Positions 1 to 64,000 of a stretch of DNA of 64,000 bases are shown here, in pieces. The translations under genes and the position numbers were made by a program. Numbering within the stretch: position 1 is the first letter of the stretch; each line of letters begins with the position of its first letter. This stretch comes from an uncultured virus (IMG/VR IMGVR_UViG_3300007770_000003) (taxonomy: Duplodnaviria > Heunggongvirae > Uroviricota > Caudoviricetes): the IMG/VR virus record IMGVR_UViG_3300007770_000003; one strand, written 5' to 3'. Below the pieces are notes generated by a model, which saw nothing but the letters and a program-made list of their open reading frames with translations, ran no database searches and was not told the DNA's origin.

Positions 1-975
1 CGTCTGAGGCAAAACAGAGAGGCCGACGCTGGAATGGTCGTACATGCGGTCCACCTTGAATTCAGCCTCCCAGGTCACCCGGAGAGGAGAGTTTTCCTCA
101 AACCCGAAGCTGAACGACTCAAAATGACCCACGTAGGTCCACTGGTCATAGTCAATCGCGATAGCCCCGATGAAGTGATTGGCGTCCGTGTGGTTCACGT
201 TGTCGAAGATGTAGCCGTTGTTCCTGTAGAACAGATAGAGGGCCATGAAGTTCTGCCACCCCGCGGAGTCCCGACGGCTGGCCTCCTGGTACCCGCTGAC
301 GCTCGTAGTTTCTCCCGTAGACTGGCTGAGCGTCACCACGTCATCCCCGAAGTAAGTCCCTGTGCTGTTAGAAGAAGCCGCCCCCGCAACAAAACCTGCG
401 GTGGAACCCGAGATAGATAGAGTCGGCTGCTCCTCGCCCCAGGACTCAAACAAAGAGCTATCCCGAGTCTTGGTCCCGAAAGACTGCACCTTGCTGTAAG
501 CGATGCTGAGACTCTCCGGGTTGACCAGGAGGATCAAAGGTGGAGCCTCCAGCATGGACTTGAGCTGGAGAGAGATATCCGCGGCGGCGTAGATATCCGC
601 GAGAGCCGGGTAAAAGTCCCCCGGACTGAGGTTGGTATTCAAGCCCCCCGCCAAGACTGACTCCAGGCTGCTCCGAGTTGCCGACGTCACCGGGTACGAA
701 GAGTTCAACGCCTCCGCGACCCGGTCTGCGTCCGAAGAAGCCCACCGAGCCGCAGCCCCGATCAACCCCACATCCCCCCCCTCGCTCTCTTCAGTAGAAG
801 AGAGCAGGTCATCCGGAGGGACAAACCGCAGCCTGAATGGGGAGAGCTGGCGGAGGAGAGCCTTGGTGCCGTCAACCGGCACACCCTCCTGAGACTCAAA
901 CAGGTACGCCATCACCCGGCCGACAGAGATCCCGTCGTACCTGGAAAAAGCCTCCGCGGTTCCAAACTGAGCCAT
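1..975 (-). CDS. Tail tube-initiator/baseplate-hub-like protein, runs off the window edge; paralog of 976-1638
   Basis: Missing from the ORF track. ATG at 975 abuts the stop of the upstream gene and the frame stays open to base 1. My translation includes LLVNPESLSIAYSK, FESWGEEQPTLSISGSTAGF and YVGHFESFSFGFEENSPLRVTWEAEFKVDR, which align with the neighbouring protein. Confidence 0.7.
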   Translation of the reverse strand, partial: MAQFGTAEAFSRYDGISVGRVMAYLFESQEGVPVDGTKALLRQLSPFRLRFVPPDDLLSSTEESEGGDVGLIGAAARWASSDADRVAEALNSSYPVTSATRSSLESVLAGGLNTNLSPGDFYPALADIYAAADISLQLKSMLEAPPLILLVNPESLSIAYSKVQSFGTKTRDSSLFESWGEEQPTLSISGSTAGFVAGAASSNSTGTYFGDDVVTLSQSTGETTSVSGYQEASRRDSAGWQNFMALYLFYRNNGYIFDNVNHTDANHFIGAIAIDYDQWTYVGHFESFSFGFEENSPLRVTWEAEFKVDRMYDHSSVGLSVLPQT

Positions 976-1638
976 TTACTCTCCCGGCCACTGCCCAATA
1001 TCAACCGACTCTCCCGTCTCATCCGAGACGACAGACGCGGTCTGGTGAGACCTCCAGGTGAGCAACTCTCGCTCCACCGTAAAAGCCGCGTTCAAAGTGA
1101 ACTGATAGGGCTTCTCAGCCGCCTCCGTCACCGAGAATGAAGAGAACCAACCATAGTAAGAAGCCCCGTCAAAGGTCACCTTGATCTGACCCTGGAGAAC
1201 GACGTGACCGTGGTTATCGTAAACCGAAGCGTTGTTCTTAAACAACGCTAACATATCCAGGTACTTATCGTAAGCTATGGTCTCCCTCCGGGTGCCTTGA
1301 GCGGTGCCGTCGTCGAGGTAATCGGGGGAAGTAATGTTGGAGAGTCCCGAGTAGAGTCGAACGAAGCCTCCCGTCGCCATATCGAAGGTGATTTCTCGGG
1401 TTGAGTCTCCCCAATGCTGTTCGACGAAGCCGCCCTTCGTTTGCATCCGGGTGATCTCCTTGCTGTAGGAGATCTTCATGCTGCTGGGGTTGACGTGGAG
1501 GACAAGGAAGAGATCCTCCGGGAGGAGGGAGGTCTCCCAATCAGGCCCCAGGATATCGAAGACCACGGGCCTCTTCCCAGAGCCGCTCTCCGCTTCTGCA
1601 TGACCGCCAGGGAAAGCGGATCGGATCCGCTGGGGCAT
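976..1638 (-). CDS. Tail tube-initiator/baseplate-hub-like protein
   Basis: 220 aa, directly downstream of the tape measure gene. LHVNPSSMKISYSK...YYGWFSSFSVTE...FTLNAAFTVER resembles tube-fold initiator proteins. Function inferred from position. Confidence 0.6.
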   Translation of the reverse strand: MPQRIRSAFPGGHAEAESGSGKRPVVFDILGPDWETSLLPEDLFLVLHVNPSSMKISYSKEITRMQTKGGFVEQHWGDSTREITFDMATGGFVRLYSGLSNITSPDYLDDGTAQGTRRETIAYDKYLDMLALFKNNASVYDNHGHVVLQGQIKVTFDGASYYGWFSSFSVTEAAEKPYQFTLNAAFTVERELLTWRSHQTASVVSDETGESVDIGQWPGE

Positions 1639-4600
1639 CAGTTAGGTCTCCCCGTCGCAGAGTTGACCGCTTTCCTCACAACGTCGTAGACCTTGCCCAT
1701 GTCCTGAGGGTTCCGGACGTTGATGTTCACCGTGGAAGAGCCCCCGCCACCCTGAGCAATCGCCTGATCCGCCGGCCCCCCAGGCATCATTCCGATAAAC
1801 TCATCGGCTCGATTGATGGGCGTGATGGAGCCACCGCCGGCACCCCCTCGATAGATGAAGTCGTCCATCCCCGGGAGCAAGTTGCTGGTGCGGAGCCAAT
1901 CCACCTGACCCGCTCGAATCAGGGCCTCTTCCAGCACGGGGGGAAGAGCCTCTGACTTCGACCCTTTCAGAGTCATCAGCCGCGCGGCGAAGTCCTCGTG
2001 CATCCGACCCGCCATCATCTGTTCGCCGTAAAGCTGGCGAAGGCCAGAATCGTGGATCCCCGCCGCGGACAAGGCTTCGTCTATGCGGTTCTCCTTGAGG
2101 GCTTTGAACACATGCCCTTCAAGGTTCGTGTCGATGTTCTCGGTCCCCCCGACGATCTTGACCATCTCCTCTTGGAGAGCCTTCTCTTCAGCTAGCAGGG
2201 AGTCCACGTAGCCCCCCATCCCATCTTCAATCCCTTCTGCCACGTTGGTCTTCTGACGAGAATCGTCGCCCAGCAAATCCGAGACCTCAGCCATAGGGCC
2301 CACGACTTCAGCCCGCTTGGCGTCGGCTCGGTCTTTATCGGCATACGCCGCCGCACCGGGACCATCCACCGACCCCGAGGCGTAGGCGTAGCCGCCAAAA
2401 TCCATCAGCGGCGGAGAGACTCCCGCGTCCGCCTTCCGGACAGCGTCAGCCACATCAGGCGAGCGACGGAGTAGCTCCTTCTCGACCTCACCGACCATCT
2501 CTTCACGGCTATCCGGAGCATCCCAGGAAGCCGTGTCCCGGATGATGCCCCGCAAAGCCTCCTGCTCCTTCATCTTGGCCTGAATCCCCTCCTTCTTCTG
2601 AAGGAAAACCGCCGCATCCCCCTTCAGCTTGTTTCGGGCTCCCACCTCATCGCCGGCAAGCTGGGAAGCCTGTTGGCGATTGTCGCTCAACTGGTTGTTG
2701 ATTTCCACCAGCTTTGACCGAAGTTTCTCCGACACTTTCTGGGAAGCGTCCAGGGCTTCCTGCTGAACAGCCCTCTCTTCCGGGCCCATCGCCATCGTGG
2801 CCTGATAGAGCGACTGAATCCCCTGGTAGATCTGCTCCAGCCAATATTGAACGCCCGTCTCCAGAATCGTCGCCACGGAGGTCGTCTGACGAGTCAGCTC
2901 TTTCGCCCTCGTGTCAGCGGCGGAGAGACTCCCCTCCGCGGTGGCCTGAAGCAGGTCACCGTTCGATTGAATGTAGTCTCCCAGCCCCTTTAGCTCATGC
3001 TGGAATCCGCTCGCGTCCTCTGTCTGAACGTTGCCGTGCTCATCCACCCGAGCAGCCACCACCTTCCCGTTTCGGATAGTGGCTCCGAAGTTCTCCGCAA
3101 GCCGCTTGTCTCGCTCGCTGTTCGCTACAATGTTCTCCCCCCGCATCCCCTCCAGGGTATCCCACTGACCTCTCATCGCGAGATCCACCCGCTTGAGGGC
3201 CTCAAGCTGCTCCCCTGACACACCCGCATACTGCTCAAAAGCAGCCAGCTCGATCGCTCCCATATCACTGAGAGCCCGGTCGCCAAGAGCCTGGAGCATC
3301 GTAGCCAGCTTCCCGCCCATGTCCAGGGAGCCCATCCCGATCGCCTGCTCGCTCATCCCACCTTGCGTCCCCCTCGCGAGGTTGACCATCGACTCCAGCC
3401 GACGGGCCGACTCGTCATCACCCCGGAGCCGCATCTGGGCAAGAGCCTTGCCCAGCTCCTCCTGCGTCACACTCCCCATTCGCTGAGCAAGCTCCCGAGC
3501 TGTTCCCTCGTCGTTGAGATCCGAGCCCATGAGGCGATTGATATCCCCACCCAACCCCAGGTCCATCGACCCGAAGTCCTGCCGGAACTGGCGAGCAGTG
3601 TCCTCCAGGGACCGGCTCATAATGTCAGACATGTCGCCCCCACCAGCGATCATGATCTTCTTGAACCGCTCCGTGTAGCTCTCCTGCGTGAAGCCCTTGG
3701 TCAAGTCCTGAGCGAGGGCTTCCGCGAGATCCTCGCCCACCACGGTGGCGAGATCCGCGAGTAGTTCTGCGGTCTCCTCAATCCGGTTGTTGTAGATCGC
3801 CATCCCGCTCGTGGCCTGGGAGATCATCCCAAAGAACCGCTTCGTCGCCATCCCCGACTGCATCGCGACCGAGGTGATGGCAGCAAAAGTGTCTTCGATC
3901 CGCTGGAGACCCATCCCGAAGTCGTGATGCCACTTCGCCGTGGTCTCCGCGATCTCCGACGAGCTTACTCCAAGGTTCTTGGAGTACACCAGAGACACCT
4001 TTAGGAGCTGGCTGTAGCGAGCGACCTTCTCCGCTGCCCCATCAGCCCCCTCCTCCAGCTCCCGGTACGTCAAGCCGGCAGCGTTGGCGGCTGCCATCAC
4101 AGGAAGAAGTTCTTTCGGGAGCACCCGGTAGGCTCGACCGATATCCAGAGCGGAGACCCGCATAGCTTCCAGGCTCTCCCCCACCGAAGCGAGACCATCC
4201 CGGCTCTTGGTCCACGCCATGTCCGCCGCACCGGCACCCTCCAAGAGGGCTTGATTGAACTCCTTCGCCTGAGCCTCCGCATCAATCAGAAGCTTGACCA
4301 CCAGGGCGAGCACTCCCGCGACCGCGGCGATGGTGCCCGCAGCGACTCCCATCGCTTTCCCCGCCTTCCCCATCGTCTTGACAGCCCCCTCCATCACGGA
4401 GCCGAGATCGCCGCTCTTCGCCGCCTGGACACCACCCTGAAGGTTAGAGGGGAGATCCGAAGTGAAGGTCTTCTTCAAATCGTCCCGGGCATCCTTCAGC
4501 ATCTTCCGCTGCTCTTCCACCGCGTCCAGCCGGGCCTTGATCAGGTCTTGTTCCTTCCTCATCTCCCGGTTGAATGCCCGCTCCCGCTCATTAATCTCCA

Positions 4601-5021
4601 GCTTGATCCGCTTGACTTCAGCGTCCGCGGCATCCTTAGCTGCCTGGGCTTGTTCGTTAGCGGTTTTATCATTTAGCTTCGCGGCTGCTTTGAATGCCTC
4701 AGCGGCACTCTCCTGCTGAAGCGCCGCTGCCTGAAGGTCGGTGATGTGGGAAGCCATATCTCGATCCCAACTGGACCGAAGAGCCTCGACACGACGCCCT
4801 GCCTCTGTAAAGGACGCCTTGCTCGCGTCCGTGATGGCGTCCGCCATCGCTTTAGAGGCCGCGATGGATCCTTGCTCGATGGACTGGACAAGATTCTTAC
4901 CGACCCGGGACTGACCCAGAGCTTTCGCGGCTTCCTTGAGTGCTCGCGAAGAAGTCGCGAGCCCCGTGGAGGCAATCTCGACCTGAATAGCTTCCCGCCG
5001 AAACATACTGCCAGCCATCAA
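1638..5021 (-). CDS. Tail tape measure protein
   Basis: 1127 aa, Ala/Gly/Met-rich and helical/coiled-coil, with a hydrophobic stretch (MGVAAGTIAAVAGVLALVVKLLI). Canonical position after tube and chaperone genes. Confidence 0.8.
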   Translation of the reverse strand: MMAGSMFRREAIQVEIASTGLATSSRALKEAAKALGQSRVGKNLVQSIEQGSIAASKAMADAITDASKASFTEAGRRVEALRSSWDRDMASHITDLQAAALQQESAAEAFKAAAKLNDKTANEQAQAAKDAADAEVKRIKLEINERERAFNREMRKEQDLIKARLDAVEEQRKMLKDARDDLKKTFTSDLPSNLQGGVQAAKSGDLGSVMEGAVKTMGKAGKAMGVAAGTIAAVAGVLALVVKLLIDAEAQAKEFNQALLEGAGAADMAWTKSRDGLASVGESLEAMRVSALDIGRAYRVLPKELLPVMAAANAAGLTYRELEEGADGAAEKVARYSQLLKVSLVYSKNLGVSSSEIAETTAKWHHDFGMGLQRIEDTFAAITSVAMQSGMATKRFFGMISQATSGMAIYNNRIEETAELLADLATVVGEDLAEALAQDLTKGFTQESYTERFKKIMIAGGGDMSDIMSRSLEDTARQFRQDFGSMDLGLGGDINRLMGSDLNDEGTARELAQRMGSVTQEELGKALAQMRLRGDDESARRLESMVNLARGTQGGMSEQAIGMGSLDMGGKLATMLQALGDRALSDMGAIELAAFEQYAGVSGEQLEALKRVDLAMRGQWDTLEGMRGENIVANSERDKRLAENFGATIRNGKVVAARVDEHGNVQTEDASGFQHELKGLGDYIQSNGDLLQATAEGSLSAADTRAKELTRQTTSVATILETGVQYWLEQIYQGIQSLYQATMAMGPEERAVQQEALDASQKVSEKLRSKLVEINNQLSDNRQQASQLAGDEVGARNKLKGDAAVFLQKKEGIQAKMKEQEALRGIIRDTASWDAPDSREEMVGEVEKELLRRSPDVADAVRKADAGVSPPLMDFGGYAYASGSVDGPGAAAYADKDRADAKRAEVVGPMAEVSDLLGDDSRQKTNVAEGIEDGMGGYVDSLLAEEKALQEEMVKIVGGTENIDTNLEGHVFKALKENRIDEALSAAGIHDSGLRQLYGEQMMAGRMHEDFAARLMTLKGSKSEALPPVLEEALIRAGQVDWLRTSNLLPGMDDFIYRGGAGGGSITPINRADEFIGMMPGGPADQAIAQGGGGSSTVNINVRNPQDMGKVYDVVRKAVNSATGRPN

Positions 5022-6193
5022 TCACCCCGCGCATTCGGATCAATGACCCGAACCTTCCGACTACGGATACGCCTGTCCAGGCTAGGCTTCTGCTCAATAA
5101 GAACCCCCTCCTCCCCGGCCCTCAGTACACCAGCCTTCGGAGCCTGGGCGATGTTCTTCCTGTACAAAGCCCCGGCATCAGGCCCTTCAAAGACCTTCCG
5201 GGCCCCGGGCCGACGCCCCGGCGGCTTACCGCGAGTGACCTGACCGAGAGAGTCCAAGGAGTATCCGACAAGGTCTCGACCACCCCCGACTCCGATCTGT
5301 TGCTGGGCTTCCAGAAGCCGACGCTTCCGCTCCCGATCCCGCTGCTCCGCCTCGTACCGCTCCCGGATTTTCTGCTTCTGGGCTTCCACGACACGATCGT
5401 GGTCGTCCATCTCCCCCGCGACCCACCGACGCATCTCTTCGACCAGCTCGGTCGGCGTGACGGCTCGCTTCGTGGTCCGCCGACCAGCCATATCAGACCG
5501 GCCGACCGCCGCCCAATACATCTGGTCTTGAACGTTCTTCCGACGCTCCTCCTCCGTCCGATGCCGCCGCTGGTCTGAAGCGTTCAGCTTCTTCACGCCC
5601 TTCGGAGCATGAGCGGAGGCGACCAGCTTCGCGGCTGCCCAGGATGCTTGCTCCTCCAGACGAGCATCTTCCGCGAGGTTGTACGCCACCCACAACCGCT
5701 GAACGTAATTCTGACCCAACCGGGAGCTGCCAGGGATTCCAGAAAAGTCCTCTCTCCCCGGGTTCTCCCGACCGCACATCCTCCACAAGCCCCGGGAGTA
5801 ATGCTCGTAGCAGTAGGACTCCAGGCGGCTCAGCGCACTGGAGACCCGGTTGTAAAGCCCCGTGAATATGGCGAACGTCGTCTGGAGAGCCCCACTCGGG
5901 AGGGACCGGAGAGCCTGTCGAATCCGAGTGGTCGCTCTCGGGTCTTCTAAGAGCATCTGCCCGTCTACCATCCAGGTACAAGTAGACAGCGACCACTCCA
6001 TCCAGGCTCGTTGAGTCGGGCGGACGCCTACCCGAGCCCGGAGGATATGAAAGTCACCGGGGCTCGGGCTCCTCAGACAACACTCGACAGCCCCGATCCG
6101 GTAGGGGTGCGACAGGAACCCAGGACATAGCAGGGCTTCCACGTCCCCATAGAAGGGGCGACGAAGTTCCGCGTTCTTGTCCCGGGCATCCAC
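5018..6193 (-). CDS. Hypothetical protein, tail assembly chaperone position
   Basis: 391-aa ORF overlapping the tape measure start by 4 nt. Confidence 0.55.
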   Translation of the reverse strand: MDARDKNAELRRPFYGDVEALLCPGFLSHPYRIGAVECCLRSPSPGDFHILRARVGVRPTQRAWMEWSLSTCTWMVDGQMLLEDPRATTRIRQALRSLPSGALQTTFAIFTGLYNRVSSALSRLESYCYEHYSRGLWRMCGRENPGREDFSGIPGSSRLGQNYVQRLWVAYNLAEDARLEEQASWAAAKLVASAHAPKGVKKLNASDQRRHRTEEERRKNVQDQMYWAAVGRSDMAGRRTTKRAVTPTELVEEMRRWVAGEMDDHDRVVEAQKQKIRERYEAEQRDRERKRRLLEAQQQIGVGGGRDLVGYSLDSLGQVTRGKPPGRRPGARKVFEGPDAGALYRKNIAQAPKAGVLRAGEEGVLIEQKPSLDRRIRSRKVRVIDPNARGD

Positions 6194-6197
6194 TCAA

Positions 6198-7412
6198 TCA
6201 CCTCCTCCTGGGTGGCTGGAACCGCGTGTTGACCTCCCCGCCCTCATCATTGAACTTCGCCTTGCTGGGATCGATCTGACCGCTGGACTCCCCGCCCCGA
6301 TCAGAGATCTCCGTGGTAGGCAGCCGGTAAGCCTCTCGTCCCTCTACCGTCCCCATCGGAGTCGCCCGGCGGAGCTGGTGACCACCCGAGTCCACCACGG
6401 CATTCTCCCTGTTCGCCGCCGCCCGATGAGGAGGCTGCCGGCGCGGACGACCCGACTTCACCGTAGTCTCACGCTGAGTCCTCGCCTTCTTCCTAGCCAC
6501 CAGAAGCCGCTGGTTCTCCATCGCGAGAGCGTCCGCGCTGGGATCCGCGAAGCTGTCCATGATCTCAGGGGCTCGGGGCCGGGGCGGCTGAGGGGGTGGG
6601 GGCCTCTGCGGCTCTTCCTGAACCCGAGAGGGTGCCGGGACTGAAGACGGGATGGCTGACGACCGACCCTCTCGCCGGGGCGGTGGAGCGGAAGGCTCCG
6701 GCTCTTTCACCGGAGCCGCCTGAGGAGCGGGCTCAATCTGCTCAGGCTCAATCACCGGAGCCGGAGTGCGCTGGCTCTCCCGAGCGAGGTCACGGTTTCC
6801 CTGCTGGACCAGCTCCGTCTGCCGGAGAACCGCTCCCATCTGACGAGAGACCGAATCCTCAGCCGCAGCCCCCTGATTCTTCTGGAGAGCCTCCAACTCC
6901 AGAAGACGCTCCTTCACCCGATCAATTTCTGCCTGGAGGTCCACCGGGTCATATACCACTGCCTGCTCGGTCTCCAACTCCACCCGGGTCATCAAATCCC
7001 CGTAGGCTTTGAAGATGTAGAGCAGCAGGGGTCGAGTGAAGCGGGCTTCCAGCATCCTCCGGAGGACCATGTGGGTCTCCTCCCGAATCGGCTTCCCGTC
7101 CTCCGACTCCCCGGTCTTGATATACTTGACCCCCGTGAGGTCCAGGTTTCCAATCCGACTGACCGCGTAAGAGAGAACGCCCACCTTGAACCGGTCGAGG
7201 TACTCCAGCACCTCAACGTGGTCCGGGTTCTCTCGCTCGCGTCCCTTTTCATCCTGAAGGACAGCACGAGCCCAACCCTGAACCGCCCGCTCAGCATCAG
7301 GACTCAGGGGATTCAAAACAAGGTCCACCCCACCTACCGTCAGAGGATAAGGCTCCCGACCCAGCTCCGCGATGGGGGCAAGAGCTTGCTCAAGTGCGGC
7401 CAGATCGATCAT
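6198..7412 (-). CDS. Putative tail assembly chaperone with Pro-rich C-terminal half
   Basis: 404-aa ORF with an AGGAG RBS, between the tube gene and the tape measure gene. Confidence 0.55.
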   Translation of the reverse strand: MIDLAALEQALAPIAELGREPYPLTVGGVDLVLNPLSPDAERAVQGWARAVLQDEKGRERENPDHVEVLEYLDRFKVGVLSYAVSRIGNLDLTGVKYIKTGESEDGKPIREETHMVLRRMLEARFTRPLLLYIFKAYGDLMTRVELETEQAVVYDPVDLQAEIDRVKERLLELEALQKNQGAAAEDSVSRQMGAVLRQTELVQQGNRDLARESQRTPAPVIEPEQIEPAPQAAPVKEPEPSAPPPRREGRSSAIPSSVPAPSRVQEEPQRPPPPQPPRPRAPEIMDSFADPSADALAMENQRLLVARKKARTQRETTVKSGRPRRQPPHRAAANRENAVVDSGGHQLRRATPMGTVEGREAYRLPTTEISDRGGESSGQIDPSKAKFNDEGGEVNTRFQPPRRR

Positions 7413-7517
7413 GCAGACTCCTAGTAGCGGGCACCCCAGGAACCCAACCGGCCAGCGGATATTCTGGAGGTTCGCCGGAATGTCGTAGACTTCGTCATTC
7501 AGCCGAACCTTACCGGG

Positions 7518-8294
7518 TCACCCCGTCAGGTCGCCGCCACCGCCCGTCTGAGGGTTGCCGTAACGGACAGAACCAAGCTGGCCGATGGAGGGGTCGTTAC
7601 CCGTCGCCAGGAACTCTCCGTAGACCGAAGAGAAATCATGGACGTCGCTGACGATGACGCTCCCGCTCTCCATGATGATGCCGGAATCGGCCCCATAGGT
7701 CGCGCTCCAGTCAGTCCACCAGCACGCCTCGTACAGCGTGATGATTGCGGTGTGGCCGCCGCTGGACATACCGGTCTGGTCCACGGTCACCGTGGGATAG
7801 TCGATGCGACGGACACCACCGTCATAGGCCCCACCCGACCCGTCGTAGCCGACGTTCTCATGCGCGAGGTCCATGTCCGCGAGGGTCGAGAATACAAGCT
7901 GACGCTCAATGTCAAACGGCCACTTATGATGCTTCAGCGAGCGAACCGGACCATCCACACCCGCCGCGTACCCGGTCGCCTGCCAGAGGTTCGCGAGGTA
8001 GAGCAAAGCCCGCTCTACGGACGCGGTCATCGCCGTGGTCACGCTGGGAACCAGCTCCGCGATCTGATCGCCAAAGCCAATCCCGCGAACCTCCTCCACG
8101 CTCTTGTTCTCAGACGGAGCGAAGCTACTCAAGACGCCGACCTGAAAGAGAGCAGAGTTGCTCCCATACGCCGGAGCCAGCACCCGTACCTTCTGGCTCA
8201 CCGCAACGCGAGTGTTCGGGGAGGTCCCGTAGTCATACAGGTAGCTCGACCCCTGGAGACCATTCGACGGGTTGATATCGGTGTTGCTGCTCAC
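7518..8294 (-). CDS. Putative tail tube protein
   Basis: 258 aa with the pattern VEEVRGIG...ELVP...ASVERALLY...WPFDIE...ITLYEACWWTDWS...IIMES, typical of contractile-tail tube proteins. First gene of the tail module. Confidence 0.65.
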   Translation of the reverse strand: MSSNTDINPSNGLQGSSYLYDYGTSPNTRVAVSQKVRVLAPAYGSNSALFQVGVLSSFAPSENKSVEEVRGIGFGDQIAELVPSVTTAMTASVERALLYLANLWQATGYAAGVDGPVRSLKHHKWPFDIERQLVFSTLADMDLAHENVGYDGSGGAYDGGVRRIDYPTVTVDQTGMSSGGHTAIITLYEACWWTDWSATYGADSGIIMESGSVIVSDVHDFSSVYGEFLATGNDPSIGQLGSVRYGNPQTGGGGDLTG

Positions 8295-8332
8295 AATCGA
8301 TCTCCGAAGGAGGTTGCTCTAAAACAACACAC

Positions 8333-8346
8333 CTATAGGCCCACTA
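8333..8346 (-). promoter_or_regulatory. Class II (late-like) motif TAG-N6-TATAG
   Basis: TAG-TGGGCC-TATAG upstream of the tail tube gene; further copies at 13217, 22418, 24560, 26630 and 60181. Confidence 0.65.
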
Positions 8347-8387
8347 TCGTAGGTCACATCCCCCGAGAACTCGTATGCGAGGCTCTA

Positions 8388-8852
8388 TCAATCCTCTGGG
8401 GAGTGTCTCGCCCAGAGAGAGTCAAACTCCTGCTGATATGCCTTCGCGACATAAGAGAGCCGGAGAACGACGAAATTCTCCTGGTTCTTGTTCGTCGCGT
8501 TGAGGGTGAAATTGTAGCTCCCCGTCAACACCGCTCGCGATCCGGGAGTCCGCCCGTCTCCGATAATGAACTTGTGGTGCATGACACCCTTGATTCGGTC
8601 ACGGCGCACATCAACACCCTCAGCTTCCAGCCGCTCATCGTCCGCGTAGCGGCTCCCCGCCTGTGTCTTGTCCATCAACACGCGAACAGGGACACCGCGC
8701 CCCTGAGCCCGAATGATGGCGTCTGCAATACCATCGTGGGTCAGGGAATAGACCGCAATGTCCAGACGGGTGCTGCACCCGTCAATGAACCCGATGACCA
8801 CTTCGTCGGCTCCCCGATCGGGGGAGAAATACACGCTCGCGAATCGACCCAT
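8388..8852 (-). CDS. Phospholipase D-family (Nuc-like) nuclease, single HKD domain
   Basis: VYFSP start, MHHKFIIGD (HxKxxxxD), TGSYNFT and NQEN motifs. Start refined to ATG 8852 after an AAGGAG RBS. Confidence 0.9.
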   Translation of the reverse strand: MGRFASVYFSPDRGADEVVIGFIDGCSTRLDIAVYSLTHDGIADAIIRAQGRGVPVRVLMDKTQAGSRYADDERLEAEGVDVRRDRIKGVMHHKFIIGDGRTPGSRAVLTGSYNFTLNATNKNQENFVVLRLSYVAKAYQQEFDSLWARHSPED

Positions 8853-9163
8853 CAGGTTCTCCTTTCTGAAGAACCTACCATCAATGAAGGCCGGGGATCG
8901 CAGGCATGAGCATAAGTTGAGCCGACAGCCAGTGTTGAATGTCCTGAGGAACACCGTCCCGGTGCCTGGAAACAACCACCAGGAGATACCGAATTCCAAC
9001 AGGAGACACAACCCGACCGCTCTGAGGACTTTCCAGCAAAAGGTTCCGTCTACTCAGCCATGCTCGCGAAGTTGGTTGAAGCGTCGGCATGGAGTTGGTT
9101 CTCCATGTATAGGAGTACCCCCATAGACTAAACACCACCAGTTTCGTTGCAAAATCTCCACGA

Positions 9164-9205
9164 AGTTAGCCCCTGAGGGGGTAGAAACTCCCTCAGGGGC
9201 TAACT
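9164..9205. terminator. Long hairpin downstream of the Hc1-like gene
   Basis: AGTTAGCCCCTGAGGG...CCCTCAGGGGCTAACT is a 16-bp perfect inverted repeat. No clear U-tract. Confidence 0.6.
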
Positions 9206-9230
9206 CCACCCCATCCCCTTCGATCTCGAC

Positions 9231-9458
9231 TCAGGTAGCCGTCGTCGCCGTCGTCGTGGTGGTCTTCGCGGCGAGCCGCTCGTTCTTGACCGTCTGGACG
9301 TTGACGCGGGTCTCCTGAATAGTGGCCTTGAGGCCGTGCAGGGTCTTGCGGACACGGGTGCCCGCCGAGGCGTTGCCTCCGTCGAACTTCTCTGCGTCGG
9401 TGAGGGTGACAGTCAGGGTGTCGATGATCGACTGAATCTGGGCCTTGGTAGTCGCCAT
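9231..9458 (-). CDS. Histone H1-like (Hc1-family) small DNA-binding protein
   Basis: 75 aa; DAEKFDGGNASAGTRVRKTL matches the GNxxAxxRxRK signature of Hc1-like proteins. Start refined to ATG 9458. Confidence 0.75.
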   Translation of the reverse strand: MATTKAQIQSIIDTLTVTLTDAEKFDGGNASAGTRVRKTLHGLKATIQETRVNVQTVKNERLAAKTTTTTATTAT

Positions 9459-9546
9459 GAGAATCGCTCCATTGCTGATGTGGCGTATTCCTTTACCGCT
9501 AGCAAAACCTCTCTGGCCCACCTGAGGACAAGTTTTTGTGGCTGAG

Positions 9547-9575
9547 AGCGGATTCTCCCGGGCTCGCTCGTATAA
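9547..9575 (+). promoter_or_regulatory. Class I promoter-like motif
   Basis: CGGAT-N15-CGTATA upstream of the phosphatase genes. Confidence 0.55.
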
Positions 9576-9630
9576 GTGTCCGATGCCCTCGCCGGTCTGC
9601 GTCTCAGGGCATGTCACAACCGAGAGAGCC

Positions 9631-10518
9631 ATGAGCCGCACGATCATCGTCGGAGACGTTCACGGAATGCGGGAGGAGCTGGTAGCCCTCCTCGCCAAGG
9701 TACGCCTGAAGAAGCGAGACCATCTCGTCATGGCGGGAGATCTGGTCGATAAGGGGCCCGACTCCGCTGGTGTCGTCCAACACCTCCGAGGACTCCGCGA
9801 CCAGGGCTTCCGCATCACCCTGGTGATGGGGAACCATGAGGCAAAGCACGCCCTCTTCCGTGACCAGCACAAGAAGGGTCGTGGACAGGGGATGAAGGGC
9901 TACGCCGAGCTGAAGAGCATCACCGACGCCCTGAGCAAGGATGACGTGGCGTTCCTGAACACCGCCGTGCTCTTCCTCCGACTGCCGGAACACAGAGCCC
10001 TCGTCGTCCACGCCGGGATCCCCGGGACCCTCACCGAGCTGCCCGAGTCCGCGGCTGGCTTGAACCACAAGTCCGGCGCCATCGCCCAGGTTCTCCGCGT
10101 CCGACACATCACCGGCAAGGCCCACTCCCGGCTCACGGTGGAGTTCTCGACCGATCGGGACCTCACCTCCTTCAACTCGAATTCTCTGGCTGCCCCCCAG
10201 CTCGGGGACATGGAGGGGCGGATCATCAAGAAGATCGTGAAGCCCCGGGGGAGCTTCATCAAGCTGGGCAAGGAGACCTCGGAGGATCCCTTCTGGGCTG
10301 ACGTCTACGACGGTAGGTTCGGGGAGGCCTTCTTCGGTCACAGTCCCTTCATCGGCTCCGAGCCTCAGTGCTTCGTCCACGCCACCGGCCTGGACACAGG
10401 TGCCGTGTTCGGGGGACACCTGACCGCAGCCGTGCTGGAGCCCGGCGTCAGTGGCTACTTCGTCAGCGTCCAGGCCAGCAAGAGATACGCTGACCCCCTC
10501 GCCGCTTTCGACGAGTAG
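9631..10518 (+). CDS. Metallophosphoesterase (PPP/ApaH/PrpE-like)
   Basis: GDVHG, GDLVDKGP, GNHE, VHAG, FGH and LDTGAVFGGHLTA motifs. Confidence 0.92.
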   Translation: MSRTIIVGDVHGMREELVALLAKVRLKKRDHLVMAGDLVDKGPDSAGVVQHLRGLRDQGFRITLVMGNHEAKHALFRDQHKKGRGQGMKGYAELKSITDALSKDDVAFLNTAVLFLRLPEHRALVVHAGIPGTLTELPESAAGLNHKSGAIAQVLRVRHITGKAHSRLTVEFSTDRDLTSFNSNSLAAPQLGDMEGRIIKKIVKPRGSFIKLGKETSEDPFWADVYDGRFGEAFFGHSPFIGSEPQCFVHATGLDTGAVFGGHLTAAVLEPGVSGYFVSVQASKRYADPLAAFDE

Positions 10519-10551
10519 CCCACCCTGACCGGTCAGGGAGTATGGAAGAGT

Positions 10552-10881
10552 ATGGACACTCCGAAAGCTCCCTGGCCCACGGGCCGCATAGCACACTCCA
10601 ACCTGACCGGATGCGTCTTCCCGGTCCAGGGTGAACACCTCGCCCTGATCGCGGCGACAGGCTCACCTCACCTGTACATGCCCGTGTTCAGCGACGTGGA
10701 TGACATGAGAGCTATGATGGCTCGACTCGACATTCCCTTCGATGGGGTCAAGCAGATCCAAGAACACGATAGCTTTATCGCCTCCGTCCCTCGATCTGTT
10801 GGGGAGCAAGATCTGAAGATTATCGTAGACCTTGAGGTCACCCCACAAGGCACCTTCCGGTGGTTGGAGATCCCAGGATGA
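10552..10881 (+). CDS. Hypothetical protein
   Basis: 109-aa ORF whose stop overlaps the next start (ATGA). Confidence 0.6.
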   Translation: MDTPKAPWPTGRIAHSNLTGCVFPVQGEHLALIAATGSPHLYMPVFSDVDDMRAMMARLDIPFDGVKQIQEHDSFIASVPRSVGEQDLKIIVDLEVTPQGTFRWLEIPG

Positions 10882-11618
10882 GAATCTTCTTGATCCGACA
10901 TGGAGAGTCGCAGGGCAACGTGGACCGAAATGTCCACAAGACGATGGCGGACCACGTCATCCCCCTCTCTGAACGGGGGATCGGACAGGCCCAGAGATGT
11001 GGGGCTTGGCTTCAGCGGTACTTCCCGTCGCCGCCCGAGTACCTCCAGGCATCATTCGCTTCACACCTCACCCCAGGAGAACGAGAGGCCCTCCCTCCTC
11101 TGATCCGGGGAGGGAAGCCCTTCCTCTGGAATAGCCCCTACCGAAGGGCTCGTCAGACCGCAGACCACATCGAGGACATGCTCTCGCCCATCCTCCGCGG
11201 ACGAAAAGAGCACGTCCTCCTCGGAGAACAGCAATTCGGACTCTTCGACGGGCTCTCCGATGAAGAGTGTGCCGAGCGATTCCCCCTGCGAAACTACCAC
11301 TACATGAAAACGATGAAGGCATCCGGGAAGTTCTGGGCTCCTATGCCCCTGGGGGAATCACGCTTCAACGTTGCCGTGCGAGTCCATCAGGCATTCGGCA
11401 CCTTCCACCGGGACGCCGAGAAACACGGGATCAAAAACCTGATCGTGGTCGCCCACGGGACCACGATCAGGTGCTTCGTCATGATGTGGCTCCACAAGCC
11501 CTACGAGTGGATTGAGCGAGAGCCCAACCCCAAAAACTGCTCCGTCCGGCTGATCGAAGACGGAGAGGACAAGGGCTACATCTTCCCGGGCTTCGATCGG
11601 GAGCCTCAGAGCACCTGA
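10878..11618 (+). CDS. Histidine phosphatase (phosphoglycerate mutase-like)
   Basis: LIRHGES, SPYRRARQTA, GES and VAHG motifs. Confidence 0.92.
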   Translation: MRIFLIRHGESQGNVDRNVHKTMADHVIPLSERGIGQAQRCGAWLQRYFPSPPEYLQASFASHLTPGEREALPPLIRGGKPFLWNSPYRRARQTADHIEDMLSPILRGRKEHVLLGEQQFGLFDGLSDEECAERFPLRNYHYMKTMKASGKFWAPMPLGESRFNVAVRVHQAFGTFHRDAEKHGIKNLIVVAHGTTIRCFVMMWLHKPYEWIEREPNPKNCSVRLIEDGEDKGYIFPGFDREPQST

Positions 11619-12535
11619 GCGACAAACTCCGCGACCGCTCGCCGCCACTTCTTCTTGTCGTACCGCTTCAGAGCCAGGAAGAAGCTGTGGGCTTCGCCCG
11701 GCCCACTTGGAGAGTCCCCGACGAAAACTCGGGCGGACGCCCGAAGGTCGGTAGACCGGGGAGCCACGTCGGACATGAAGGTGTCGATCGCGTCCTGAAG
11801 GCGCGTGTCAAACTCCACGTCCAACAAGGCGTGCTCATCCTCAAAGCGGAGACCCTCGGGGGCTGGAGAGGCGTGACCCCTCTCGCCACCTGCTGAAGAC
11901 ACCCCCGTGGCCTCTCTCAGCAAGTCCTGGGAGAGGTGCTGAAGCTCATGGCGGATATCCCGAAAGACCTTCTGGACGTACTCAGAGACATTCCTCTTTG
12001 AGTGCAGCTTAGACTCCGGGAACCCCCAAACGGTCAGGAACCCGTTTCTCCAAGTAGCCGCTGCGTCGGCATGTCTCCGCTTTGGGTAAATGACCGCTGT
12101 GACCGGGTCATAGGTCTTGTCAAACATCCACAGCGAATCAGGATCTTCCCGTCGCCGCTGGTCCAACAACCCCTGGACATAAGACTCGTGCTTCCAGCCC
12201 CGAAGGTCCAGGGGAAATTCTCCCTTGATCTGAGCTGGAGATGCCCCGCGATCGGGACGCCCGCCCATCCGACGAGCGTCCCGCTCCAACCCAGCCCACA
12301 CTTCCCGCTGCTCATCCCGAAGAGCCTCAGCGTCCGACAGGCTGATTCCAAACGGGCCACCCGTCAGGTGGTCCAGCGAGACCCACTTCTCCCGCCGCTG
12401 GCCCACCTGTCGGAAAATCTCCGACCCGACATGCTGAAGGACCCAACGTTGAACCGCCTCCACCATCGCAGGAGGAGCCTTCAGGACACCCCCGCTCAAA
12501 TGACGGTAGGCGACCCTCTGAGGAGAGGGACGCAC
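11606..12535 (-). CDS. Hypothetical protein with HExxH motif and N-terminal RVAYRHL peptide
   Basis: 309 aa; IRHELQHLSQ with a downstream E. Follows 12540-13196 in the same direction. Confidence 0.6.
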   Translation of the reverse strand: MRPSPQRVAYRHLSGGVLKAPPAMVEAVQRWVLQHVGSEIFRQVGQRREKWVSLDHLTGGPFGISLSDAEALRDEQREVWAGLERDARRMGGRPDRGASPAQIKGEFPLDLRGWKHESYVQGLLDQRRREDPDSLWMFDKTYDPVTAVIYPKRRHADAAATWRNGFLTVWGFPESKLHSKRNVSEYVQKVFRDIRHELQHLSQDLLREATGVSSAGGERGHASPAPEGLRFEDEHALLDVEFDTRLQDAIDTFMSDVAPRSTDLRASARVFVGDSPSGPGEAHSFFLALKRYDKKKWRRAVAEFVAQVL

Positions 12536-12539
12536 GGGA

Positions 12540-13196
12540 TCAATCCATCGCGCAGTATTGATGATACTTGATGCCCGCGGACCTCATCTCGGACAGGATC
12601 TCCCCGAAGGTCATCGACTGGAGGCGGGTCTTGTTGTCCTGAACCCAACGGTAGAAGACCTTGATGCTCCGCTTGCCTCCCTTGGCGGCCGGGATGCAGG
12701 TGGGGAGGTTGTAGTGGTCGTTCTTGTCCCGGATGAGGAAGCTGTCGTACTCCGCCCGCACCCGGACATTCGCCCAGGACTCCTCAAAGGGCTGGAATCC
12801 CGCAGGCCGGACCCGGACTCCCTTATCCTGAGAGCGGCTCAACAAGACCCCGTGCTCTTCCGCGATTCGCTCCGCCTCGCGAGCCGCAGCCCCGTAGCTG
12901 GACCGGGGGAGAGACCGAATCCACTCGGACACGGCAGCCTGAGCCTCCTTATCCCACAGGAACTCCAAGCTGTGGAGAGCGCGGGAATCTACCATCTTCC
13001 CACGCTTGCCAGCGAAGGTCAGATCCGTGATCCTGACCGCGTCGTTGAAGACATGCCAGCGAAGATCGCCCTGTTCCCCACCCTTACCCGAATTCGGAAG
13101 GGTAAAACGAGACGTGAGCACCCGGAGGAGGCTCGGACGCAGCTCCTCATGCTGGTGCGCGAGACGGATAATCTGAGAGCGAAGAGCCACGAGCAA
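12540..13196 (-). CDS. Hypothetical protein, possible virion-associated
   Basis: 218 aa with an AAGGAGG RBS, preceded by a TAG-N6-TATAG motif. Confidence 0.6.
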   Translation of the reverse strand: MLVALRSQIIRLAHQHEELRPSLLRVLTSRFTLPNSGKGGEQGDLRWHVFNDAVRITDLTFAGKRGKMVDSRALHSLEFLWDKEAQAAVSEWIRSLPRSSYGAAAREAERIAEEHGVLLSRSQDKGVRVRPAGFQPFEESWANVRVRAEYDSFLIRDKNDHYNLPTCIPAAKGGKRSIKVFYRWVQDNKTRLQSMTFGEILSEMRSAGIKYHQYCAMD

Positions 13197-13241
13197 CCTC
13201 CTTCACCCCCTGACCTCTATAAAGAGCCTACCGATGCTGAC

Positions 13242-13862
13242 ATGCCCCGCAAGCTGAACCCCGCCATCCCCGAAGCGAGGCGACACCTCCGCCGGAAGAT
13301 CACTCGGTGGACTCAAGCCCTCGACGCCTTCTATCGGAAGGTGGACGCTATTGAAGCGGAACCCCTCCGGTGGGCTGTCCGAGCCATCATCAAGAGCATC
13401 CTCTCCGGTCACGGTGAATTCCATATCCGCGGCTCGAAAGGAAAAAACACCCACCTCCGAGTCACAAACCTGGACCTCGATGACTCCGCGGTCGATCTCA
13501 TCCTCGACCAGCTCCAACGAGCTGGGGTAAACGCCGAAGAGACCATCGACAGGGCCGGGATCTTCCTCCTCACCACGGTTCAGGGGTCTGAGCTAGACTT
13601 CCTGGGGTGGGCGTTCAGACACCTCCATTTCGAGGCCGGTGACAACGTGAACGCCGTCCACGACCGGATCATCTACAACCCCTCCGCGGCGAGAATCGTC
13701 GGGGTGGTGTCCAAGTTCGACCCCGACCAGAAGCTCATCGTCCCGCCAGTCATGCTAAACCGCCTGCTGGATAAGGATGGAGGCGACCGAGCCCCCCTCT
13801 CCGTCCGATGCCTGGACCTGCTGGTCCCCAACCAGCAGGCGAAATCACACAAGGGAGGGTGA
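13242..13862 (+). CDS. Hypothetical protein
   Basis: 3' part of track ORF 12558-13862 starting at ATG 13242 (MPRKLNP). The upstream part is the antisense shadow of 12540-13196. Confidence 0.6.
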   Translation: MPRKLNPAIPEARRHLRRKITRWTQALDAFYRKVDAIEAEPLRWAVRAIIKSILSGHGEFHIRGSKGKNTHLRVTNLDLDDSAVDLILDQLQRAGVNAEETIDRAGIFLLTTVQGSELDFLGWAFRHLHFEAGDNVNAVHDRIIYNPSAARIVGVVSKFDPDQKLIVPPVMLNRLLDKDGGDRAPLSVRCLDLLVPNQQAKSHKGG

Positions 13863-13946
13863 ACTTTTCCCCGCCCTGGGGGGCGGGTTTCCGTCGCGAG
13901 ACGGTAGAAAACCGCGACCACAAAAAGAAAACAGGAGTCTCCCTCT

Positions 13947-14993
13947 ATGTCCACCGCCCTTATCCACTGCCCCCTGCACTCTGGACAGCTCGGGCACTTC
14001 TACCAGGAGTGGAAAGACGGGACCTTGGTCCTCAACCCGGAGTTTCAGCGGTCCAACATGGTCTGGGATCAGATCCGCAAGTCTCGACTGATCGAGAGCG
14101 TGATCATCGGGTTCCCCGTCCCGCCTGTCTTCCTGACCGAGGCCGCAGACCACAAGCGAGAGGTCGTGGACGGGCTCCAGCGACTCACGGCGATCTTCGG
14201 GTTCATGGACGGGGACTTCGCCCTGAAGGGCATGGAGTGGCTGGAAAAGGCCGAGGGGATGAAGTTCGACGACCTCGGGGAGGGAGTCCGGACCAGGATC
14301 ACCCGCGGGTCGCTGGGCTTCTACACCCTCCCCGCCGACAACCCCAAGTGGAAGGGGAAGCTGAAGCACATCATGTTCAACCGCCTCAACGCCGGGGTCG
14401 CCGTCAACGGAATCGAGCGGATCATGGGCTCCCTCCCCGGGGAAGGGACCACCCTGGTCAACGCCACCGCTCAGGACTTCCTGGCCCTCTGGCCCAAGAA
14501 GCAGAAGGGGCTCGTCCGCCGGTCGAAGCACCTCCTCTACGGACTCTCCGGCCTCATCGCCGTCCAGGCGACCCTCGGGGCAGACTGCGTCAAGGTCGGG
14601 GCGATCGACTTCCGCCGGGGCGGACGGAACCCCTGGGAGACCCTGATGGCTCAGGCTCTCCAGGCTCTCAATCAAGCCTCCGCCCAGGACCGAGATGACC
14701 TTCAGGAGGCCGCCAAGGAAGCCCTCCTGACCACCGCCGCCGTCTTCGATCGCCCCTTCGTCACCTGGAGGGAAGACGGACGCTACAACTCCGGCGTGAA
14801 GGACGCCGCCATCGTCGTCCAGATGTGGGGCTTCGCTCGACCCTCCCAGAAGGATCAAGCCCACTGGATCGCCAACAAGGCCAAGGTGGAAGACGCCTGG
14901 AAGGAGCTGTGTCTCACCCAAAAGATCAACCATCAGGCGAACACCATGTTCGCCACCCTCAAGGCGTGGGGGGACACCCTCGACAAGATCTGA
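13947..14993 (+). CDS. DUF262 (ParB/Srx-fold, GmrS-like) domain protein
   Basis: PEFQRSNMVW, LIESVIIGFPVP, VVDGLQRL and FNRLN motifs; AGGAG RBS. Confidence 0.9.
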   Translation: MSTALIHCPLHSGQLGHFYQEWKDGTLVLNPEFQRSNMVWDQIRKSRLIESVIIGFPVPPVFLTEAADHKREVVDGLQRLTAIFGFMDGDFALKGMEWLEKAEGMKFDDLGEGVRTRITRGSLGFYTLPADNPKWKGKLKHIMFNRLNAGVAVNGIERIMGSLPGEGTTLVNATAQDFLALWPKKQKGLVRRSKHLLYGLSGLIAVQATLGADCVKVGAIDFRRGGRNPWETLMAQALQALNQASAQDRDDLQEAAKEALLTTAAVFDRPFVTWREDGRYNSGVKDAAIVVQMWGFARPSQKDQAHWIANKAKVEDAWKELCLTQKINHQANTMFATLKAWGDTLDKI

Positions 14994-15192
14994 AAACCTC
15001 CCGCGAGCGGTCCCGAGGCGACAAAACCCCAGGGGGCGCTCGCAGGCAGGGTAAACCTCCAGATTCCTTTGAGAATTGAGATCTTTGACAGCCCCGGAGG
15101 CGTCCACAACCTGTGGATAACCCTGTGCATAAGTAACCCGCTCGAAAACTACCCTCTCGATCCGCTATTTAAGCAGATCGAGAGAACCCAGG
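14994..15192 (+). promoter_or_regulatory. CRISPR leader 1
   Basis: Collinear homology with 33825-34024: GCGAGCGG..CAAAACCCC..CGCTCGC, TCCACAACCTGTGGATAACCCTGTGCATAA, CCGCTCGAAAAC and a terminal hairpin. Confidence 0.85.
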
Positions 15193-15465
15193 GTCTCAAT
15201 ACCTGCCGACCTCCTAGGAGGATGGCAAGACTCCCGGCCTGGGATCACCGAAGACGTGGTTAAGGAGGAGGTCTCAATACCTGCCGACCTCCTAGGAGGA
15301 TGGCAAGTGCTCGATGAGGTGGTGATCCCCGGGAATAGCACGATGGTCTCAATACCTGCCGACCTCCTAGGAGGATGGCAAGAGGTCCAAGCATCCCGGG
15401 ACTTCCCGCTCTTGACAGGCCGTCTCAATACCTGCCGACCTCCTAGGATGGGAAGGGAAGGCAAC
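15193..15465 (+). CRISPR. CRISPR array 1: three perfect 37-bp repeats plus one degenerate repeat, three spacers
   Basis: Repeat GTCTCAATACCTGCCGACCTCCTAGGAGGATGGCAAG at 15193, 15271 and 15346; degenerate copy at 15422. Spacers are 41, 38 and 39 bp. Confidence 0.97.
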
Positions 15466-15502
15466 GGAGATAGGGTCGATCGAGAGGCTATCTCCGTTGC
15501 CT
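15459..15502 (+). terminator. Hairpin at the trailer end of array 1
   Basis: AGGCAACGGAGATAG...CTATCTCCGTTGCCT is a 15-bp perfect inverted repeat. Confidence 0.55.
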
Positions 15503-15530
15503 GTTGACCTCTTCAGAGGATGGGAATAGC

Positions 15531-15557
15531 GGTAACTTTTTGAGGGCGGGGCGTATA
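15531..15557 (+). promoter_or_regulatory. Class I promoter-like motif
   Basis: GTAAC-N15-CGTATA upstream of rIIA. Confidence 0.7.
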
Positions 15558-15581
15558 GGGGGGGACACGAGGGCTGGCCCA

Positions 15582-17735
15582 TTGATTCCTGAGAACATTC
15601 GACGACACGCTGAAACCTCACCTCCCCTTCGCCGCGGGGCTTTCGGCATCTCTCGGGAGAACCTCGCCTATGTGGCGTCGCTCCTCCGCGACCTGTACTC
15701 GAACAAGGCTCGGGCCTTGCTGCGGGAGTACCACTCCAATGGAGCTGACGCTCATGTGGAGGCGGGTATTCCTGATCGTCCGGTCAAGGTCGTCCTCCCC
15801 ACGGAGATCTCCCCGATCATGGTGGTCCGGGATTGGGGTCCGGGGTTGTCTGAGGAGAACATGTACGCCGTGTTTTCTCAGTACGGGGCGAGCACGAAGC
15901 GAGAGACGAACGACCAGCACGGGATGATGGGCATCGGGAGCAAGGCGGCGTTCTCGCTGACAGACTCCTTCCAGGTCACTTCCTGGTTCAACGGGGTGAA
16001 GACCGTCTATATCGCCTACCTCGACGAGTCGGACATGGGGATGTTGGACAAAGTCCATGAGTCCCCCTGCGAGGATGAGACGGGTCTGGAGATCCGAGCG
16101 ACGGTCCCTCAGGAAGAGGTCCCGCACTTCCACCGAGAGGCTTGCTTCCTCTTCCGCTGGGTGAACCCCCAGCCGGAGATCAACATCGATCTCCCCGAGC
16201 CCGTGACGGGGCTCACCAGCGACCTGGGGGCGATCCTCCCTGAGGAGCCGGAGTGGCTCGCGGTGATGGGTGGTGTCCCCTATGTGATCGACCGAGAGCT
16301 ACTCGCTGGGATCGTGGGTCCCCGACTGGAGACCTCCATCCGAATGTCCTCGGGCGTGTTCATGTTCACCATCGGGGAGGTGGACATTGCCCCGAACCGG
16401 GAAGGGTTGAAGTTCACGAAGAAGACCCGGAAGCGGATCCGCCGGGCCGCCTGGGATACCCTCATGCACTTCGTGGGGGAGGCCAGGGAGATCGCCCTGG
16501 ACACCTCTCGATCTCCCTGGGAGCGGCGGCTGAACCTCCTCCAGTGGAAGTCACAAGCGGGGGCTCTCCCGTGGCCTGAGGAGGCTGACGGGCTGAATAG
16601 TCCTATCGTGAAGATGTTCACGGGTGAAGTCATCAACAACGACGGGGAGCCGGTCCTGACGGACGGGAAGGTCACCTACGACAAGCCCAGGACGTTCCAC
16701 CTCCGGAAGCTGCGGGGCGGGAGGTACCGCAACTCCATCACGCTGTCGGATGACTTCAACATCCGGATCGGGGAGCTAACTCGGATCATCATTCATGACA
16801 GCCTCAAGCCGGTATCTCGCTTCGTGGACACTGGCACCCCGGAGAGGGTCGTCATCGTCGCCAAGGGCTACTCTCTTCTGGACGTCCAGGCGGAGCTTCA
16901 GGAGCGTCTCCGCCTGAAGGGGTTGGAGGGCATCCCGATCCTTCGGACCTCGGAGATGAAGAGGATCCCCAAGACGCGGTCTGCCACCTCCCGGACCTTC
17001 AACCCGAAGCACAAGGCTCGCTGGTTCAAGCTCACCAGCACCCATGACCCGGGCCGGAGCCGATCTGCCAACTGGAGCATCGTCGAAGACCTGGACGATA
17101 TCGAGCCGGGGAGTATCGCGGTGGTCCTGAGCCACTTCTACCCCCGCGGCTTCGGGAGCAACTTCTACAGTATCATCCGAGCCATCAGGTCCATCGAGAT
17201 GGCGGCTGGTCGGTCGCCCACCCCTATCTACGGGATGAAGACGCTGGACCGGGATCCGGTGACGATTGAAATGGTCGTGGAGCAGTGTCAAGGGGTAGAC
17301 CTCCAGAAATGGATGACAGACTTTCTGGAGTCTGAAGCCCCTGACAACATCTCCGATCTGTGCCGAGCCCGGCGGGTGGGGGAACTCTTCCGGTGGCAGA
17401 GGAAGCATTTCCGGGCGGTCCGAGAGCTGTTCAAGGAGCATCCTGTCGGGCAGCGTCACACCATCGCCCGCTACTGTCGCCTCATCCTCGACGACTACGA
17501 CCTGTGGAAGGCTCTGCCCGCGGCAGAGAAGCAGCAGGTAAACAGGCTCGTGATGCTGTACCAACACACCAAGGAGGGTCGTAAGCTTGTTCGCAACTAC
17601 CCTCACCACGCCAAGCTCCGCAAGATTCTCATTCAGTACCCCCTCCTCGCCATCCGGAGTGACCTCAAGGTCATCGCTCAGAACCCGGAGCCCTGGATGG
17701 AGTACATCACCCTGATGGACAACAAGGATTCCTGA
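15582..17735 (+). CDS. rIIA: rIIA-like protein (GHKL/HATPase N-terminal domain)
   Basis: LYSN..LLREYHSNGADAH, DWGPGLS and YGASTKR..GMMGIGSKAAFS motifs; coupled to an rIIB-like gene. Start refined to TTG 15582, downstream of a promoter motif. Confidence 0.88.
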   Translation: MIPENIRRHAETSPPLRRGAFGISRENLAYVASLLRDLYSNKARALLREYHSNGADAHVEAGIPDRPVKVVLPTEISPIMVVRDWGPGLSEENMYAVFSQYGASTKRETNDQHGMMGIGSKAAFSLTDSFQVTSWFNGVKTVYIAYLDESDMGMLDKVHESPCEDETGLEIRATVPQEEVPHFHREACFLFRWVNPQPEINIDLPEPVTGLTSDLGAILPEEPEWLAVMGGVPYVIDRELLAGIVGPRLETSIRMSSGVFMFTIGEVDIAPNREGLKFTKKTRKRIRRAAWDTLMHFVGEAREIALDTSRSPWERRLNLLQWKSQAGALPWPEEADGLNSPIVKMFTGEVINNDGEPVLTDGKVTYDKPRTFHLRKLRGGRYRNSITLSDDFNIRIGELTRIIIHDSLKPVSRFVDTGTPERVVIVAKGYSLLDVQAELQERLRLKGLEGIPILRTSEMKRIPKTRSATSRTFNPKHKARWFKLTSTHDPGRSRSANWSIVEDLDDIEPGSIAVVLSHFYPRGFGSNFYSIIRAIRSIEMAAGRSPTPIYGMKTLDRDPVTIEMVVEQCQGVDLQKWMTDFLESEAPDNISDLCRARRVGELFRWQRKHFRAVRELFKEHPVGQRHTIARYCRLILDDYDLWKALPAAEKQQVNRLVMLYQHTKEGRKLVRNYPHHAKLRKILIQYPLLAIRSDLKVIAQNPEPWMEYITLMDNKDS

Positions 17736-18883
17736 TGCCTTACTACTCTCTGAGAGACGCCTCGCTGACGGTAACCCTGGACAACGGTGAGACCTTCACG
17801 GTCTTGAAGGAGAACCCGGACTACGATCGGGCTTGCCGGATGGTTCTGGAGAAGAAGTGGGATGGTATCAAGGATCTGCTGTCCCCCGCCGCGAAGATCG
17901 CCCATTGGGCGGCGATGGCTGGCTTCAAGATGAAGGACAACCACATCCAGTACCAGGGCTACCCTATCCCCGCTGACCTCAACAAGCGGATCGTAGCCAT
18001 GATGGGGCAGGGGACCTGCATCGACCCCATGTTCCGCTTCATCCAGCGGCTCAGCCGGAACCCCTCCTACAGGTCCGTCCAGCAGCTCTTCACCTTCCTT
18101 CAGCACTGCGGGATTCCGATCACGAAGAGGGGGACCTTCCTCGCCTACAAGGGTGTCAAGGCGGACTACACCGACTGCCACACGGGGAAGATCTCCAACC
18201 GCCCGGGGGCGGAGGTGACCTACCCCCGCAACCGGGTCTCGGATGATCCCCGGACCCCCTGTCATGAGGGGCTCCATGTCGGGGATCTGTCCTACGCCCA
18301 GGGGTTCGCTCAGGGCAGGGTCGTGATCTGCGAAGTGGATCCCGAGAACGTGGTCTGCGTCCCCTACGACGCGAGCCACCGGAAGATGCGACTCTGCGCC
18401 TACAAGGTGGTCGGGAACTATGGCGACAAGCTGGACGATCTGTTCCAGCCCTCCGAGGAGATCCCGGAGATCGAGAGCCTGAGCACTCCGGCGGGGCCCG
18501 GCGAGCCCGAAGAGGAGGGCTTCGATCCAGAGCTGGGGGATGATGACTACGACGACGGCTACCTCCTCGACTCGGACGAAGACGAGGATGAGCTGGACGA
18601 GCCCCTGGCTTCCCTGGAGGCCGCACTCGGTGACTCCACCCCGGCTCCCACGGTGGAGCAGGTGGGGGCCGCGACGGTCACCCACCCCCTCCCCGCTCCG
18701 CCGGAAGAGGAGGAGCCGGTGTGGGCCTATCTCCGTGAGATCCGGGATCGGGACGTGCTCCTGACGAAGAACCTCCAGCACCTCCGGAAGTACGCGAGGC
18801 ACGACCTGACGATCGTCGGGGCTTCCAAGATCCGCGGCGGGAAGATCGCCCTGGTCGATCGCATCCTCGCGACCCTGGAGTAA
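17735..18883 (+). CDS. rIIB: rIIB-like protein with acidic C-terminal region
   Basis: RLSRNPSYRSVQQLFTFL, GTFLAYK, DCHTGKISN, CHEGLHVG, VVCVPYD and KMRLCAYKV motifs. Confidence 0.9.
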   Translation: MPYYSLRDASLTVTLDNGETFTVLKENPDYDRACRMVLEKKWDGIKDLLSPAAKIAHWAAMAGFKMKDNHIQYQGYPIPADLNKRIVAMMGQGTCIDPMFRFIQRLSRNPSYRSVQQLFTFLQHCGIPITKRGTFLAYKGVKADYTDCHTGKISNRPGAEVTYPRNRVSDDPRTPCHEGLHVGDLSYAQGFAQGRVVICEVDPENVVCVPYDASHRKMRLCAYKVVGNYGDKLDDLFQPSEEIPEIESLSTPAGPGEPEEEGFDPELGDDDYDDGYLLDSDEDEDELDEPLASLEAALGDSTPAPTVEQVGAATVTHPLPAPPEEEEPVWAYLREIRDRDVLLTKNLQHLRKYARHDLTIVGASKIRGGKIALVDRILATLE

Positions 18884-18913
18884 CTCATAGGCAACTACTA
18901 CTTCGGAGATAGC

Positions 18914-19432
18914 ATGTCTCAGGTGACCATCAATGGGGTGAGCATCCAGGTCCGTAGTGGCCGGGTCTACGTGAACGGCACCCTCTACACCCCCGCGACC
19001 GGGGATAAGGAGGCTCCCAGCGCGCCCCCAACTCTGGAGTCTCCTGACCGGACGTTGGAGATGGACCAGGATGGTACCGTGGCCGGAGACGTTCAAGGCA
19101 ACCTGACGGTTCACGCCCAGGGAGACCTGACTCTGATCGTCCGGGGCTCCGTTAACGGAGATATCGAGACCCAGGGAGCCGTTCAGGTGAGCGGGAACGT
19201 CGGCGGCGACGTGGACGCCTTTCAGGGCGTCACCGTGACCGGGTCCATCCGTGGGGATATCGACCGGGCTACGTCCGTAGCTGTCGGGGGCGACGTACAG
19301 GGAGATATCGACTGCGACGGGACTGTGAACGTCCGCGGTCATGTCAGGGGAGATATCGACGGAGAGACGGTTCACGTCGGGGGTGACGTGAAAGGTGACG
19401 TGGACGCGGACACGGTCATCCGACGCCCCTAG
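18914..19432 (+). CDS. Beta-helix repeat protein (bactofilin/polymer-forming-like)
   Basis: Repeating units of about 16-17 aa (V-x-G-x-V-x-G-D-I/V), e.g. GSVNGDIE, GNVGGDVD, GDVQGDID, GHVRGDID. Confidence 0.7.
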   Translation: MSQVTINGVSIQVRSGRVYVNGTLYTPATGDKEAPSAPPTLESPDRTLEMDQDGTVAGDVQGNLTVHAQGDLTLIVRGSVNGDIETQGAVQVSGNVGGDVDAFQGVTVTGSIRGDIDRATSVAVGGDVQGDIDCDGTVNVRGHVRGDIDGETVHVGGDVKGDVDADTVIRRP

Positions 19433-21060
19433 TAGGCGTCCCTGTGAACGCCTACAGCCCTCCCTGACGGGTCCGCGGCCTCCCGGAAGGACTTATCCCA
19501 GGCGAGTGCTGTCGGCGTGCTACAGGCAACGCTGGGGCCTCCAGGGACCGTCTTCGCGGCGTCCTCCGAGGGAAACTCCTTCTGAAAGATGGAGCGGTAG
19601 AAGTATGCCTCCTTGGTCGCAGGAGTGTTGACCGGCCAGCGGCTCGCCGCCTGCTGGAAGTCCTCGTCAGACACCTGCTGGTCCGCGACCTCCTTCAAGC
19701 TGTCGATCCAGCTATAGCCGACCCCGTCGCTAAACTGCTCCTTCTGACGCCAGAGCACTTCATCAGGGATCAACCCTTGCCCCTCAAAAGCAGATCTGAG
19801 GAGGTGTTTCTCCATGCGAGCCCCGTGGGGGCTCGTACTCGACATTTTGTAGGCCGGGTCCAACCCCATCGCCAGATCGAGAAACGCCCGGTCCAGGAAG
19901 GGCACCCGGGCTTCCACCCCCCACGCCATCATGCTCTTGTTGGCTCGGAGACAATCATACAGGTGAAGCGTCTGAAGCTTCCTGACCGTCTCGCAGTGAA
20001 ACTCCTCCCGACTCGGGGCCTTGTGGAAGTACAGGTAGCCTCCGAAGATCTCATCAGCCCCCTCACCGCTCAGGACCATCTTGACCCCGAGCTTCCGAAT
20101 CTCCCTCGCCATCAAGAACATTGGAGTCGAAGCCCGGATCGTCGTGACGTCGTAAGTCTCGATGCTTCGGATCACGGCTTCCAGGGCTGCGATCCCCTCT
20201 TCCACCGTGTACGTGAAGGCATGGTGGTCTGACCCCAGGTGCTTCGCTACTACGGCCGCCGCCGCGAGGTCCGGAGACCCCTCAAGGCCAATGGAGAAGG
20301 ATTTCATCCCGGGTCGGTTTGCCAAAGCCGCCACCAGTGAAGAGTCCAAACCACCAGAGAGAAGGACTCCCCAGGGAACGTCCGCCATGAGCCGCTTCCC
20401 GACAGAGGCCCTCAACTTAACCGCAAGGTGTTCCAGCACCATTCGGCTAGGGCCCTGACCCGTATACCCCGGCATCTGAGTAAACCAGGAGGGCTCCCAC
20501 CAACGGGATATCTGGCTCTGACAATAGTAATGTCCGGGAGGAAACACCTGGATGGAGCCTGAAGGGAGGGCTTTCATCTCCGAGCTGAACCACACGCCGT
20601 CAGCCGTCTGACTCCAGTACAACGGGACGATCCCCATATGGTCCCTGGCTGCGAACACCGACCCATCTCGCCCATCGTAGAGGACGAAGGCGAATTGCCC
20701 GTCCAGGTGCTTCACGCAGTCCTCCCCGTAGCGGAGGTATAGGGGAAGAATCACCTCGCAATCTGAGCACGTCTGGAAGTCGTAATCCTGAGCGAGCCGT
20801 GTCCGGTAAACATCGTGGTTATAGATCTCACCGTTGGCGATCAACACCAGCTTGCCGTCAGGGCTCACCAGAGGTTGAGCCCCGCTCGTGGGATCAACAA
20901 TCGCCAGCCTCGTATGCCCTAGAACCGCCCCAGGAGCCTCCCAGGTCCCCGTGAAGTCCGGCCCCCGATGTTGGAGTCGCCCGAGACGCCGATGTAGCTC
21001 AGAAGCTCTCTCAGCCTGTTGAGAAGGATCAAAACCTGTGACCGATAGGATGCCGCACAT
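19429..21060 (-). CDS. asnB: Asparagine synthetase B (glutamine-hydrolysing)
   Basis: MCGI N-terminus, HRGPD, NGEIYNH, LLSGGLDSS, SGEGADEIFGGYLYFHKAP and WRQKEQFSDGVG; full length, 543 aa. Confidence 0.97.
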   Translation of the reverse strand: MCGILSVTGFDPSQQAERASELHRRLGRLQHRGPDFTGTWEAPGAVLGHTRLAIVDPTSGAQPLVSPDGKLVLIANGEIYNHDVYRTRLAQDYDFQTCSDCEVILPLYLRYGEDCVKHLDGQFAFVLYDGRDGSVFAARDHMGIVPLYWSQTADGVWFSSEMKALPSGSIQVFPPGHYYCQSQISRWWEPSWFTQMPGYTGQGPSRMVLEHLAVKLRASVGKRLMADVPWGVLLSGGLDSSLVAALANRPGMKSFSIGLEGSPDLAAAAVVAKHLGSDHHAFTYTVEEGIAALEAVIRSIETYDVTTIRASTPMFLMAREIRKLGVKMVLSGEGADEIFGGYLYFHKAPSREEFHCETVRKLQTLHLYDCLRANKSMMAWGVEARVPFLDRAFLDLAMGLDPAYKMSSTSPHGARMEKHLLRSAFEGQGLIPDEVLWRQKEQFSDGVGYSWIDSLKEVADQQVSDEDFQQAASRWPVNTPATKEAYFYRSIFQKEFPSEDAAKTVPGGPSVACSTPTALAWDKSFREAADPSGRAVGVHRDAY

Positions 21061-21137
21061 GATTCCCTCTACCCGGATTCAAGACGTAAACCAGGAGCTA
21101 TAGGGCGAGTATCCGAGAGAGTCGCGTAAGGTCGGGT

Positions 21138-21632
21138 ATGCCAACCGAGATTGAACGCCGCTTCCTCATCGAGGAGCCCTTCGCCCAGCCCCGAGTCCCT
21201 GGGGTCTCCATCAAGCAGGGCTACCTGTCCCTCGACCCAAGGAGAACCGTCCGCGTTCGGGTCACCCACTACGGCGGAGTGGACGCCGTGGGCACCCTCA
21301 CGATCAAGGGGAAGAAGACAGGAGCCGCCGCTCCTGAATTCGAGTACGAGATCCCCAGGGCGGACGCAGAAGATCTGCTGAAGCTACGAATCTCCAAGCT
21401 GATCGAGAAGACCCGATACAAGATGCGATTCGGGGATCACGATTTCGACGTGGACTTCTTCCATGGAGAACACCAGGGGCTCGTCATCGCGGAAGTTGAA
21501 CTGGACTCCGAAGATGAGGAAGTCTCCGTCCCCGAGTGGTTCGGCAAGGAGATCACTGACGACCCCGCCTACTCCAACGCCCAACTCTCTCGGCACCTAA
21601 TGAGACCCGGAGCAGGGAAAATCTCTCTATAA
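21138..21632 (+). CDS. CYTH domain (triphosphate tunnel) protein
   Basis: EIERRFL, QGYL, VRVR, LTIKG, EFEYEI, IEKTRY, AEVEL and YSN motifs. Confidence 0.92.
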   Translation: MPTEIERRFLIEEPFAQPRVPGVSIKQGYLSLDPRRTVRVRVTHYGGVDAVGTLTIKGKKTGAAAPEFEYEIPRADAEDLLKLRISKLIEKTRYKMRFGDHDFDVDFFHGEHQGLVIAEVELDSEDEEVSVPEWFGKEITDDPAYSNAQLSRHLMRPGAGKISL

Positions 21633-21635
21633 GAG

Positions 21636-21662
21636 GGTAACTTTTCTGAGGGTACTCGTATA
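21636..21662 (+). promoter_or_regulatory. Class I promoter-like motif
   Basis: GTAAC-N15-CGTATA upstream of the operon containing the mini-array. Confidence 0.75.
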
Positions 21663-21684
21663 CCTCTACAACAGGAGGTACAGC

Positions 21685-21786
21685 ATGTCGGCCCAGAATC
21701 GTATCAACGCGACGCTCGCGGAGACCGACCCGAACCTCTACATCGAGAACAACAACTCCTGGTCCTTCGGGATCTGGTACAAGTGA
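21685..21786 (+). CDS. Small protein, 33 aa (MSAQNRINATLAETDPNLYIENNNSWSFGIWYK)
   Basis: Below the track cutoff. AGGAGG RBS directly after a promoter motif; stop overlaps the next GTG. Confidence 0.6.
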   Translation: MSAQNRINATLAETDPNLYIENNNSWSFGIWYK

Positions 21787-22142
21787 GGGCTACGATGGAC
21801 CGTCAGGAATTCAACCGAGCTTTCCGCACCGCCAGGATCACCCTAGCGGTCTTCACCTCCGGGATGGACGGCAAAGGTCGCTACGCCCACATCTCCGGAC
21901 AGGAGCGGGCGAACGCGGAAGATCGGTGGATTCGGATGACCAACACGGACCACCCCGACCGGCCCGCCTACCTCGCCCTGGCTCTCCGCCAGAACGGCGA
22001 GCGAAAGAGCCTCGCCGCTTCCGCGGTCTTCGACACCGTGAAGTGTCGGGGCAAGCTGAAGGGCTGGTATCGCGATCTGGCGACGAAGAACCTCACCCGC
22101 CGAGGTCGGCTCACCCCGACCAGGGGGTGTCTGCTGCCCTGA
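21783..22142 (+). CDS. Hypothetical basic protein
   Basis: 119-aa ORF coupled to the upstream small ORF. Confidence 0.55.
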   Translation: MRATMDRQEFNRAFRTARITLAVFTSGMDGKGRYAHISGQERANAEDRWIRMTNTDHPDRPAYLALALRQNGERKSLAASAVFDTVKCRGKLKGWYRDLATKNLTRRGRLTPTRGCLLP

Positions 22143-22219
22143 GAAGACAACGAGAGGATGGCAAGAGCCAATCGGCCACGCGACCCAAATCAATACCTGC
22201 TTACCCTTGAGGATGACCC
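22129..22219 (+). CRISPR. Degenerate mini-array: repeat / ~21-nt spacer / repeat
   Basis: GAGGATGGCAAG (22154-22165) equals the 3' end of the array 1 repeat. TCAATACCTGCTTACCCTTGAGGATG (22190-22215) closely matches the array 2 repeat. Confidence 0.75.
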
Positions 22220-22420
22220 ATGAAGTACACGGAAGAGGAGCTGGACGCTGCCTGGGTAGCCGACCAGCTCGCGGACGCGAGACACGCAGAGCGTCAAGCC
22301 GCAGAAGGCCCCTTCTTCCCTGAGCGAGGGATCACCCGCGAGAGCCTGTTGGCCTACGCGGCTTACTGCCGAGCCCTCGCAGAGAACCCCAGGGAGACCC
22401 GAGAGGCTGCTCTCCGATAG
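22220..22420 (+). CDS. Small hypothetical protein
   Basis: 66 aa; its GAGG RBS lies inside the second mini-array repeat. Confidence 0.6.
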   Translation: MKYTEEELDAAWVADQLADARHAERQAAEGPFFPERGITRESLLAYAAYCRALAENPRETREAALR

Positions 22421-22457
22421 GGCCTCTATAGCGACACTCCGGTAGGAGACCGTCACT

Positions 22458-23786
22458 ATGCCCTTGACGACCGCTCGCCCTACCCGAATCGCAGCTCGGT
22501 GGCTCCAAGCGATCACGACCCCGCTCCCGGTTTCTTTCGAGACCACGGAGCGGGGTTTGATGACTCTGGCTGAGTTCATCAAGCATCGGAACCCCCAGGG
22601 CAAATTCCACGACGAGGACTCCTACGACTGGACCACGGAGTCCATGAACCGGAAGCTGATCCCGATCCGAGAGGACAAGGGCTTCCTCATCTCCAAGCCG
22701 CTCGGTAAGACCGGCTATCTCATCCACCAGGATGGTCGGCTGGTCGCCTTCATCCACCAGGGGACGATGTACTTCGGGGCTGGAGCCCCCATCCGAGATA
22801 TCCCCACCTCCTATTACGACTACCACACCCGCGATTTCGTCGATCTGGGGGTCCAACGGAAGAAGAGGGTGAAGTACATCGACGAACACGTCGATCTGGT
22901 CTACCAGATCGCTGCCAGCAACTACAGCGAGTATCCCGTTATCGTCCAGAGATTCCGAGTCAAAGGGGAGCCTTACGTGCTCCGGGCTCAGGCTGAGCCG
23001 GTGCCGGACAAGGGAATCAACCTGGGGCTGTTCAACGAAGCCGGTGAGAAGGTAGCCAGTGCTGAGAATGAATGGGGAGCTACCCTCCTCGTCGTCGCCC
23101 GGGAATACCGAGGGAAGGGGCTCGGTAAGATCATCGGGAAGGCTTGGTACCACTTCAACCCGAGTTTCCCCTCTGGCGGGTTCTCAGCGGCGGGGCAAGA
23201 CAACGCCGTCCGTTTATGGGCGGATCGAGTTCGCGAGTTTCTCTCCCGTGGCTGGTACTCCGAGCTGGTGAGATCGGGTCAGTTGACCCCAGCCCGAGTC
23301 AAGGAGATCCTCGCTGACCTCCCTGGAAAGAAGCGGAGACAGACGGAGGCCCCCCAGGGCGAGAAGAAGCAAGTCCTGTTCATGATTGACGACCCCACCT
23401 TTGTCATCTACGACCAGCGTTTCCTGTCCGAGCCTGATGAGAAGTACATCTATGCCTACGGCTTCTTCCGCGACGCCCCCGGCATCGGGGAATTTCTCTA
23501 CACGATCGACTACGACCGGACCTTTGATCGAGTAGCCCACGTCGTCGCCTTCCAGATGGCTCGGGACAACGGACTCGACCTCTACGTCGGAGAAGGCTAC
23601 GGCGACATGCTGGAGATGGACAAGGTCCCCGAAATCGAAGTGGAGGGCGACTACGCCCGCCTCACCCAGGACATGCTCCCCCTCGATCCACTAGGACGCC
23701 GGGAGAAGCTCCTCCGCAAGCGGGTTGACCCCTACGAGGAGAAGTACACCCGGCTACTTGAAATGGCTGAGGCCAAGTGGCGTTAA
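22458..23786 (+). CDS. Hypothetical protein with central GNAT-like acetyl-CoA-binding motif
   Basis: LLVVAREYRGKGLGKII followed by SGGFSAAG; N-terminal RIAARWLQA; preceded by TAG-N6-TATAG. Confidence 0.65.
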   Translation: MPLTTARPTRIAARWLQAITTPLPVSFETTERGLMTLAEFIKHRNPQGKFHDEDSYDWTTESMNRKLIPIREDKGFLISKPLGKTGYLIHQDGRLVAFIHQGTMYFGAGAPIRDIPTSYYDYHTRDFVDLGVQRKKRVKYIDEHVDLVYQIAASNYSEYPVIVQRFRVKGEPYVLRAQAEPVPDKGINLGLFNEAGEKVASAENEWGATLLVVAREYRGKGLGKIIGKAWYHFNPSFPSGGFSAAGQDNAVRLWADRVREFLSRGWYSELVRSGQLTPARVKEILADLPGKKRRQTEAPQGEKKQVLFMIDDPTFVIYDQRFLSEPDEKYIYAYGFFRDAPGIGEFLYTIDYDRTFDRVAHVVAFQMARDNGLDLYVGEGYGDMLEMDKVPEIEVEGDYARLTQDMLPLDPLGRREKLLRKRVDPYEEKYTRLLEMAEAKWR

Positions 23787-24535
23787 TAGTAAGTGTCGAA
23801 GCTCCGATCCCAAGGGAGCATGGTCTGATGAAGCCTCACGGGGTACTCCAGCTCCACCCGGACCAGGAATCGACCGCCCTGTGAGGTCACCTCGGTTGCC
23901 CGAATCTCAGGATCCCCGAGCACGAGAGCGACCCGCACCTCAGTGACGACCATCTGCTCCTCCCACTCCTCCGCGTCGTCATCCCAATGCTGCTCCTCCG
24001 TGTCTACGTCTACGAAGTCGTAGGCAGCATCCTGAGCCTTGTCAGCAGGATCCCGAAGACGCATGGTAAGAGCATCCTCCACCACGGATCCCCACTTCTG
24101 AGCCAGGAAGCTCTGCACTTCACGGCGATCGAAGGCATCCCCGAGGCTCGCCCGGGTATCCCAAGACTCCCGAGAGAACTGGCTGAGAAACTCCTTCTTC
24201 AGCTTCTTCACCTGAACGAAGAACGCCTTCTGCCCCGAGACCGAAGAGGGATACTCCACCTCCCAGGAGATCGTCCGGCTCCCATCAGAGGCTTCCCAGG
24301 AATTCGCCCGGTGGTTCATCCGGCCGGGCTTCCACTTAGAAACCCCCAACACCGCTTTCTCCACGAGACGCCGGGCGGTCTCCTCCATCAGGTCATGGAG
24401 TACCTCCACGATCTGCTCCGCTCCATCTTCCGGCTCATCAGCATCCAGAAGCGCACCCACATCGGTCAGAGACCGAAGCAACCCCCGCCCAGATGCCTGG
24501 AGCCACTTGTCTGCGACCTTCGCTGCCTGAGCCAT
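23783..24535 (-). CDS. Hypothetical protein with N-terminal KVADKWLQA peptide
   Basis: 250 aa; AGGAGG RBS; TAG-N6-TATAG upstream. Confidence 0.65.
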   Translation of the reverse strand: MAQAAKVADKWLQASGRGLLRSLTDVGALLDADEPEDGAEQIVEVLHDLMEETARRLVEKAVLGVSKWKPGRMNHRANSWEASDGSRTISWEVEYPSSVSGQKAFFVQVKKLKKEFLSQFSRESWDTRASLGDAFDRREVQSFLAQKWGSVVEDALTMRLRDPADKAQDAAYDFVDVDTEEQHWDDDAEEWEEQMVVTEVRVALVLGDPEIRATEVTSQGGRFLVRVELEYPVRLHQTMLPWDRSFDTYY

Positions 24536-24632
24536 CCTCAGCCTCCTAACCGCCCCTCGCTATAGTCGTCCTACCGAGCGCAGCGTCGGTAGCCCCAGCT
24601 CAGCCAGGGACTCACATCCCACAAAGGAACGT

Positions 24633-24866
24633 CTACTTGGCGGACACCGTCCGCTGGACCTTCCAGCGAGTGTTGCCCAGCCGACGCCAGTGAATCACGC
24701 CTTCCTCTCCCGAAGGGACACCGAAGTTCGCCACCATCGCCGGGTGACGGCTCATGTGCTCAACATGGTCCGCCGCCAGAGCGGCAGAGTCCCCGTCAAA
24801 CTCAAACCGCTCCAGCAACTCGCCGTCGCTGCTCCGGTAGATCTGGGCTTCATACTTGCGAGACAT
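24633..24866 (-). CDS. Small hypothetical protein
   Basis: AGGAGG RBS and a TCGTATA promoter motif upstream. Confidence 0.7.
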   Translation of the reverse strand: MSRKYEAQIYRSSDGELLERFEFDGDSAALAADHVEHMSRHPAMVANFGVPSGEEGVIHWRRLGNTRWKVQRTVSAK

Positions 24867-24888
24867 GTAGAACCTCCTGATGGAATTC

Positions 24889-24942
24889 TATACGACCCGC
24901 CCAGGAAAAGTAGCCCGGAAATTTCCCCTGCTCGCTCGTATG
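24889..24942. promoter_or_regulatory. Back-to-back pair of class I motifs
   Basis: GCTAC-N15-CGTATA on minus and GGAAA-N15-CGTATG on plus, between divergent genes. Confidence 0.7.
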
Positions 24943-24958
24943 CAACAACAGGAGACCA

Positions 24959-25705
24959 ATGGACCCCAGAATCGCCGCGTACCGAGAACGCCTTCAGAAC
25001 TATTACCAGATCTGGGTGGCCTGGATGCTCTCAGGGGACCGGGAGCACCTCTACTCTCTGAACGAGATGGAGATCCGCAGCCCCAGGTTCGATCCCCTGG
25101 TCCTCCCTCCAGTGGTCTGGATCTACCGGCCTCCTGACCAGGAGAGCGACGACTACAAAGCTTATGACTTCCTCTACCGCCGTCCGGTGACCGTTGGGAA
25201 CCACAAGTTTCACCGGTCAGGGCGGAACACGGTCAACCGGTCAACCCGACACGGGCGGATCAACTGGCACGCCACCGCGAAAGCCATCAGAGCAGCTCAA
25301 CGACTCCACAGCATCCGACAGAAGGTGTTCAGCAACGCTGTCCGAGAGGTGCAGGTCGAGATAGGGATCTGGGCACTCGCCCAGATCCCAGGGTGGGAAT
25401 TCAACGAGGACGGGGCCTTCAAGATCATCTGGTTTGAGGGCGACTACCTGATCTATTTCGAGTCGCTGGGAGGCGTGGGAGCCCACACCCCTGCTACCTC
25501 CACTCAACCTGACGCCTACGTCATCATGCGAGTCATGAGACAAACCGGCGGGGAAGACTACCTGACCCGGCGGCGGCTCGCTCAAGAACAGCTCGCCGTC
25601 ACCGCACCCGACCGGCTCAAGACCCTACTGAAGGAAATCCTCCGACTGCGGAATCGTCGAGCCCAGGCAATCGTAGACAAAGTCACCAGCACTCCGGCAT
25701 CCTAA
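24959..25705 (+). CDS. Hypothetical protein
   Basis: 248 aa; AGGAG RBS; promoter motif upstream. Confidence 0.7.
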   Translation: MDPRIAAYRERLQNYYQIWVAWMLSGDREHLYSLNEMEIRSPRFDPLVLPPVVWIYRPPDQESDDYKAYDFLYRRPVTVGNHKFHRSGRNTVNRSTRHGRINWHATAKAIRAAQRLHSIRQKVFSNAVREVQVEIGIWALAQIPGWEFNEDGAFKIIWFEGDYLIYFESLGGVGAHTPATSTQPDAYVIMRVMRQTGGEDYLTRRRLAQEQLAVTAPDRLKTLLKEILRLRNRRAQAIVDKVTSTPAS

Positions 25706-25712
25706 AAAGCAA

Positions 25713-25739
25713 GGTAACTTTTTGGGGGATGGTCGTATA
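25713..25739 (+). promoter_or_regulatory. Class I promoter-like motif
   Basis: GTAAC-N15-CGTATA. Confidence 0.75.
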
Positions 25740-25760
25740 GTCTCCTAACTGGAGGATCTG

Positions 25761-26276
25761 ATGGGTCGGCGGAAAAGTTCAACAGCTCTCCGTGTCTTTG
25801 ACACGGGAGTCCTGCACACCTCCCACGTCGGGGATCACCGAGTGGTGGTCGCGGATCCCGACCCGGCGATCTCCATGATCGCTTTTGGAGACGAGGGCCG
25901 CCTCTGGTCCGTCGAGGTCCAGGTCGCACGGCACACCCTCGGTCCCCGCAGGGGGTCTCCGATCTACGACCCCAGCGTCTTGCTCATCCGGGTCCGCAAC
26001 ACCAAGGGGACTTTCCCCCTGGAGGAGTTGAAGCGGGTGATCCCGTTCGACGACGACAACACCACGTTTGCGAGCGGGTACAACCACCTCCACGACTCCG
26101 ACGCGATCCGGATCCGCCTCTCCTGGCAGGGCGTTCGGCACTTCCTCTGGAATCTCGGGAAGACCCTGAAGGAGGCTACCGTCCGCGTGGGCAGGGGCGA
26201 GATCTTCGTGGAAGACGGGAAGTGGATCGACGACATGAGCCAGGAGTTGTCCGCCCTCCCCGCCACCCGATTCTGA
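25761..26276 (+). CDS. Hypothetical protein
   Basis: 171 aa; GGAGG RBS; promoter motif upstream. Confidence 0.7.
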   Translation: MGRRKSSTALRVFDTGVLHTSHVGDHRVVVADPDPAISMIAFGDEGRLWSVEVQVARHTLGPRRGSPIYDPSVLLIRVRNTKGTFPLEELKRVIPFDDDNTTFASGYNHLHDSDAIRIRLSWQGVRHFLWNLGKTLKEATVRVGRGEIFVEDGKWIDDMSQELSALPATRF

Positions 26277-26306
26277 GAGGCTCCGGGGTCTGTTCGGTTA
26301 GGAGGG

Positions 26307-26606
26307 CTACTGGTCCTGGGTAGCCAACCACCGCTGAGCGACCCGACCCGCGGACTCTGATTGAGACTGCTCCAGCCAGCGATCCATCTTTGCAGACCAA
26401 CCGTGCATCAGATCACGAATCTCGGCTTCATGGCGTTCAATCTCCTCCCGAAGCTTCTTTATCTCCGCCGCGACCCGCTCATGCTCCCTCTTTGCAGCCG
26501 AGAGAATCGGACTCTGCCGCATGAGCTGACGCACCGAGAGACCTGGGTACCGGAGCTGCTCGGAACGAATCAAGGGAGCCACTTGGAGTCGATTCGGATC
26601 GTACAT
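26307..26606 (-). CDS. Coiled-coil protein with C-terminal RVAQRWL peptide
   Basis: 99 aa; AGGAGG RBS; TAG-N6-TATAC upstream. Confidence 0.65.
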   Translation of the reverse strand: MYDPNRLQVAPLIRSEQLRYPGLSVRQLMRQSPILSAAKREHERVAAEIKKLREEIERHEAEIRDLMHGWSAKMDRWLEQSQSESAGRVAQRWLATQDQ

Positions 26607-26667
26607 GGGAGCCTCCTGCCTTCAGCGACGTATAGGCTAACTAGCCAGAGAGGCTCGTAAGACCACC

Positions 26668-26862
26668 ATGAGCGACAAAACAGATCCCCGAGAGGATGTT
26701 CTCTCCGGACCCGCCGAGATCTCCCCCCGAGAGGTCCGCGAAATGACCCGCCCAGACTGGTCCCGGGAGTGCCTCGTCTGCGGGAACAAGCCCGTCATCC
26801 CCCTGACCGACATGTGCCCGGCCTGCGCCTTCGGGGAAGCCGAAGCCCTCACCGAAACCTGA
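26668..26862 (+). CDS. Small zinc-ribbon protein
   Basis: CLVC...CPAC motif, 64 aa. Confidence 0.6.
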   Translation: MSDKTDPREDVLSGPAEISPREVREMTRPDWSRECLVCGNKPVIPLTDMCPACAFGEAEALTET

Positions 26863-26867
26863 CGAGC

Positions 26868-27152
26868 CTACCCTGGGAGACCCATCAACACCGAGACCTC
26901 ACCGAAAGTCTCACGAATCAAAGCCTTGGCTTTCGCCTCCCACTCAGGCCCCTCCCCCTTCATCGTGAAGTCCTGATAGAGGTTCTCCCCCCCGGTTCCC
27001 ATGATGTAGACGCAGGTGCGGGGCTCGTAGTGCCAACCCCGCTCCGTGTCGTCCGACACGGGAACGGTGTTCGCCCCGATGCACCACGTCCAAGCCCGGG
27101 GATCGAAATCACCCGAGCGATAGTCATCAACCAACTCGTTCCAGGTAGACAT
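26868..27152 (-). CDS. Hypothetical protein, probably leaderless
   Basis: ATG 27152 (MSTWNELVDD) lies 7 nt after a TCGTATA motif. Confidence 0.6.
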   Translation of the reverse strand: MSTWNELVDDYRSGDFDPRAWTWCIGANTVPVSDDTERGWHYEPRTCVYIMGTGGENLYQDFTMKGEGPEWEAKAKALIRETFGEVSVLMGLPG

Positions 27153-27159
27153 GACCCTG

Positions 27160-27214
27160 TATACGACCAGCACCCCGGAAATTCCCAGGTAATTTCCTGC
27201 GGGAGGGTCGTATA
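27160..27214. promoter_or_regulatory. Back-to-back pair of class I motifs; the plus copy faces the cas3 unit
   Basis: GGAAT-N15-CGTATA on minus and GTAAT-N15-CGTATA on plus. Confidence 0.75.
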
Positions 27215-27233
27215 CGACGACGGAGGTTGAATC

Positions 27234-27551
27234 ATGAAGCGATTCCCGATCACCGTCACCGTCGATCCCACCCGCCCCAGCGTGGTGCTCTTTACGACCC
27301 CCGAGAGTGAGGGGGAGATGGGTATCGGGGCCGCCGCGACGGAAGAGCAATACGACCACATCACGGACGAGCTGGCGAGCAAGCTCCACGAGGATTGGGA
27401 TCTGGGGCGGCACGGAGATGAGATCGTCATCTCCTTTCCCAACGGGGAAACTCAGACTCGCACGCTGGGCGAGGTCTTTGATGACTCCTGGGTGGATGAC
27501 TTCTACGCCCGTCAGGAGCAGAGCCCCGAAGAGTTTTTCGAGGCGTGCTGA
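27234..27551 (+). CDS. Small acidic protein overlapping the cas3 start
   Basis: 105 aa; GGAGG RBS; promoter motif upstream; 7-nt overlap with cas3. Confidence 0.7.
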   Translation: MKRFPITVTVDPTRPSVVLFTTPESEGEMGIGAAATEEQYDHITDELASKLHEDWDLGRHGDEIVISFPNGETQTRTLGEVFDDSWVDDFYARQEQSPEEFFEAC

Positions 27552-29953
27552 GTCCTGTCGAAGACTATCTGAGTCGGCGTCCACTCCTCGCCAAGTGGCG
27601 ACGAGAACGAGAGGACTTCAGCCCCGGACGGGGGTTCAACTTCGTTTGGCACTACAAGGAAGTCCTGTGGGCCCTCGGAGTGCTGTTCACCGAGCCCTAT
27701 TGGGCTGAGAGGGAGTATCCCTCCCTCGCCCATGCTGTCCACGCCAGGATGGAGTTGCCGTGCTCCTTCCGAGACTTCAAAGCGTGGACGCTCCTCTCCC
27801 TGCTCGGTCACGACTTCGGGAAGGCAGGGGGAGAGTTTCAAGAGATGCTGGTCGGGCTGGAGCTGGCCTACAAGAGCTTCAGGGGCCCTGAGGGCGGGTT
27901 CAAGCTTCCAGAAGAGGAGCGGCGGTACCTCCGCCTGAAAAGACGGATGAGCGGCTACAGGAAGCACGTACAGGCATACCGGCACGAGCTACTGTCCGCC
28001 CTCATGATGAATCAAGAGCCCCTCCGGTCCTGGGTGGTTCAAATCGCGGGTGGAGAGCAAGGCTTCGCCTACGCCCTGGCCGGGGCGTTCGGGCATCACC
28101 TCAAGTGCCACCGGCCGATCAGCACCCAAGAGATCCTGGCCCGCGGGAGATACAAGACGCTCCCGGTCTACCAGGACAAGCTCGCCCGTGACATGAACAC
28201 GGTCCTCCGCAGCTTGCCTGAAGGATTCCGAGACCTCGCGGTGCCGGCCTTCCCCGATCTCCCACACCTGCCGGGCGGGAACCATTTCACGACCCCCAGG
28301 CGACTGGAGCAGGGGCTCCAGTCGATATCAGTAAACGACCTCTTCTATCGGATCGAGGATGACCCGATCTCCGGGGCGATCAAGTGGCTGACGATCCTGG
28401 CGGATACCCTGGGATCAATCCACGCCTCCGGGGATGATCGGTCCTATCGGAAAACGAAAGACGCCATCCTGAGCGTCATTCGCGAGACCTGGGCCACGCG
28501 AGAAGTGGACTTCGGAGCCATCCTCCGACAGAGGCTAGGCCCAGAGGGGAGCCTGACCCCCACTCAGAAAAACTGTCTCCGACCAGGGAGAGACCTCTTC
28601 CTCCCCTGGGCGACAGGGGTCGGGAAGACCCTGGGGGCTCTGCAATGGGGCTCGGGTCACCCGAAAAACCCCATGATCTTCTGCACCCCCACGATGGATA
28701 TCGGAACCCACCACTTCCTCGACTACGCCCGAAAAGGGATGGACACCCTACGGCACTCCCGAGCAGGGGAGGTGCTGCTCAAATACACCCCCACCCCTGA
28801 AGACAACTCCCAAGAAGAAGCGGACGCCAGGAGGGAAGCTCGGGACACCCTCCACCGAATTCGACAGGGATCACGAGACCTCACCTTCGCCACCATCGAT
28901 CAGGTGCTCGGGCTCATCGCCTTCCGACGCTCCGCGATTGCCTACCTCCCCTGGATCTTGAAGAGCCAGATCGTCTTCGATGAAGTGGAGAACTATGACC
29001 CCGTCACCCGGGCATGGCTGATTCGATTTCTCAACTGGTTCCCCCAGAACCGCAAGGCGTTTCTCTCAGCCACCTTCCCCGAATACCTGCTCGACCGACT
29101 CCGGCCCACCCTGCGAGCCCCCACCATCATGGGATCATCTACGAACCCTGACCGGGCCTCCAACAAACCGCGATACCGAATCCACATCCTCAAAGGTCCG
29201 AAAGAGGCCTTCCAGCAATTCCACGCCGGGACCCTCTGGTTCACCAACACCGTCGCCCGCTGCCAGCAGGTCGGGATCACGGCACCCGACGCCCTCGTCT
29301 ACCACAGCCGCTTCCGAGACCGGGATCGCAGAGGGATCAGCGATAGGATCAAACAGGATCTCCTCAACAAAAGACGGGTCACGACGACCCAGGTTGCCGA
29401 GGTAGCTCGGGATATATCAGCTCTCTCCTTGCTTTCTGAGATTTCCACACCCAGCTCCATGACGCAGAGGCTCGGTCGTTCTAATCGGCACGACTTCACG
29501 GGACCCGTGGACGTCTTTTTCTACATGCCCCAGGCAGACAACGGGCTCCCCTACGTCGCTCACGACGACTGGCTCCCCACATTCAACCTCTGGAGAGGCT
29601 GGATAGGACAATTCGACGGGCTCGCTGTCTCCCAAGACGAACTCAACGAAGCACTGCTGGATTTCTACAGAGATCCAAGGAACTTCCCACGTCAGCGCGA
29701 CGCATTTTCCAGTCTCCTGGTGACCTCAAATCGACGGATCCGAGACGCCGACTACACCACCCGAGTCCTGCTCCCGGAAGACGCCCAGAAGCTACCGGAT
29801 CACGAGGAAACCAAACACCTCACCATCCCCATTCTGCTCCGACCAGACCAGAAGACCTACCTGGAAACCCTCGGCCGGACGCACAGAAAAATTCTGGTCG
29901 TCGATTCCTCTATTGGAACCTACGATATCAGGCTTGGTTTTCTACCTTCCTGA
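27545..29953 (+). CDS. cas3: Cas3 HD nuclease-helicase
   Basis: HD domain: GHDFGK..FQ, RHE, GHH, LADTLGS. SF2 motifs: ATGVGKT, FDEVE, SAT, FTNTV, YHSRF, QRLGRSNR. Confidence 0.92.
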   Translation: MLSPVEDYLSRRPLLAKWRREREDFSPGRGFNFVWHYKEVLWALGVLFTEPYWAEREYPSLAHAVHARMELPCSFRDFKAWTLLSLLGHDFGKAGGEFQEMLVGLELAYKSFRGPEGGFKLPEEERRYLRLKRRMSGYRKHVQAYRHELLSALMMNQEPLRSWVVQIAGGEQGFAYALAGAFGHHLKCHRPISTQEILARGRYKTLPVYQDKLARDMNTVLRSLPEGFRDLAVPAFPDLPHLPGGNHFTTPRRLEQGLQSISVNDLFYRIEDDPISGAIKWLTILADTLGSIHASGDDRSYRKTKDAILSVIRETWATREVDFGAILRQRLGPEGSLTPTQKNCLRPGRDLFLPWATGVGKTLGALQWGSGHPKNPMIFCTPTMDIGTHHFLDYARKGMDTLRHSRAGEVLLKYTPTPEDNSQEEADARREARDTLHRIRQGSRDLTFATIDQVLGLIAFRRSAIAYLPWILKSQIVFDEVENYDPVTRAWLIRFLNWFPQNRKAFLSATFPEYLLDRLRPTLRAPTIMGSSTNPDRASNKPRYRIHILKGPKEAFQQFHAGTLWFTNTVARCQQVGITAPDALVYHSRFRDRDRRGISDRIKQDLLNKRRVTTTQVAEVARDISALSLLSEISTPSSMTQRLGRSNRHDFTGPVDVFFYMPQADNGLPYVAHDDWLPTFNLWRGWIGQFDGLAVSQDELNEALLDFYRDPRNFPRQRDAFSSLLVTSNRRIRDADYTTRVLLPEDAQKLPDHEETKHLTIPILLRPDQKTYLETLGRTHRKILVVDSSIGTYDIRLGFLPS

Positions 29954-30029
29954 AAAAGTTTCCCTACGAGGCTACCCATAAAACAGAAATTACGGTATCA
30001 ACAGGGGCACCCAGAGAGGACACCTCTTG

Positions 30030-31712
30030 ATGAACCGATGGCTCCTGAAGCTCTCCGAGCTTTCGTCCACCCCTCTTCGCCTTGGGCTCCACGGACTCGC
30101 CCGACTGCTGAGTCAGTGCGAAGGCAACCCCATGTACCCCGCCGTCCGCCAGTCGGAGGATCTCCAGTGGTCGTTCCTGGACGATGAGACCCTGGACCTC
30201 CGCTTCAAGGATATCGACAGCCTCAACCCTCTGATCGCGGACATGGTGGGCGACATGTCCACGGGCCTCCGCGTCCCCCCGGGAGCCGAGACGAACCGGG
30301 AAAACCCCGGCATCTACATGACGATCCGAGCCCACCTGGGGCTCGGGTACTTCCAGGGGCGAAAGGGACCTACCCGATCTGTCTCCCTGACCCCAGGGAC
30401 CACCCCGGCAGCCAAGCAACAGAAGGCGGCCCTCCTCGCCGCTCACGTCCAGAAGTTCGGAGAGCCGATCCGCAAGGCGGACTGCGTCAAGAGGGCAGAC
30501 GGCACCCCCTACGAGCTGGCCGTAACCCCCCACACGACGGGGAAGCCCGCGGTCCTCAAGTGGAAGGACACCAAGCGAAAGGGCCGGATCCCGGTCGATC
30601 GATACACCGGATCGACCTATTCCCACCCCATCCTGGGCCAGTGGAACAAGGAAGCCCTGAAGTTGACCCTTCAGGAATACTTCCTGACTTCGTTCTCCTG
30701 CCTCGCCTACGTCTGGACAATGAGCGACTGCGACGCCGTAGGGATCGGGCTCGATCTCCCAACGTTCTCCCAGGCTGAAGAGGCGTTCCGCCACTGGAAC
30801 GGAGACCAGGGCAAGGTCCATCGGATCGCAGGAGCCCGAGAAGCTGTCTGCTGGACGATGGCGGCAGTGATGAACCTGCCGCGGCAGCCCTACCCCTACC
30901 TCTACAAGACCGATGGGGGGAAGGTCGCGGCGGGGTCCTTCCTGCCCCACGCCGCGAAGGTGGAGAACAACCAGATCTACCAGATGCTCCGGGACCTCTT
31001 GGAGTTCAGCGCAGGGGCGGGAAACGACATGCTCCGCTCTATGAAGAGCACCCCCATCCGGACACTGTCCCCCACACGGAATGACACGCTCCACGACGTG
31101 ATTTTCAACAACCTTCGGGTCGGCCTGCCCTGGTTCATGGGCGTCGCTGACGGCATGACCAACGACCGGTACCGCTACAGCCCCAAGATGAAGTCCTTCG
31201 TGGGCTTCAACGAACGCGACCGCGCCCGCATCCAGCAGGTCGGTCACCACCTGTTCCCCGACAACGAGGAAGGACTCATGCAGCGAATCATCGCCGCGAA
31301 GATGAAGACCCTGTACTACCAGCTCGCCCAGCACTACCGGAAGAAGTTCGGCACGAAGCAGAGGATGTGGGAGCGGGCGAAGCAGTTCGCCGTAGCCGTC
31401 CACCTCAACCGGGCTCACAACAAGGCCGGCATCCTCGCCGCCATCAACGCCATCTCCAACGAGGCTGGCGGGAGCCTCCGCCTCACCGGGGAAGAGTTCG
31501 ACTGGCTGATCGCCGCCCTCGACCGCAACCCCACCGAGATCCAGCAGCTCCTCATCCTGTCCTGCGACGTGGACTTCCGCTCCCCGGCGATGCGGAAGGC
31601 GGACGACGCCAAGAGGGAGAAGGCCCGCCTCCTCAAGGAGCGAGAGGCCGGTCGCCTCTGCCTCGACTGCGGGGAAGATCTGGACAGCCACCAGAACAGC
31701 GAAGCCGCCTGA
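30030..31712 (+). CDS. cas8: Cas8 large subunit (Cmx8/MYXAN-like)
   Basis: Sits between cas3 and cas7. N-terminal LRLGLHGLARLL resembles the xRxGLxGL start of Cmx8; helical C-terminus. Confidence 0.8.
   Translation: MNRWLLKLSELSSTPLRLGLHGLARLLSQCEGNPMYPAVRQSEDLQWSFLDDETLDLRFKDIDSLNPLIADMVGDMSTGLRVPPGAETNRENPGIYMTIRAHLGLGYFQGRKGPTRSVSLTPGTTPAAKQQKAALLAAHVQKFGEPIRKADCVKRADGTPYELAVTPHTTGKPAVLKWKDTKRKGRIPVDRYTGSTYSHPILGQWNKEALKLTLQEYFLTSFSCLAYVWTMSDCDAVGIGLDLPTFSQAEEAFRHWNGDQGKVHRIAGAREAVCWTMAAVMNLPRQPYPYLYKTDGGKVAAGSFLPHAAKVENNQIYQMLRDLLEFSAGAGNDMLRSMKSTPIRTLSPTRNDTLHDVIFNNLRVGLPWFMGVADGMTNDRYRYSPKMKSFVGFNERDRARIQQVGHHLFPDNEEGLMQRIIAAKMKTLYYQLAQHYRKKFGTKQRMWERAKQFAVAVHLNRAHNKAGILAAINAISNEAGGSLRLTGEEFDWLIAALDRNPTEIQQLLILSCDVDFRSPAMRKADDAKREKARLLKEREAGRLCLDCGEDLDSHQNSEAA
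31278..31712 (+). CDS. Putative internally translated Cas11 small subunit
   Basis: In-frame ATG inside cas8 preceded by GAGGAAGGA; would give a 144-aa helical product. Internal Cas11 starts are established for type I-B/C/D. Confidence 0.4.
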   Translation: MQRIIAAKMKTLYYQLAQHYRKKFGTKQRMWERAKQFAVAVHLNRAHNKAGILAAINAISNEAGGSLRLTGEEFDWLIAALDRNPTEIQQLLILSCDVDFRSPAMRKADDAKREKARLLKEREAGRLCLDCGEDLDSHQNSEAA

Positions 31713-31745
31713 CAACCAACCAGCAACCAACCAGCAACCAACCAG
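31713..31745. repeat. Tandem repeat (CAACCAACCAG)x3
   Basis: Three exact 11-bp units fill most of the cas8-cas7 gap. Confidence 0.95.
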
Positions 31746-31753
31746 AGACCACA

Positions 31754-32647
31754 ATGTACCTGACTCTCCTCGCCATCTCTGAGCCCCTGCTCGCCTCCAA
31801 CAACCGCGGTGAGAACCGCGGCAACCTCCAGACCGTCCAGACGATCACCTGCCGGAACCAGACCCGGACTGTCCTCTCCGGCCCGGCGATCAAGTTCGCC
31901 GTCCGCCACTCCATGCAGGACGGGGGCTGCCGTATGTGGCGGAACATCGTCCCCGTCACCGATCTGAACCCCGTGGGGTTCGTCTACGGCGAAAACCGGG
32001 CGAGCACCATGAAGGAAGCCATCCCGCCCACCCCCGAGGGGTTCGACGACGGCATCTTCGGCTGGATGATCTCCAGCAAGGGTTCCTCCGAGCACGCCAT
32101 GAAGGCCAAGGGCCTCGTGGAGGTGTCGGACGCCATCTCCTGCTCCGCCTTCGACAACAACATCGCCTTCTGCCAGGGGCACAAGGCCGGGGCGACCGTC
32201 TACGAGAACGACGAGGACGACGGCGGCAACCGGAAGAAGAAGGACACCACCCCGAAGCCCTCCCTCGCCCCCTTCCACTTTGAGCGGCACTGGACCCGCT
32301 ACGCCTTCACCATGACCTTCAACCTCGCCCGCCTCAAGGGCATGGGCGACGCCGTGGAGGCGGTCATCAACTCCCTCCGCTGCCTCCAGGTCGGGGGAGC
32401 CCACAGCTCCCGGTCGGCTTCCATGATCTGCAACACGATCGCCTGGAGGTTCCACAAGTCCCCCGGACAGGGAGGGATGGGCCTGATCCTCGACCAGCAG
32501 CCCGACACCCCCGTGGACCTCTCCGCCCTGGAGGCCCGCGCAGCCAACCTGGGGATCTCCTACAACGTCGCCGGCATGGGTCTGGACCAGACCGTCCACG
32601 ACGGGATCGCCTCGATCCTCTCCGAGATCCGCGGGAAGATGGGATGA
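31754..32647 (+). CDS. cas7: Cas7 (DevR-like)
   Basis: ASNNRGENRGNLQTVQ, VLSGPAIKFAVR, DDGIFGWM, VEVSDAIS and ERHWTRY, as in DevR/Cas7 MYXAN. Start refined to ATG 31754. Confidence 0.92.
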   Translation: MYLTLLAISEPLLASNNRGENRGNLQTVQTITCRNQTRTVLSGPAIKFAVRHSMQDGGCRMWRNIVPVTDLNPVGFVYGENRASTMKEAIPPTPEGFDDGIFGWMISSKGSSEHAMKAKGLVEVSDAISCSAFDNNIAFCQGHKAGATVYENDEDDGGNRKKKDTTPKPSLAPFHFERHWTRYAFTMTFNLARLKGMGDAVEAVINSLRCLQVGGAHSSRSASMICNTIAWRFHKSPGQGGMGLILDQQPDTPVDLSALEARAANLGISYNVAGMGLDQTVHDGIASILSEIRGKMG

Positions 32648-33237
32648 TTACCCTCAGGATCGACTCCATCTCCGGACACTTCCGGATTCCGGGCCAGATC
32701 CCCCTCCTCGCCCTGGTCCCCTCCTACCCCTTCTGCCCCCCCTCCACCATGCAGGGGTGCCTGGAAGCCTTCACAGCCTCCCGGAAGGGCTCCTTCCGAG
32801 GTGAGTTCCGCTACGGGGCGTTCCGCCCCCCAGGCGGATGGGGGACCCTCCTCCGTCAGGCCCAGATCTGGGCGAGCAAGAAGAAGGACCAGCAGAGGGC
32901 CCCGAACGACTACGAAGTCATGAGGCCCGTCCACGTCGAGAAGTGGTACGACCTCTCCCACTGCGTCCAGGTCCGCGGCCCCTGGGAAGACAAGATCCGA
33001 GAGACCCTGGAGAAGGGCCGAGACGACTTCTTCGGCGTCCTCTATCTCGGAGAGAGCCAGGATCTCATCACCTGGATCGGAGAGACCGACGACCCCCTGG
33101 ACAAGGTCCAGTGGCTCGTCCCCGGAAGCCAGATGCAGCTCCCTGTCAAGACCCTCTACGGCTACCGGAACTACGGACCCACCCTCAAAGGGTTCGACCT
33201 CCGGATCACCAAGAACCCCGCATGGATGACCCGATGA
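32644..33237 (+). CDS. cas5: Cas5 (DevS-like)
   Basis: HFRIP, SYPFCPPSTMQGCL and LYLGESQDLI motifs; ATGA-coupled to cas7. Confidence 0.9.
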   Translation: MITLRIDSISGHFRIPGQIPLLALVPSYPFCPPSTMQGCLEAFTASRKGSFRGEFRYGAFRPPGGWGTLLRQAQIWASKKKDQQRAPNDYEVMRPVHVEKWYDLSHCVQVRGPWEDKIRETLEKGRDDFFGVLYLGESQDLITWIGETDDPLDKVQWLVPGSQMQLPVKTLYGYRNYGPTLKGFDLRITKNPAWMTR

Positions 33238-33824
33238 CCGCTTACTCCTACGCGATCGAGTCCCGGGCGAAGCTGCCCCAGGACAACGGCTACATCATCA
33301 TGTCCGCCCTCTGCCGGAAGTTCCCCTTCCTCCACGCCCGGGGGCACTACCAGATCGCCCCCGTCCGCGGAACCAGGAGGGACCACGGCAGGTCCATCCA
33401 GCTCGATCACAACTCCGTCCTCCACATCCGGGGCCTCCCGGCTGAGGCCGCGGAGGCGATCGGCAGCTCATGGATCCTCGCCAGCGGACAGATGATCGGG
33501 CTGGGGAAGGCCGTCCCCGTCACCCTCACCCCCTCCCCGCACCTCGTCTCGCGACAGGTCGTGTTCGACAACATCGTCAACGAGGCCAAGTTTCGGGAGG
33601 AAGTCCAGCAGATCGTGGGCCCCGAGGTCCAGGTCTCCACCGGACGACGCCGCGGGCTCCACTGCAAGGGCAGGGTCTTCCTGGGCTACTCCGTCACCCT
33701 CGCCGGGCTCACCCCCGAACAGTCCCTCCACATCCAGAACACCGGGATCGGACGGTTCCGGTCAATGGGAGCCGGTGTCTTCTACCCAGGCTCCGGCCGG
33801 ATGAGGCTCGTCGCGAATAGCTAG
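33234..33824 (+). CDS. cas6: Cas6 (Cmx6-like) crRNA endoribonuclease
   Basis: LPQDNGY..SAL near the N-terminus and a Gly-rich loop QNTGIGRFRSMGAGVF at the C-terminus. Start refined to ATG 33234. Confidence 0.9.
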   Translation: MTAYSYAIESRAKLPQDNGYIIMSALCRKFPFLHARGHYQIAPVRGTRRDHGRSIQLDHNSVLHIRGLPAEAAEAIGSSWILASGQMIGLGKAVPVTLTPSPHLVSRQVVFDNIVNEAKFREEVQQIVGPEVQVSTGRRRGLHCKGRVFLGYSVTLAGLTPEQSLHIQNTGIGRFRSMGAGVFYPGSGRMRLVANS

Positions 33825-34024
33825 CCCACCCCAAGCGAGCGGACCAGAGACGGCAAAACCCCCAGGCCCGCTCGCGTGAACCTGAAGACCCCGAAAATCT
33901 TCAGAAACCCCGTTCATTGAAAGCCCCAGAGTCTTCCACAACCTGTGGATAACCCTGTGCATAATCGAACCGCTCGAAAACCACTCTCTCGATCCGCTAT
34001 TTAAGCGGATCGAGAGAGGAAAGG
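33825..34024 (+). promoter_or_regulatory. CRISPR leader 2
   Basis: Homologous to leader 1; lies between cas6 and the first repeat. Confidence 0.85.
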
Positions 34025-34439
34025 GTCTCAATACCTGCCTACCCCTAGAGGGATGGCAACACCTCTCCACCGTCTATGAGAAGAACGCCAACCCCGAGTC
34101 TCAATACCTGCCTACCCCTAGAGGGATGGCAACACTTCTACTTTGACGCTGCTTCGGATGCCCTGGATGGACGTCTCAATACCTGCCTACCCCTAGAGGG
34201 ATGGCAACGCAAACACGGCTTTCAGCGATGGGAGCACGGACGTGACGATGTCTCAATACCTGCCTACCCCTAGAGGGATGGCAACGCCCAGCTCCGTCAT
34301 CTTGCCGATGAGGGCAGCCGCTCTGTCTCAATACCTGCCTACCCCTAGAGGGATGGCAACAAACAGACAGGGGAGTGGGCCGACATGAACATTGGAGGTC
34401 TCAATACCTGCCTACCTCTTCGGAGGATGGAAAGGCAAC
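34025..34439 (+). CRISPR. CRISPR array 2: five perfect 36-bp repeats plus one degenerate repeat, five spacers
   Basis: Repeat GTCTCAATACCTGCCTACCCCTAGAGGGATGGCAAC at 34025, 34098, 34173, 34250 and 34325; degenerate copy at 34398. Spacers are 37, 39, 41, 39 and 37 bp. Confidence 0.98.
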
Positions 34440-34466
34440 GGCTTCACAAAAACATCGAAGAAAGAG

Positions 34467-34493
34467 GGTAAGTTTCCGGTCCTGGCTCGTATT
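34467..34493 (+). promoter_or_regulatory. Class I promoter-like motif
   Basis: GTAAG-N15-CGTATT upstream of the PARP gene. Confidence 0.65.
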
Positions 34494-34518
34494 TCAGGGG
34501 GCATACGGGAGATAAGAA

Positions 34519-36177
34519 ATGGCCCAGAAATTCGGCCGGAAGACCCTTCCTCCGGGGTACACCCCGGATCAGTTCACCTACCAGGGGAGGCCGGCGGCGA
34601 CCGATGGTGACTTCGGCTCGGACGTGGGTCTCGCGGACATGGGCTGCGTGAACCAGTTCGGGGAGGCGAACAACAGCAAGGCGTATCACTGTGGTGTCGC
34701 CAAGACGCCGGACGGCGTCTGGTGGATGTACGCGGAGTGGGGTCGGATCAAGCCGGGCCCCTCGTGGAACAACGGTCGCTGGACGGGGAACTTTCAGGAC
34801 TTCCAGTTTGAGCGTCACGCCAGCGAGTCGGCGGCTCGGGCTGCCTTCACGAAGAAGGCGGCGAGCAAGAACGTGAAGCGGGGTGTGTTCAAGACGATCG
34901 GCGGCGTGAAGATGCTCGTCGCGAAGCCTGGGAAGGACTGCTACGTGGTTCAGGATCTCGCGACCCGGGAGAAGGGTCTCCCTGACGCCGCGACCATCAA
35001 GGATTCCACGGGTGTGACGCCTACGGCGACGGCGACTGCTGCTCCGACCAAGAAGCCTCGGAAGGCGGCGGGTCGGAGGTTCCACGCGGAGGAGATCCGG
35101 CTGGCTCAGGATCTCGTGGGCGGCACCAAGACCTACACGCGGGCTCTGTCGGCTGCGGCCGGGGTTCGGCCGACGATGGCGGCGATCACCCGGGTCCGGG
35201 ATCAGTTCATCCCGGCGGCGATGGAGCGGATCAAGCAGGTGCCGAGTCTGACGGACCAGCTCCGGGACACGGACCTCCAGGCGATCACCCGGACGGTGGC
35301 GGCTCTGGTTCCGCGGCCCATTCCGCGGACGGGTCAGGACCCGGCGGACTTCCTCCTCTCGGGGAACACGATCCTCCAGCTTCAGCAAGACCTGGACGCC
35401 TTTGAGGCGTCTCTTGCGAACGAGGATTTCTCGACGGCGGCTCCGGTCTCCACGGTCAACCCCTGGACGGTCTTGAACGCCAACGTGCGATACCTGCCGA
35501 CCTCTTCGCCTGAGGGCAAGTGGGTCGCGAGCAAGTTCCCGGCGATGACCAACCACCGCCACAGCTACATCCGGGGGAAGATGGTGATCAAGTCCATCTT
35601 CCGGGTGGATCGCCCCGACCGAGACCGCCTCTTTGAGGCGGAGGTCCGCAAGGTGGCGGCTCGTCGTCGGGGTCGGTTCTCGCTGAAGGCGAACCTTCAG
35701 CCGAAGCGGACGGACCTCAGCGGGGCTGGTGTCGGTGACCTGTACGCTCAGGCCAACGTGATCGTGGGGATCCACGGCACCCGCCCGGTGAACATCGCCC
35801 CCATCATGGGGAGCAACTTCCGTCTCCCCCGCTCTCTGCCGGGTGCTCAGATCACGGGGGCCAACTTCGGTCACGGGATCTATTGGGCGACGGACTGGAA
35901 GAAGAGCTACGGCTACTGCGGTCGAGGCTACTGGTCTTCGGGGGGCCAGGGCGGAATCAACAGCCGGGGCTGCTTCATGTTCCTCAGTGACGTGATCATG
36001 GGGAAGGCGTACCGGGCTCCTCGGACGGGCTCTTGGGGCAAGCCCCCGGGCGACACCGACTCGGTCTTCGGCGTCGGTGGCGATTCGGGTCATCGGCTTC
36101 AGAACGACGAACACGTCATCTTCGATCCGAACTACCAGCGGATCCGTTACCTCGTGGAGTTCGCGTGGCTGTCCTGA
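34519..36177 (+). CDS. WGR-domain PARP-family ADP-ribosyltransferase
   Basis: NNSKAY..EWGRI (WGR domain), helical middle region, catalytic IHGTR, GANFGHGIYWA..KSYGY and LQNDEHVIF (H-Y-E triad). Confidence 0.9.
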   Translation: MAQKFGRKTLPPGYTPDQFTYQGRPAATDGDFGSDVGLADMGCVNQFGEANNSKAYHCGVAKTPDGVWWMYAEWGRIKPGPSWNNGRWTGNFQDFQFERHASESAARAAFTKKAASKNVKRGVFKTIGGVKMLVAKPGKDCYVVQDLATREKGLPDAATIKDSTGVTPTATATAAPTKKPRKAAGRRFHAEEIRLAQDLVGGTKTYTRALSAAAGVRPTMAAITRVRDQFIPAAMERIKQVPSLTDQLRDTDLQAITRTVAALVPRPIPRTGQDPADFLLSGNTILQLQQDLDAFEASLANEDFSTAAPVSTVNPWTVLNANVRYLPTSSPEGKWVASKFPAMTNHRHSYIRGKMVIKSIFRVDRPDRDRLFEAEVRKVAARRRGRFSLKANLQPKRTDLSGAGVGDLYAQANVIVGIHGTRPVNIAPIMGSNFRLPRSLPGAQITGANFGHGIYWATDWKKSYGYCGRGYWSSGGQGGINSRGCFMFLSDVIMGKAYRAPRTGSWGKPPGDTDSVFGVGGDSGHRLQNDEHVIFDPNYQRIRYLVEFAWLS

Positions 36178-36701
36178 TCTGCCAGCAGTGGGAAGAATCG
36201 GAAGCGGGCTGGGGTATCCGCCCAGACGGGTACAGCCTTCACCGGTCCCTGGAAGATGCTCGGGTCTACGTCCAGGCTCACCGGGCCCGTCAGATCATGG
36301 CACGCGAGGGGAAGCCGCCAGGGTGGGTACCTCCAGTGTACACTCGAACGGACGGAGAGCCTTTCCAGGTTCTCATCACGGATGAGGCGGTGCTGGAGAG
36401 GCTCAATGCCTCGGAGCATGGCATCCGGGGTCCGGGGAGGCGTCCGCCTCCGAAGTATGATCCTCCGAAGGAGGAGGTCTGCGAGCACCCGAGGGTGTTC
36501 AGCTTCACGGCGAAGCCTGATGATCGCTGCGGTGGGAAGTGGCATGACGGGGCGGACTGGTATGGCCCGATACCCCGCCTCTCGGGTCTCAGCGGGGGCG
36601 ACGGCTACATCGGGGCTCGGATCTGCGTGGACTGCCATCGGATCCTCGGCCTCTTAACCGAAGAGATCCTCGCCGCCGCGGTGGCGAACCGGGAGGGTTG
36701 A
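36165..36701 (+). CDS. Hypothetical protein
   Basis: GTG 36165 after GGAG, overlapping the PARP stop; contains QQWEESEAGWGIRPDGYSLH. Confidence 0.6.
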   Translation: MAVLICQQWEESEAGWGIRPDGYSLHRSLEDARVYVQAHRARQIMAREGKPPGWVPPVYTRTDGEPFQVLITDEAVLERLNASEHGIRGPGRRPPPKYDPPKEEVCEHPRVFSFTAKPDDRCGGKWHDGADWYGPIPRLSGLSGGDGYIGARICVDCHRILGLLTEEILAAAVANREG

Positions 36702-37012
36702 TGCTGACTCACATCTCCACCAACCAGGACCAGGACATGAGGGCACCCCTCCAGTACCGATGGGATCGGGAGTCCTTCTACACGGGACCTGACGGGACCC
36801 GTTTCCGGCTCAAGAGCCGGAAAACGACTCAGTGGACTACGGAGGTCTCCTGGGCGAAGGCGGAGGTCTTCAGGGATCTCCAGTGGGTCGAGATCGCTGA
36901 CCTGTCCGCCGCTGAGCGGCGGGGTCTGGATCAGGAGACATGGGAGGGGCTCTTGTTGAGGAAGGTGAACTTCCTCCTGGGCTACGCCACCACCGCGGCG
37001 GTGAAGTCATGA
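36698..37012 (+). CDS. Hypothetical protein
   Basis: Overlap-coupled ORF. Confidence 0.55.
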   Translation: MMLTHISTNQDQDMRAPLQYRWDRESFYTGPDGTRFRLKSRKTTQWTTEVSWAKAEVFRDLQWVEIADLSAAERRGLDQETWEGLLLRKVNFLLGYATTAAVKS

Positions 37013-37413
37013 GCACGAACACCTACGCCGTCTGTTGGGAGCGGAAGCAAGTCTTTGACTTGGGGAACCACTCGACGCCCCTGATCCCTAGAGATCAGGC
37101 ATCGGTGGTGTACAACCGTCAGCAGCTCGGGGACGCGATCGACAACGTCCGCCGGGTGAAGAGGATTTCCGGTTGGATCTACTACGGCGTGGACGAGTCT
37201 GGGAAGCGAGCGACGCTCCTGTGCGTCTCGTGGATGGCTCGTAGCGGCATCTCCGAGGTAGAGGTGGTCAAGGAGGGCTGCGGCGAGCCCTGGTGTCTCT
37301 CAGACGGTCCCCTGAGCCCTGAGTGGACCTACTTCACGCCCTTCAGTAATCCGAACGTCGTCCCCGATCCGTATACTCGGCGGGGCGAGGTTCCCTACCG
37401 GCCGATGATCTGA
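37009..37413 (+). CDS. Hypothetical protein
   Basis: ATGA-coupled ORF starting MSTNTY. Confidence 0.55.
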   Translation: MSTNTYAVCWERKQVFDLGNHSTPLIPRDQASVVYNRQQLGDAIDNVRRVKRISGWIYYGVDESGKRATLLCVSWMARSGISEVEVVKEGCGEPWCLSDGPLSPEWTYFTPFSNPNVVPDPYTRRGEVPYRPMI

Positions 37414-37431
37414 TTGACCAGGAGAGCTTCG

Positions 37432-37632
37432 ATGGCTTGGATCGTGGAAAACGCGAAGCCGCGATTTGTGTACTGCGACGAGTGCCGGGCGAAGATCGCC
37501 TATCTTCCGGAAGAGGTACAGCGGTATTCCGGACGGGATATAAGCGGCGGCCCAAGTGGCTACGAGCGGGTCAAGTGCCCCAGGGTGAAGCCTCGTCGGT
37601 GCCCTGGGTATGGATATATCCGTGTCTGGTAG
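37432..37632 (+). CDS. Small Cys-containing protein
   Basis: AGGAG RBS; CDEC...CP..CPG. Confidence 0.55.
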   Translation: MAWIVENAKPRFVYCDECRAKIAYLPEEVQRYSGRDISGGPSGYERVKCPRVKPRRCPGYGYIRVW

Positions 37633-37675
37633 TTCACGATTCCCGCACGTCTGGAAGAAGCCTGAAGGGGCTTTG

Positions 37676-37927
37676 ATGGCGACCTGCGAGGTTTGCGATC
37701 AGACGACCCTCTATCCTGATGACATGGTCTCCTGCCCCGCGGCGATGAAGGCAGAGATTGAACGTCTGGATGCGGAGAACACCATCCTCCGGGGGCTCGC
37801 TCAGAAGGTGGAATGTCCCCACAAGCAACGAGGGGGCGACGGAGTATGTCGGATGGGGTACCCTGGCTGTGCCTGCGCTGATGACCTGATGGCGATGTTC
37901 GATCTGCTCTCGGAGCAAAGGGATTAA
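37676..37927 (+). CDS. Small Cys-rich protein
   Basis: MATCEVC...C..GYPGCAC. Confidence 0.55.
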   Translation: MATCEVCDQTTLYPDDMVSCPAAMKAEIERLDAENTILRGLAQKVECPHKQRGGDGVCRMGYPGCACADDLMAMFDLLSEQRD

Positions 37928-37929
37928 GA

Positions 37930-38226
37930 ATGGCGGCTGACGGTCTCTGCTTCTTCGCGGCTCGGCTCAAGCGGGAAGACTGCGACGACGCCCTCATTGA
38001 GGATCTCTTGATCAAGGGTCAGGCTCAGCAGGATCCTTCCCGGGAGTATGTCTACGTGATGCCGGAGGAAGAGATCTCCATCTCCCAGAGAGCTGATGAA
38101 GCGACCTTCGCTCTGGTGCCGGCTCCGCCTGAGCGGATCACAGACCTCCGCCATGTGGTCTCTCGGATGATCGCGAATCAGAGGGCAGAAGTGGTTGTGG
38201 GCTTCTGGTTGAGCATTTCTCGATAA
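37930..38226 (+). CDS. Hypothetical protein
   Basis: 98-aa ORF at the end of the gene run. Confidence 0.5.
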   Translation: MAADGLCFFAARLKREDCDDALIEDLLIKGQAQQDPSREYVYVMPEEEISISQRADEATFALVPAPPERITDLRHVVSRMIANQRAEVVVGFWLSISR

Positions 38227-38245
38227 AAAAATTCGAGAAAGGGCA

Positions 38246-38271
38246 GCAAGTTTTCCCTAGCGACTCGTATA
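38246..38271 (+). promoter_or_regulatory. Class I promoter-like motif
   Basis: GCAAG-N15-CGTATA. Confidence 0.7.
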
Positions 38272-38350
38272 CCAGAATGTCCCCGGAGCACCGGGGAGTT
38301 CGACGGAAACGAAACCGCTCAACCCCAGACAGGGGACGGGAGACACCCAA

Positions 38351-39259
38351 ATGAGCACCTCCGACAGCAACACCCTCAGCCTCGCCATCTCCAACGCCGT
38401 CACCACGGCGACCGCCGCCGGTCTGGACAGCGGCGGCATCTGGCGGGCGGCCTGTGACGCCGTCGTGGAGGCCCGCCTCCAGAGCAACTCGCCTTTCAGC
38501 TCGGGCGAGATCGCGGCGATCCTCCGCACCTTCGACCCGACGTTGAAGTTCAGCGTCGGCGCGGTCGGTGAGCGGCTCCGCGACGCCTTCTTCGCGGGGG
38601 AGTACCTGTTCCAGGTCCCCGAGATCACGGACTACAACGACCACGGCGATCCGATCTACGCGACCGACGCCGACGACGAGATCCTCTACGCCGACGAGCC
38701 GGCCCAGCAGATCACCCGGTACACCGAGGGTCTCGGCCGCACGGTGGCGGGAACGATGGTCTTCGTCTACGCCTCGACCTACGAGGCGGGCGAAGAGGCG
38801 GCTTTCGAGGTGGATATCCCCCGCCCCGGCACGGACGTGGCGGTCAACCCGACCACGGGTGTTCCCGACGCCCCGGTGCCCCACACCCCCACCCGCGACG
38901 CCTCGACGGACGACGGTCCCCGGGCGGCCCAGGTGGCGAAGGCGACCCGCCGGGGCTCCCTCCGCTGCACCGTCCAGCGGAACGGCCGCATGAACGTGGG
39001 GCGGCCGGTGCTGGAGAGCTACGCCCTCCTGTCCCGGCAGGGGATCAAGGCGGACACGAAGGTGTACGTCTGGGTGGACAGCGGCACGCAGACCATGACC
39101 CTCCGCCTGAAGGACGACCCCGCGAGCCCCGCGGCGAAGACCTACAGCATCTTCCGCGGCCGGATCCTCATCAACCTGAACCCCCTGGGGTTCAGCCGCC
39201 CCGCCGGGCAGAGCTACACGGCGAACGTGGTCCCCACCGGGATCGTCATCTCCCTCTAG
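38351..39259 (+). CDS. Hypothetical protein, own transcription unit
   Basis: 302 aa with strongly G/C-ending codons; promoter motif upstream and terminator-like hairpin downstream. Confidence 0.8.
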   Translation: MSTSDSNTLSLAISNAVTTATAAGLDSGGIWRAACDAVVEARLQSNSPFSSGEIAAILRTFDPTLKFSVGAVGERLRDAFFAGEYLFQVPEITDYNDHGDPIYATDADDEILYADEPAQQITRYTEGLGRTVAGTMVFVYASTYEAGEEAAFEVDIPRPGTDVAVNPTTGVPDAPVPHTPTRDASTDDGPRAAQVAKATRRGSLRCTVQRNGRMNVGRPVLESYALLSRQGIKADTKVYVWVDSGTQTMTLRLKDDPASPAAKTYSIFRGRILINLNPLGFSRPAGQSYTANVVPTGIVISL

Positions 39260-39302
39260 GAGCACTAGTCCGGCCCCCTCCCCCTGCCCCCGGTTAGTGC
39301 GC

Positions 39303-39341
39303 GCGGCCCGCTCCCCTCCCGGAGCGGGCCGCACCCGTTTT
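39303..39341 (+). terminator. Intrinsic terminator-like hairpin
   Basis: GCGGCCCGCTCC-CCTCCC-GGAGCGGGCCGC, followed shortly by TTTT. Confidence 0.65.
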
Positions 39342-39354
39342 CAGGAGTCTCCTC

Positions 39355-39501
39355 ATGATCACCCACCGCGTCGGTACCCAGGATGGGCACCCCTACATCG
39401 AATGTCTCATCTGCGGGATGAAGAGCTTCAACAAGAACGACATTCGGTATCTATGGTGTGCCAAGTGTGGGGGGACCCACCCTATCCCGGAGCACTCGTG
39501 A
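39355..39501 (+). CDS. Small zinc-finger protein, 48 aa
   Basis: Below the track cutoff. AGGAG RBS; CLICG...CAKCG; stop overlaps the next GTG. Confidence 0.65.
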   Translation: MITHRVGTQDGHPYIECLICGMKSFNKNDIRYLWCAKCGGTHPIPEHS

Positions 39502-40370
39502 AGATCACCGGAAGACTAATCAGTGACACGCATGGGGAATTCTCCCGCGATGGCGGGGTAGCCTTCGCTCAAGACCTCCCCGCGGAGGGGGTGGATGTTC
39601 TGGTCGCCGCCGGGGATATCGCCGGCTACCTGGATCTGGCGAGTGTCCTAGGCATTCTGGCTGACCGGTTCCCCGCGGTGTTGGTGGTTCTGGGGAACCA
39701 CGAGTATTACGGGACCAGCAAGGCTCAGGTGACGGAGACCATGTTGGGGATCACGGAGCGACACCCCAACCTGTCGTGGTTGAACCGGACGACGACAGAG
39801 GTGGCTGGGATCACGTTCGCCGGGGCAACGAGCTGGTGGGGCCGGCATCCGGACAATCCTACGGTGGAGGAGATCGAATTTCTGAAGGCCGGGATCACGA
39901 AACAGGCTGTCCATGCCCTTGTCAGCCGACGGGGGATTTCCTACGCCGCCGCCAAACGAGGGCTCGTAGATCAAGCTCGCCAGATCGCACGCCGGTCCAT
40001 CAACGACTTTTTGAAGGTCGAAGACCTGTTGAGCTGGGTCTACCGGGATCACGACGAGGACATGGCGTTTCTTCAATCCCAGGCATCCCGGGCTGATGTG
40101 GTCGTCACACACCTCGCTCCGAGCCCCAGGAGCGTTGCTCTTCGCTGGGTGGGGTCTCCTATCAACCGCTACTTTCTGAATGACCTGGAAGGCGTTGTGG
40201 AGGCTTCAGGGGCTTCTTTTTGGCTCCACGGGCATATGCACACCCCCTGTGACTACGTCGTAGGGACGACCCGGGTGCTCTGCGATCCCCGGGGCTATCC
40301 CCGGGAGGGGCGTTACCACGGGTACACGGGGACGCTGTTTGAGGTCCAGGCTCGGGGTAAGGGAGATTAG
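39498..40370 (+). CDS. Metallophosphoesterase (calcineurin-like)
   Basis: SDTH, AGDI, GNHEYY, VTHLAP and HGHMH motifs. Start refined to GTG 39498. Confidence 0.9.
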   Translation: MKITGRLISDTHGEFSRDGGVAFAQDLPAEGVDVLVAAGDIAGYLDLASVLGILADRFPAVLVVLGNHEYYGTSKAQVTETMLGITERHPNLSWLNRTTTEVAGITFAGATSWWGRHPDNPTVEEIEFLKAGITKQAVHALVSRRGISYAAAKRGLVDQARQIARRSINDFLKVEDLLSWVYRDHDEDMAFLQSQASRADVVVTHLAPSPRSVALRWVGSPINRYFLNDLEGVVEASGASFWLHGHMHTPCDYVVGTTRVLCDPRGYPREGRYHGYTGTLFEVQARGKGD

Positions 40371-40421
40371 GGCTAGCCTTTCATCTGGGGATCAATCGTA
40401 GCCCTATGGGCAAGGTGGTGT

Positions 40422-41264
40422 GTGGAACCAAGAGACTCCTTAGAGTTCTTCCTTCGGGAAGCCGGCCGGTACAAGCTCCTGACTCGCGAGGAAGAAGTCG
40501 TCCTCGCGAAGCGGATAAAACATGGGAGTCCGGCGGACGCCGATCTCGCTCGGCAATCGATGATCCAAGCTAATCTCCGGCTGGTGGTGTCGATCGCGAA
40601 GTCGGAGCACAAGAAGTTCAGCTATCTTCAGCTCCCGGATCTGGTTCAAGAGGGCATGATCGGGCTCGCCCGCGGGGTTGAGAAGTTCGATTACAAGAGA
40701 GGCTTCAAGTTCTCCACCTACGCCTCATGGTGGATTCGTCAGGCGATTCACCGGTACTGCCAGTCCGAGCATTCGGTGAGGCTCCCCGTCTACCAGCATG
40801 AGAACATCACCAAGTTGAACCGGGCCAGGGCTCACCTCTACCAGAAGAACCACCAGGAGCCTTCCCATCAGGAAGTGGCGGAATACCTCGGGTGGCCCGT
40901 CACGAAAGTCGAGAAGACCCACAGGATCAATCGCCGGGTGGTCTCTCTTGACGCCCCAATGGATGAGCGGACGGATCAATGCCTGGGAGACACCCTGGCG
41001 GACAACCGCCCCTTCGCTGAAGACGTACTGGAGGAAGCCTCTGTCAACGAGAGGTTGAATCGGGTCATGTTGGAAGCCTTGGATGAGCGTGAGATTCAAA
41101 TCCTGGTCCAACGGTACGGGTTGGACCGGGCTGAGCCTCGCAGCTTGGATGCCATCGGCAGCGGCCTGAAAGATCCCGTGACCCGAGAGCGGGTCAGGCA
41201 GATTGAGATGAGAGCCCGGAAGAGGCTTCGCCGCCACATCCGACGGGATGAGGTGCTGGGGTGA
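40422..41264 (+). CDS. RNA polymerase sigma-70 family factor (group 1/2-like, regions 1.2-4)
   Basis: [55 protein letters not shown] and [10 protein letters not shown]. Confidence 0.97.
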
Positions 41265-41851
41265 GTCGGGCAATTCGCCGGGCCAATCGAATCCGCGAAG
41301 AGATCCCAATCATCCAGGTGCTCGCTGATTACGGCTATCGGGTCCACCCTCATGGCGGTGAACGGGAGCAGCAGTTTTCTTGCGACCTTCATGGTGACGG
41401 TCAGGATCAAAAGCCGTCAGCTCGGGTCTATCCAACCTCGGATTCCTTCTACTGCTTCGCCTGCTCAGTCTCACGGGATGCTATCCGGCTGACCCGTGAG
41501 AAAGAAGGGGTGGGGTTCTGGGAGGCGTGCCGGCGACTGGAGCAGCGGTACGGCTTACCCCCGCTTCCCTGGGAACCGGAGGACGAACCCGAGCCCGATT
41601 TCTCGAAAGAGGTCCAAGCGACCTTTAAGACCCGTCGGACAGTGGAGGAGGAGCTGTCTCGGCTGGAGACGTTCCTCGGGGCGTTGACTCAAGATCGGGA
41701 TCTTCCGCTTCGGGATCTCCTCCTGGGATGGGAAGCTGTAGATCGGGTCGCTCACCTCCACCAACAAGAGGTTCTCCGGGAGGTCCAGGCGAAGAATGCC
41801 CTGGTACAGGTAAGACACCGACTGCTGGAGCGTTTACGGGAGACTGGATGA
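41261..41851 (+). CDS. CHC2 zinc-finger protein (primase zinc-binding-like)
   Basis: CDLH..D.KPS....FYCFAC...DAI motif; no TOPRIM domain seen. Confidence 0.8.
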
Positions 41852-42165
41852 TTGAGCTGACTTCCGAGGGATCTTCAGGAATCGTCGCTCAGGGAGAACC
41901 CGTAGTGGTGGTCCCCGAGTTCATTCGCTATGTGGACGGGCAGGGGGTAGTGGGCACGGTGAAAGCCACGTTTGACTGCTCTGGTCTGCCTCCGGAGCTA
42001 CACGCGATGTTCCTGGACACTATCAGGGGGATGGGGCAGCAGGTTCACATCGGGGGGGTGATGCACATGTACTTCCCGGATCGATATGCGAAACCTGAGC
42101 CCGAGAAGGCGGAGCCGGTCGCTAAGCCGCTCCCGTGGTGGTCTCTTCGTCGGTGGTTCGGATGA
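41848..42165 (+). CDS. Hypothetical protein
   Basis: ATGA-coupled on both sides. Confidence 0.55.
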   Translation: MIELTSEGSSGIVAQGEPVVVVPEFIRYVDGQGVVGTVKATFDCSGLPPELHAMFLDTIRGMGQQVHIGGVMHMYFPDRYAKPEPEKAEPVAKPLPWWSLRRWFG

Positions 42166-42797
42166 GAGTAATCCATCTCTGTCGGAAGCCCTTGAGTGAG
42201 ACTTCGGTGGCTCGTAATGTCCAGGAGCAGGGTACCGGGGGCCTGAACATTGACGCCAGCCGTGTCGGTTATGGCGTCCGTCTCCAGACGGCGGCTGGTG
42301 GTCTTGGGGACGGGGAAATCTACGGGGAGGCGGACACCTACGAGAAGGGGACAGGGAGGGAGTACCGGATTGGGGGGAGATGGCCCTCCAACCTCATCCT
42401 TCAGCACCTCCCTGGGTGTCGGTGTCGAGGAACCCGGCGAGTCCAAGCTAGAAGTTCTCCGGTAGGCAGGGGGTCTGCGGTGGCCTGTAGAGACCCGGGA
42501 ATCTACGGGTCCGTTCCGGACCCGAGCCTGAACAATGTGCAATCTCCGGGATACCGCGAGCCGGATGGCAGGGAGACCATCTCGGACTGGACCTGCGAGC
42601 CGGGGTGCCCGGTGTTGCGCCTGGACGAGATCAGTGGTGAGAGGCGATCAGCGGGCTTCTATCCTTCGGAGTATAGGGGGACCGGGGAAGGCGCCGTCTA
42701 CGGGGAGGGTCGCCGCCACCAGGGGACGCTTTACGAAGACACTGGCGGGGCCTCTCGCTTCTTCAAGCAGGTGGGCGGGGAAATTGAGTCTCCGTGA
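42162..42797 (+). CDS. Stand-alone segment resembling the internal region of phage N4/N6 methyltransferases
   Basis: RKPL..VA.NV...GTGGLNIDASR, GRWPSNLI and GGASRFF; no xPPY or FxGxG motif. Confidence 0.65.
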   Translation: MRVIHLCRKPLSETSVARNVQEQGTGGLNIDASRVGYGVRLQTAAGGLGDGEIYGEADTYEKGTGREYRIGGRWPSNLILQHLPGCRCRGTRRVQARSSPVGRGSAVACRDPGIYGSVPDPSLNNVQSPGYREPDGRETISDWTCEPGCPVLRLDEISGERRSAGFYPSEYRGTGEGAVYGEGRRHQGTLYEDTGGASRFFKQVGGEIESP

Positions 42798-43224
42798 GGT
42801 GACCTTCAACGACCGGGAACAGGGCGAGATCCGCCTGTTGATTTCGGCCCCAACTCTATCCGACCCCTGGGGGATCATGGGATCTCTCCGGGGGACGGAA
42901 TGGGAGCCCTTGATTCAGGTTGTCAGCGGGCAGGCGTTGAGCCATGCCCTTCATGGCTGGGCGACCCCGCTAGTCCGGGAGCTTGGGATCTCGGCTCGCC
43001 ACCGAGCCCGCAGGATCTCGGAGGAGGGGGGCCGGTGTGCTCTGCACCAGGAGTGTCTCTCAGCGAGCCCTGAGTGCCATCCTAAATCCCGCAAGGTCCC
43101 GGATTGCTACGAGGCTCCGAATGTTACCCCAGGGGGGTCTCTGGCGGCTTCCCGGGTGGTTCTCGCGTGGCGAGAAAACCGCGTGGTTGTGGTGATCGCG
43201 GGTGAGGAGCACAACCTGAGCTGA
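42784..43224 (+). CDS. Hypothetical Cys-containing protein
   Basis: TTG start overlapping the previous gene; fills the gap before the polymerase. Confidence 0.55.
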   Translation: MSLREVTFNDREQGEIRLLISAPTLSDPWGIMGSLRGTEWEPLIQVVSGQALSHALHGWATPLVRELGISARHRARRISEEGGRCALHQECLSASPECHPKSRKVPDCYEAPNVTPGGSLAASRVVLAWRENRVVVVIAGEEHNLS

Positions 43225-43278
43225 CGGTAGGGGATGCGTCACCGTCAGGTTGTATAGGTGAGACAGGAGGCTCCTTTT

Positions 43279-46110
43279 ATGACCGACCTGTTCGATTTCA
43301 TCTCGGACACCCGAGATGCCGTGATGGGGCCCCAGGCGAAAGAGCCGCCGTGGATGGCGGACTGCGTTCTGGAGTTGGTGACTACTGAGGAGTCTCTGAC
43401 GGCGTGCATCGACGCCTGCATCGCGGCAGGACGGTACGCCCTGGACCTGGAGGGGACGGGGTTGGATATCCGGGTGATCGATGGGGCTACCGTCGATAAG
43501 ATCGTCGGGTTCTGTCTCAGCCCGGATGGGGTTCACGGCTACTACATCCCGGTGAGGCATCGGGTAGACGACACCCCTCACCCGGCAAACATGAGCGTCT
43601 CCCTGGTGTTTTCGGAGATGAGGCGATTGGTCGCGTCCGGGTCAGTGGCTATCTTCCACAACGCCAAGTATGACCAGGAGCTACTCCAGTTCAACGGTGG
43701 CGAGCCGATCGGGACCTGGGAGGAGCCCCATAGTTTCGAGTGTACTCTGACTCTGGGGTACCTGGACAACAGCAAGCGGGTCCGGAACGGGTTGAAGTAC
43801 CTCGCAGAGCACCTCCTGGGGTGCAAGATGGTCGAGCTACACGAGCTGTATGACCGCGACTACAAGGGCCCGAAGGACTTTTCCCTGTTGTCGCCAACAG
43901 GGCACGGCGTCCTCTGGTACACCTGCGGGGACGCCCTCTGCACCTACCGGTTGTTTGACTACCTCCACCCACGGGTGATCGATCCTGAGGGGGGTCATGG
44001 CAAGGGGCAGGGGACCGTCTACCAGATCGAGAAGATGTGCGTCCCGGCGAACCGTTGGATGGAACGCTCCCGAATCACGGTAGACCCGGAGAAGATTCGT
44101 GAGCTGATTTGCCTGGGTCAGAAAGAAGAGTGGGAGGCGGTACTTCAGGTGATTGAGGGGGCGAACGAAATCCTGGGGCGGGATGTGACTCCCGGCTGGG
44201 TGAAGATTCTCCAGGGACAGGTGGACCCTGGACGGACGCATCTCTCAGCCTACGATCCAGACGACCTCTCTGTCTGGTTCATGGCTCGGGTTCAGGAGGC
44301 GAGACAGGAAGCCCTCCGCCTCCACCTGGACCCGATGGAATCAGCCGGTGGGAAGAAATCGAGGATCGCCACGGTGGCGAAGACCGTCCCCAAGCTCGCC
44401 TGGAAGAAGGGCGAGGAGAGGATGGAAGTGGTCAATTTCCCCCTGGTCTACGACCCGATGAAGCCCGCTACCCTCGGTCAGATGTTCCGGGAGATGGGCG
44501 TCCAGGGTCTCCGCCCGACAGAGAAGTCCGGGCAGGTCAAGACCAGCAAGGACGAGTTGGACCGGGTCGTGAAAGAAGCTGGGGTTCAGTTCCCCTTCAT
44601 GGGCAAAGTCAAGAGGTTCCGAGAAGTCCACAAGGCATTGTCCACGTACCTCATTCCGATGTATGAGGATCGGTATAAGTCGGAAGAGGGGGGTGATGAC
44701 ACCATCAAGATTAACTTCAACGCCACTAAGGTAGATACTGGACGTTTCTCGACGCCGGGGCAGAAGCTTCACCGGGGATTGCATGGAGGTACTCGTTTGA
44801 ACCTCCACGGTCTCCCGGCCGGGTACGATCCGGATCGCCCGGAGTGTATGAAGCGGATTCGGGAGTGTGTAGTCAGCCGGGAGCACCCGGACGGGACCCA
44901 GATGATCCTGGTCGCGGTGGACTATAGCGGGCAAGAGCTTCGGATCACGACCAACCAGACCCGGGAGCCGCTATGGATTGCGGAGTTCTTCCGGTGTAGC
45001 AAGTGCGGGATGACCTTCGACCAGGGGGATGGGAAGTCTACCCCCCGTCCGCCGCCGCCTTTTTGTCCGACCTGCGGATCGGACAAGATTGGGGACCTCC
45101 ACACCCTGACCACTCAGGTGATCTTCGGTAAGAACGTGGTGAATGAGCCGGGGTTCAAGCTCAAGCGGAACAAGACCAAGGGTGTGAACTTCGGGATTGT
45201 CTACGGCGGCGGTCCCCAGGCGGTTCAGGCTGCCGTTGGCGTGAGCAAGGAGGAGGGAGCCCGGATCAAGAGGCTGTTTGACGAGACCTACAAGGGGCTC
45301 TCCCGCGGCCAGAAGAGGCAGGTCAACTTCGCGAAGAAGTTTGGCTATGCCGTGACAGCGTTTGGCCGGCGGTGTCCTCTCCCGGACATTCACCTCCCCC
45401 GTAGAGATCCTGAGACGGGTCGCCCGAACTTCATGTTCATCTCCAAAGCCCTCCGGAACGCGGTGAATCACCCGGTCCAGGGGACCGGGGGAGATATCGG
45501 AAAGCTCGCTATGGCTCTCGTCTACAAGCTGGCGAGGAAGCGTAAGTGGATTGAGCGAGGGTTCCTCCACATGCCCATCACCATCCATGATGAGCTGGTC
45601 TTTGAGATCCACCCCAGCATCATCGCGGAAGCCCTGCCTCTGATCGTCGAAAACATGGCGTGGGAGACCGTCAAGAAGTTGAGGTGGCCTGTCCCGCTGA
45701 CGGTGGATGTGGAGGCGGGGTTCAACTGGTCTGTGCCGTGGAACATCACGGAGTGTCAGCATGGGAAGTCAGTCTTCCCCCCGGAGCTGAAGCCTTATTT
45801 CCCGGAGGTCGAGGCCCCGGAGCCCTCCGATACCCCTTCCGTTGTAGAGGAGATGGCGATCGGGGATGAGGAGATTCCCCCGGAGGGGCCTTCCGTCAAG
45901 AAGGGGGATTCCCTCGTCCTCTTCATCCCCCGAGACAAGATGAAGGCGTCCTTCATGTATGCCCTGGCGGACCTGATCATTGAGAAGCAAGGTCGGGGGA
46001 CGGTCCCTCTCGCGCTGCGATCTGAAGAGGGTGCGAGTCTCCTTGATCGTGAGGTCCGGGTAGGCATTGTAGAATTCACTGAAGCCTTTGAAGAGCTGCT
46101 CAGCCGATGA
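43279..46110 (+). CDS. polA: Family A DNA polymerase with 3'-5' exonuclease domain
   Basis: Exo motifs DLEGTG, HNAKYD and YTCGD; TGRFS; motif A DYSGQELR; motif B RNKTKGVNFGIVYG; motif C IHDEL. AGGAGG RBS. Confidence 0.95.
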   Translation: MTDLFDFISDTRDAVMGPQAKEPPWMADCVLELVTTEESLTACIDACIAAGRYALDLEGTGLDIRVIDGATVDKIVGFCLSPDGVHGYYIPVRHRVDDTPHPANMSVSLVFSEMRRLVASGSVAIFHNAKYDQELLQFNGGEPIGTWEEPHSFECTLTLGYLDNSKRVRNGLKYLAEHLLGCKMVELHELYDRDYKGPKDFSLLSPTGHGVLWYTCGDALCTYRLFDYLHPRVIDPEGGHGKGQGTVYQIEKMCVPANRWMERSRITVDPEKIRELICLGQKEEWEAVLQVIEGANEILGRDVTPGWVKILQGQVDPGRTHLSAYDPDDLSVWFMARVQEARQEALRLHLDPMESAGGKKSRIATVAKTVPKLAWKKGEERMEVVNFPLVYDPMKPATLGQMFREMGVQGLRPTEKSGQVKTSKDELDRVVKEAGVQFPFMGKVKRFREVHKALSTYLIPMYEDRYKSEEGGDDTIKINFNATKVDTGRFSTPGQKLHRGLHGGTRLNLHGLPAGYDPDRPECMKRIRECVVSREHPDGTQMILVAVDYSGQELRITTNQTREPLWIAEFFRCSKCGMTFDQGDGKSTPRPPPPFCPTCGSDKIGDLHTLTTQVIFGKNVVNEPGFKLKRNKTKGVNFGIVYGGGPQAVQAAVGVSKEEGARIKRLFDETYKGLSRGQKRQVNFAKKFGYAVTAFGRRCPLPDIHLPRRDPETGRPNFMFISKALRNAVNHPVQGTGGDIGKLAMALVYKLARKRKWIERGFLHMPITIHDELVFEIHPSIIAEALPLIVENMAWETVKKLRWPVPLTVDVEAGFNWSVPWNITECQHGKSVFPPELKPYFPEVEAPEPSDTPSVVEEMAIGDEEIPPEGPSVKKGDSLVLFIPRDKMKASFMYALADLIIEKQGRGTVPLALRSEEGASLLDREVRVGIVEFTEAFEELLSR

Positions 46111-46505
46111 CTGATGACCTGGACACCCGAGTGAGGCGGCTGGAAGCCATGATGGGGCTGTCTCCTTTCACGACCTGCCAGGGGGATCCGGATCTCTGTG
46201 GGGAAGCTTGCACCCCCCAAAGTTGCCCGGTCCAGAACAACCCCCTTCAAGATGCCCTGACCCGCCTGGAACACCTTCAAGCTTGGCAAGAGCACCTGAG
46301 GTTTCTCCTGGGGGGTGCCGGAGATGAGGAGTTGGAAGCCGCCTTCCGACGGGCGAAGGTCTATGCCCGCCTGTGTTCCCTAGTCCATCGTCGGCAGAAG
46401 CAGGAGGTTGACTCGACGATTCCTGTTCTACAGCAGGCAGCCCGTGAGAACATCCGGGAGTTGGACGCAGAGGTCAGGGATCTCCTGGGGGAGCTGTGTC
46501 CGTGA
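46107..46505 (+). CDS. Hypothetical protein
   Basis: ATGA-coupled to polA. Confidence 0.55.
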   Translation: MTDDLDTRVRRLEAMMGLSPFTTCQGDPDLCGEACTPQSCPVQNNPLQDALTRLEHLQAWQEHLRFLLGGAGDEELEAAFRRAKVYARLCSLVHRRQKQEVDSTIPVLQQAARENIRELDAEVRDLLGELCP

Positions 46506-47344
46506 AAGACTTCTTCAACGAGTGCTATGACAACAAGGCTCGGCGGCTTGGTTCCCCCGAAGCTTTCGGGCAGGCGTTCTGCCGGCGGTGCCGCAATCAG
46601 GATTGCCGGCGGGCGGGCAAGGGTCGCACGGAGTGGCTCCAGCGAGTCCTCACTCAGGAAGAGCGACTCCTGAGGAACCCGAACTTCGCTGACCCCAATG
46701 ACCCCGCTTTTGAGGAGATCCGCCGCCTCCCTTTTAAAGACATGTTCCGAGAGGCGGTACGCCAGGAGATCGCGGACATTCGTCAGGATTGGGAGCCTGT
46801 TACCGGGGCTGATGTAGCGGCATTTGCACAGGGGGCTTTCCAGAACCGGACACCGGAGGCTTTCCAGACGGCCCCGGAGGACGTCGAGGTTCCGGCCTCC
46901 GAAGACGATGAGATCGTGATCGAGTGGGAGGTTCGGATCAAGGGCTCCAGCCCGCGGACCACCTATGACGTGACCCTCGGTGGCCTAGCCGGTCGGCCTC
47001 CTGTCTGGTCTTGTCCCTGCAAGGGGTTCCAATACGGGGGCGGGGCTCCCTGTAAGCACATCCAACAAGCGAAGAAGGCTTACGCCCGCTCTCGTCAATT
47101 TGAACCGGAGAATGAGGTTGAGCCCTCGGTTCCTCGGGTACCTCCTCCCCGGCACCCGAGGAAGTTCCCCAAGGCCGGGAACACTCAGACGCCTCCTGGC
47201 GGCTTGATGGTCGGAGGCGGGCCTGTACCCCCTCAAGAGCCTGAAACCGACCCCTGGGCGGTCCCTGAGCCGAAGGGGCGGGTGATTCCAGTAGGGGGGC
47301 GGGTAAGGATGGGGCTCAAGTCGGGAGACAAGAAAGATGACTAG
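46496..47344 (+). CDS. SWIM zinc-finger-containing protein
   Basis: YDVTL...WSCPCKGF...CKHI motif; N-terminal C..CRRC...C cluster. Confidence 0.7.
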   Translation: MSVKDFFNECYDNKARRLGSPEAFGQAFCRRCRNQDCRRAGKGRTEWLQRVLTQEERLLRNPNFADPNDPAFEEIRRLPFKDMFREAVRQEIADIRQDWEPVTGADVAAFAQGAFQNRTPEAFQTAPEDVEVPASEDDEIVIEWEVRIKGSSPRTTYDVTLGGLAGRPPVWSCPCKGFQYGGGAPCKHIQQAKKAYARSRQFEPENEVEPSVPRVPPPRHPRKFPKAGNTQTPPGGLMVGGGPVPPQEPETDPWAVPEPKGRVIPVGGRVRMGLKSGDKKDD

Positions 47345-48650
47345 CCCTGTCGTGCTCTCCAGGGGAATCGGGGACGACCCTCCAACAGCGAGCCTCTACT
47401 ATGGCATCGGGGCTCGGGCTGGATTGAAGCTCCTCCCTTCGGATTCGGTCCAGGCGATCGTGACCTCCCCTCCTTACTGGAGCCTCCGGGATTATGGAAC
47501 CGACCCCGAGGTGTGGGGTGGGGACCCCGCGTGCGACCACCAGTGGATAGAGTCCGCCTGCACCTGCGGTGCCTGGAAGGGCCAGCTCGGGCTAGAGCCC
47601 ACACCGGATCTCTTCGTCCGGAATTTGGTGGAGATCTTCCGCGAGGCTCGGAGAGTTCTTCGTCCTGATGGTGTCCTCTGGTTGAATCTGGGGGACAGCT
47701 ATGCAGGCGGGGGGCGAGCGGGAAAGAACCCGGAGTATCACCAGCGGCATACGATGTTCGGGAAGACGACGGACCCGAAGCACACGGGCAAGTTCGGTCT
47801 GCCTCAGAAGGTCCCGAAGGGGTTGAAGCCGAAAGACCTCATCGGGATCCCCTGGCGGGTCGCGCTGGCTCTCCAGGCAGATGGGTGGTGGCTTCGGTCA
47901 GACGTCCCCTGGATAAAAAAGAACCCGATGCCCAGCTCGGTGACCGATCGCCCGGTATCCGGTCACGAATACTGGTTCCTGCTCTCCAAGAGCCGTCGCT
48001 ATTTCTATGACCATGTCGCGGTCAGAGTGGATTTCCAGAGCCGCCACGGTGGAGCAGACGGGGCGAAGAAGGCTTCGGAACGGAATGTTGGAGGGAGGAC
48101 GGACGGCTACACCAAGCCCAACGGGATTGACCCCAGCAAGAACGGCGGGCGGAATTTCCGTAGCGGGGATTCCTGGGTGACTTCCATGAAAATCGCGGAG
48201 GAGCATTGCAGAGCATATGCCGATCACCTCTCCCGGATCAGGAGAGACGGGGGGTTGCTCCATGACCCGGACGGCTCCCCCATCGCGATCTATTCGAGCT
48301 TGAAGGCGTACAAGGGGGCTCACTTCGCCGTCTTCAACGAGGAAGTGATCACCCCACTCCTCCAGGCATCAGCCTCAGCCGGGGGTTGTTGTTCTGCTTG
48401 CGGGCTGCCCTATGAGCGGGGCGAGGGGTGGGTCCCGGGGTGCTCGTGTGAGGCTCCGCGGGGACGAAGCCTCATCTTGGATCCGTTCAGCGGGTCCGCG
48501 ACGACAGGGTTGGTGTCTTTCAACCTCGGGTTGAACTATATCGGGATCGATCGGAATCAGGACTACCTGGATCTGGCTAAGGCCCGCTTGAACCACCGGA
48601 AGCCGCCTGAGCCTTCTGGGTTCGGGGAGATAAGGGGCTTGCTGGAATGA
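47337..48650 (+). CDS. DNA methyltransferase, N4/N6 family (beta-type order)
   Basis: VTSPPYW, LWLNLGDSY, HFAVF and LDPFSGSATT. Confidence 0.93.
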   Translation: MTSPVVLSRGIGDDPPTASLYYGIGARAGLKLLPSDSVQAIVTSPPYWSLRDYGTDPEVWGGDPACDHQWIESACTCGAWKGQLGLEPTPDLFVRNLVEIFREARRVLRPDGVLWLNLGDSYAGGGRAGKNPEYHQRHTMFGKTTDPKHTGKFGLPQKVPKGLKPKDLIGIPWRVALALQADGWWLRSDVPWIKKNPMPSSVTDRPVSGHEYWFLLSKSRRYFYDHVAVRVDFQSRHGGADGAKKASERNVGGRTDGYTKPNGIDPSKNGGRNFRSGDSWVTSMKIAEEHCRAYADHLSRIRRDGGLLHDPDGSPIAIYSSLKAYKGAHFAVFNEEVITPLLQASASAGGCCSACGLPYERGEGWVPGCSCEAPRGRSLILDPFSGSATTGLVSFNLGLNYIGIDRNQDYLDLAKARLNHRKPPEPSGFGEIRGLLE

Positions 48651-50101
48651 AGCCTGAGATTCTCCGTCTCCCGATTGGGGATGACGCCCCTACGGCAACC
48701 CTCTATTACGGGATCTCTGTGCTAGAGGGGCTTCGGTTACTGAAGACTGCGAGCGTCCATACGATCGTGACCTCTCCTCCCTATTGGGGCTTGCGGGACT
48801 ACGGGGTCCCCCACCACCCGTGGCCGGCGGTAGATTTCCTACCGATGCCTGGACTTCCGCCAGAAACGACCCTGTCTATTCCGGACCAAACAGGGTGTCT
48901 GGGGTTGGAGCCTGATCTCTGGGCCTACGTCGGGCATCTCGTGGCAGTGTTTCGAGAGCTGCGGCGAGTATTGCGGGAGGACGGGACGGTATGGCTAAAT
49001 CTTGGAGATTCCTACCAATCGAGCAAAGGCGTTCCAGGTGGGAGCCGACGTTGGAAGACAGAAGAGAATGATGACCTGAAGAATCCTGCGAGGCGTTTTG
49101 GACTCCGCCCTCAGGATATGGTTTCTTCCTGGCGGAAGCCTAAGGATCTTTGTTTTGTGCCTGAGCGCGTTGTCCTCGCCCTCCAAGCGGAGGGCTGGTA
49201 CGTCCGCGCAAAAATCCCGTGGGTGAAGCGGAGTGCTATGCCAGGATCCCAGCAAGACCGCCCAACGGTAGCGACCGAATGGATCTACCTACTCGCGCAT
49301 CCCGACAGCGGCGGGCGGTATTTTTATGACCAGGAAGCGGTAAAAGAAGCCTCTTCCTGGTCGAGGAAAAACGACCCGAAGTGGGGTACGCAACGCACCA
49401 TAACAAACGCGAAGAAAGGTTGCGGGAACCGCAACGCCCACAGCAACGGAATGGCGGGTTGGCAGCCAAGCCACGGGCGAATTCGCCGCGACAGCGATTG
49501 GTTCTATGATTCTATCACGGCGCTTCTAGCGGAGAAGTCGGAGGATCGGATTCAGGGCCTCATTGAGGCCCCGGAGTCCGGTCATCCTATTGCTTTCTGC
49601 GTCAACCCGCGGCCTTTCAAGAGTGCTCACTTCGCCGTCTTCCCGCCAACGCTCGTAAAGCCGATGATCCAGGCTTCCACTTCAAAAAAGGGAGTTTGCG
49701 AGGCGTGCGGAACTCCCTGGCTTCGCCACACCACGAGAAGCAAGATTACTTCGGATCTTGCTATCAGCAGCCGCAGGAAAGACCTGCATGGCCCTACTTA
49801 CCGCCGTCATTCTCAGAGCATTCCAGGCGGGCAATCCCTTGTGTCAACTGAAGTAGTTTCCTCAGATTGGGAGCCCGGGTGTGAGTGCGGTGCTTCTATT
49901 GCTAGGGCTTCGATACTCGATCCCTTCAGCGGCTCGGGGACGACGGGGATGGTAGCCCTTCAAGAAGGGAGGAACTACATCGGGATCGACCTGAACCCTG
50001 ACTATCTGCCCCTAGCCAAGACTCGCATTCTGGGGAAGCACGCTCGTGTGTCTCCCAAGCAGGACTCGGAGAGCCTCGGCGGTATTCTGGATTTGTTGTA
50101 G
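48647..50101 (+). CDS. DNA methyltransferase, N4/N6 family; paralog of the previous gene
   Basis: VTSPPYW, VWLNLGDSY, HFAVFP and LDPFSGSGTT. Confidence 0.93.
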   Translation: MKPEILRLPIGDDAPTATLYYGISVLEGLRLLKTASVHTIVTSPPYWGLRDYGVPHHPWPAVDFLPMPGLPPETTLSIPDQTGCLGLEPDLWAYVGHLVAVFRELRRVLREDGTVWLNLGDSYQSSKGVPGGSRRWKTEENDDLKNPARRFGLRPQDMVSSWRKPKDLCFVPERVVLALQAEGWYVRAKIPWVKRSAMPGSQQDRPTVATEWIYLLAHPDSGGRYFYDQEAVKEASSWSRKNDPKWGTQRTITNAKKGCGNRNAHSNGMAGWQPSHGRIRRDSDWFYDSITALLAEKSEDRIQGLIEAPESGHPIAFCVNPRPFKSAHFAVFPPTLVKPMIQASTSKKGVCEACGTPWLRHTTRSKITSDLAISSRRKDLHGPTYRRHSQSIPGGQSLVSTEVVSSDWEPGCECGASIARASILDPFSGSGTTGMVALQEGRNYIGIDLNPDYLPLAKTRILGKHARVSPKQDSESLGGILDLL

Positions 50102-50112
50102 CGAGGCATCTC

Positions 50113-51312
50113 ATGTCCCTTTCAGAAATCAACGCCGCAGTTCAAGATCTCGTGAAAGGTCTCGCGGAGACCCACCCGGAGATCGGAGAGGTGCTCGCCG
50201 CTGCCCGTGCGGGTGGTCTGACTGAGGCGGAGGCGATGGCTCGTCTCATCAGGTTGGTCCGGGAGAACCCCGAGATGGCGTCGTCGATCGAGGAGATCGG
50301 GATGCGGGCTTTCCAACCTCTCAGGGAGCCCGAGACCGCGATGGTCCCGGTCGGTGAGACCAGGGTTGTCGTTGTGGACGGGGAAGAGGTCCCTCTGGTC
50401 GTTCAGACTGGCCCGGGGCTGCCCCGGCTCAACCCTCATTATGAGGCGGCTCTCGCGGAGAGGCTTCAGTTCGACGGTGATATCCCGGAAGCCAGGACCG
50501 GCTCGCTCCCGCCTGGAAGTACCCCCGCGGTTCCGGTTGAGACTTCGGCTCGGAACATGGCTGCGATCGGGAAGATGCTGGAGACAGCATCGGAAGAAGT
50601 CATGGAGGAGCTAGACGAAGTTCGGGAATCGATCGCGGTTCGCCTCCAGGCAGAGCAGGAAGCTACGACCCCCCGAATCGGGGAAGGCTTTCACAAGACC
50701 GGGGCTCCTGTCCCCGCCCAGGTCACCACCGCGGAGCTGTGGGAAGCGAAGGACGACGTTGTCGCGAGGGCCCAACGTGGGGCCCAGGTGGCGGTCGGTG
50801 TGGAAGCCGAGAAGGGCTTCATCGATTTGGTTCGGGAGCATGAGCCTACCGGCTATCGAACCGGGGAGACGCCGGATCTCCTCCCCGTCCAGACGCCCTC
50901 AGGGGCCTCCCTGGCGGCTCTTTCCCCCGAGGACAGGAACCAAGCTGCGTGGAGAGCCTTGAGCACCACACAAGGGCGTAGGACGGCACTACGGGGCATT
51001 CAGGAGATGATCGCGATCGGGCTGGCGAACGAGGGCATCGAGCTGGTCGTCAAGACTCACCCTACGGGGCGGCTGGCCTCTGATGACGAAGTCCTGGTGT
51101 ATGAAGACTGGAAGGTGGAGCTGGCGGGGCCGAAGGGCACCCAGGGCAACTTCGCGTTTATGGACACGGCTGCGAAGGTTCTGCTTTCCAAGCTGGTGAA
51201 GCATGACCTGAAGGGGCTCCCCGGGTCTGCTCGGCTGGAGGTTTTGGCTGTCAACACGGTGTCGATCAATCAGGTCGGCTGGGCGGCGAGGATTGTCGTC
51301 AAGAAGGCTTGA
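50113..51312 (+). CDS. Hypothetical protein
   Basis: 399-aa ORF in operon context. Confidence 0.7.
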   Translation: MSLSEINAAVQDLVKGLAETHPEIGEVLAAARAGGLTEAEAMARLIRLVRENPEMASSIEEIGMRAFQPLREPETAMVPVGETRVVVVDGEEVPLVVQTGPGLPRLNPHYEAALAERLQFDGDIPEARTGSLPPGSTPAVPVETSARNMAAIGKMLETASEEVMEELDEVRESIAVRLQAEQEATTPRIGEGFHKTGAPVPAQVTTAELWEAKDDVVARAQRGAQVAVGVEAEKGFIDLVREHEPTGYRTGETPDLLPVQTPSGASLAALSPEDRNQAAWRALSTTQGRRTALRGIQEMIAIGLANEGIELVVKTHPTGRLASDDEVLVYEDWKVELAGPKGTQGNFAFMDTAAKVLLSKLVKHDLKGLPGSARLEVLAVNTVSINQVGWAARIVVKKA

Positions 51313-51711
51313 ATGACCTTATGGACGTTTCGATTCCAAGGCGGGACCTCGTTTACCCTCCGCGTGCCCTGGAATCCTCCGGTTGAGCACGACGGCTACC
51401 TGACGGTAGCCCATCTCCTCTGCTCGGAAGAGATGTATCAGGTGGTCCTTCGATTTGTTGAAGGACAGGGCACCCGGGTTCTCTCTCACAGTGAAGGTCA
51501 GACGGACGAGCAGGCGGAAGAGCGGAGGCGTCTCCTGGGGGACCCGGATGCTCTGTTCCCTTGCGTGAAATGCCCTGGGTGTTTCTGGTTTGACCCGACT
51601 CTTCCGGGGATGTGCGGGGCGAAGGAGTGGGAGCCCAGCTTTCGGGAAGCTGCGGTAAGGGTTCATGAGCGGGCTCGTGAAGGTCTCGCTGAGTGCCCGG
51701 TTTTACCTTGA
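51313..51711 (+). CDS. Hypothetical Cys-containing protein
   Basis: Abuts the previous gene; CVKCPGC..C. Confidence 0.6.
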   Translation: MTLWTFRFQGGTSFTLRVPWNPPVEHDGYLTVAHLLCSEEMYQVVLRFVEGQGTRVLSHSEGQTDEQAEERRRLLGDPDALFPCVKCPGCFWFDPTLPGMCGAKEWEPSFREAAVRVHERAREGLAECPVLP

Positions 51712-52193
51712 TCGTCATCCACCTTTGCCGGAAACCCCTGGTGAGAAACACCGTGACGGCGAGTGTCTTGGAAGAAGGGGCGGGGGCGTTGAATATTGAT
51801 GCCTCTCGGGTTGGCACCGAGAGAACGACGACCAGTATCTCCGGGGGGAGGGGGTTCGGGAGTAACTTTCGGGATGACGGCTGGGTACCACCATCCGAGA
51901 GCAGCCTCCGGGAGAATCCTCCGGGGAGGTGGCCTGCCAATCTCATTCTCCAACACGCCACGGGGTGTCGGCTGACAGGGACCAGGGAGGTTCCTGGGAT
52001 CAGCGGGGGGTCTACTTCAGGTCACAACGCTCTGGGGCAGGGCTCGGGATGGAATTCCCACCGGAACCGGGAGACTCCTATCCGTCGGTCTGAGACCGAG
52101 GTGGTCCCCGTCTGGGAGTGCGGAGAGGGTTGCGTGGTAGCGGACTTCAACGCAGACCCCAGATTTTTCAAGCAGGTGAAGCGTGAACCCTGA
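51708..52193 (+). CDS. Second stand-alone methyltransferase-internal-like segment; paralog of 42162-42797
   Basis: VIHLCRKPL, GALNIDASRVG, GRWPANLILQH, WEC..GC.V and RFFKQV. Confidence 0.65.
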   Translation: MIVIHLCRKPLVRNTVTASVLEEGAGALNIDASRVGTERTTTSISGGRGFGSNFRDDGWVPPSESSLRENPPGRWPANLILQHATGCRLTGTREVPGISGGSTSGHNALGQGSGWNSHRNRETPIRRSETEVVPVWECGEGCVVADFNADPRFFKQVKREP

Positions 52194-53088
52194 CAAGTAT
52201 CTGATTGGCGATTCAACGGACCTTCTGAAGCAAGTTCCTCGCAGCTCGGTAGGCTTGATCGTGACCGACCCCGCCTACTCCTCCCTGGAGAAGTGGAGGA
52301 AGATGGGGACGACGACGAGACTGAAGCAGTCGAAGTCGTCGAGCAATGATTGGTTTCCCACGGTGGAGAACGACTACTTCGGGCCGTTCTTCAAGGAGTG
52401 CTTCCGGGCTCTTCGTCGTCCTGGGCACATCTACGTCATGTGTGACGACGAGATGAGCTACATCCTCCGGCCTGCCCTGGAGGCGGCGGGGTTCGCTTAC
52501 CGGAAGAAGATCATCTGGCGGAAGGTGGGGAAGGACGAACCGATCAACTGCCCTCACTGCGGCGGCGTAGCGGCGACTCGCCAGCGACCGGGTCAACCGG
52601 GAATGGGCTACCCCTTCCGCAGCTCTTACGAAGTAGTTCTTCTAGCTGAGAAGGGGAAGCGACCCGCACCGAGAGATCGAAAGGTCAGGGACTTCATCGA
52701 CGTGGATGACTGGCCCGATTGGGAATCTCTCTGGCTCCCGGAGTACATTAATATATTAACTGATGTGGTGGAAATACCCCGCATCAAGCCTTCCAGGGGC
52801 GGGAAAGCAGTATACCCCACTCAGAAGCCCTTGTCGCTCCTCCGAACGTTGATTCGGCAGTCGTCAAACCCGGGAGACCTCGTCCTCGACCCCTTCGCGG
52901 GATCAGGGAGCACTCTCCTCGCTGCGGCTCAAGAGGACCGAGATTACCTGGGATTCGACATTTCGACGGGGGCGAGAGACTTTTGTAGGGCTCGCCAGGA
53001 GTGGATTGGGGTGGGGGAGGTCGAAAGAACCGAGGCTAGCGTAGGAGGGGTGAGCGAATCTGATTTCACGAGCTTGTTTGGAGGCTGA
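52183..53088 (+). CDS. DNA methyltransferase, N6/N4 family
   Basis: VTDPAY, YPTQKP and LDPFAGSGST; contains a CPHCG insert. Confidence 0.9.
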   Translation: MNPDKYLIGDSTDLLKQVPRSSVGLIVTDPAYSSLEKWRKMGTTTRLKQSKSSSNDWFPTVENDYFGPFFKECFRALRRPGHIYVMCDDEMSYILRPALEAAGFAYRKKIIWRKVGKDEPINCPHCGGVAATRQRPGQPGMGYPFRSSYEVVLLAEKGKRPAPRDRKVRDFIDVDDWPDWESLWLPEYINILTDVVEIPRIKPSRGGKAVYPTQKPLSLLRTLIRQSSNPGDLVLDPFAGSGSTLLAAAQEDRDYLGFDISTGARDFCRARQEWIGVGEVERTEASVGGVSESDFTSLFGG

Positions 53089-53089
53089 G

Positions 53090-53512
53090 ATGAATCGCCG
53101 GTCTCTTCTGAAGACCCGTCAGGACCGCCTTCAGGCGGAAGGCCCCGAGGCGGTCCTCCCTTCCGAATGGGTCTCCCGGATTCGGGTTCAGATGAGGAGA
53201 ATCAACCCTGTCGTCTCCCCTGTCGATCTGGAAATTGGCATCAAAAGCTGTGTGGGCTCCATCCTCTTTGAGGCGTACTACACAGGCGCCGACGAACCCG
53301 AAGAAGAACACCTGAAAGCGGTGCTCAATCGGTTGCAGTCAATCCAGGGGCTCGCGACGGGGCTCTCCCGAGAAGAGGTATTCGTCGCGACTCTCCAGAA
53401 CCTCGTCCACGAGGCTGAGGTTCTGGGCGAGAAGAAGCCTGACTACCTCTTGGTCCGAGAGATCCTCAAAGCCGTGTCAATGCTATCAGTCAAGCTGAAG
53501 GAGTCGAAGTGA
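53090..53512 (+). CDS. Hypothetical protein
   Basis: GGAGG RBS; operon context. Confidence 0.6.
   Translation: MNRRSLLKTRQDRLQAEGPEAVLPSEWVSRIRVQMRRINPVVSPVDLEIGIKSCVGSILFEAYYTGADEPEEEHLKAVLNRLQSIQGLATGLSREEVFVATLQNLVHEAEVLGEKKPDYLLVREILKAVSMLSVKLKESK

Positions 53513-64000: not shown

Follow-up and report, generated by a model that had tools for sequence, protein, structure and literature searches.

Regulatory CRISPR-like RNAs tune or guard cas genes in cells and hijack host Cas proteins in small phages and plasmids, and CRISPR-associated transposons carry short delocalized guides. In two-repeat creA genes, the first repeat conserves the handle and the second conserves the 3'-handle part (PMC8501985). 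Viral crRNA-like RNAs of type I-F carry guides of 17-21 nt, compared with 23-27 nt for the host RNAs and a canonical 32 nt, and assemble with fewer Cas7-type subunits (bioRxiv 10.1101/2024.10.29.618823). Type I-B mini-arrays with truncated spacers have been described in Clostridium phage (PMC10120712). Spacers of huge phages match host transcription and translation genes, and repression without cleavage has been proposed for them (PMC7162821). CRISPR-associated transposons insert beside tRNA genes via atypical homing guides (PMC11656645).

The locus described here lies in a 64,000-nt stretch of DNA from an uncultured virus (IMG/VR record IMGVR_UViG_3300007770_000003), referred to as the window. 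Its gene content is phage-like, and the genome is about 0.5 Mb (~540 kb) by CheckV and of marine origin, with a GC content of 61% and strong Shine-Dalgarno (SD) sites. The phage also carries tRNAs of its own, two of which are amber suppressors. At 22129-22219 on the + strand, a mini-array consisting of a first repeat derivative (psiR1), a 21-nt spacer-like guide (psiS) and a second repeat derivative (psiR2) is found inside an operon of small genes. The features considered are listed below; the starts of the inner cas genes are estimated from the onset of domain matches.

15082-15191, + strand: leader of CRISPR array 1
15193-15458, + strand: CRISPR array 1, four repeats of 37 nt, the last degenerate, with spacers of 41, 38 and 39 nt
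21636-21662, + strand: promoter-like motif GGTAACTTTTCTGAGGGTACTCGTATA, located 23 nt ahead of the operon's first ORF
21685-21786, + strand: small ORF of 33 codons (about 101 in a near-identical contig)
21795-22142, + strand: 115-codon ORF without a recognised family; psiR1 begins with its last 14 nt
22129-22165, + strand: psiR1, repeat-like only in its last 12 nt (22154-22165), sequence GAGGATGGCAAG
22166-22186, + strand: psiS, the 21-nt spacer-like guide AGCCAATCGGCCACGCGACCC
22187-22219, + strand: psiR2, a derivative of the 5' part of the repeat, retaining TCAATACCTGC.TACC and GAGGATG
22220-22420, + strand: 66-codon ORF of no known family, with its ATG at 22220
22458-23786, + strand: ORF of a 442-aa protein, phrog_29287, a widespread family of unknown function
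27545-33824, + strand: type I-B interference module, from domain and family searches
27545-29953, + strand: cas3, Cas3b match
30027-31712, + strand: cas8-like ORF, without a family match
about 31720-32647, + strand: cas7, Cas7b match
32644-33237, + strand: cas5, Cas5b match
about 33240-33824, + strand: cas6, Cmx6 type
33914-34024, + strand: leader of CRISPR array 2
34025-34434, + strand: CRISPR array 2, six repeats of 36-37 nt, the last degenerate, with spacers of 37-41 nt

Genes for a cognate Cas6, Cas7, Cas5 and Cas3 lie 5-11 kb downstream of the mini-array in the same genome. The start of cas3 lies 5.3 kb downstream of it, in agreement with the 5 kb given in an earlier note on this DNA. The adaptation genes cas1, cas2 and cas4 were not found in the window. 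Canonical spacers of the two arrays revealed no self-targets, and two of them had no protospacer in IMG/VR, so that no PAM could be derived. Nothing among GenBank phages matched 20000-26000 or either array. Two further repeat-like sequences were seen, a scrap within a PARP-like ORF (35490-35508, E=0.007) and a very degenerate fifth repeat beyond array 1.

The earlier note had described a 37-nt first unit that keeps the TGCC/GGCA stem and, unchanged, the 12 nt that end the array-1 repeat, a spacer of about 21 nt, and a second unit close to the array-2 repeat. The 12-mer GAGGATGGCAAG at 22154-22165 is indeed the exact 3' terminus of the array-1 repeat, and psiR1 contains both TGCC (22134-22137) and GGCA (22160-22163), but the resemblance of its 5'-most 24 nt to the repeat is at chance level; this part is the 3' end of the 115-codon ORF plus 11 nt. 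Exact copies of the 12-mer occur four times in the window, in three array-1 repeats and in psiR1. When up to one mismatch was allowed, 5 matches were obtained compared with 0.51 expected, and none of 100 shuffles reached 5. Taken alone, psiR1 matched a profile of nine repeats with E=6.4. The guide was found to be exactly 21 nt, compared with the 37-41 nt of spacers in arrays 1 and 2. The second unit bore out its description: its identity to the array-2 repeat is 26/36, and an nhmmer search of the window matched 22190-22215 to positions 4-31 of the model (E=7.1e-4). In psiR2, TCAATACCTGC is exact and the unit's own handle is degenerate. The mini-array has the same orientation as both arrays and the surrounding operon ORFs. 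A profile match as weak as that of psiR1, on the same strand and within 60 nt upstream of psiR2, is expected about 0.003 times by chance (6.4 x 60/128000). Judged from its sequence, the mini-array is derived from a CRISPR repeat, and a chance match is excluded. A regular CRISPR array is excluded as well, as the mini-array has no leader, no near-identical repeats and no uniform spacers of canonical length. No copy of the leader common to arrays 1 and 2 (110-130 nt) was found near it, which upholds its earlier description as leaderless. By analogy with type I-B systems, 22158-22165 is the presumed 8-nt 5' handle ATGGCAAG, and Cas6 cleavage is predicted between 22157 and 22158 in psiR1; the corresponding site in psiR2 is predicted between 22212 and 22213.

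The operon provides the setting for any expression of this element. The claim that a class I promoter lies upstream stood in part: the motif at 21636-21662 is recurrent, its class having five copies in the window, five in contig G513 and four in contig G516, both of the same lineage, with none in shuffles, but its role as a promoter is presumptive. No sigma-70-type site was found in 20900-24000. Neither the 115-codon nor the 66-codon ORF had a match in Pfam, NCBIfam, PADLOC or PHROG, and the nearest non-identical homologues of the 442-aa protein are at most 50% identical. The SD sequence of the 66-codon ORF, GAGG at 22209-22212, falls within psiR2, just as the earlier note had placed it.

Relatives offered little variation for comparison. 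A near-identical contig in IMG/VR is 99.97% identical to the window. It carries 204 extra in-frame nt at 21690-21698 of the small ORF at the start of the operon, and the short and long forms of this ORF are both present in two sequencing runs. Searches with two flanking proteins returned only this contig and one weak 30-residue match, and no relatives between 50% amino-acid and 99.9% nucleotide identity were found. Four sequencing runs showed 0 differences in 21135-23388, and the population is nearly clonal, with only 3 SNPs in 8 kb.

Conservation of the two repeat derivatives is lopsided. At the handle end of psiR1, 12/12 nt are kept, and the constrained 5' block is gone except for CCTG. In psiR2, all 5'-block positions constrained in the lineage are retained (T4-C14, A17-C19), and three positions of its unused handle, each retained in 23-24 of 24 lineage units, are gone. 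The degeneration is therefore divergent, with the 5' handle best preserved in psiR1 and the 3'-handle part in psiR2. If psiR1 had diverged like psiR2, its 12 unchanged positions would have a probability of P=0.02. It is important to note that GAGGATG also serves the following ORF as SD sequence, and translation could account for its retention.

The favoured explanation, in which confidence is evenly balanced, is that the mini-array is a crRNA-like regulatory unit of the CreA/CreR or viral crlRNA kind, supplying a non-cleaving guide to the phage's own type I-B Cascade. Transcription within the operon would proceed from the promoter-like motif at 21636. The RNA would be trimmed to the 8-nt 5' handle AUGGCAAG, the 21-nt guide and a 3' handle derived from psiR2, either by Cas6 at one or both repeats or, at the 5' end, by another nuclease. 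The product would be taken up by a Cascade that is shorter, by about three Cas7 subunits, than the one assembled on a 37-41-nt spacer. This complex would bind matching DNA, forming an R-loop too short to license Cas3, and would block transcription without cutting. The ~200 kb of lineage DNA covered would not include the target, which would belong to the remainder of the ~0.5-Mb genome, to the host or to a rival element. Cas6 cleavage at psiR2 would fall between the SD sequence and the AUG of the 66-codon ORF, and guide production and expression of this ORF would then be mutually exclusive for each transcript.

The same remains could instead be an inert relic, a possible but on the whole unlikely reading. 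Here an old ectopic repeat-spacer-repeat, or a fragment relocated when arrays recombined, would have lost most of psiR1 and about 17 nt of spacer through deletions, and would persist only because the 66-codon ORF now takes its ribosome-binding site from it. The reduction of psiR1 to a 12-nt stub, the deletions in the psiR2 hairpin and the absence of a stable fold are consistent with this, as is the existence of the other repeat-like scraps (35490-35508 and the fifth repeat after array 1). The trailer ends of arrays decay, the SD overlap accounts for the retention of GAGGATG, and no target for the guide was found in the window, the lineage contigs or IMG/VR. However, random decay would not spare exactly the parts of a mature crRNA, namely the complete handle block and the psiR2 5' block, and the P value given above argues against it. 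Array decay also degrades repeats and does not by itself halve spacers, and short spacers beside selectively kept repeat positions are what a second contig displays.

This contig, G513 (GC 60.6%), shares with the window an identical array-2 repeat, a homologous leader and the promoter-motif class. It belongs to the same phage lineage and may or may not be part of one genome with the window. Its array, which was missed by the earlier note, comprises 26 units; 17/25 spacers are 30 nt or shorter, 8/25 measure 19-22 nt, and periods of 58 nt recur, matching the period of the mini-array. Among 24 degenerate units, TACCTGC and ACC are kept in 22-24, compared with 10-13 for the first three nucleotides (chi-square p=4e-21). 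A stem of at least 3 bp ending exactly at the predicted Cas6 site is retained in 21/30 units, compared with 0-6 for five of six shifted anchors, and the stem sequences vary among units (CCTC/GAGG, CCCT/AGGG, CCCC/GGGG). With short spacers in the majority and repeat positions selectively conserved, short-guide units look maintained in this phage lineage, and the conservation pattern suggests that the G513 array may be functional. Solitary repeats inside transcription units, between tRNA genes, were also observed in a lineage contig. The G513 short spacers had no target in the phage DNA covered, the longest exact matches being 11-14 nt, and one spacer match with a 17-nt core reached only 20/37 overall. 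None was found in four Bacteroidota genomes either (best E=0.2). A tRNA-like character of these spacers was rejected, as 1/21 passes a crude test with a 2% background rate. The single repeat-like match in a 4-kb viral contig turned out to be fortuitous and lies within coding sequence.

Folding of the mini-array bears on how its RNA could be processed. In the case of psiR1, the predicted fold (-6.4 kcal/mol, z=-0.46) has no stem adjoining the cut site. In the case of psiR2, the fold is -0.6 kcal/mol (z=+0.9), compared with -9.6 to -12.7 for canonical repeats, and the stem adjoining the predicted cut site is down to about 2 bp. The closest lineage unit matches psiR2 at 28/37 positions, with 3 nt of the hairpin deleted in psiR2, and for the 116-nt region as a whole the predicted fold does not surpass those of shuffled sequences (z=+1.27).

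These values weigh on a further alternative, a Cas6-dependent mRNA switch, which must be considered doubtful. In such a switch psiR2 would work alone. Cas6 would bind or cut between GAGG and the AUG and, at high levels of phage Cas6, uncouple the 66-codon ORF from its ribosome-binding site, possibly together with the 442-codon ORF that follows. The position of the predicted cut between SD and start codon agrees with this, psiR2 retains every constrained 5'-block position, and the solitary lineage repeats between tRNA genes fit RNA-processing signals. Nevertheless, this leaves unexplained why the handle block 24 nt upstream is perfectly preserved, and so short a stem beside the cut site makes cleavage doubtful. 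The switch and the guide reading are compatible rather than exclusive. Together, the damaged psiR2 hairpin and the absence of the conserved 5' block from psiR1 speak against a simple decoy and against a Cas6 switch that works cleanly, two of the roles that the earlier note had offered beside repression. The remainder of that interpretation held: this is a repeat-derived, leaderless short-guide unit with CreA-type decay, located in a small-gene operon of a phage with Cas6 and a type I-B Cascade.

The target of the guide was sought in the DNA available. In the window the best match was 15/21, and the best strict seed covered 9 positions, which 46/100 shuffled guides reached or beat; this agrees with the earlier finding of no convincing target there. 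With up to 3 mismatches, no target was found in the near-identical contig, the element itself excepted, or in four other lineage contigs. The lineage DNA covered amounts to ~200 kb, compared with a genome of roughly 540 kb. A search of the 21-mer with every sixth position free had been proposed earlier and yielded no target; with positions 6, 12 and 18 free, IMG/VR returned only the mini-array itself. Complementarity of the creA type between the guide and a cas or toxin promoter (PAM-proximal 9-15 nt) did not rise above chance in the window and four contigs.

One similarity, which the earlier note had also missed, was found outside phage DNA. In antisense orientation, 20/21 nt of the guide match positions -1 to +20 of Bacteroidota-type tRNA-Cys(GCA) genes, with the sole mismatch at guide position 6, and the similarity ends exactly at both guide borders. 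Because the search pattern permitted differences at positions 6, 12 and 18 only, where the mismatch falls carries no independent weight. The guide matched at least 120 metagenome loci. The matches listed represent 55 unrelated families, the tRNA being one of them, and at least 8 non-tRNA families match equally well at 20/21. Since so many unrelated sequences match as well, the tRNA-Cys(GCA) 5' end is only a lead as the possible target. One 20/21 family is a GC-rich gene whose flank reads as the N-terminus of adenylosuccinate synthetase. The GC content of the tRNA-Cys loci is 34-52%, compared with 61% for the phage. As tRNAs are stable, silencing a tRNA gene during infection would have no obvious pay-off. 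A tRNA-type match was present in 3/401 Bacteroidota genomes. With up to 2 mismatches, 18/101 Planctomycetota genomes matched, similar to a control with the reversed pattern, and none of the six Planctomycetota loci examined was a tRNA. Ten additional genomes of other phyla gave no convincing guide match. A tRNA gene or remnant on the minus strand at the site itself was rejected, as neither ARAGORN nor the Rfam tRNA model detected one and the similarity is confined to the 21 nt.

In the most far-reaching reading, the ~0.5-Mb marine phage might run half-length guides between degenerate repeats, in this unit and in the 26-unit array, as a programmable silencing toolkit on its own type I-B Cascade. 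At a host tRNA-Cys gene, the present unit would hold Cascade over the first 20 bp, helping a phage with tRNAs of its own to take over translation in the host. This extended proposal is a long shot.

A role against the host's defences was also weighed and seems improbable. The RNA would act as an anti-CRISPR against a related type I-B system of the host, either as a Racr-like decoy for Cas6 or Cascade subunits, or as a Cracr-like guide turning host Cascade on a host cas or toxin promoter. The mini-array is phage-encoded, its short guide matches the published viral class, and the degeneracy of its repeats would keep it from recombining with the arrays. However, the phage has a complete effector of its own with matching repeats and would not need a host partner, the hairpin that a Cas6 decoy requires is weak, and no acr-like neighbour was recognised among the window ORFs. 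No host with the repeat family was found either, in one scan of genomes for the repeat core whose short 15-mer pattern gave at least 120 single chance matches and was uninformative. A search for Cas3 look-alikes led to mixed phyla.

Under the favoured explanation, a non-cleaving guide for the phage's own Cascade, the closest described systems are CreA and CreR (PMC8501985; 10.1101/2023.03.10.532045). As in these RNAs, two highly degenerate repeats flank a spacer-like guide without a leader, the first repeat holds an 8-nt 5' handle and the second a part of the 3' handle, the unit lies outside an array near type I-B cas genes, and Cascade presumably binds without cleavage. Unlike the cell-encoded CreA/CreR, the unit described here is phage-borne and placed 5 kb from the cas operon in an unrelated small-gene operon. 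Its guide is 21 nt, its first repeat only 12 nt, and its processing is predicted; neither a promoter nor a toxin gene complementary to the guide was found in the window or in four lineage contigs.

Racr RNAs (PMC10651486) are likewise viral, repeat-derived and located outside an array, but they are solitary, guide-free repeats that keep the Cas-binding structure, whereas two partial repeats, a guide and a weak hairpin are found here. The homing guides of CRISPR-associated transposons resemble this guide in having atypical repeats and lying apart from the array, and would share the aim at a tRNA gene if the tRNA lead is right. In contrast to those homing guides, as far as they are described, the guide here matches the 5' end of the tRNA gene and not its downstream flank. 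A transposon homing guide was rejected, as no Tn7-like transposase was present among the 71 window ORFs scanned and Cas3 is present.

The viral Cracr and phage mini-arrays share with this unit a phage-borne location, degenerate repeats, a guide below canonical length and, as the lineage array demonstrates, the capacity to be stacked. Like Cracr, the unit is virus-encoded with a guide shorter than canonical (21 compared with 37-41 nt). However, the published Cracr hijack host Cas proteins and copy the seed of host CreA/CreR, whereas this phage owns Cas6, Cascade and Cas3, and the published stacked arrays have 2-3 spacers, compared with 26 units in the lineage contig. The effector-only loci of huge phages (PMC7162821) are also of type I, without cas1, cas2 and cas4 and with compact arrays. 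The passages considered describe regular arrays and make no mention of dispersed units that combine degenerate repeats with guides of half length.

A huge phage with a complete effector of its own thus displays the CreA/Cracr anatomy, as one unit dispersed in an operon and an array of 26 units on a lineage contig. If the guides are inert, the locus would offer a clean example of the origin and decay of such units. If they are active, the phage Cascade would be mainly a multiplexed repressor rather than a nuclease. This would extend the idea of CRISPR repression by huge phages and supply natural rules for short-guide silencing with type I-B systems.

The mini-array at 22129-22219 (+) consists of two repeat-like units, psiR1 and psiR2, on either side of a spacer-like guide, psiS. 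The element and the two arrays of the window are laid out as follows.

22129-22165, + strand: psiR1, sequence GTCTGCTGCCCTGAGAAGACAACGAGAGGATGGCAAG
22166-22186, + strand: psiS, the 21-nt spacer, sequence AGCCAATCGGCCACGCGACCC
22187-22219, + strand: psiR2, sequence AAATCAATACCTGCTTACCCTTGAGGATGACCC, with an ATG directly 3'
15193-15458, + strand: array 1, four 37-nt repeats GTCTCAATACCTGCCGACCTCCTAGGAGGATGGCAAG, the last one degenerate
34025-34434, + strand: array 2, six repeats GTCTCAATACCTGCCTACCCCTAGAGGGATGGCAAC, the last one degenerate

The last 12 nt of psiR1 reproduce the end of the array-1 repeat exactly, and in the window exact copies of this 12-mer are confined to array 1 and the element. 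With up to one mismatch, it has 5 matches in the window against 0.51 expected, a number reached by 0/100 shuffles. An nhmmer-type profile of nine repeats located psiR2 in the window at 22190-22215 (E=7.1e-4) and gave E=6.4 for psiR1 alone. By arithmetic, the 60 nt upstream of psiR2 should hold about 0.003 matches as weak as psiR1 in the matching strand and order, and the co-occurrence is therefore considered real. These sequence comparisons identify the element as a true mini-array derived from the repeats, its guide half the usual length, in agreement with the two-unit element described in the earlier note. The description of the first repeat as a 37-nt unit holds for the exact last 12 nt but was overstated, since the first 24 nt resemble a repeat only at chance level; they are mostly the 3' end of a 115-codon ORF (21795-22142).

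The window has a phage-like gene content. Most ORFs match no family; among those assigned to one are DNA polymerase A, a primase-type zinc finger, a sigma-70 factor, three DNA methylases and a cell-wall amidase. A 49-kb IMG/VR contig with 99.97% identity to the window has a CheckV completeness of 9%, so the full genome would be about 0.5 Mb. The cas set comprises cas3 (27545-29953), a cas8-sized ORF, cas7, cas5 and a Cmx6-type cas6, typed I-B by the best models; no cas1, cas2 or cas4 was seen in the window. The array-1 and array-2 leaders share 87% identity over 130 nt. An anti-CRISPR decoy or a hijacker of a host system is a quite improbable reading of the element.

The element is part of a + strand operon that runs from a promoter-like motif (21636-21662) through a small ORF, the 115-codon ORF, the element and a 66-codon ORF to a 442-codon ORF. 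The motif, of which the window has five copies and shuffled sequence none, agrees with the promoter proposed upstream of the operon, and the ribosome binding site of the 66-codon ORF was correctly placed in the second repeat, as its SD, GAGG (22209-22212), falls within psiR2. The operon's small proteins had no family match. The 27-nt motif (GGTAAC-TTTYY...YCGTATA) occurs in the window at 15531, 21636, 25713, 27188 and 34467 (+) and at 24889 and 27160 (-), recurs ahead of operons, among them the cas operon and the gene that follows array 2, and is present in two lineage contigs, G513 and G516. The sigma factor encoded by the phage (40422-41264) may recognise it. Short direct repeats flank a 204-nt in-frame insertion/deletion polymorphism at 21690-21698, within the small ORF that opens the operon; both forms were seen in two sequencing runs.

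The crRNA 5' handle of type I-B systems is usually 8 nt. This length, also given in PMC8501985, was assumed in modelling the mature RNA. By this analysis, the RNA would consist of ATGGCAAG from psiR1, the 21-nt guide and approximately the first 26 nt of psiR2. The parts of the element that are retained are exactly the parts of this predicted RNA. In psiR1, 12/12 nt are kept around the handle and nothing else, while psiR2 keeps TCAATACCTGC.TACC and its own handle, needed by no downstream guide, reads ATGACCCA. If the 12-nt block had diverged like psiR2 (26/36 identity), it would be intact with P=0.02. According to PMC8501985, "divergent degeneration" is typical of two-repeat creA genes, which the element resembles in carrying the handle in the first repeat and the 5' part in the second.

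The guide of 21 nt, compared to 37-41 nt for the spacers of the window arrays, confirms the short spacer of the earlier note. According to 10.1101/2024.10.29.618823, type I-F guides measure 17-21 nt in viral crRNA-like RNAs, 23-27 in host regulatory RNAs and 32 in canonical spacers, and complexes of the viral RNAs contain fewer backbone subunits. Clostridium phage I-B mini-arrays likewise have guides shorter than the host's (PMC10120712). We consider there to be an even chance that the element is a crRNA-like, non-cleaving Cascade guide of the CreA/CreR or viral crlRNA (crRNA-like RNA) kind, acting with the phage's own type I-B effector.

Several observations count against a guide. psiR1 has neither the 5' block nor a stem at the cut site; if Cas6 needs either, the 5' end of the RNA would have to be made another way. 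psiR2 is closest among lineage units to GTATCAATACCTGCTTACCTCTTCGGAGGATGGCAAC (28/37), relative to which three nucleotides of the CCTC-TTCG-GAGG hairpin are absent. Its fold is -0.6 kcal/mol (z=+0.9) versus -9.6 to -12.7 in canonical repeats, and the whole element region folds no better than shuffles. An inert relic, which such losses would fit and the intact handle block would not, is possible but doubtful. Relatives are either 99.9% identical or at most 50% at the protein level, and four sequencing runs showed no differences in the element but only three SNPs in 8 kb. The GAGGATG in psiR2 may be retained for translation of the 66-codon ORF. A Cas6 switch on this ORF is improbable beside the weak psiR2 fold; a cut at the predicted 22212|22213 would part the SD from the AUG, and for this reason a switch and a guide may coexist.

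In IMG/VR the repeat core turned up in six stretches, two in the near-identical contig and three in G513, G514 and G516; the sixth, in an unrelated phage, was rejected as a chance match within coding sequence. G514 is identical to part of G513 (70.7 kb), and G516 (84 kb) has 99.9% identity to G513 across 35 kb. No genes common to G513 and the window were found at the DNA level. The G513 repeat is identical to that of array 2, its leader is 74-77% identical to the window leaders, and G513 has 5 copies of the promoter-motif class and a GC of 60.6%. Its replication genes (DnaB, ligase, thymidine kinase and dCTP deaminase) complement the window's set, and among 15 ORFs scanned ahead of its array none matched a Cas family. 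Because of repeat, leader, motif, GC, Cas-free flank and complementary replication genes, we infer that G513 and the window are parts of one genome or of two closely related ones.

L268:380-2000, - strand (lineage contig stretch equal to G513 reverse-complement 34922-36572; also in L275): array of 26 units

The array opens with two canonical repeats, and the other 24 are degenerate. Spacers are 30 nt or shorter in 17/25 cases and 19-22 nt in 8/25, and 58-nt periods recur, the same period as in the window element. Related short-spacer pairs are present, e.g. CCACCAGAGGACGCTGTTGTT and ACTCCAGGGGACGCTGTCGTC. The degenerate units retain TACCTGC and ACC in 22-24/24 and the first three nucleotides in 10-13/24, an unevenness with a chi-square p of 4e-21. 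In the GGAxGGxAA block, G, G, A, G, G, A and A are retained in 21-24/24, counts that best-match placement biases upward. Stems of at least 3 bp and of varied sequence end exactly at the predicted Cas6 site in 21/30 units (window's included); anchors shifted by -4, -3, -2, +2 and +3 gave 0-6 units and +4 gave 24, so the control was not clean. Such uneven conservation is as predicted by selection on processing and loading signals, unlike uniform decay. psiR2 retains every 5'-block position constrained among these units.

Solitary CRISPR repeats were also observed within a cluster of nine tRNA genes at L274 ~15530-15690 and 12570-12750 (-), corresponding to G513 reverse-complement 55037-55298 and 57976-58143. 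One is ordered tRNA-Leu(UAG), 27 nt, repeat, 19 nt, tRNA-Ser(UGA); the second lies 28 nt past tRNA-Leu(GAG) and has a duplication of its last 15 nt. Cas6 and RNase P could release a putative handle plus about 19 nt that ends at a tRNA 5' end.

In the window, a GmrSD-N-domain protein (13947-14993, +) and a 743-aa protein (15504-17735, +) whose N-terminus is weakly GHKL-ATPase-like lie on either side of array 1; both could be defence or anti-defence genes. Beyond the degenerate fourth repeat of array 1, 15459-15528 (+) holds a 36-nt "spacer" in the form of an almost perfect hairpin, GCAACGGAGATAG...CTATCTCCGTTGC, and then a fifth, very degenerate repeat; the motif at 15531 comes next. At 35485-35521 (+), 1 kb past array 2, repeat-like GTGCGATACCTGCCGACCTCTTCGCCTGAGGGCAAG (nhmmer E=0.007 for 35490-35508) sits in a 552-codon PARP/ADP-ribosyltransferase-domain ORF; chance similarity, a relic or a Cas6 site in the corresponding mRNA could each account for it. 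A tandem pair of tRNA genes with CUA anticodons (58032-58186, -; amber suppressors, labelled "Pyl" by ARAGORN), with a CGTATA-type motif ahead, suggests that some of the phage genes are translated with TAG as an amino-acid codon.

The earlier view that psiS has no convincing target in the window stands, as nothing rose above chance; none was found in four further lineage contigs or in IMG/VR. The window arrays had no match among GenBank phages, and two canonical spacers had no protospacer in IMG/VR from which to derive a PAM. A CCW PAM is known for a type I-B system, that of C. difficile. When guide positions 6, 12 and 18 were left unconstrained, a metagenome scan gave at least 120 loci, and 43/120 among the matches listed were tRNA-Cys(GCA) genes (ARAGORN). 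The guide reverse complement GGGTCGCGTGGCCGATTGGCT matches GGGTCGCGTGGCCGAGTGGCT, tRNA-Cys position -1 to +20, with a single difference at guide position 6, and the similarity is bounded precisely by the two ends of the guide, with CCT on the PAM side. The same tRNA was present in 3/401 Bacteroidota genomes sampled. No tRNA gene is present at the element itself in the window.

Although striking, the match to the tRNA-Cys(GCA) 5' end is treated as a lead only, because the 120 listed loci span 55 unrelated families of which tRNA is one, and at least eight others equal 20/21 (one a GC-rich gene whose flank reads as the N-terminus of adenylosuccinate synthetase). In addition, the search pattern allowed mismatches only at positions 6, 12 or 18, GC is 34-52% at the tRNA loci versus 61% in the phage, which also has strong SD sites, and silencing a stable-RNA gene brings no clear benefit to infection. 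From the tRNA-gene share of genomes, the chance that one of 55 random families is tRNA is estimated at 0.05-0.1, or lower if the exact register, noticed post hoc, is counted.

The anatomy of such mini-arrays is already published. The element differs from the published examples in belonging to a huge phage that owns the effector, in its dispersal into an operon and in its 26-unit sister array.

Follow-up and report, generated by a model that had tools for sequence, protein, structure and literature searches.

A strongly diverged Cmx8/MYXAN-type I-B CRISPR module and its repeat-derived elements in a very large marine bacteriophage

The type I-B CRISPR system of Synechocystis sp. PCC 6714 (I-MYXAN or Cmx8; PMC11096372, PDB 8H67) is the characterized system to which the phage locus reported here can best be compared. 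As described there, it resembles the phage module in its Cas7, Cas6 and Cas3 families and in the fold of Cas8. An internal Cas11 start like the one described there is predicted in the phage, and both have a 36-nt repeat with the same 5' layout, a short stem and an 8-nt 3' handle. However, the two are only 25-30% identical in Cas3, Cas7 and Cas6, and the phage Cas8 and Cas5 have no significant BLAST match to the Synechocystis 6714 system. In addition, cas6 is the last gene in the phage operon and the first in Synechocystis 6714, the spacers are 37-42 nt in the phage and about 35 nt in Synechocystis 6714, and, unlike the latter, the phage module lacks cas4/1 and cas2 and is phage-borne.

Cascade plus Cas3 without Cas1 and Cas2 is already known in huge phages (Al-Shayeb et al. 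2020; PMC7162821, Table S1). As reported there, these type I systems also have a complete interference set, short arrays and genomes of >200 kb. The preliminary description of this DNA likewise noted that the CRISPR systems of large phages often lack adaptation genes. Table S1 of that paper types its systems merely as 'type I', and the available parts of the paper do not mention long degenerate tails or tRNA-repeat chimeras of the kind described below. Regulatory mini-arrays of the CreA/CreR type (10.1101/2023.03.03.530964) have degenerate repeats, short spacers and a retained processing site, as is the case here, but most of them are presented as having two repeats, lying close to cas promoters and showing a seed target, and only 12 longer cases were found there. 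In contrast, the phage has 25 units behind a leader-bearing array located ~127 kb from cas3, and no target was seen in the phage DNA. Racr solitary repeat units (PMC10651486) are likewise isolated repeats in a phage genome that Cas6 could in principle bind and cut; they are described as copying the host repeat and blocking the host system, whereas the repeat here is the phage's own. Furthermore, two repeat copies here lie in tRNA-like frames, and the word 'tRNA' is absent from the main text of PMC10651486. Finally, as summarized in PMC11656645, type IV-A3 systems on plasmids acquire spacers in trans: they have no Cas1-Cas2 of their own, keep a leader and still gain spacers; type IV systems lack Cas3, unlike the phage module.

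The DNA analyzed, referred to as the window, is a stretch of 64,000 nt (IMG/VR record IMGVR_UViG_3300007770_000003). Its source is a very large marine bacteriophage, with a genome of ~0.5 Mb by CheckV extrapolation. The genes neighboring the cas module are rIIA/rIIB, primase, DNA polymerase and endolysin, and the replication block is syntenic with the 485-kb phage LR745208.1. Genes for sigma-70, asparagine synthase and a methyltransferase are also present in the window. Two independent contigs (identity 99.97-100%) bridge record G002, which covers positions 1-34353, to record G005 and add ~135 kb of the same phage to the window. This makes ~199 kb of linked DNA in all, and ~60% of the estimated genome is unseen; a search for a contig extending the window rightward found none. 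The idea that G005 and a further record, G003, belong to a second, competing phage was dropped, since the bridging contigs show one genome. Genome-wide TAG recoding, which was considered because of two CUA-anticodon tRNAs, is unsupported; TAG is the stop of 9 of the 66 long ORFs and the read-through length is ordinary.

Table 1. Features of the CRISPR locus and the repeat-derived elements in the window
Feature	Position	Strand	Remarks
Leader of array 1	15003..15192	+	Same DnaA-box pair as leader 2, at 15112-15120 and 15124-15132
Array 1	15193..15464	+	Four 37-nt repeats (last degenerate), three spacers of 38-41 nt
Element behind array 1	15465..15526	+	Hairpin-forming spacer-like stretch and one more degenerate repeat (~15495-15526)
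Degenerate two-repeat unit	22130..22216	+	Leaderless, 24-nt spacer, between two small genes
Phage-type promoter-like motif	27188..27215	+	GGTAAnTTY-N10-13-CGTATA; before the operon running into cas3; putative function
ORF, 105 aa	27234..27551	+	No assigned function; stop overlaps cas3 start
cas3, 802 aa	27545..29953	+	HD nuclease and SF2 helicase; PADLOC Cas3b 7e-82
cas8, 561 aa	30027..31712	+	Divergent Cmx8/MYXAN-type large subunit; from relatives and predicted fold
Cas11 small subunit candidate, 144 aa	31278..31712	+	Predicted internal start within cas8
cas7 (DevR family), 297 aa	31754..32647	+	Pfam DevR above cut-off
cas5, 197 aa	32644..33237	+	PADLOC Cas5b 3.9e-06; weak Cmx5/DevS match
cas6 (Cmx6-like), 196 aa	33234..33824	+	Pfam Cas6 102 bits
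Leader of array 2	33835..34024	+	
Array 2	34025..34439	+	Six 36-nt repeats (last degenerate), five spacers of 37-41 nt

The cas3-cas8-cas7-cas5-cas6-leader-array order among phage genes at 27545-34439, as given in the preliminary description, is real (Table 1), and the same order is present in loci L056 and L057. The promoter-like motif, a pattern derived from repeats in the window, has 5 matches there and 0 in 20 shuffles, and G003 and G005 have 6 copies each, mostly just upstream of a ribosome site and start codon. The 105-aa ORF had no NCBIfam match. In Cas3, the HD residues H36, H89, D90, H147, H184, H185 and D287 and the helicase residues G358/G360/K361/T362, D479/E480 and Q641/R642/G644/R645/R648 are invariant in all 11 aligned proteins. 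DEVE replaces DEVH, a change also found in one Cas3 relative, and motif V is altered relative to the relatives.

The features of a type I system are there: a Cas3 with HD and SF2 helicase domains is encoded, and cas5, cas6, cas7 and the large subunit gene adjoin the array. The MYXAN/DevR-like type I-B assignment made earlier is supported by HMM, profile and fold matches. DevR, Cmx5 and Cmx6 are the best or near-best models, with every NCBIfam score below its cut-off; for example, Cas6 scored 92.2 bits against TIGR02807 Cas6/Cmx6, where the cut-off is 98.85. The top solved-structure match of the Cas7 family profile is the 8h67 Cas7 (E 1.7e-18). In a Cas7 tree the clade stands apart, on long branches, from the only two references included, and a tblastn search of 50,697 phage records gave no match to the phage Cas7. 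Cas5 is 29-43% identical to the gene in the corresponding position of L056-L059. The features of a type I-B CAST were not found; Cas3 is present and there was no transposase match among the window ORFs scanned.

The large subunit itself had no matches in Pfam, NCBIfam or PADLOC. It has 64 relatives, and 15 of 38 members of the family match the Cas8a1/Csx13 MYXAN model. Its structure model (pLDDT 90.5) matches 8fcj_I (E 1.7e-10) and 8h67_L, and the best three fold matches are I-B Cas8 chains. The family profile matches the NIES-970 large subunit at 1.6e-09 and the Synechocystis 6714 one at only 0.029. Judged by its predicted fold and via its relatives, the large subunit is a type I-B Cas8 of the Cmx8/MYXAN type. 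Cas11 is probably translated from an internal start in cas8: a ribosome-site-like GAGGAAGGA precedes an in-frame ATG at residue 418, most Cas8 family rows have a Met close to that column, residues 414-540 of the Cas8 model form a helical bundle, and separately called relatives of 102-148 aa start at this position.

On its minus strand, leader 2 matches the DnaA-box consensus twice (33944-33952 and 33956-33964), a pair that is invariant in the leaders of all three arrays, and it has a 15-bp hairpin that adjoins the first repeat. The L056 and L057 leaders also have the CGAGCG / CGCTCG inverted pair and the TTGACA-like block of leader 2, and leaders 1 and 2 are 87% identical over 130 nt. The array said to lie ahead of cas3 is indeed there, with 12.1 kb between its end and cas3, and its repeat stem has a compensatory change relative to array 2. 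In the array 2 repeat a short stem is followed by exactly 8 nt, in the layout and orientation of the Synechocystis 6714 repeat; on inspection alongside the 6714 and NIES-970 repeats, this is the stem and 8-nt handle of the MYXAN type. In the minimum-energy fold of the repeat, the stem also reaches into the handle. An ATTGAGAC end and a lower folding energy hinted that the arrays might be transcribed from the minus strand, which was rejected; the leader position, the degenerate repeats at the array ends and the repeat layout of 6714 point together to the plus strand.

The eight full spacers of arrays 1 and 2 are all different and none matches the window, as noted before (best ungapped 23-25 of 37-41; longest exact common word 10-12 nt). 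The earlier statement that most of them are readable as coding sequence holds in that all eight have an open frame; this carries no weight, since shuffled spacers have one in 7.99 of 8 cases. The seven spacers that can be compared are the same in the window and in G002, and so arrays 1 and 2 may be static. The linked DNA beyond the window holds a third leader-bearing array, array 3. G003 and G005 share 99.84% identity across 35,099 nt but differ in the first two spacers of this array, and its third repeat is canonical in G005 and degenerate in G003. These leader-end differences suggest ongoing acquisition in trans, with addition being indistinguishable from replacement because G005 ends within its third repeat.

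The three arrays together have 10-12 canonical spacers, compared with more numerous degenerate units. No protospacer or PAM for 12 canonical spacers was found in the linked phage DNA, 115 loci, INPHARED and PLSDB as far as these were searched, and the target class, given earlier as competing phages or host genes, is therefore assumed. The PAM that goes with the MYXAN/Cmx8 type is of the ATG kind. BLASTn of the spacers, proposed earlier for co-occurring viral and host contigs, was run for arrays 1 and 2 against phages and plasmids and gave only chance-level matches. For the newest array-3 spacer, the one of 12 canonical spacers scanned in viral contigs, a search with an exact 20-mer returned its own array alone. 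Array-3 spacer G3_s2 matches 55808-55824 exactly over 17 nt; this was dismissed, as the match does not extend and identity over the spacer stays <66%.

Several elements derived from the repeat lie outside the canonical arrays. The degenerate repeat behind array 1 and the 22.1-kb unit, like array 3, go beyond what the preliminary description mentions. The second repeat of the 22.1-kb unit (Table 1) ends at the ribosome site of the next gene, and no target of this unit was found in ~199 kb of phage DNA. The spacer-like parts of the array-3 tail have a median of 26 nt (19 of 25 measured), and CC..GG directly precedes the 8-nt handle in 16 of the 25 units, compared with 0.18 in shuffles. As far as the DNA goes, these units appear to retain the Cas6 cut geometry at the presumed cut site. 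Repeat positions 1-3 in the tail are conserved at 40-56% and positions 5 and 7-9, which are outside the search pattern, at 88-100%. In two tRNA-like genes, one of them truncated, a CRISPR repeat substitutes for the anticodon arm at the same point of the frame; in viral contigs the only homologue of this frame was the phage's own copy. Excess structure in the degenerate spacers was not significant (p = 0.054), and seed/PAM targets for them in phage DNA were rejected, with 27 matches against a null mean of 22.7; 19 of the 27 stem from one mis-cut 9-nt spacer.

We consider it likely that the interference module of this ~0.5-Mb phage, an intact but strongly diverged I-B system of the Cmx8/MYXAN type, acts against competing mobile elements in the infected cell; as described in PMC7162821, there is precedent for phage CRISPR systems directed at other phages. 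The gene set and order, phage context, conserved catalytic residues, three leader-bearing arrays and repeat geometry are read directly from the DNA, and the reading of the operon, Cas6 cut, Cascade assembly and Cas3 recruitment are modeled on Synechocystis 6714. By this analogy, the phage promoter would drive the cas operon, and Cas6 would cut at the base of the short stem in each repeat, leaving an 8-nt 5' handle. Cas5, Cas7, Cas8 and the internally translated Cas11 would form Cascade on 37-42-nt guides, and PAM recognition would recruit Cas3 and lead to DNA degradation. From the population variation, the leader end of array 3 would receive new spacers through a Cas1-Cas2(-Cas4) whose genes lie elsewhere, in the host most likely. 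Cas6 would probably also cut the degenerate units into short crRNA-like RNAs, which, in the weakest step of the scheme, might bind Cascade subunits and trigger no cleavage. One observation against the main explanation is that DExH and motif V of Cas3 differ from those of its relatives.

Some alternatives concern the source of the DNA and the missing genes. That the contig is chimeric or cellular is highly improbable; sigma-70, asparagine synthase and methyltransferase genes could be read this way, as could the lack of an identified capsid or terminase gene in the 64-kb window. However, a unitig of 12,357 nt covers 21698-34054 and a second one continues from 34332 at roughly equal depth, the unitigs are continuous, read depth is flat in four runs, there is a 100% identical IMG/VR contig, and the phage neighbors, synteny and promoter motif immediately before the operon all agree with a non-chimeric locus that is phage-encoded, as claimed originally. 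It is plausible that Cas1-Cas2 are borrowed from the host, with the array-3 leader-end differences as indirect support. We think it quite unlikely that the system is instead complete, with adaptation genes of its own in the unseen part of the genome, even though only ~199 kb of the estimated 0.5 Mb was examined and phages with Cas1/Cas2 exist (F21 in Table S1 of PMC7162821). According to the same source, nearly every CRISPR system of a phage is without adaptation genes. The earlier report of no cas1, cas2 or cas4 in the window stands: each family was found in 0 of 4 records, G002 among them, and all 125 ORFs of >=70 aa in 34300-64000 were without a match. The wider search then called for found none in ~199 kb of linked DNA, none beside any of the three leaders, and no such ORF between the flanking cargo of L057 and its 10-spacer array (14 flanking ORFs scanned). 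In favor of the phage having its own genes, no cellular genome was found with the phage repeat or the Cas7 clade. GTDB representatives had no array with this repeat (34 single matches, about the estimated chance level), a motif scan of GTDB confirmed 0 of 17 candidate stretches as a Cas7 relative, and a protein atlas gave no match at 0.9 or above. The GTDB search for such an array thus pointed to no donor of Cas1-Cas2, which counts against the main explanation.

Other alternatives concern what the repeats do. The module could be mainly an RNA-guided repressor or decoy factory: with short guides from the degenerate units, Cascade would shut down promoters of the host or the phage or would sequester host Cas proteins, and Cas3 would be weakened or play a secondary part. 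As cited above, there are known cases of repression by short guides and of Racr decoys, the degenerate units (25 behind array 3, plus others) outnumber the canonical spacers, their short spacer-like parts with stem and handle would suit such a role, and so would a Cas3 with DEVE and an altered motif V. We nevertheless regard this as unlikely, because Cas3 retains every metal ligand of the HD domain as well as the core residues of the helicase, DEVE is not confined to the phage, and the degenerate spacers have no seed/PAM enrichment in phage DNA. It is more conceivable, although we lean against it, that array decay and recombination left the tail, the mini-array and the tRNA-like chimeras as neutral debris and that only the canonical arrays matter. 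Decay at the trailer end of arrays is common, and the absence of targets in phage DNA, the nonsignificant structure and the truncated chimera would fit, as would the fact that no homologue was found outside the phage. The position-dependent decay, the stem and handle kept in 16 of the 25 tail units and the matching position of the two repeat copies within a tRNA-like frame argue against debris.

The putative repeat-derived RNAs are the surprising part of the locus, and the purpose that we give them is a proposal. Tentatively, and with considerable doubt, the repeat may be a general-purpose RNA part. From the array-3 tail, Cas6 would free ~25 short guides or decoys that trigger no cleavage; it would also cleave a phage mRNA at the unit at 22.1 kb and process the tRNA-shaped RNAs, which would be natural mimics of a tRNA-scaffolded crRNA. 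Through the leader boxes, spacer uptake or transcription of the arrays would depend on host DnaA.

In conclusion, the core system is a deep, HMM-invisible type I-B branch, with ~64 Cas8 representatives that are <50% identical to each other, which standard typing tools would miss or leave unclassified, and new Cascade-Cas3 tools can be drawn from this divergent branch. With leader-end spacers that differ, it can be tested directly whether a phage system with Cas3 acquires spacers in trans. Should the array-3 tail and the tRNA-like chimeras prove to be processed and loaded, crRNA-like regulators would grow from single units to a whole repertoire, and a tRNA frame would serve as a carrier for a CRISPR repeat, for which no description was found in the literature searched.

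We conclude that the CRISPR-Cas system of this phage is real, phage-encoded, probably functional and a divergent branch of the MYXAN-type I-B systems. The five cas open reading frames, the two arrays and their common leader were all confirmed at the positions given in the preliminary description, and its MYXAN typing is upheld by the relatives and fold of the large subunit. The Cas3 scores 274 bits against the PADLOC Cas3b model. The HD ligands, Walker A, the DE of Walker B and motif VI are unchanged across 11 aligned proteins, and motif V of this Cas3 is altered; it has DEVE, present also in one relative, where most of the aligned proteins have DEVH or similar. On plasmids, the annotated proteins closest to it are Cas3s of cyanobacterial type (25-27%). 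Cas7 is DevR-like, with a family profile that matches only the two solved I-B Cas7 sequences, Cas6 is closest to the Cmx6 model, at a score slightly below the cut-off, and Cas5 has a weak model match.

The 561-aa large subunit (Cas8) has no match in Pfam, NCBIfam or PADLOC. At E up to 0.001 its family comprises 64 representatives, with 15 of the 38 aligned members matching the MYXAN Cas8 model. Its predicted structure (pLDDT 90.5) matches the I-B Cas8 chains 8fcj_I, 8h67_L and 8ip0_J, with no other match at E up to 0.001. An in-frame ATG inside cas8 (31278), preceded by a strong ribosome site, would yield a 144-aa helical Cas11; such an internal start is predicted here and is present in Synechocystis 6714. 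The C-terminus of Cas8/Cas11 is a short CxxC-containing tail of low model confidence that is absent from most relatives.

Two other loci, L056 and L057, have the identical order cas3-8-7-5-6-leader-array and repeats related to those of the phage. The flanks of L057 resemble defence-island cargo, not phage genes; therefore, the Cas clade cannot be called phage-only. This locus, whose 27-kb contig differs in composition, has a 10-spacer array and is bordered by Abi_C and Mrr-like nuclease genes, and no cas1 or cas2 is visible beside its cas operon. A Cas7 tree (16 rows, long branches, only two references) places 14 metagenomic sequences, with full support, outside the two cyanobacterial references, and a motif scan found none of this clade among the GTDB representatives.

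Array 2 consists of five spacers between six repeats of 36 nt, and array 1 of three spacers between four repeats of 37 nt. As previously claimed, the eight spacers are all distinct and none matches the window above chance. The earlier comment on their coding-like appearance is void because shuffled spacers have an open frame equally often (7.99 of 8). Neither array varies between the window and G002, a viral record that covers window 1-34353. The reported absence of Cas1, Cas2 and Cas4 held for the whole window (1-34353 by way of G002, plus 125 ORFs in the remainder); none of the three was found in the viral records G002-G005, and no Cas1 in G006-G007. The gene directly behind array 2 encodes a 552-aa protein whose C-terminal part is a PARP catalytic domain (Pfam, 50.6 bits); this gene has a phage promoter motif of its own at 34467.

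A repeat scan found G003/G004 and G005, which carry a third array with the same leader and repeat as the window. The ends of G005 and G002 share 13 nt, within a hairpin, and this junction is crossed by two independent contigs (~10 kb per side, 99.97-100%); G003 and G005 overlap over 35 kb at 99.84%. The linked stretch totals ~199 kb, with array 3 located ~127 kb upstream of cas3 on the opposite strand. All three leaders have an invariant 29-nt block with two matches to TTWTNCACA, which we take to be the DnaA-box consensus. The scan of the linked DNA gave no match beyond these six sites, and the L056 and L057 leaders have none; all five leaders share an inverted CGAGCG/CGCTCG pair and a TTGACA-like block. 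Spacers 1 and 2 of array 3 differ between G003/G004 and G005, and its third repeat is canonical in G005 and degenerate in G003. Ongoing spacer addition at the leader is the simplest reading of these sequences; replacement also fits, because G005 ends there.

In the tRNA cluster of G003 (locus L061), more than ten tRNAs are accompanied by three tRNA-like elements whose middle parts are oversized and which neither ARAGORN nor Rfam calls. Two of the three start like a tRNA (acceptor strand and D-arm-like part) and continue with a copy of the CRISPR repeat. The 3' end of the longer one matches phage tRNAs (E 9e-5), and the third element is 80% identical to it over 60 nt. Two structured non-coding stretches in the cluster have no Rfam match; one (13870-14030) looks like an insertion-bearing version of the L11-binding domain of 23S rRNA, and the other (15195-15329), between tRNAs, has two copies of GAGAGGAC. 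In the window itself, two tRNAs with CUA anticodons (amber-suppressor type) lie in tandem; the linked DNA gives no sign of genome-wide TAG recoding, and TAG read-through in selected genes is possible.

Features of the window and of linked or related loci
Feature	Location	Strand	Remarks
Conserved promoter-like motif ahead of genes	window 15531, 21636, 25713, 27188, 34467	+	nine more sites in G003/G005
Degenerate repeat behind array 1	window		one further copy
Two-repeat unit	window 22130-22216		
Asparagine synthase B	window 19429-21060	-	full-length, above NCBIfam cut-off, amid phage genes
CxxC-containing tail	window 31650-31712		
PARP-domain gene	window 34519-36177	+	
Group-1-like sigma-70 factor	window 40422-41264		
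Three N6/N4 DNA methyltransferase genes	window 47337-53088	+	one block; paralogous pieces in G003/G005 and LR745208.1
Tandem tRNAs	window 58032-58186	-	
Related cas operon and array	L057 5834-12900		
Longer repeat-bearing tRNA-like element	L061 12654-12489	-	ends with T arm, matching acceptor strand, CCA
Third tRNA-like element	L061 13665-13518	-	same frame, anticodon-like arm, no repeat
Structured non-coding stretch	L061 13870-14030	-	
Structured non-coding stretch	L061 15195-15329	-	
Further tRNA-like element	L061 15517-15597	-	oversized middle part, CRISPR repeat

The cas operon is 100% identical to an IMG/VR contig, a single unitig covers 21698-34054, and in four marine runs, drawn from two studies, read depth over the locus is flat; the best run may be the window's own source. 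Neighbours of the locus include rIIA/rIIB, primase, DNA polymerase A and endolysin, and the replication block is syntenic (31-48% identity) with the 485-kb phage LR745208.1, which lacks Cas1 and a Cas3 of this clade. The unitig, even depth, phage neighbours and synteny bear out the earlier view of a phage-encoded locus, and a chimeric contig is highly improbable. A phage-promoter-like motif precedes a small ORF whose end overlaps the cas3 start; the phage's own sigma-70 factor may read this motif. CheckV completeness of 9-16% for the 41-84-kb pieces implies a genome of about 0.5 Mb. Adaptation genes of its own in the unseen 60% would be compatible with the rest of the explanation below, and we consider them unlikely.

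Direct support exists for the anatomy and conservation of the system. By analogy with the Synechocystis 6714 system, Cas6 would cut the repeats to give an 8-nt handle, Cascade would form with Cas11 included, and Cas3 would degrade DNA in a PAM-dependent manner. Going by precedent only, the targets may be competing phages or other mobile elements, and the array 3 variation suggests spacer acquisition in trans. This whole explanation is, in our judgement, probable; a mainly repressing or decoy role for the system is rather doubtful. The tail of array 3, present on G003/G004 only and tied to the window by the G003-G005 overlap and by tail sequence that occurs as loose ends in sequencing runs X2 and X4, has 25 degenerate repeats over ~1.7 kb beyond two canonical spacers. 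Conservation is 40-56% at repeat positions 1-3 and 88-100% at positions 5 and 7-9; positions 10-19 do not count because they served to find the units. CC..GG stands immediately before the 8-nt handle in 16 of the 25 units versus 0.18 in shuffles, with a handle pattern defined after viewing the data. The spacer-like parts (median 26 nt) have no significant structure and no seed targets in the linked phage DNA. Judged separately, the idea that the degenerate elements are debris is a possibility of some weight.

PMC7162821 describes nearly all huge-phage systems as lacking Cas1, Cas2 and Cas4, and its supplement has Cas3 in six phages, five without Cas1/2 and one of them complete with cas5-8. Huge-phage CRISPR without adaptation genes is also covered in a review (PMC11656645), and further papers served for comparison (PMC11096372, 10.1101/2023.03.03.530964, PMC10651486, 10.64898/2026.09.14.751636). 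The precedent means that the core claim of the preliminary description, a phage Cascade plus Cas3 without adaptation genes, is of an already known kind. A 2022 Cell survey of virus-encoded systems may already list this subtype or the present phage in its tables. Literature searches at the level of catalogue entries, in a collection with few subscription papers, found no entry that describes CRISPR leaders with DnaA boxes, tRNA-like RNAs that carry a CRISPR repeat or degenerate phage arrays. Array 3 with its changing spacers, its long tail of degenerate repeats and the chimeras of tRNA and repeat, all outside the window, from one phage lineage and with putative roles, add to the interest of the module.
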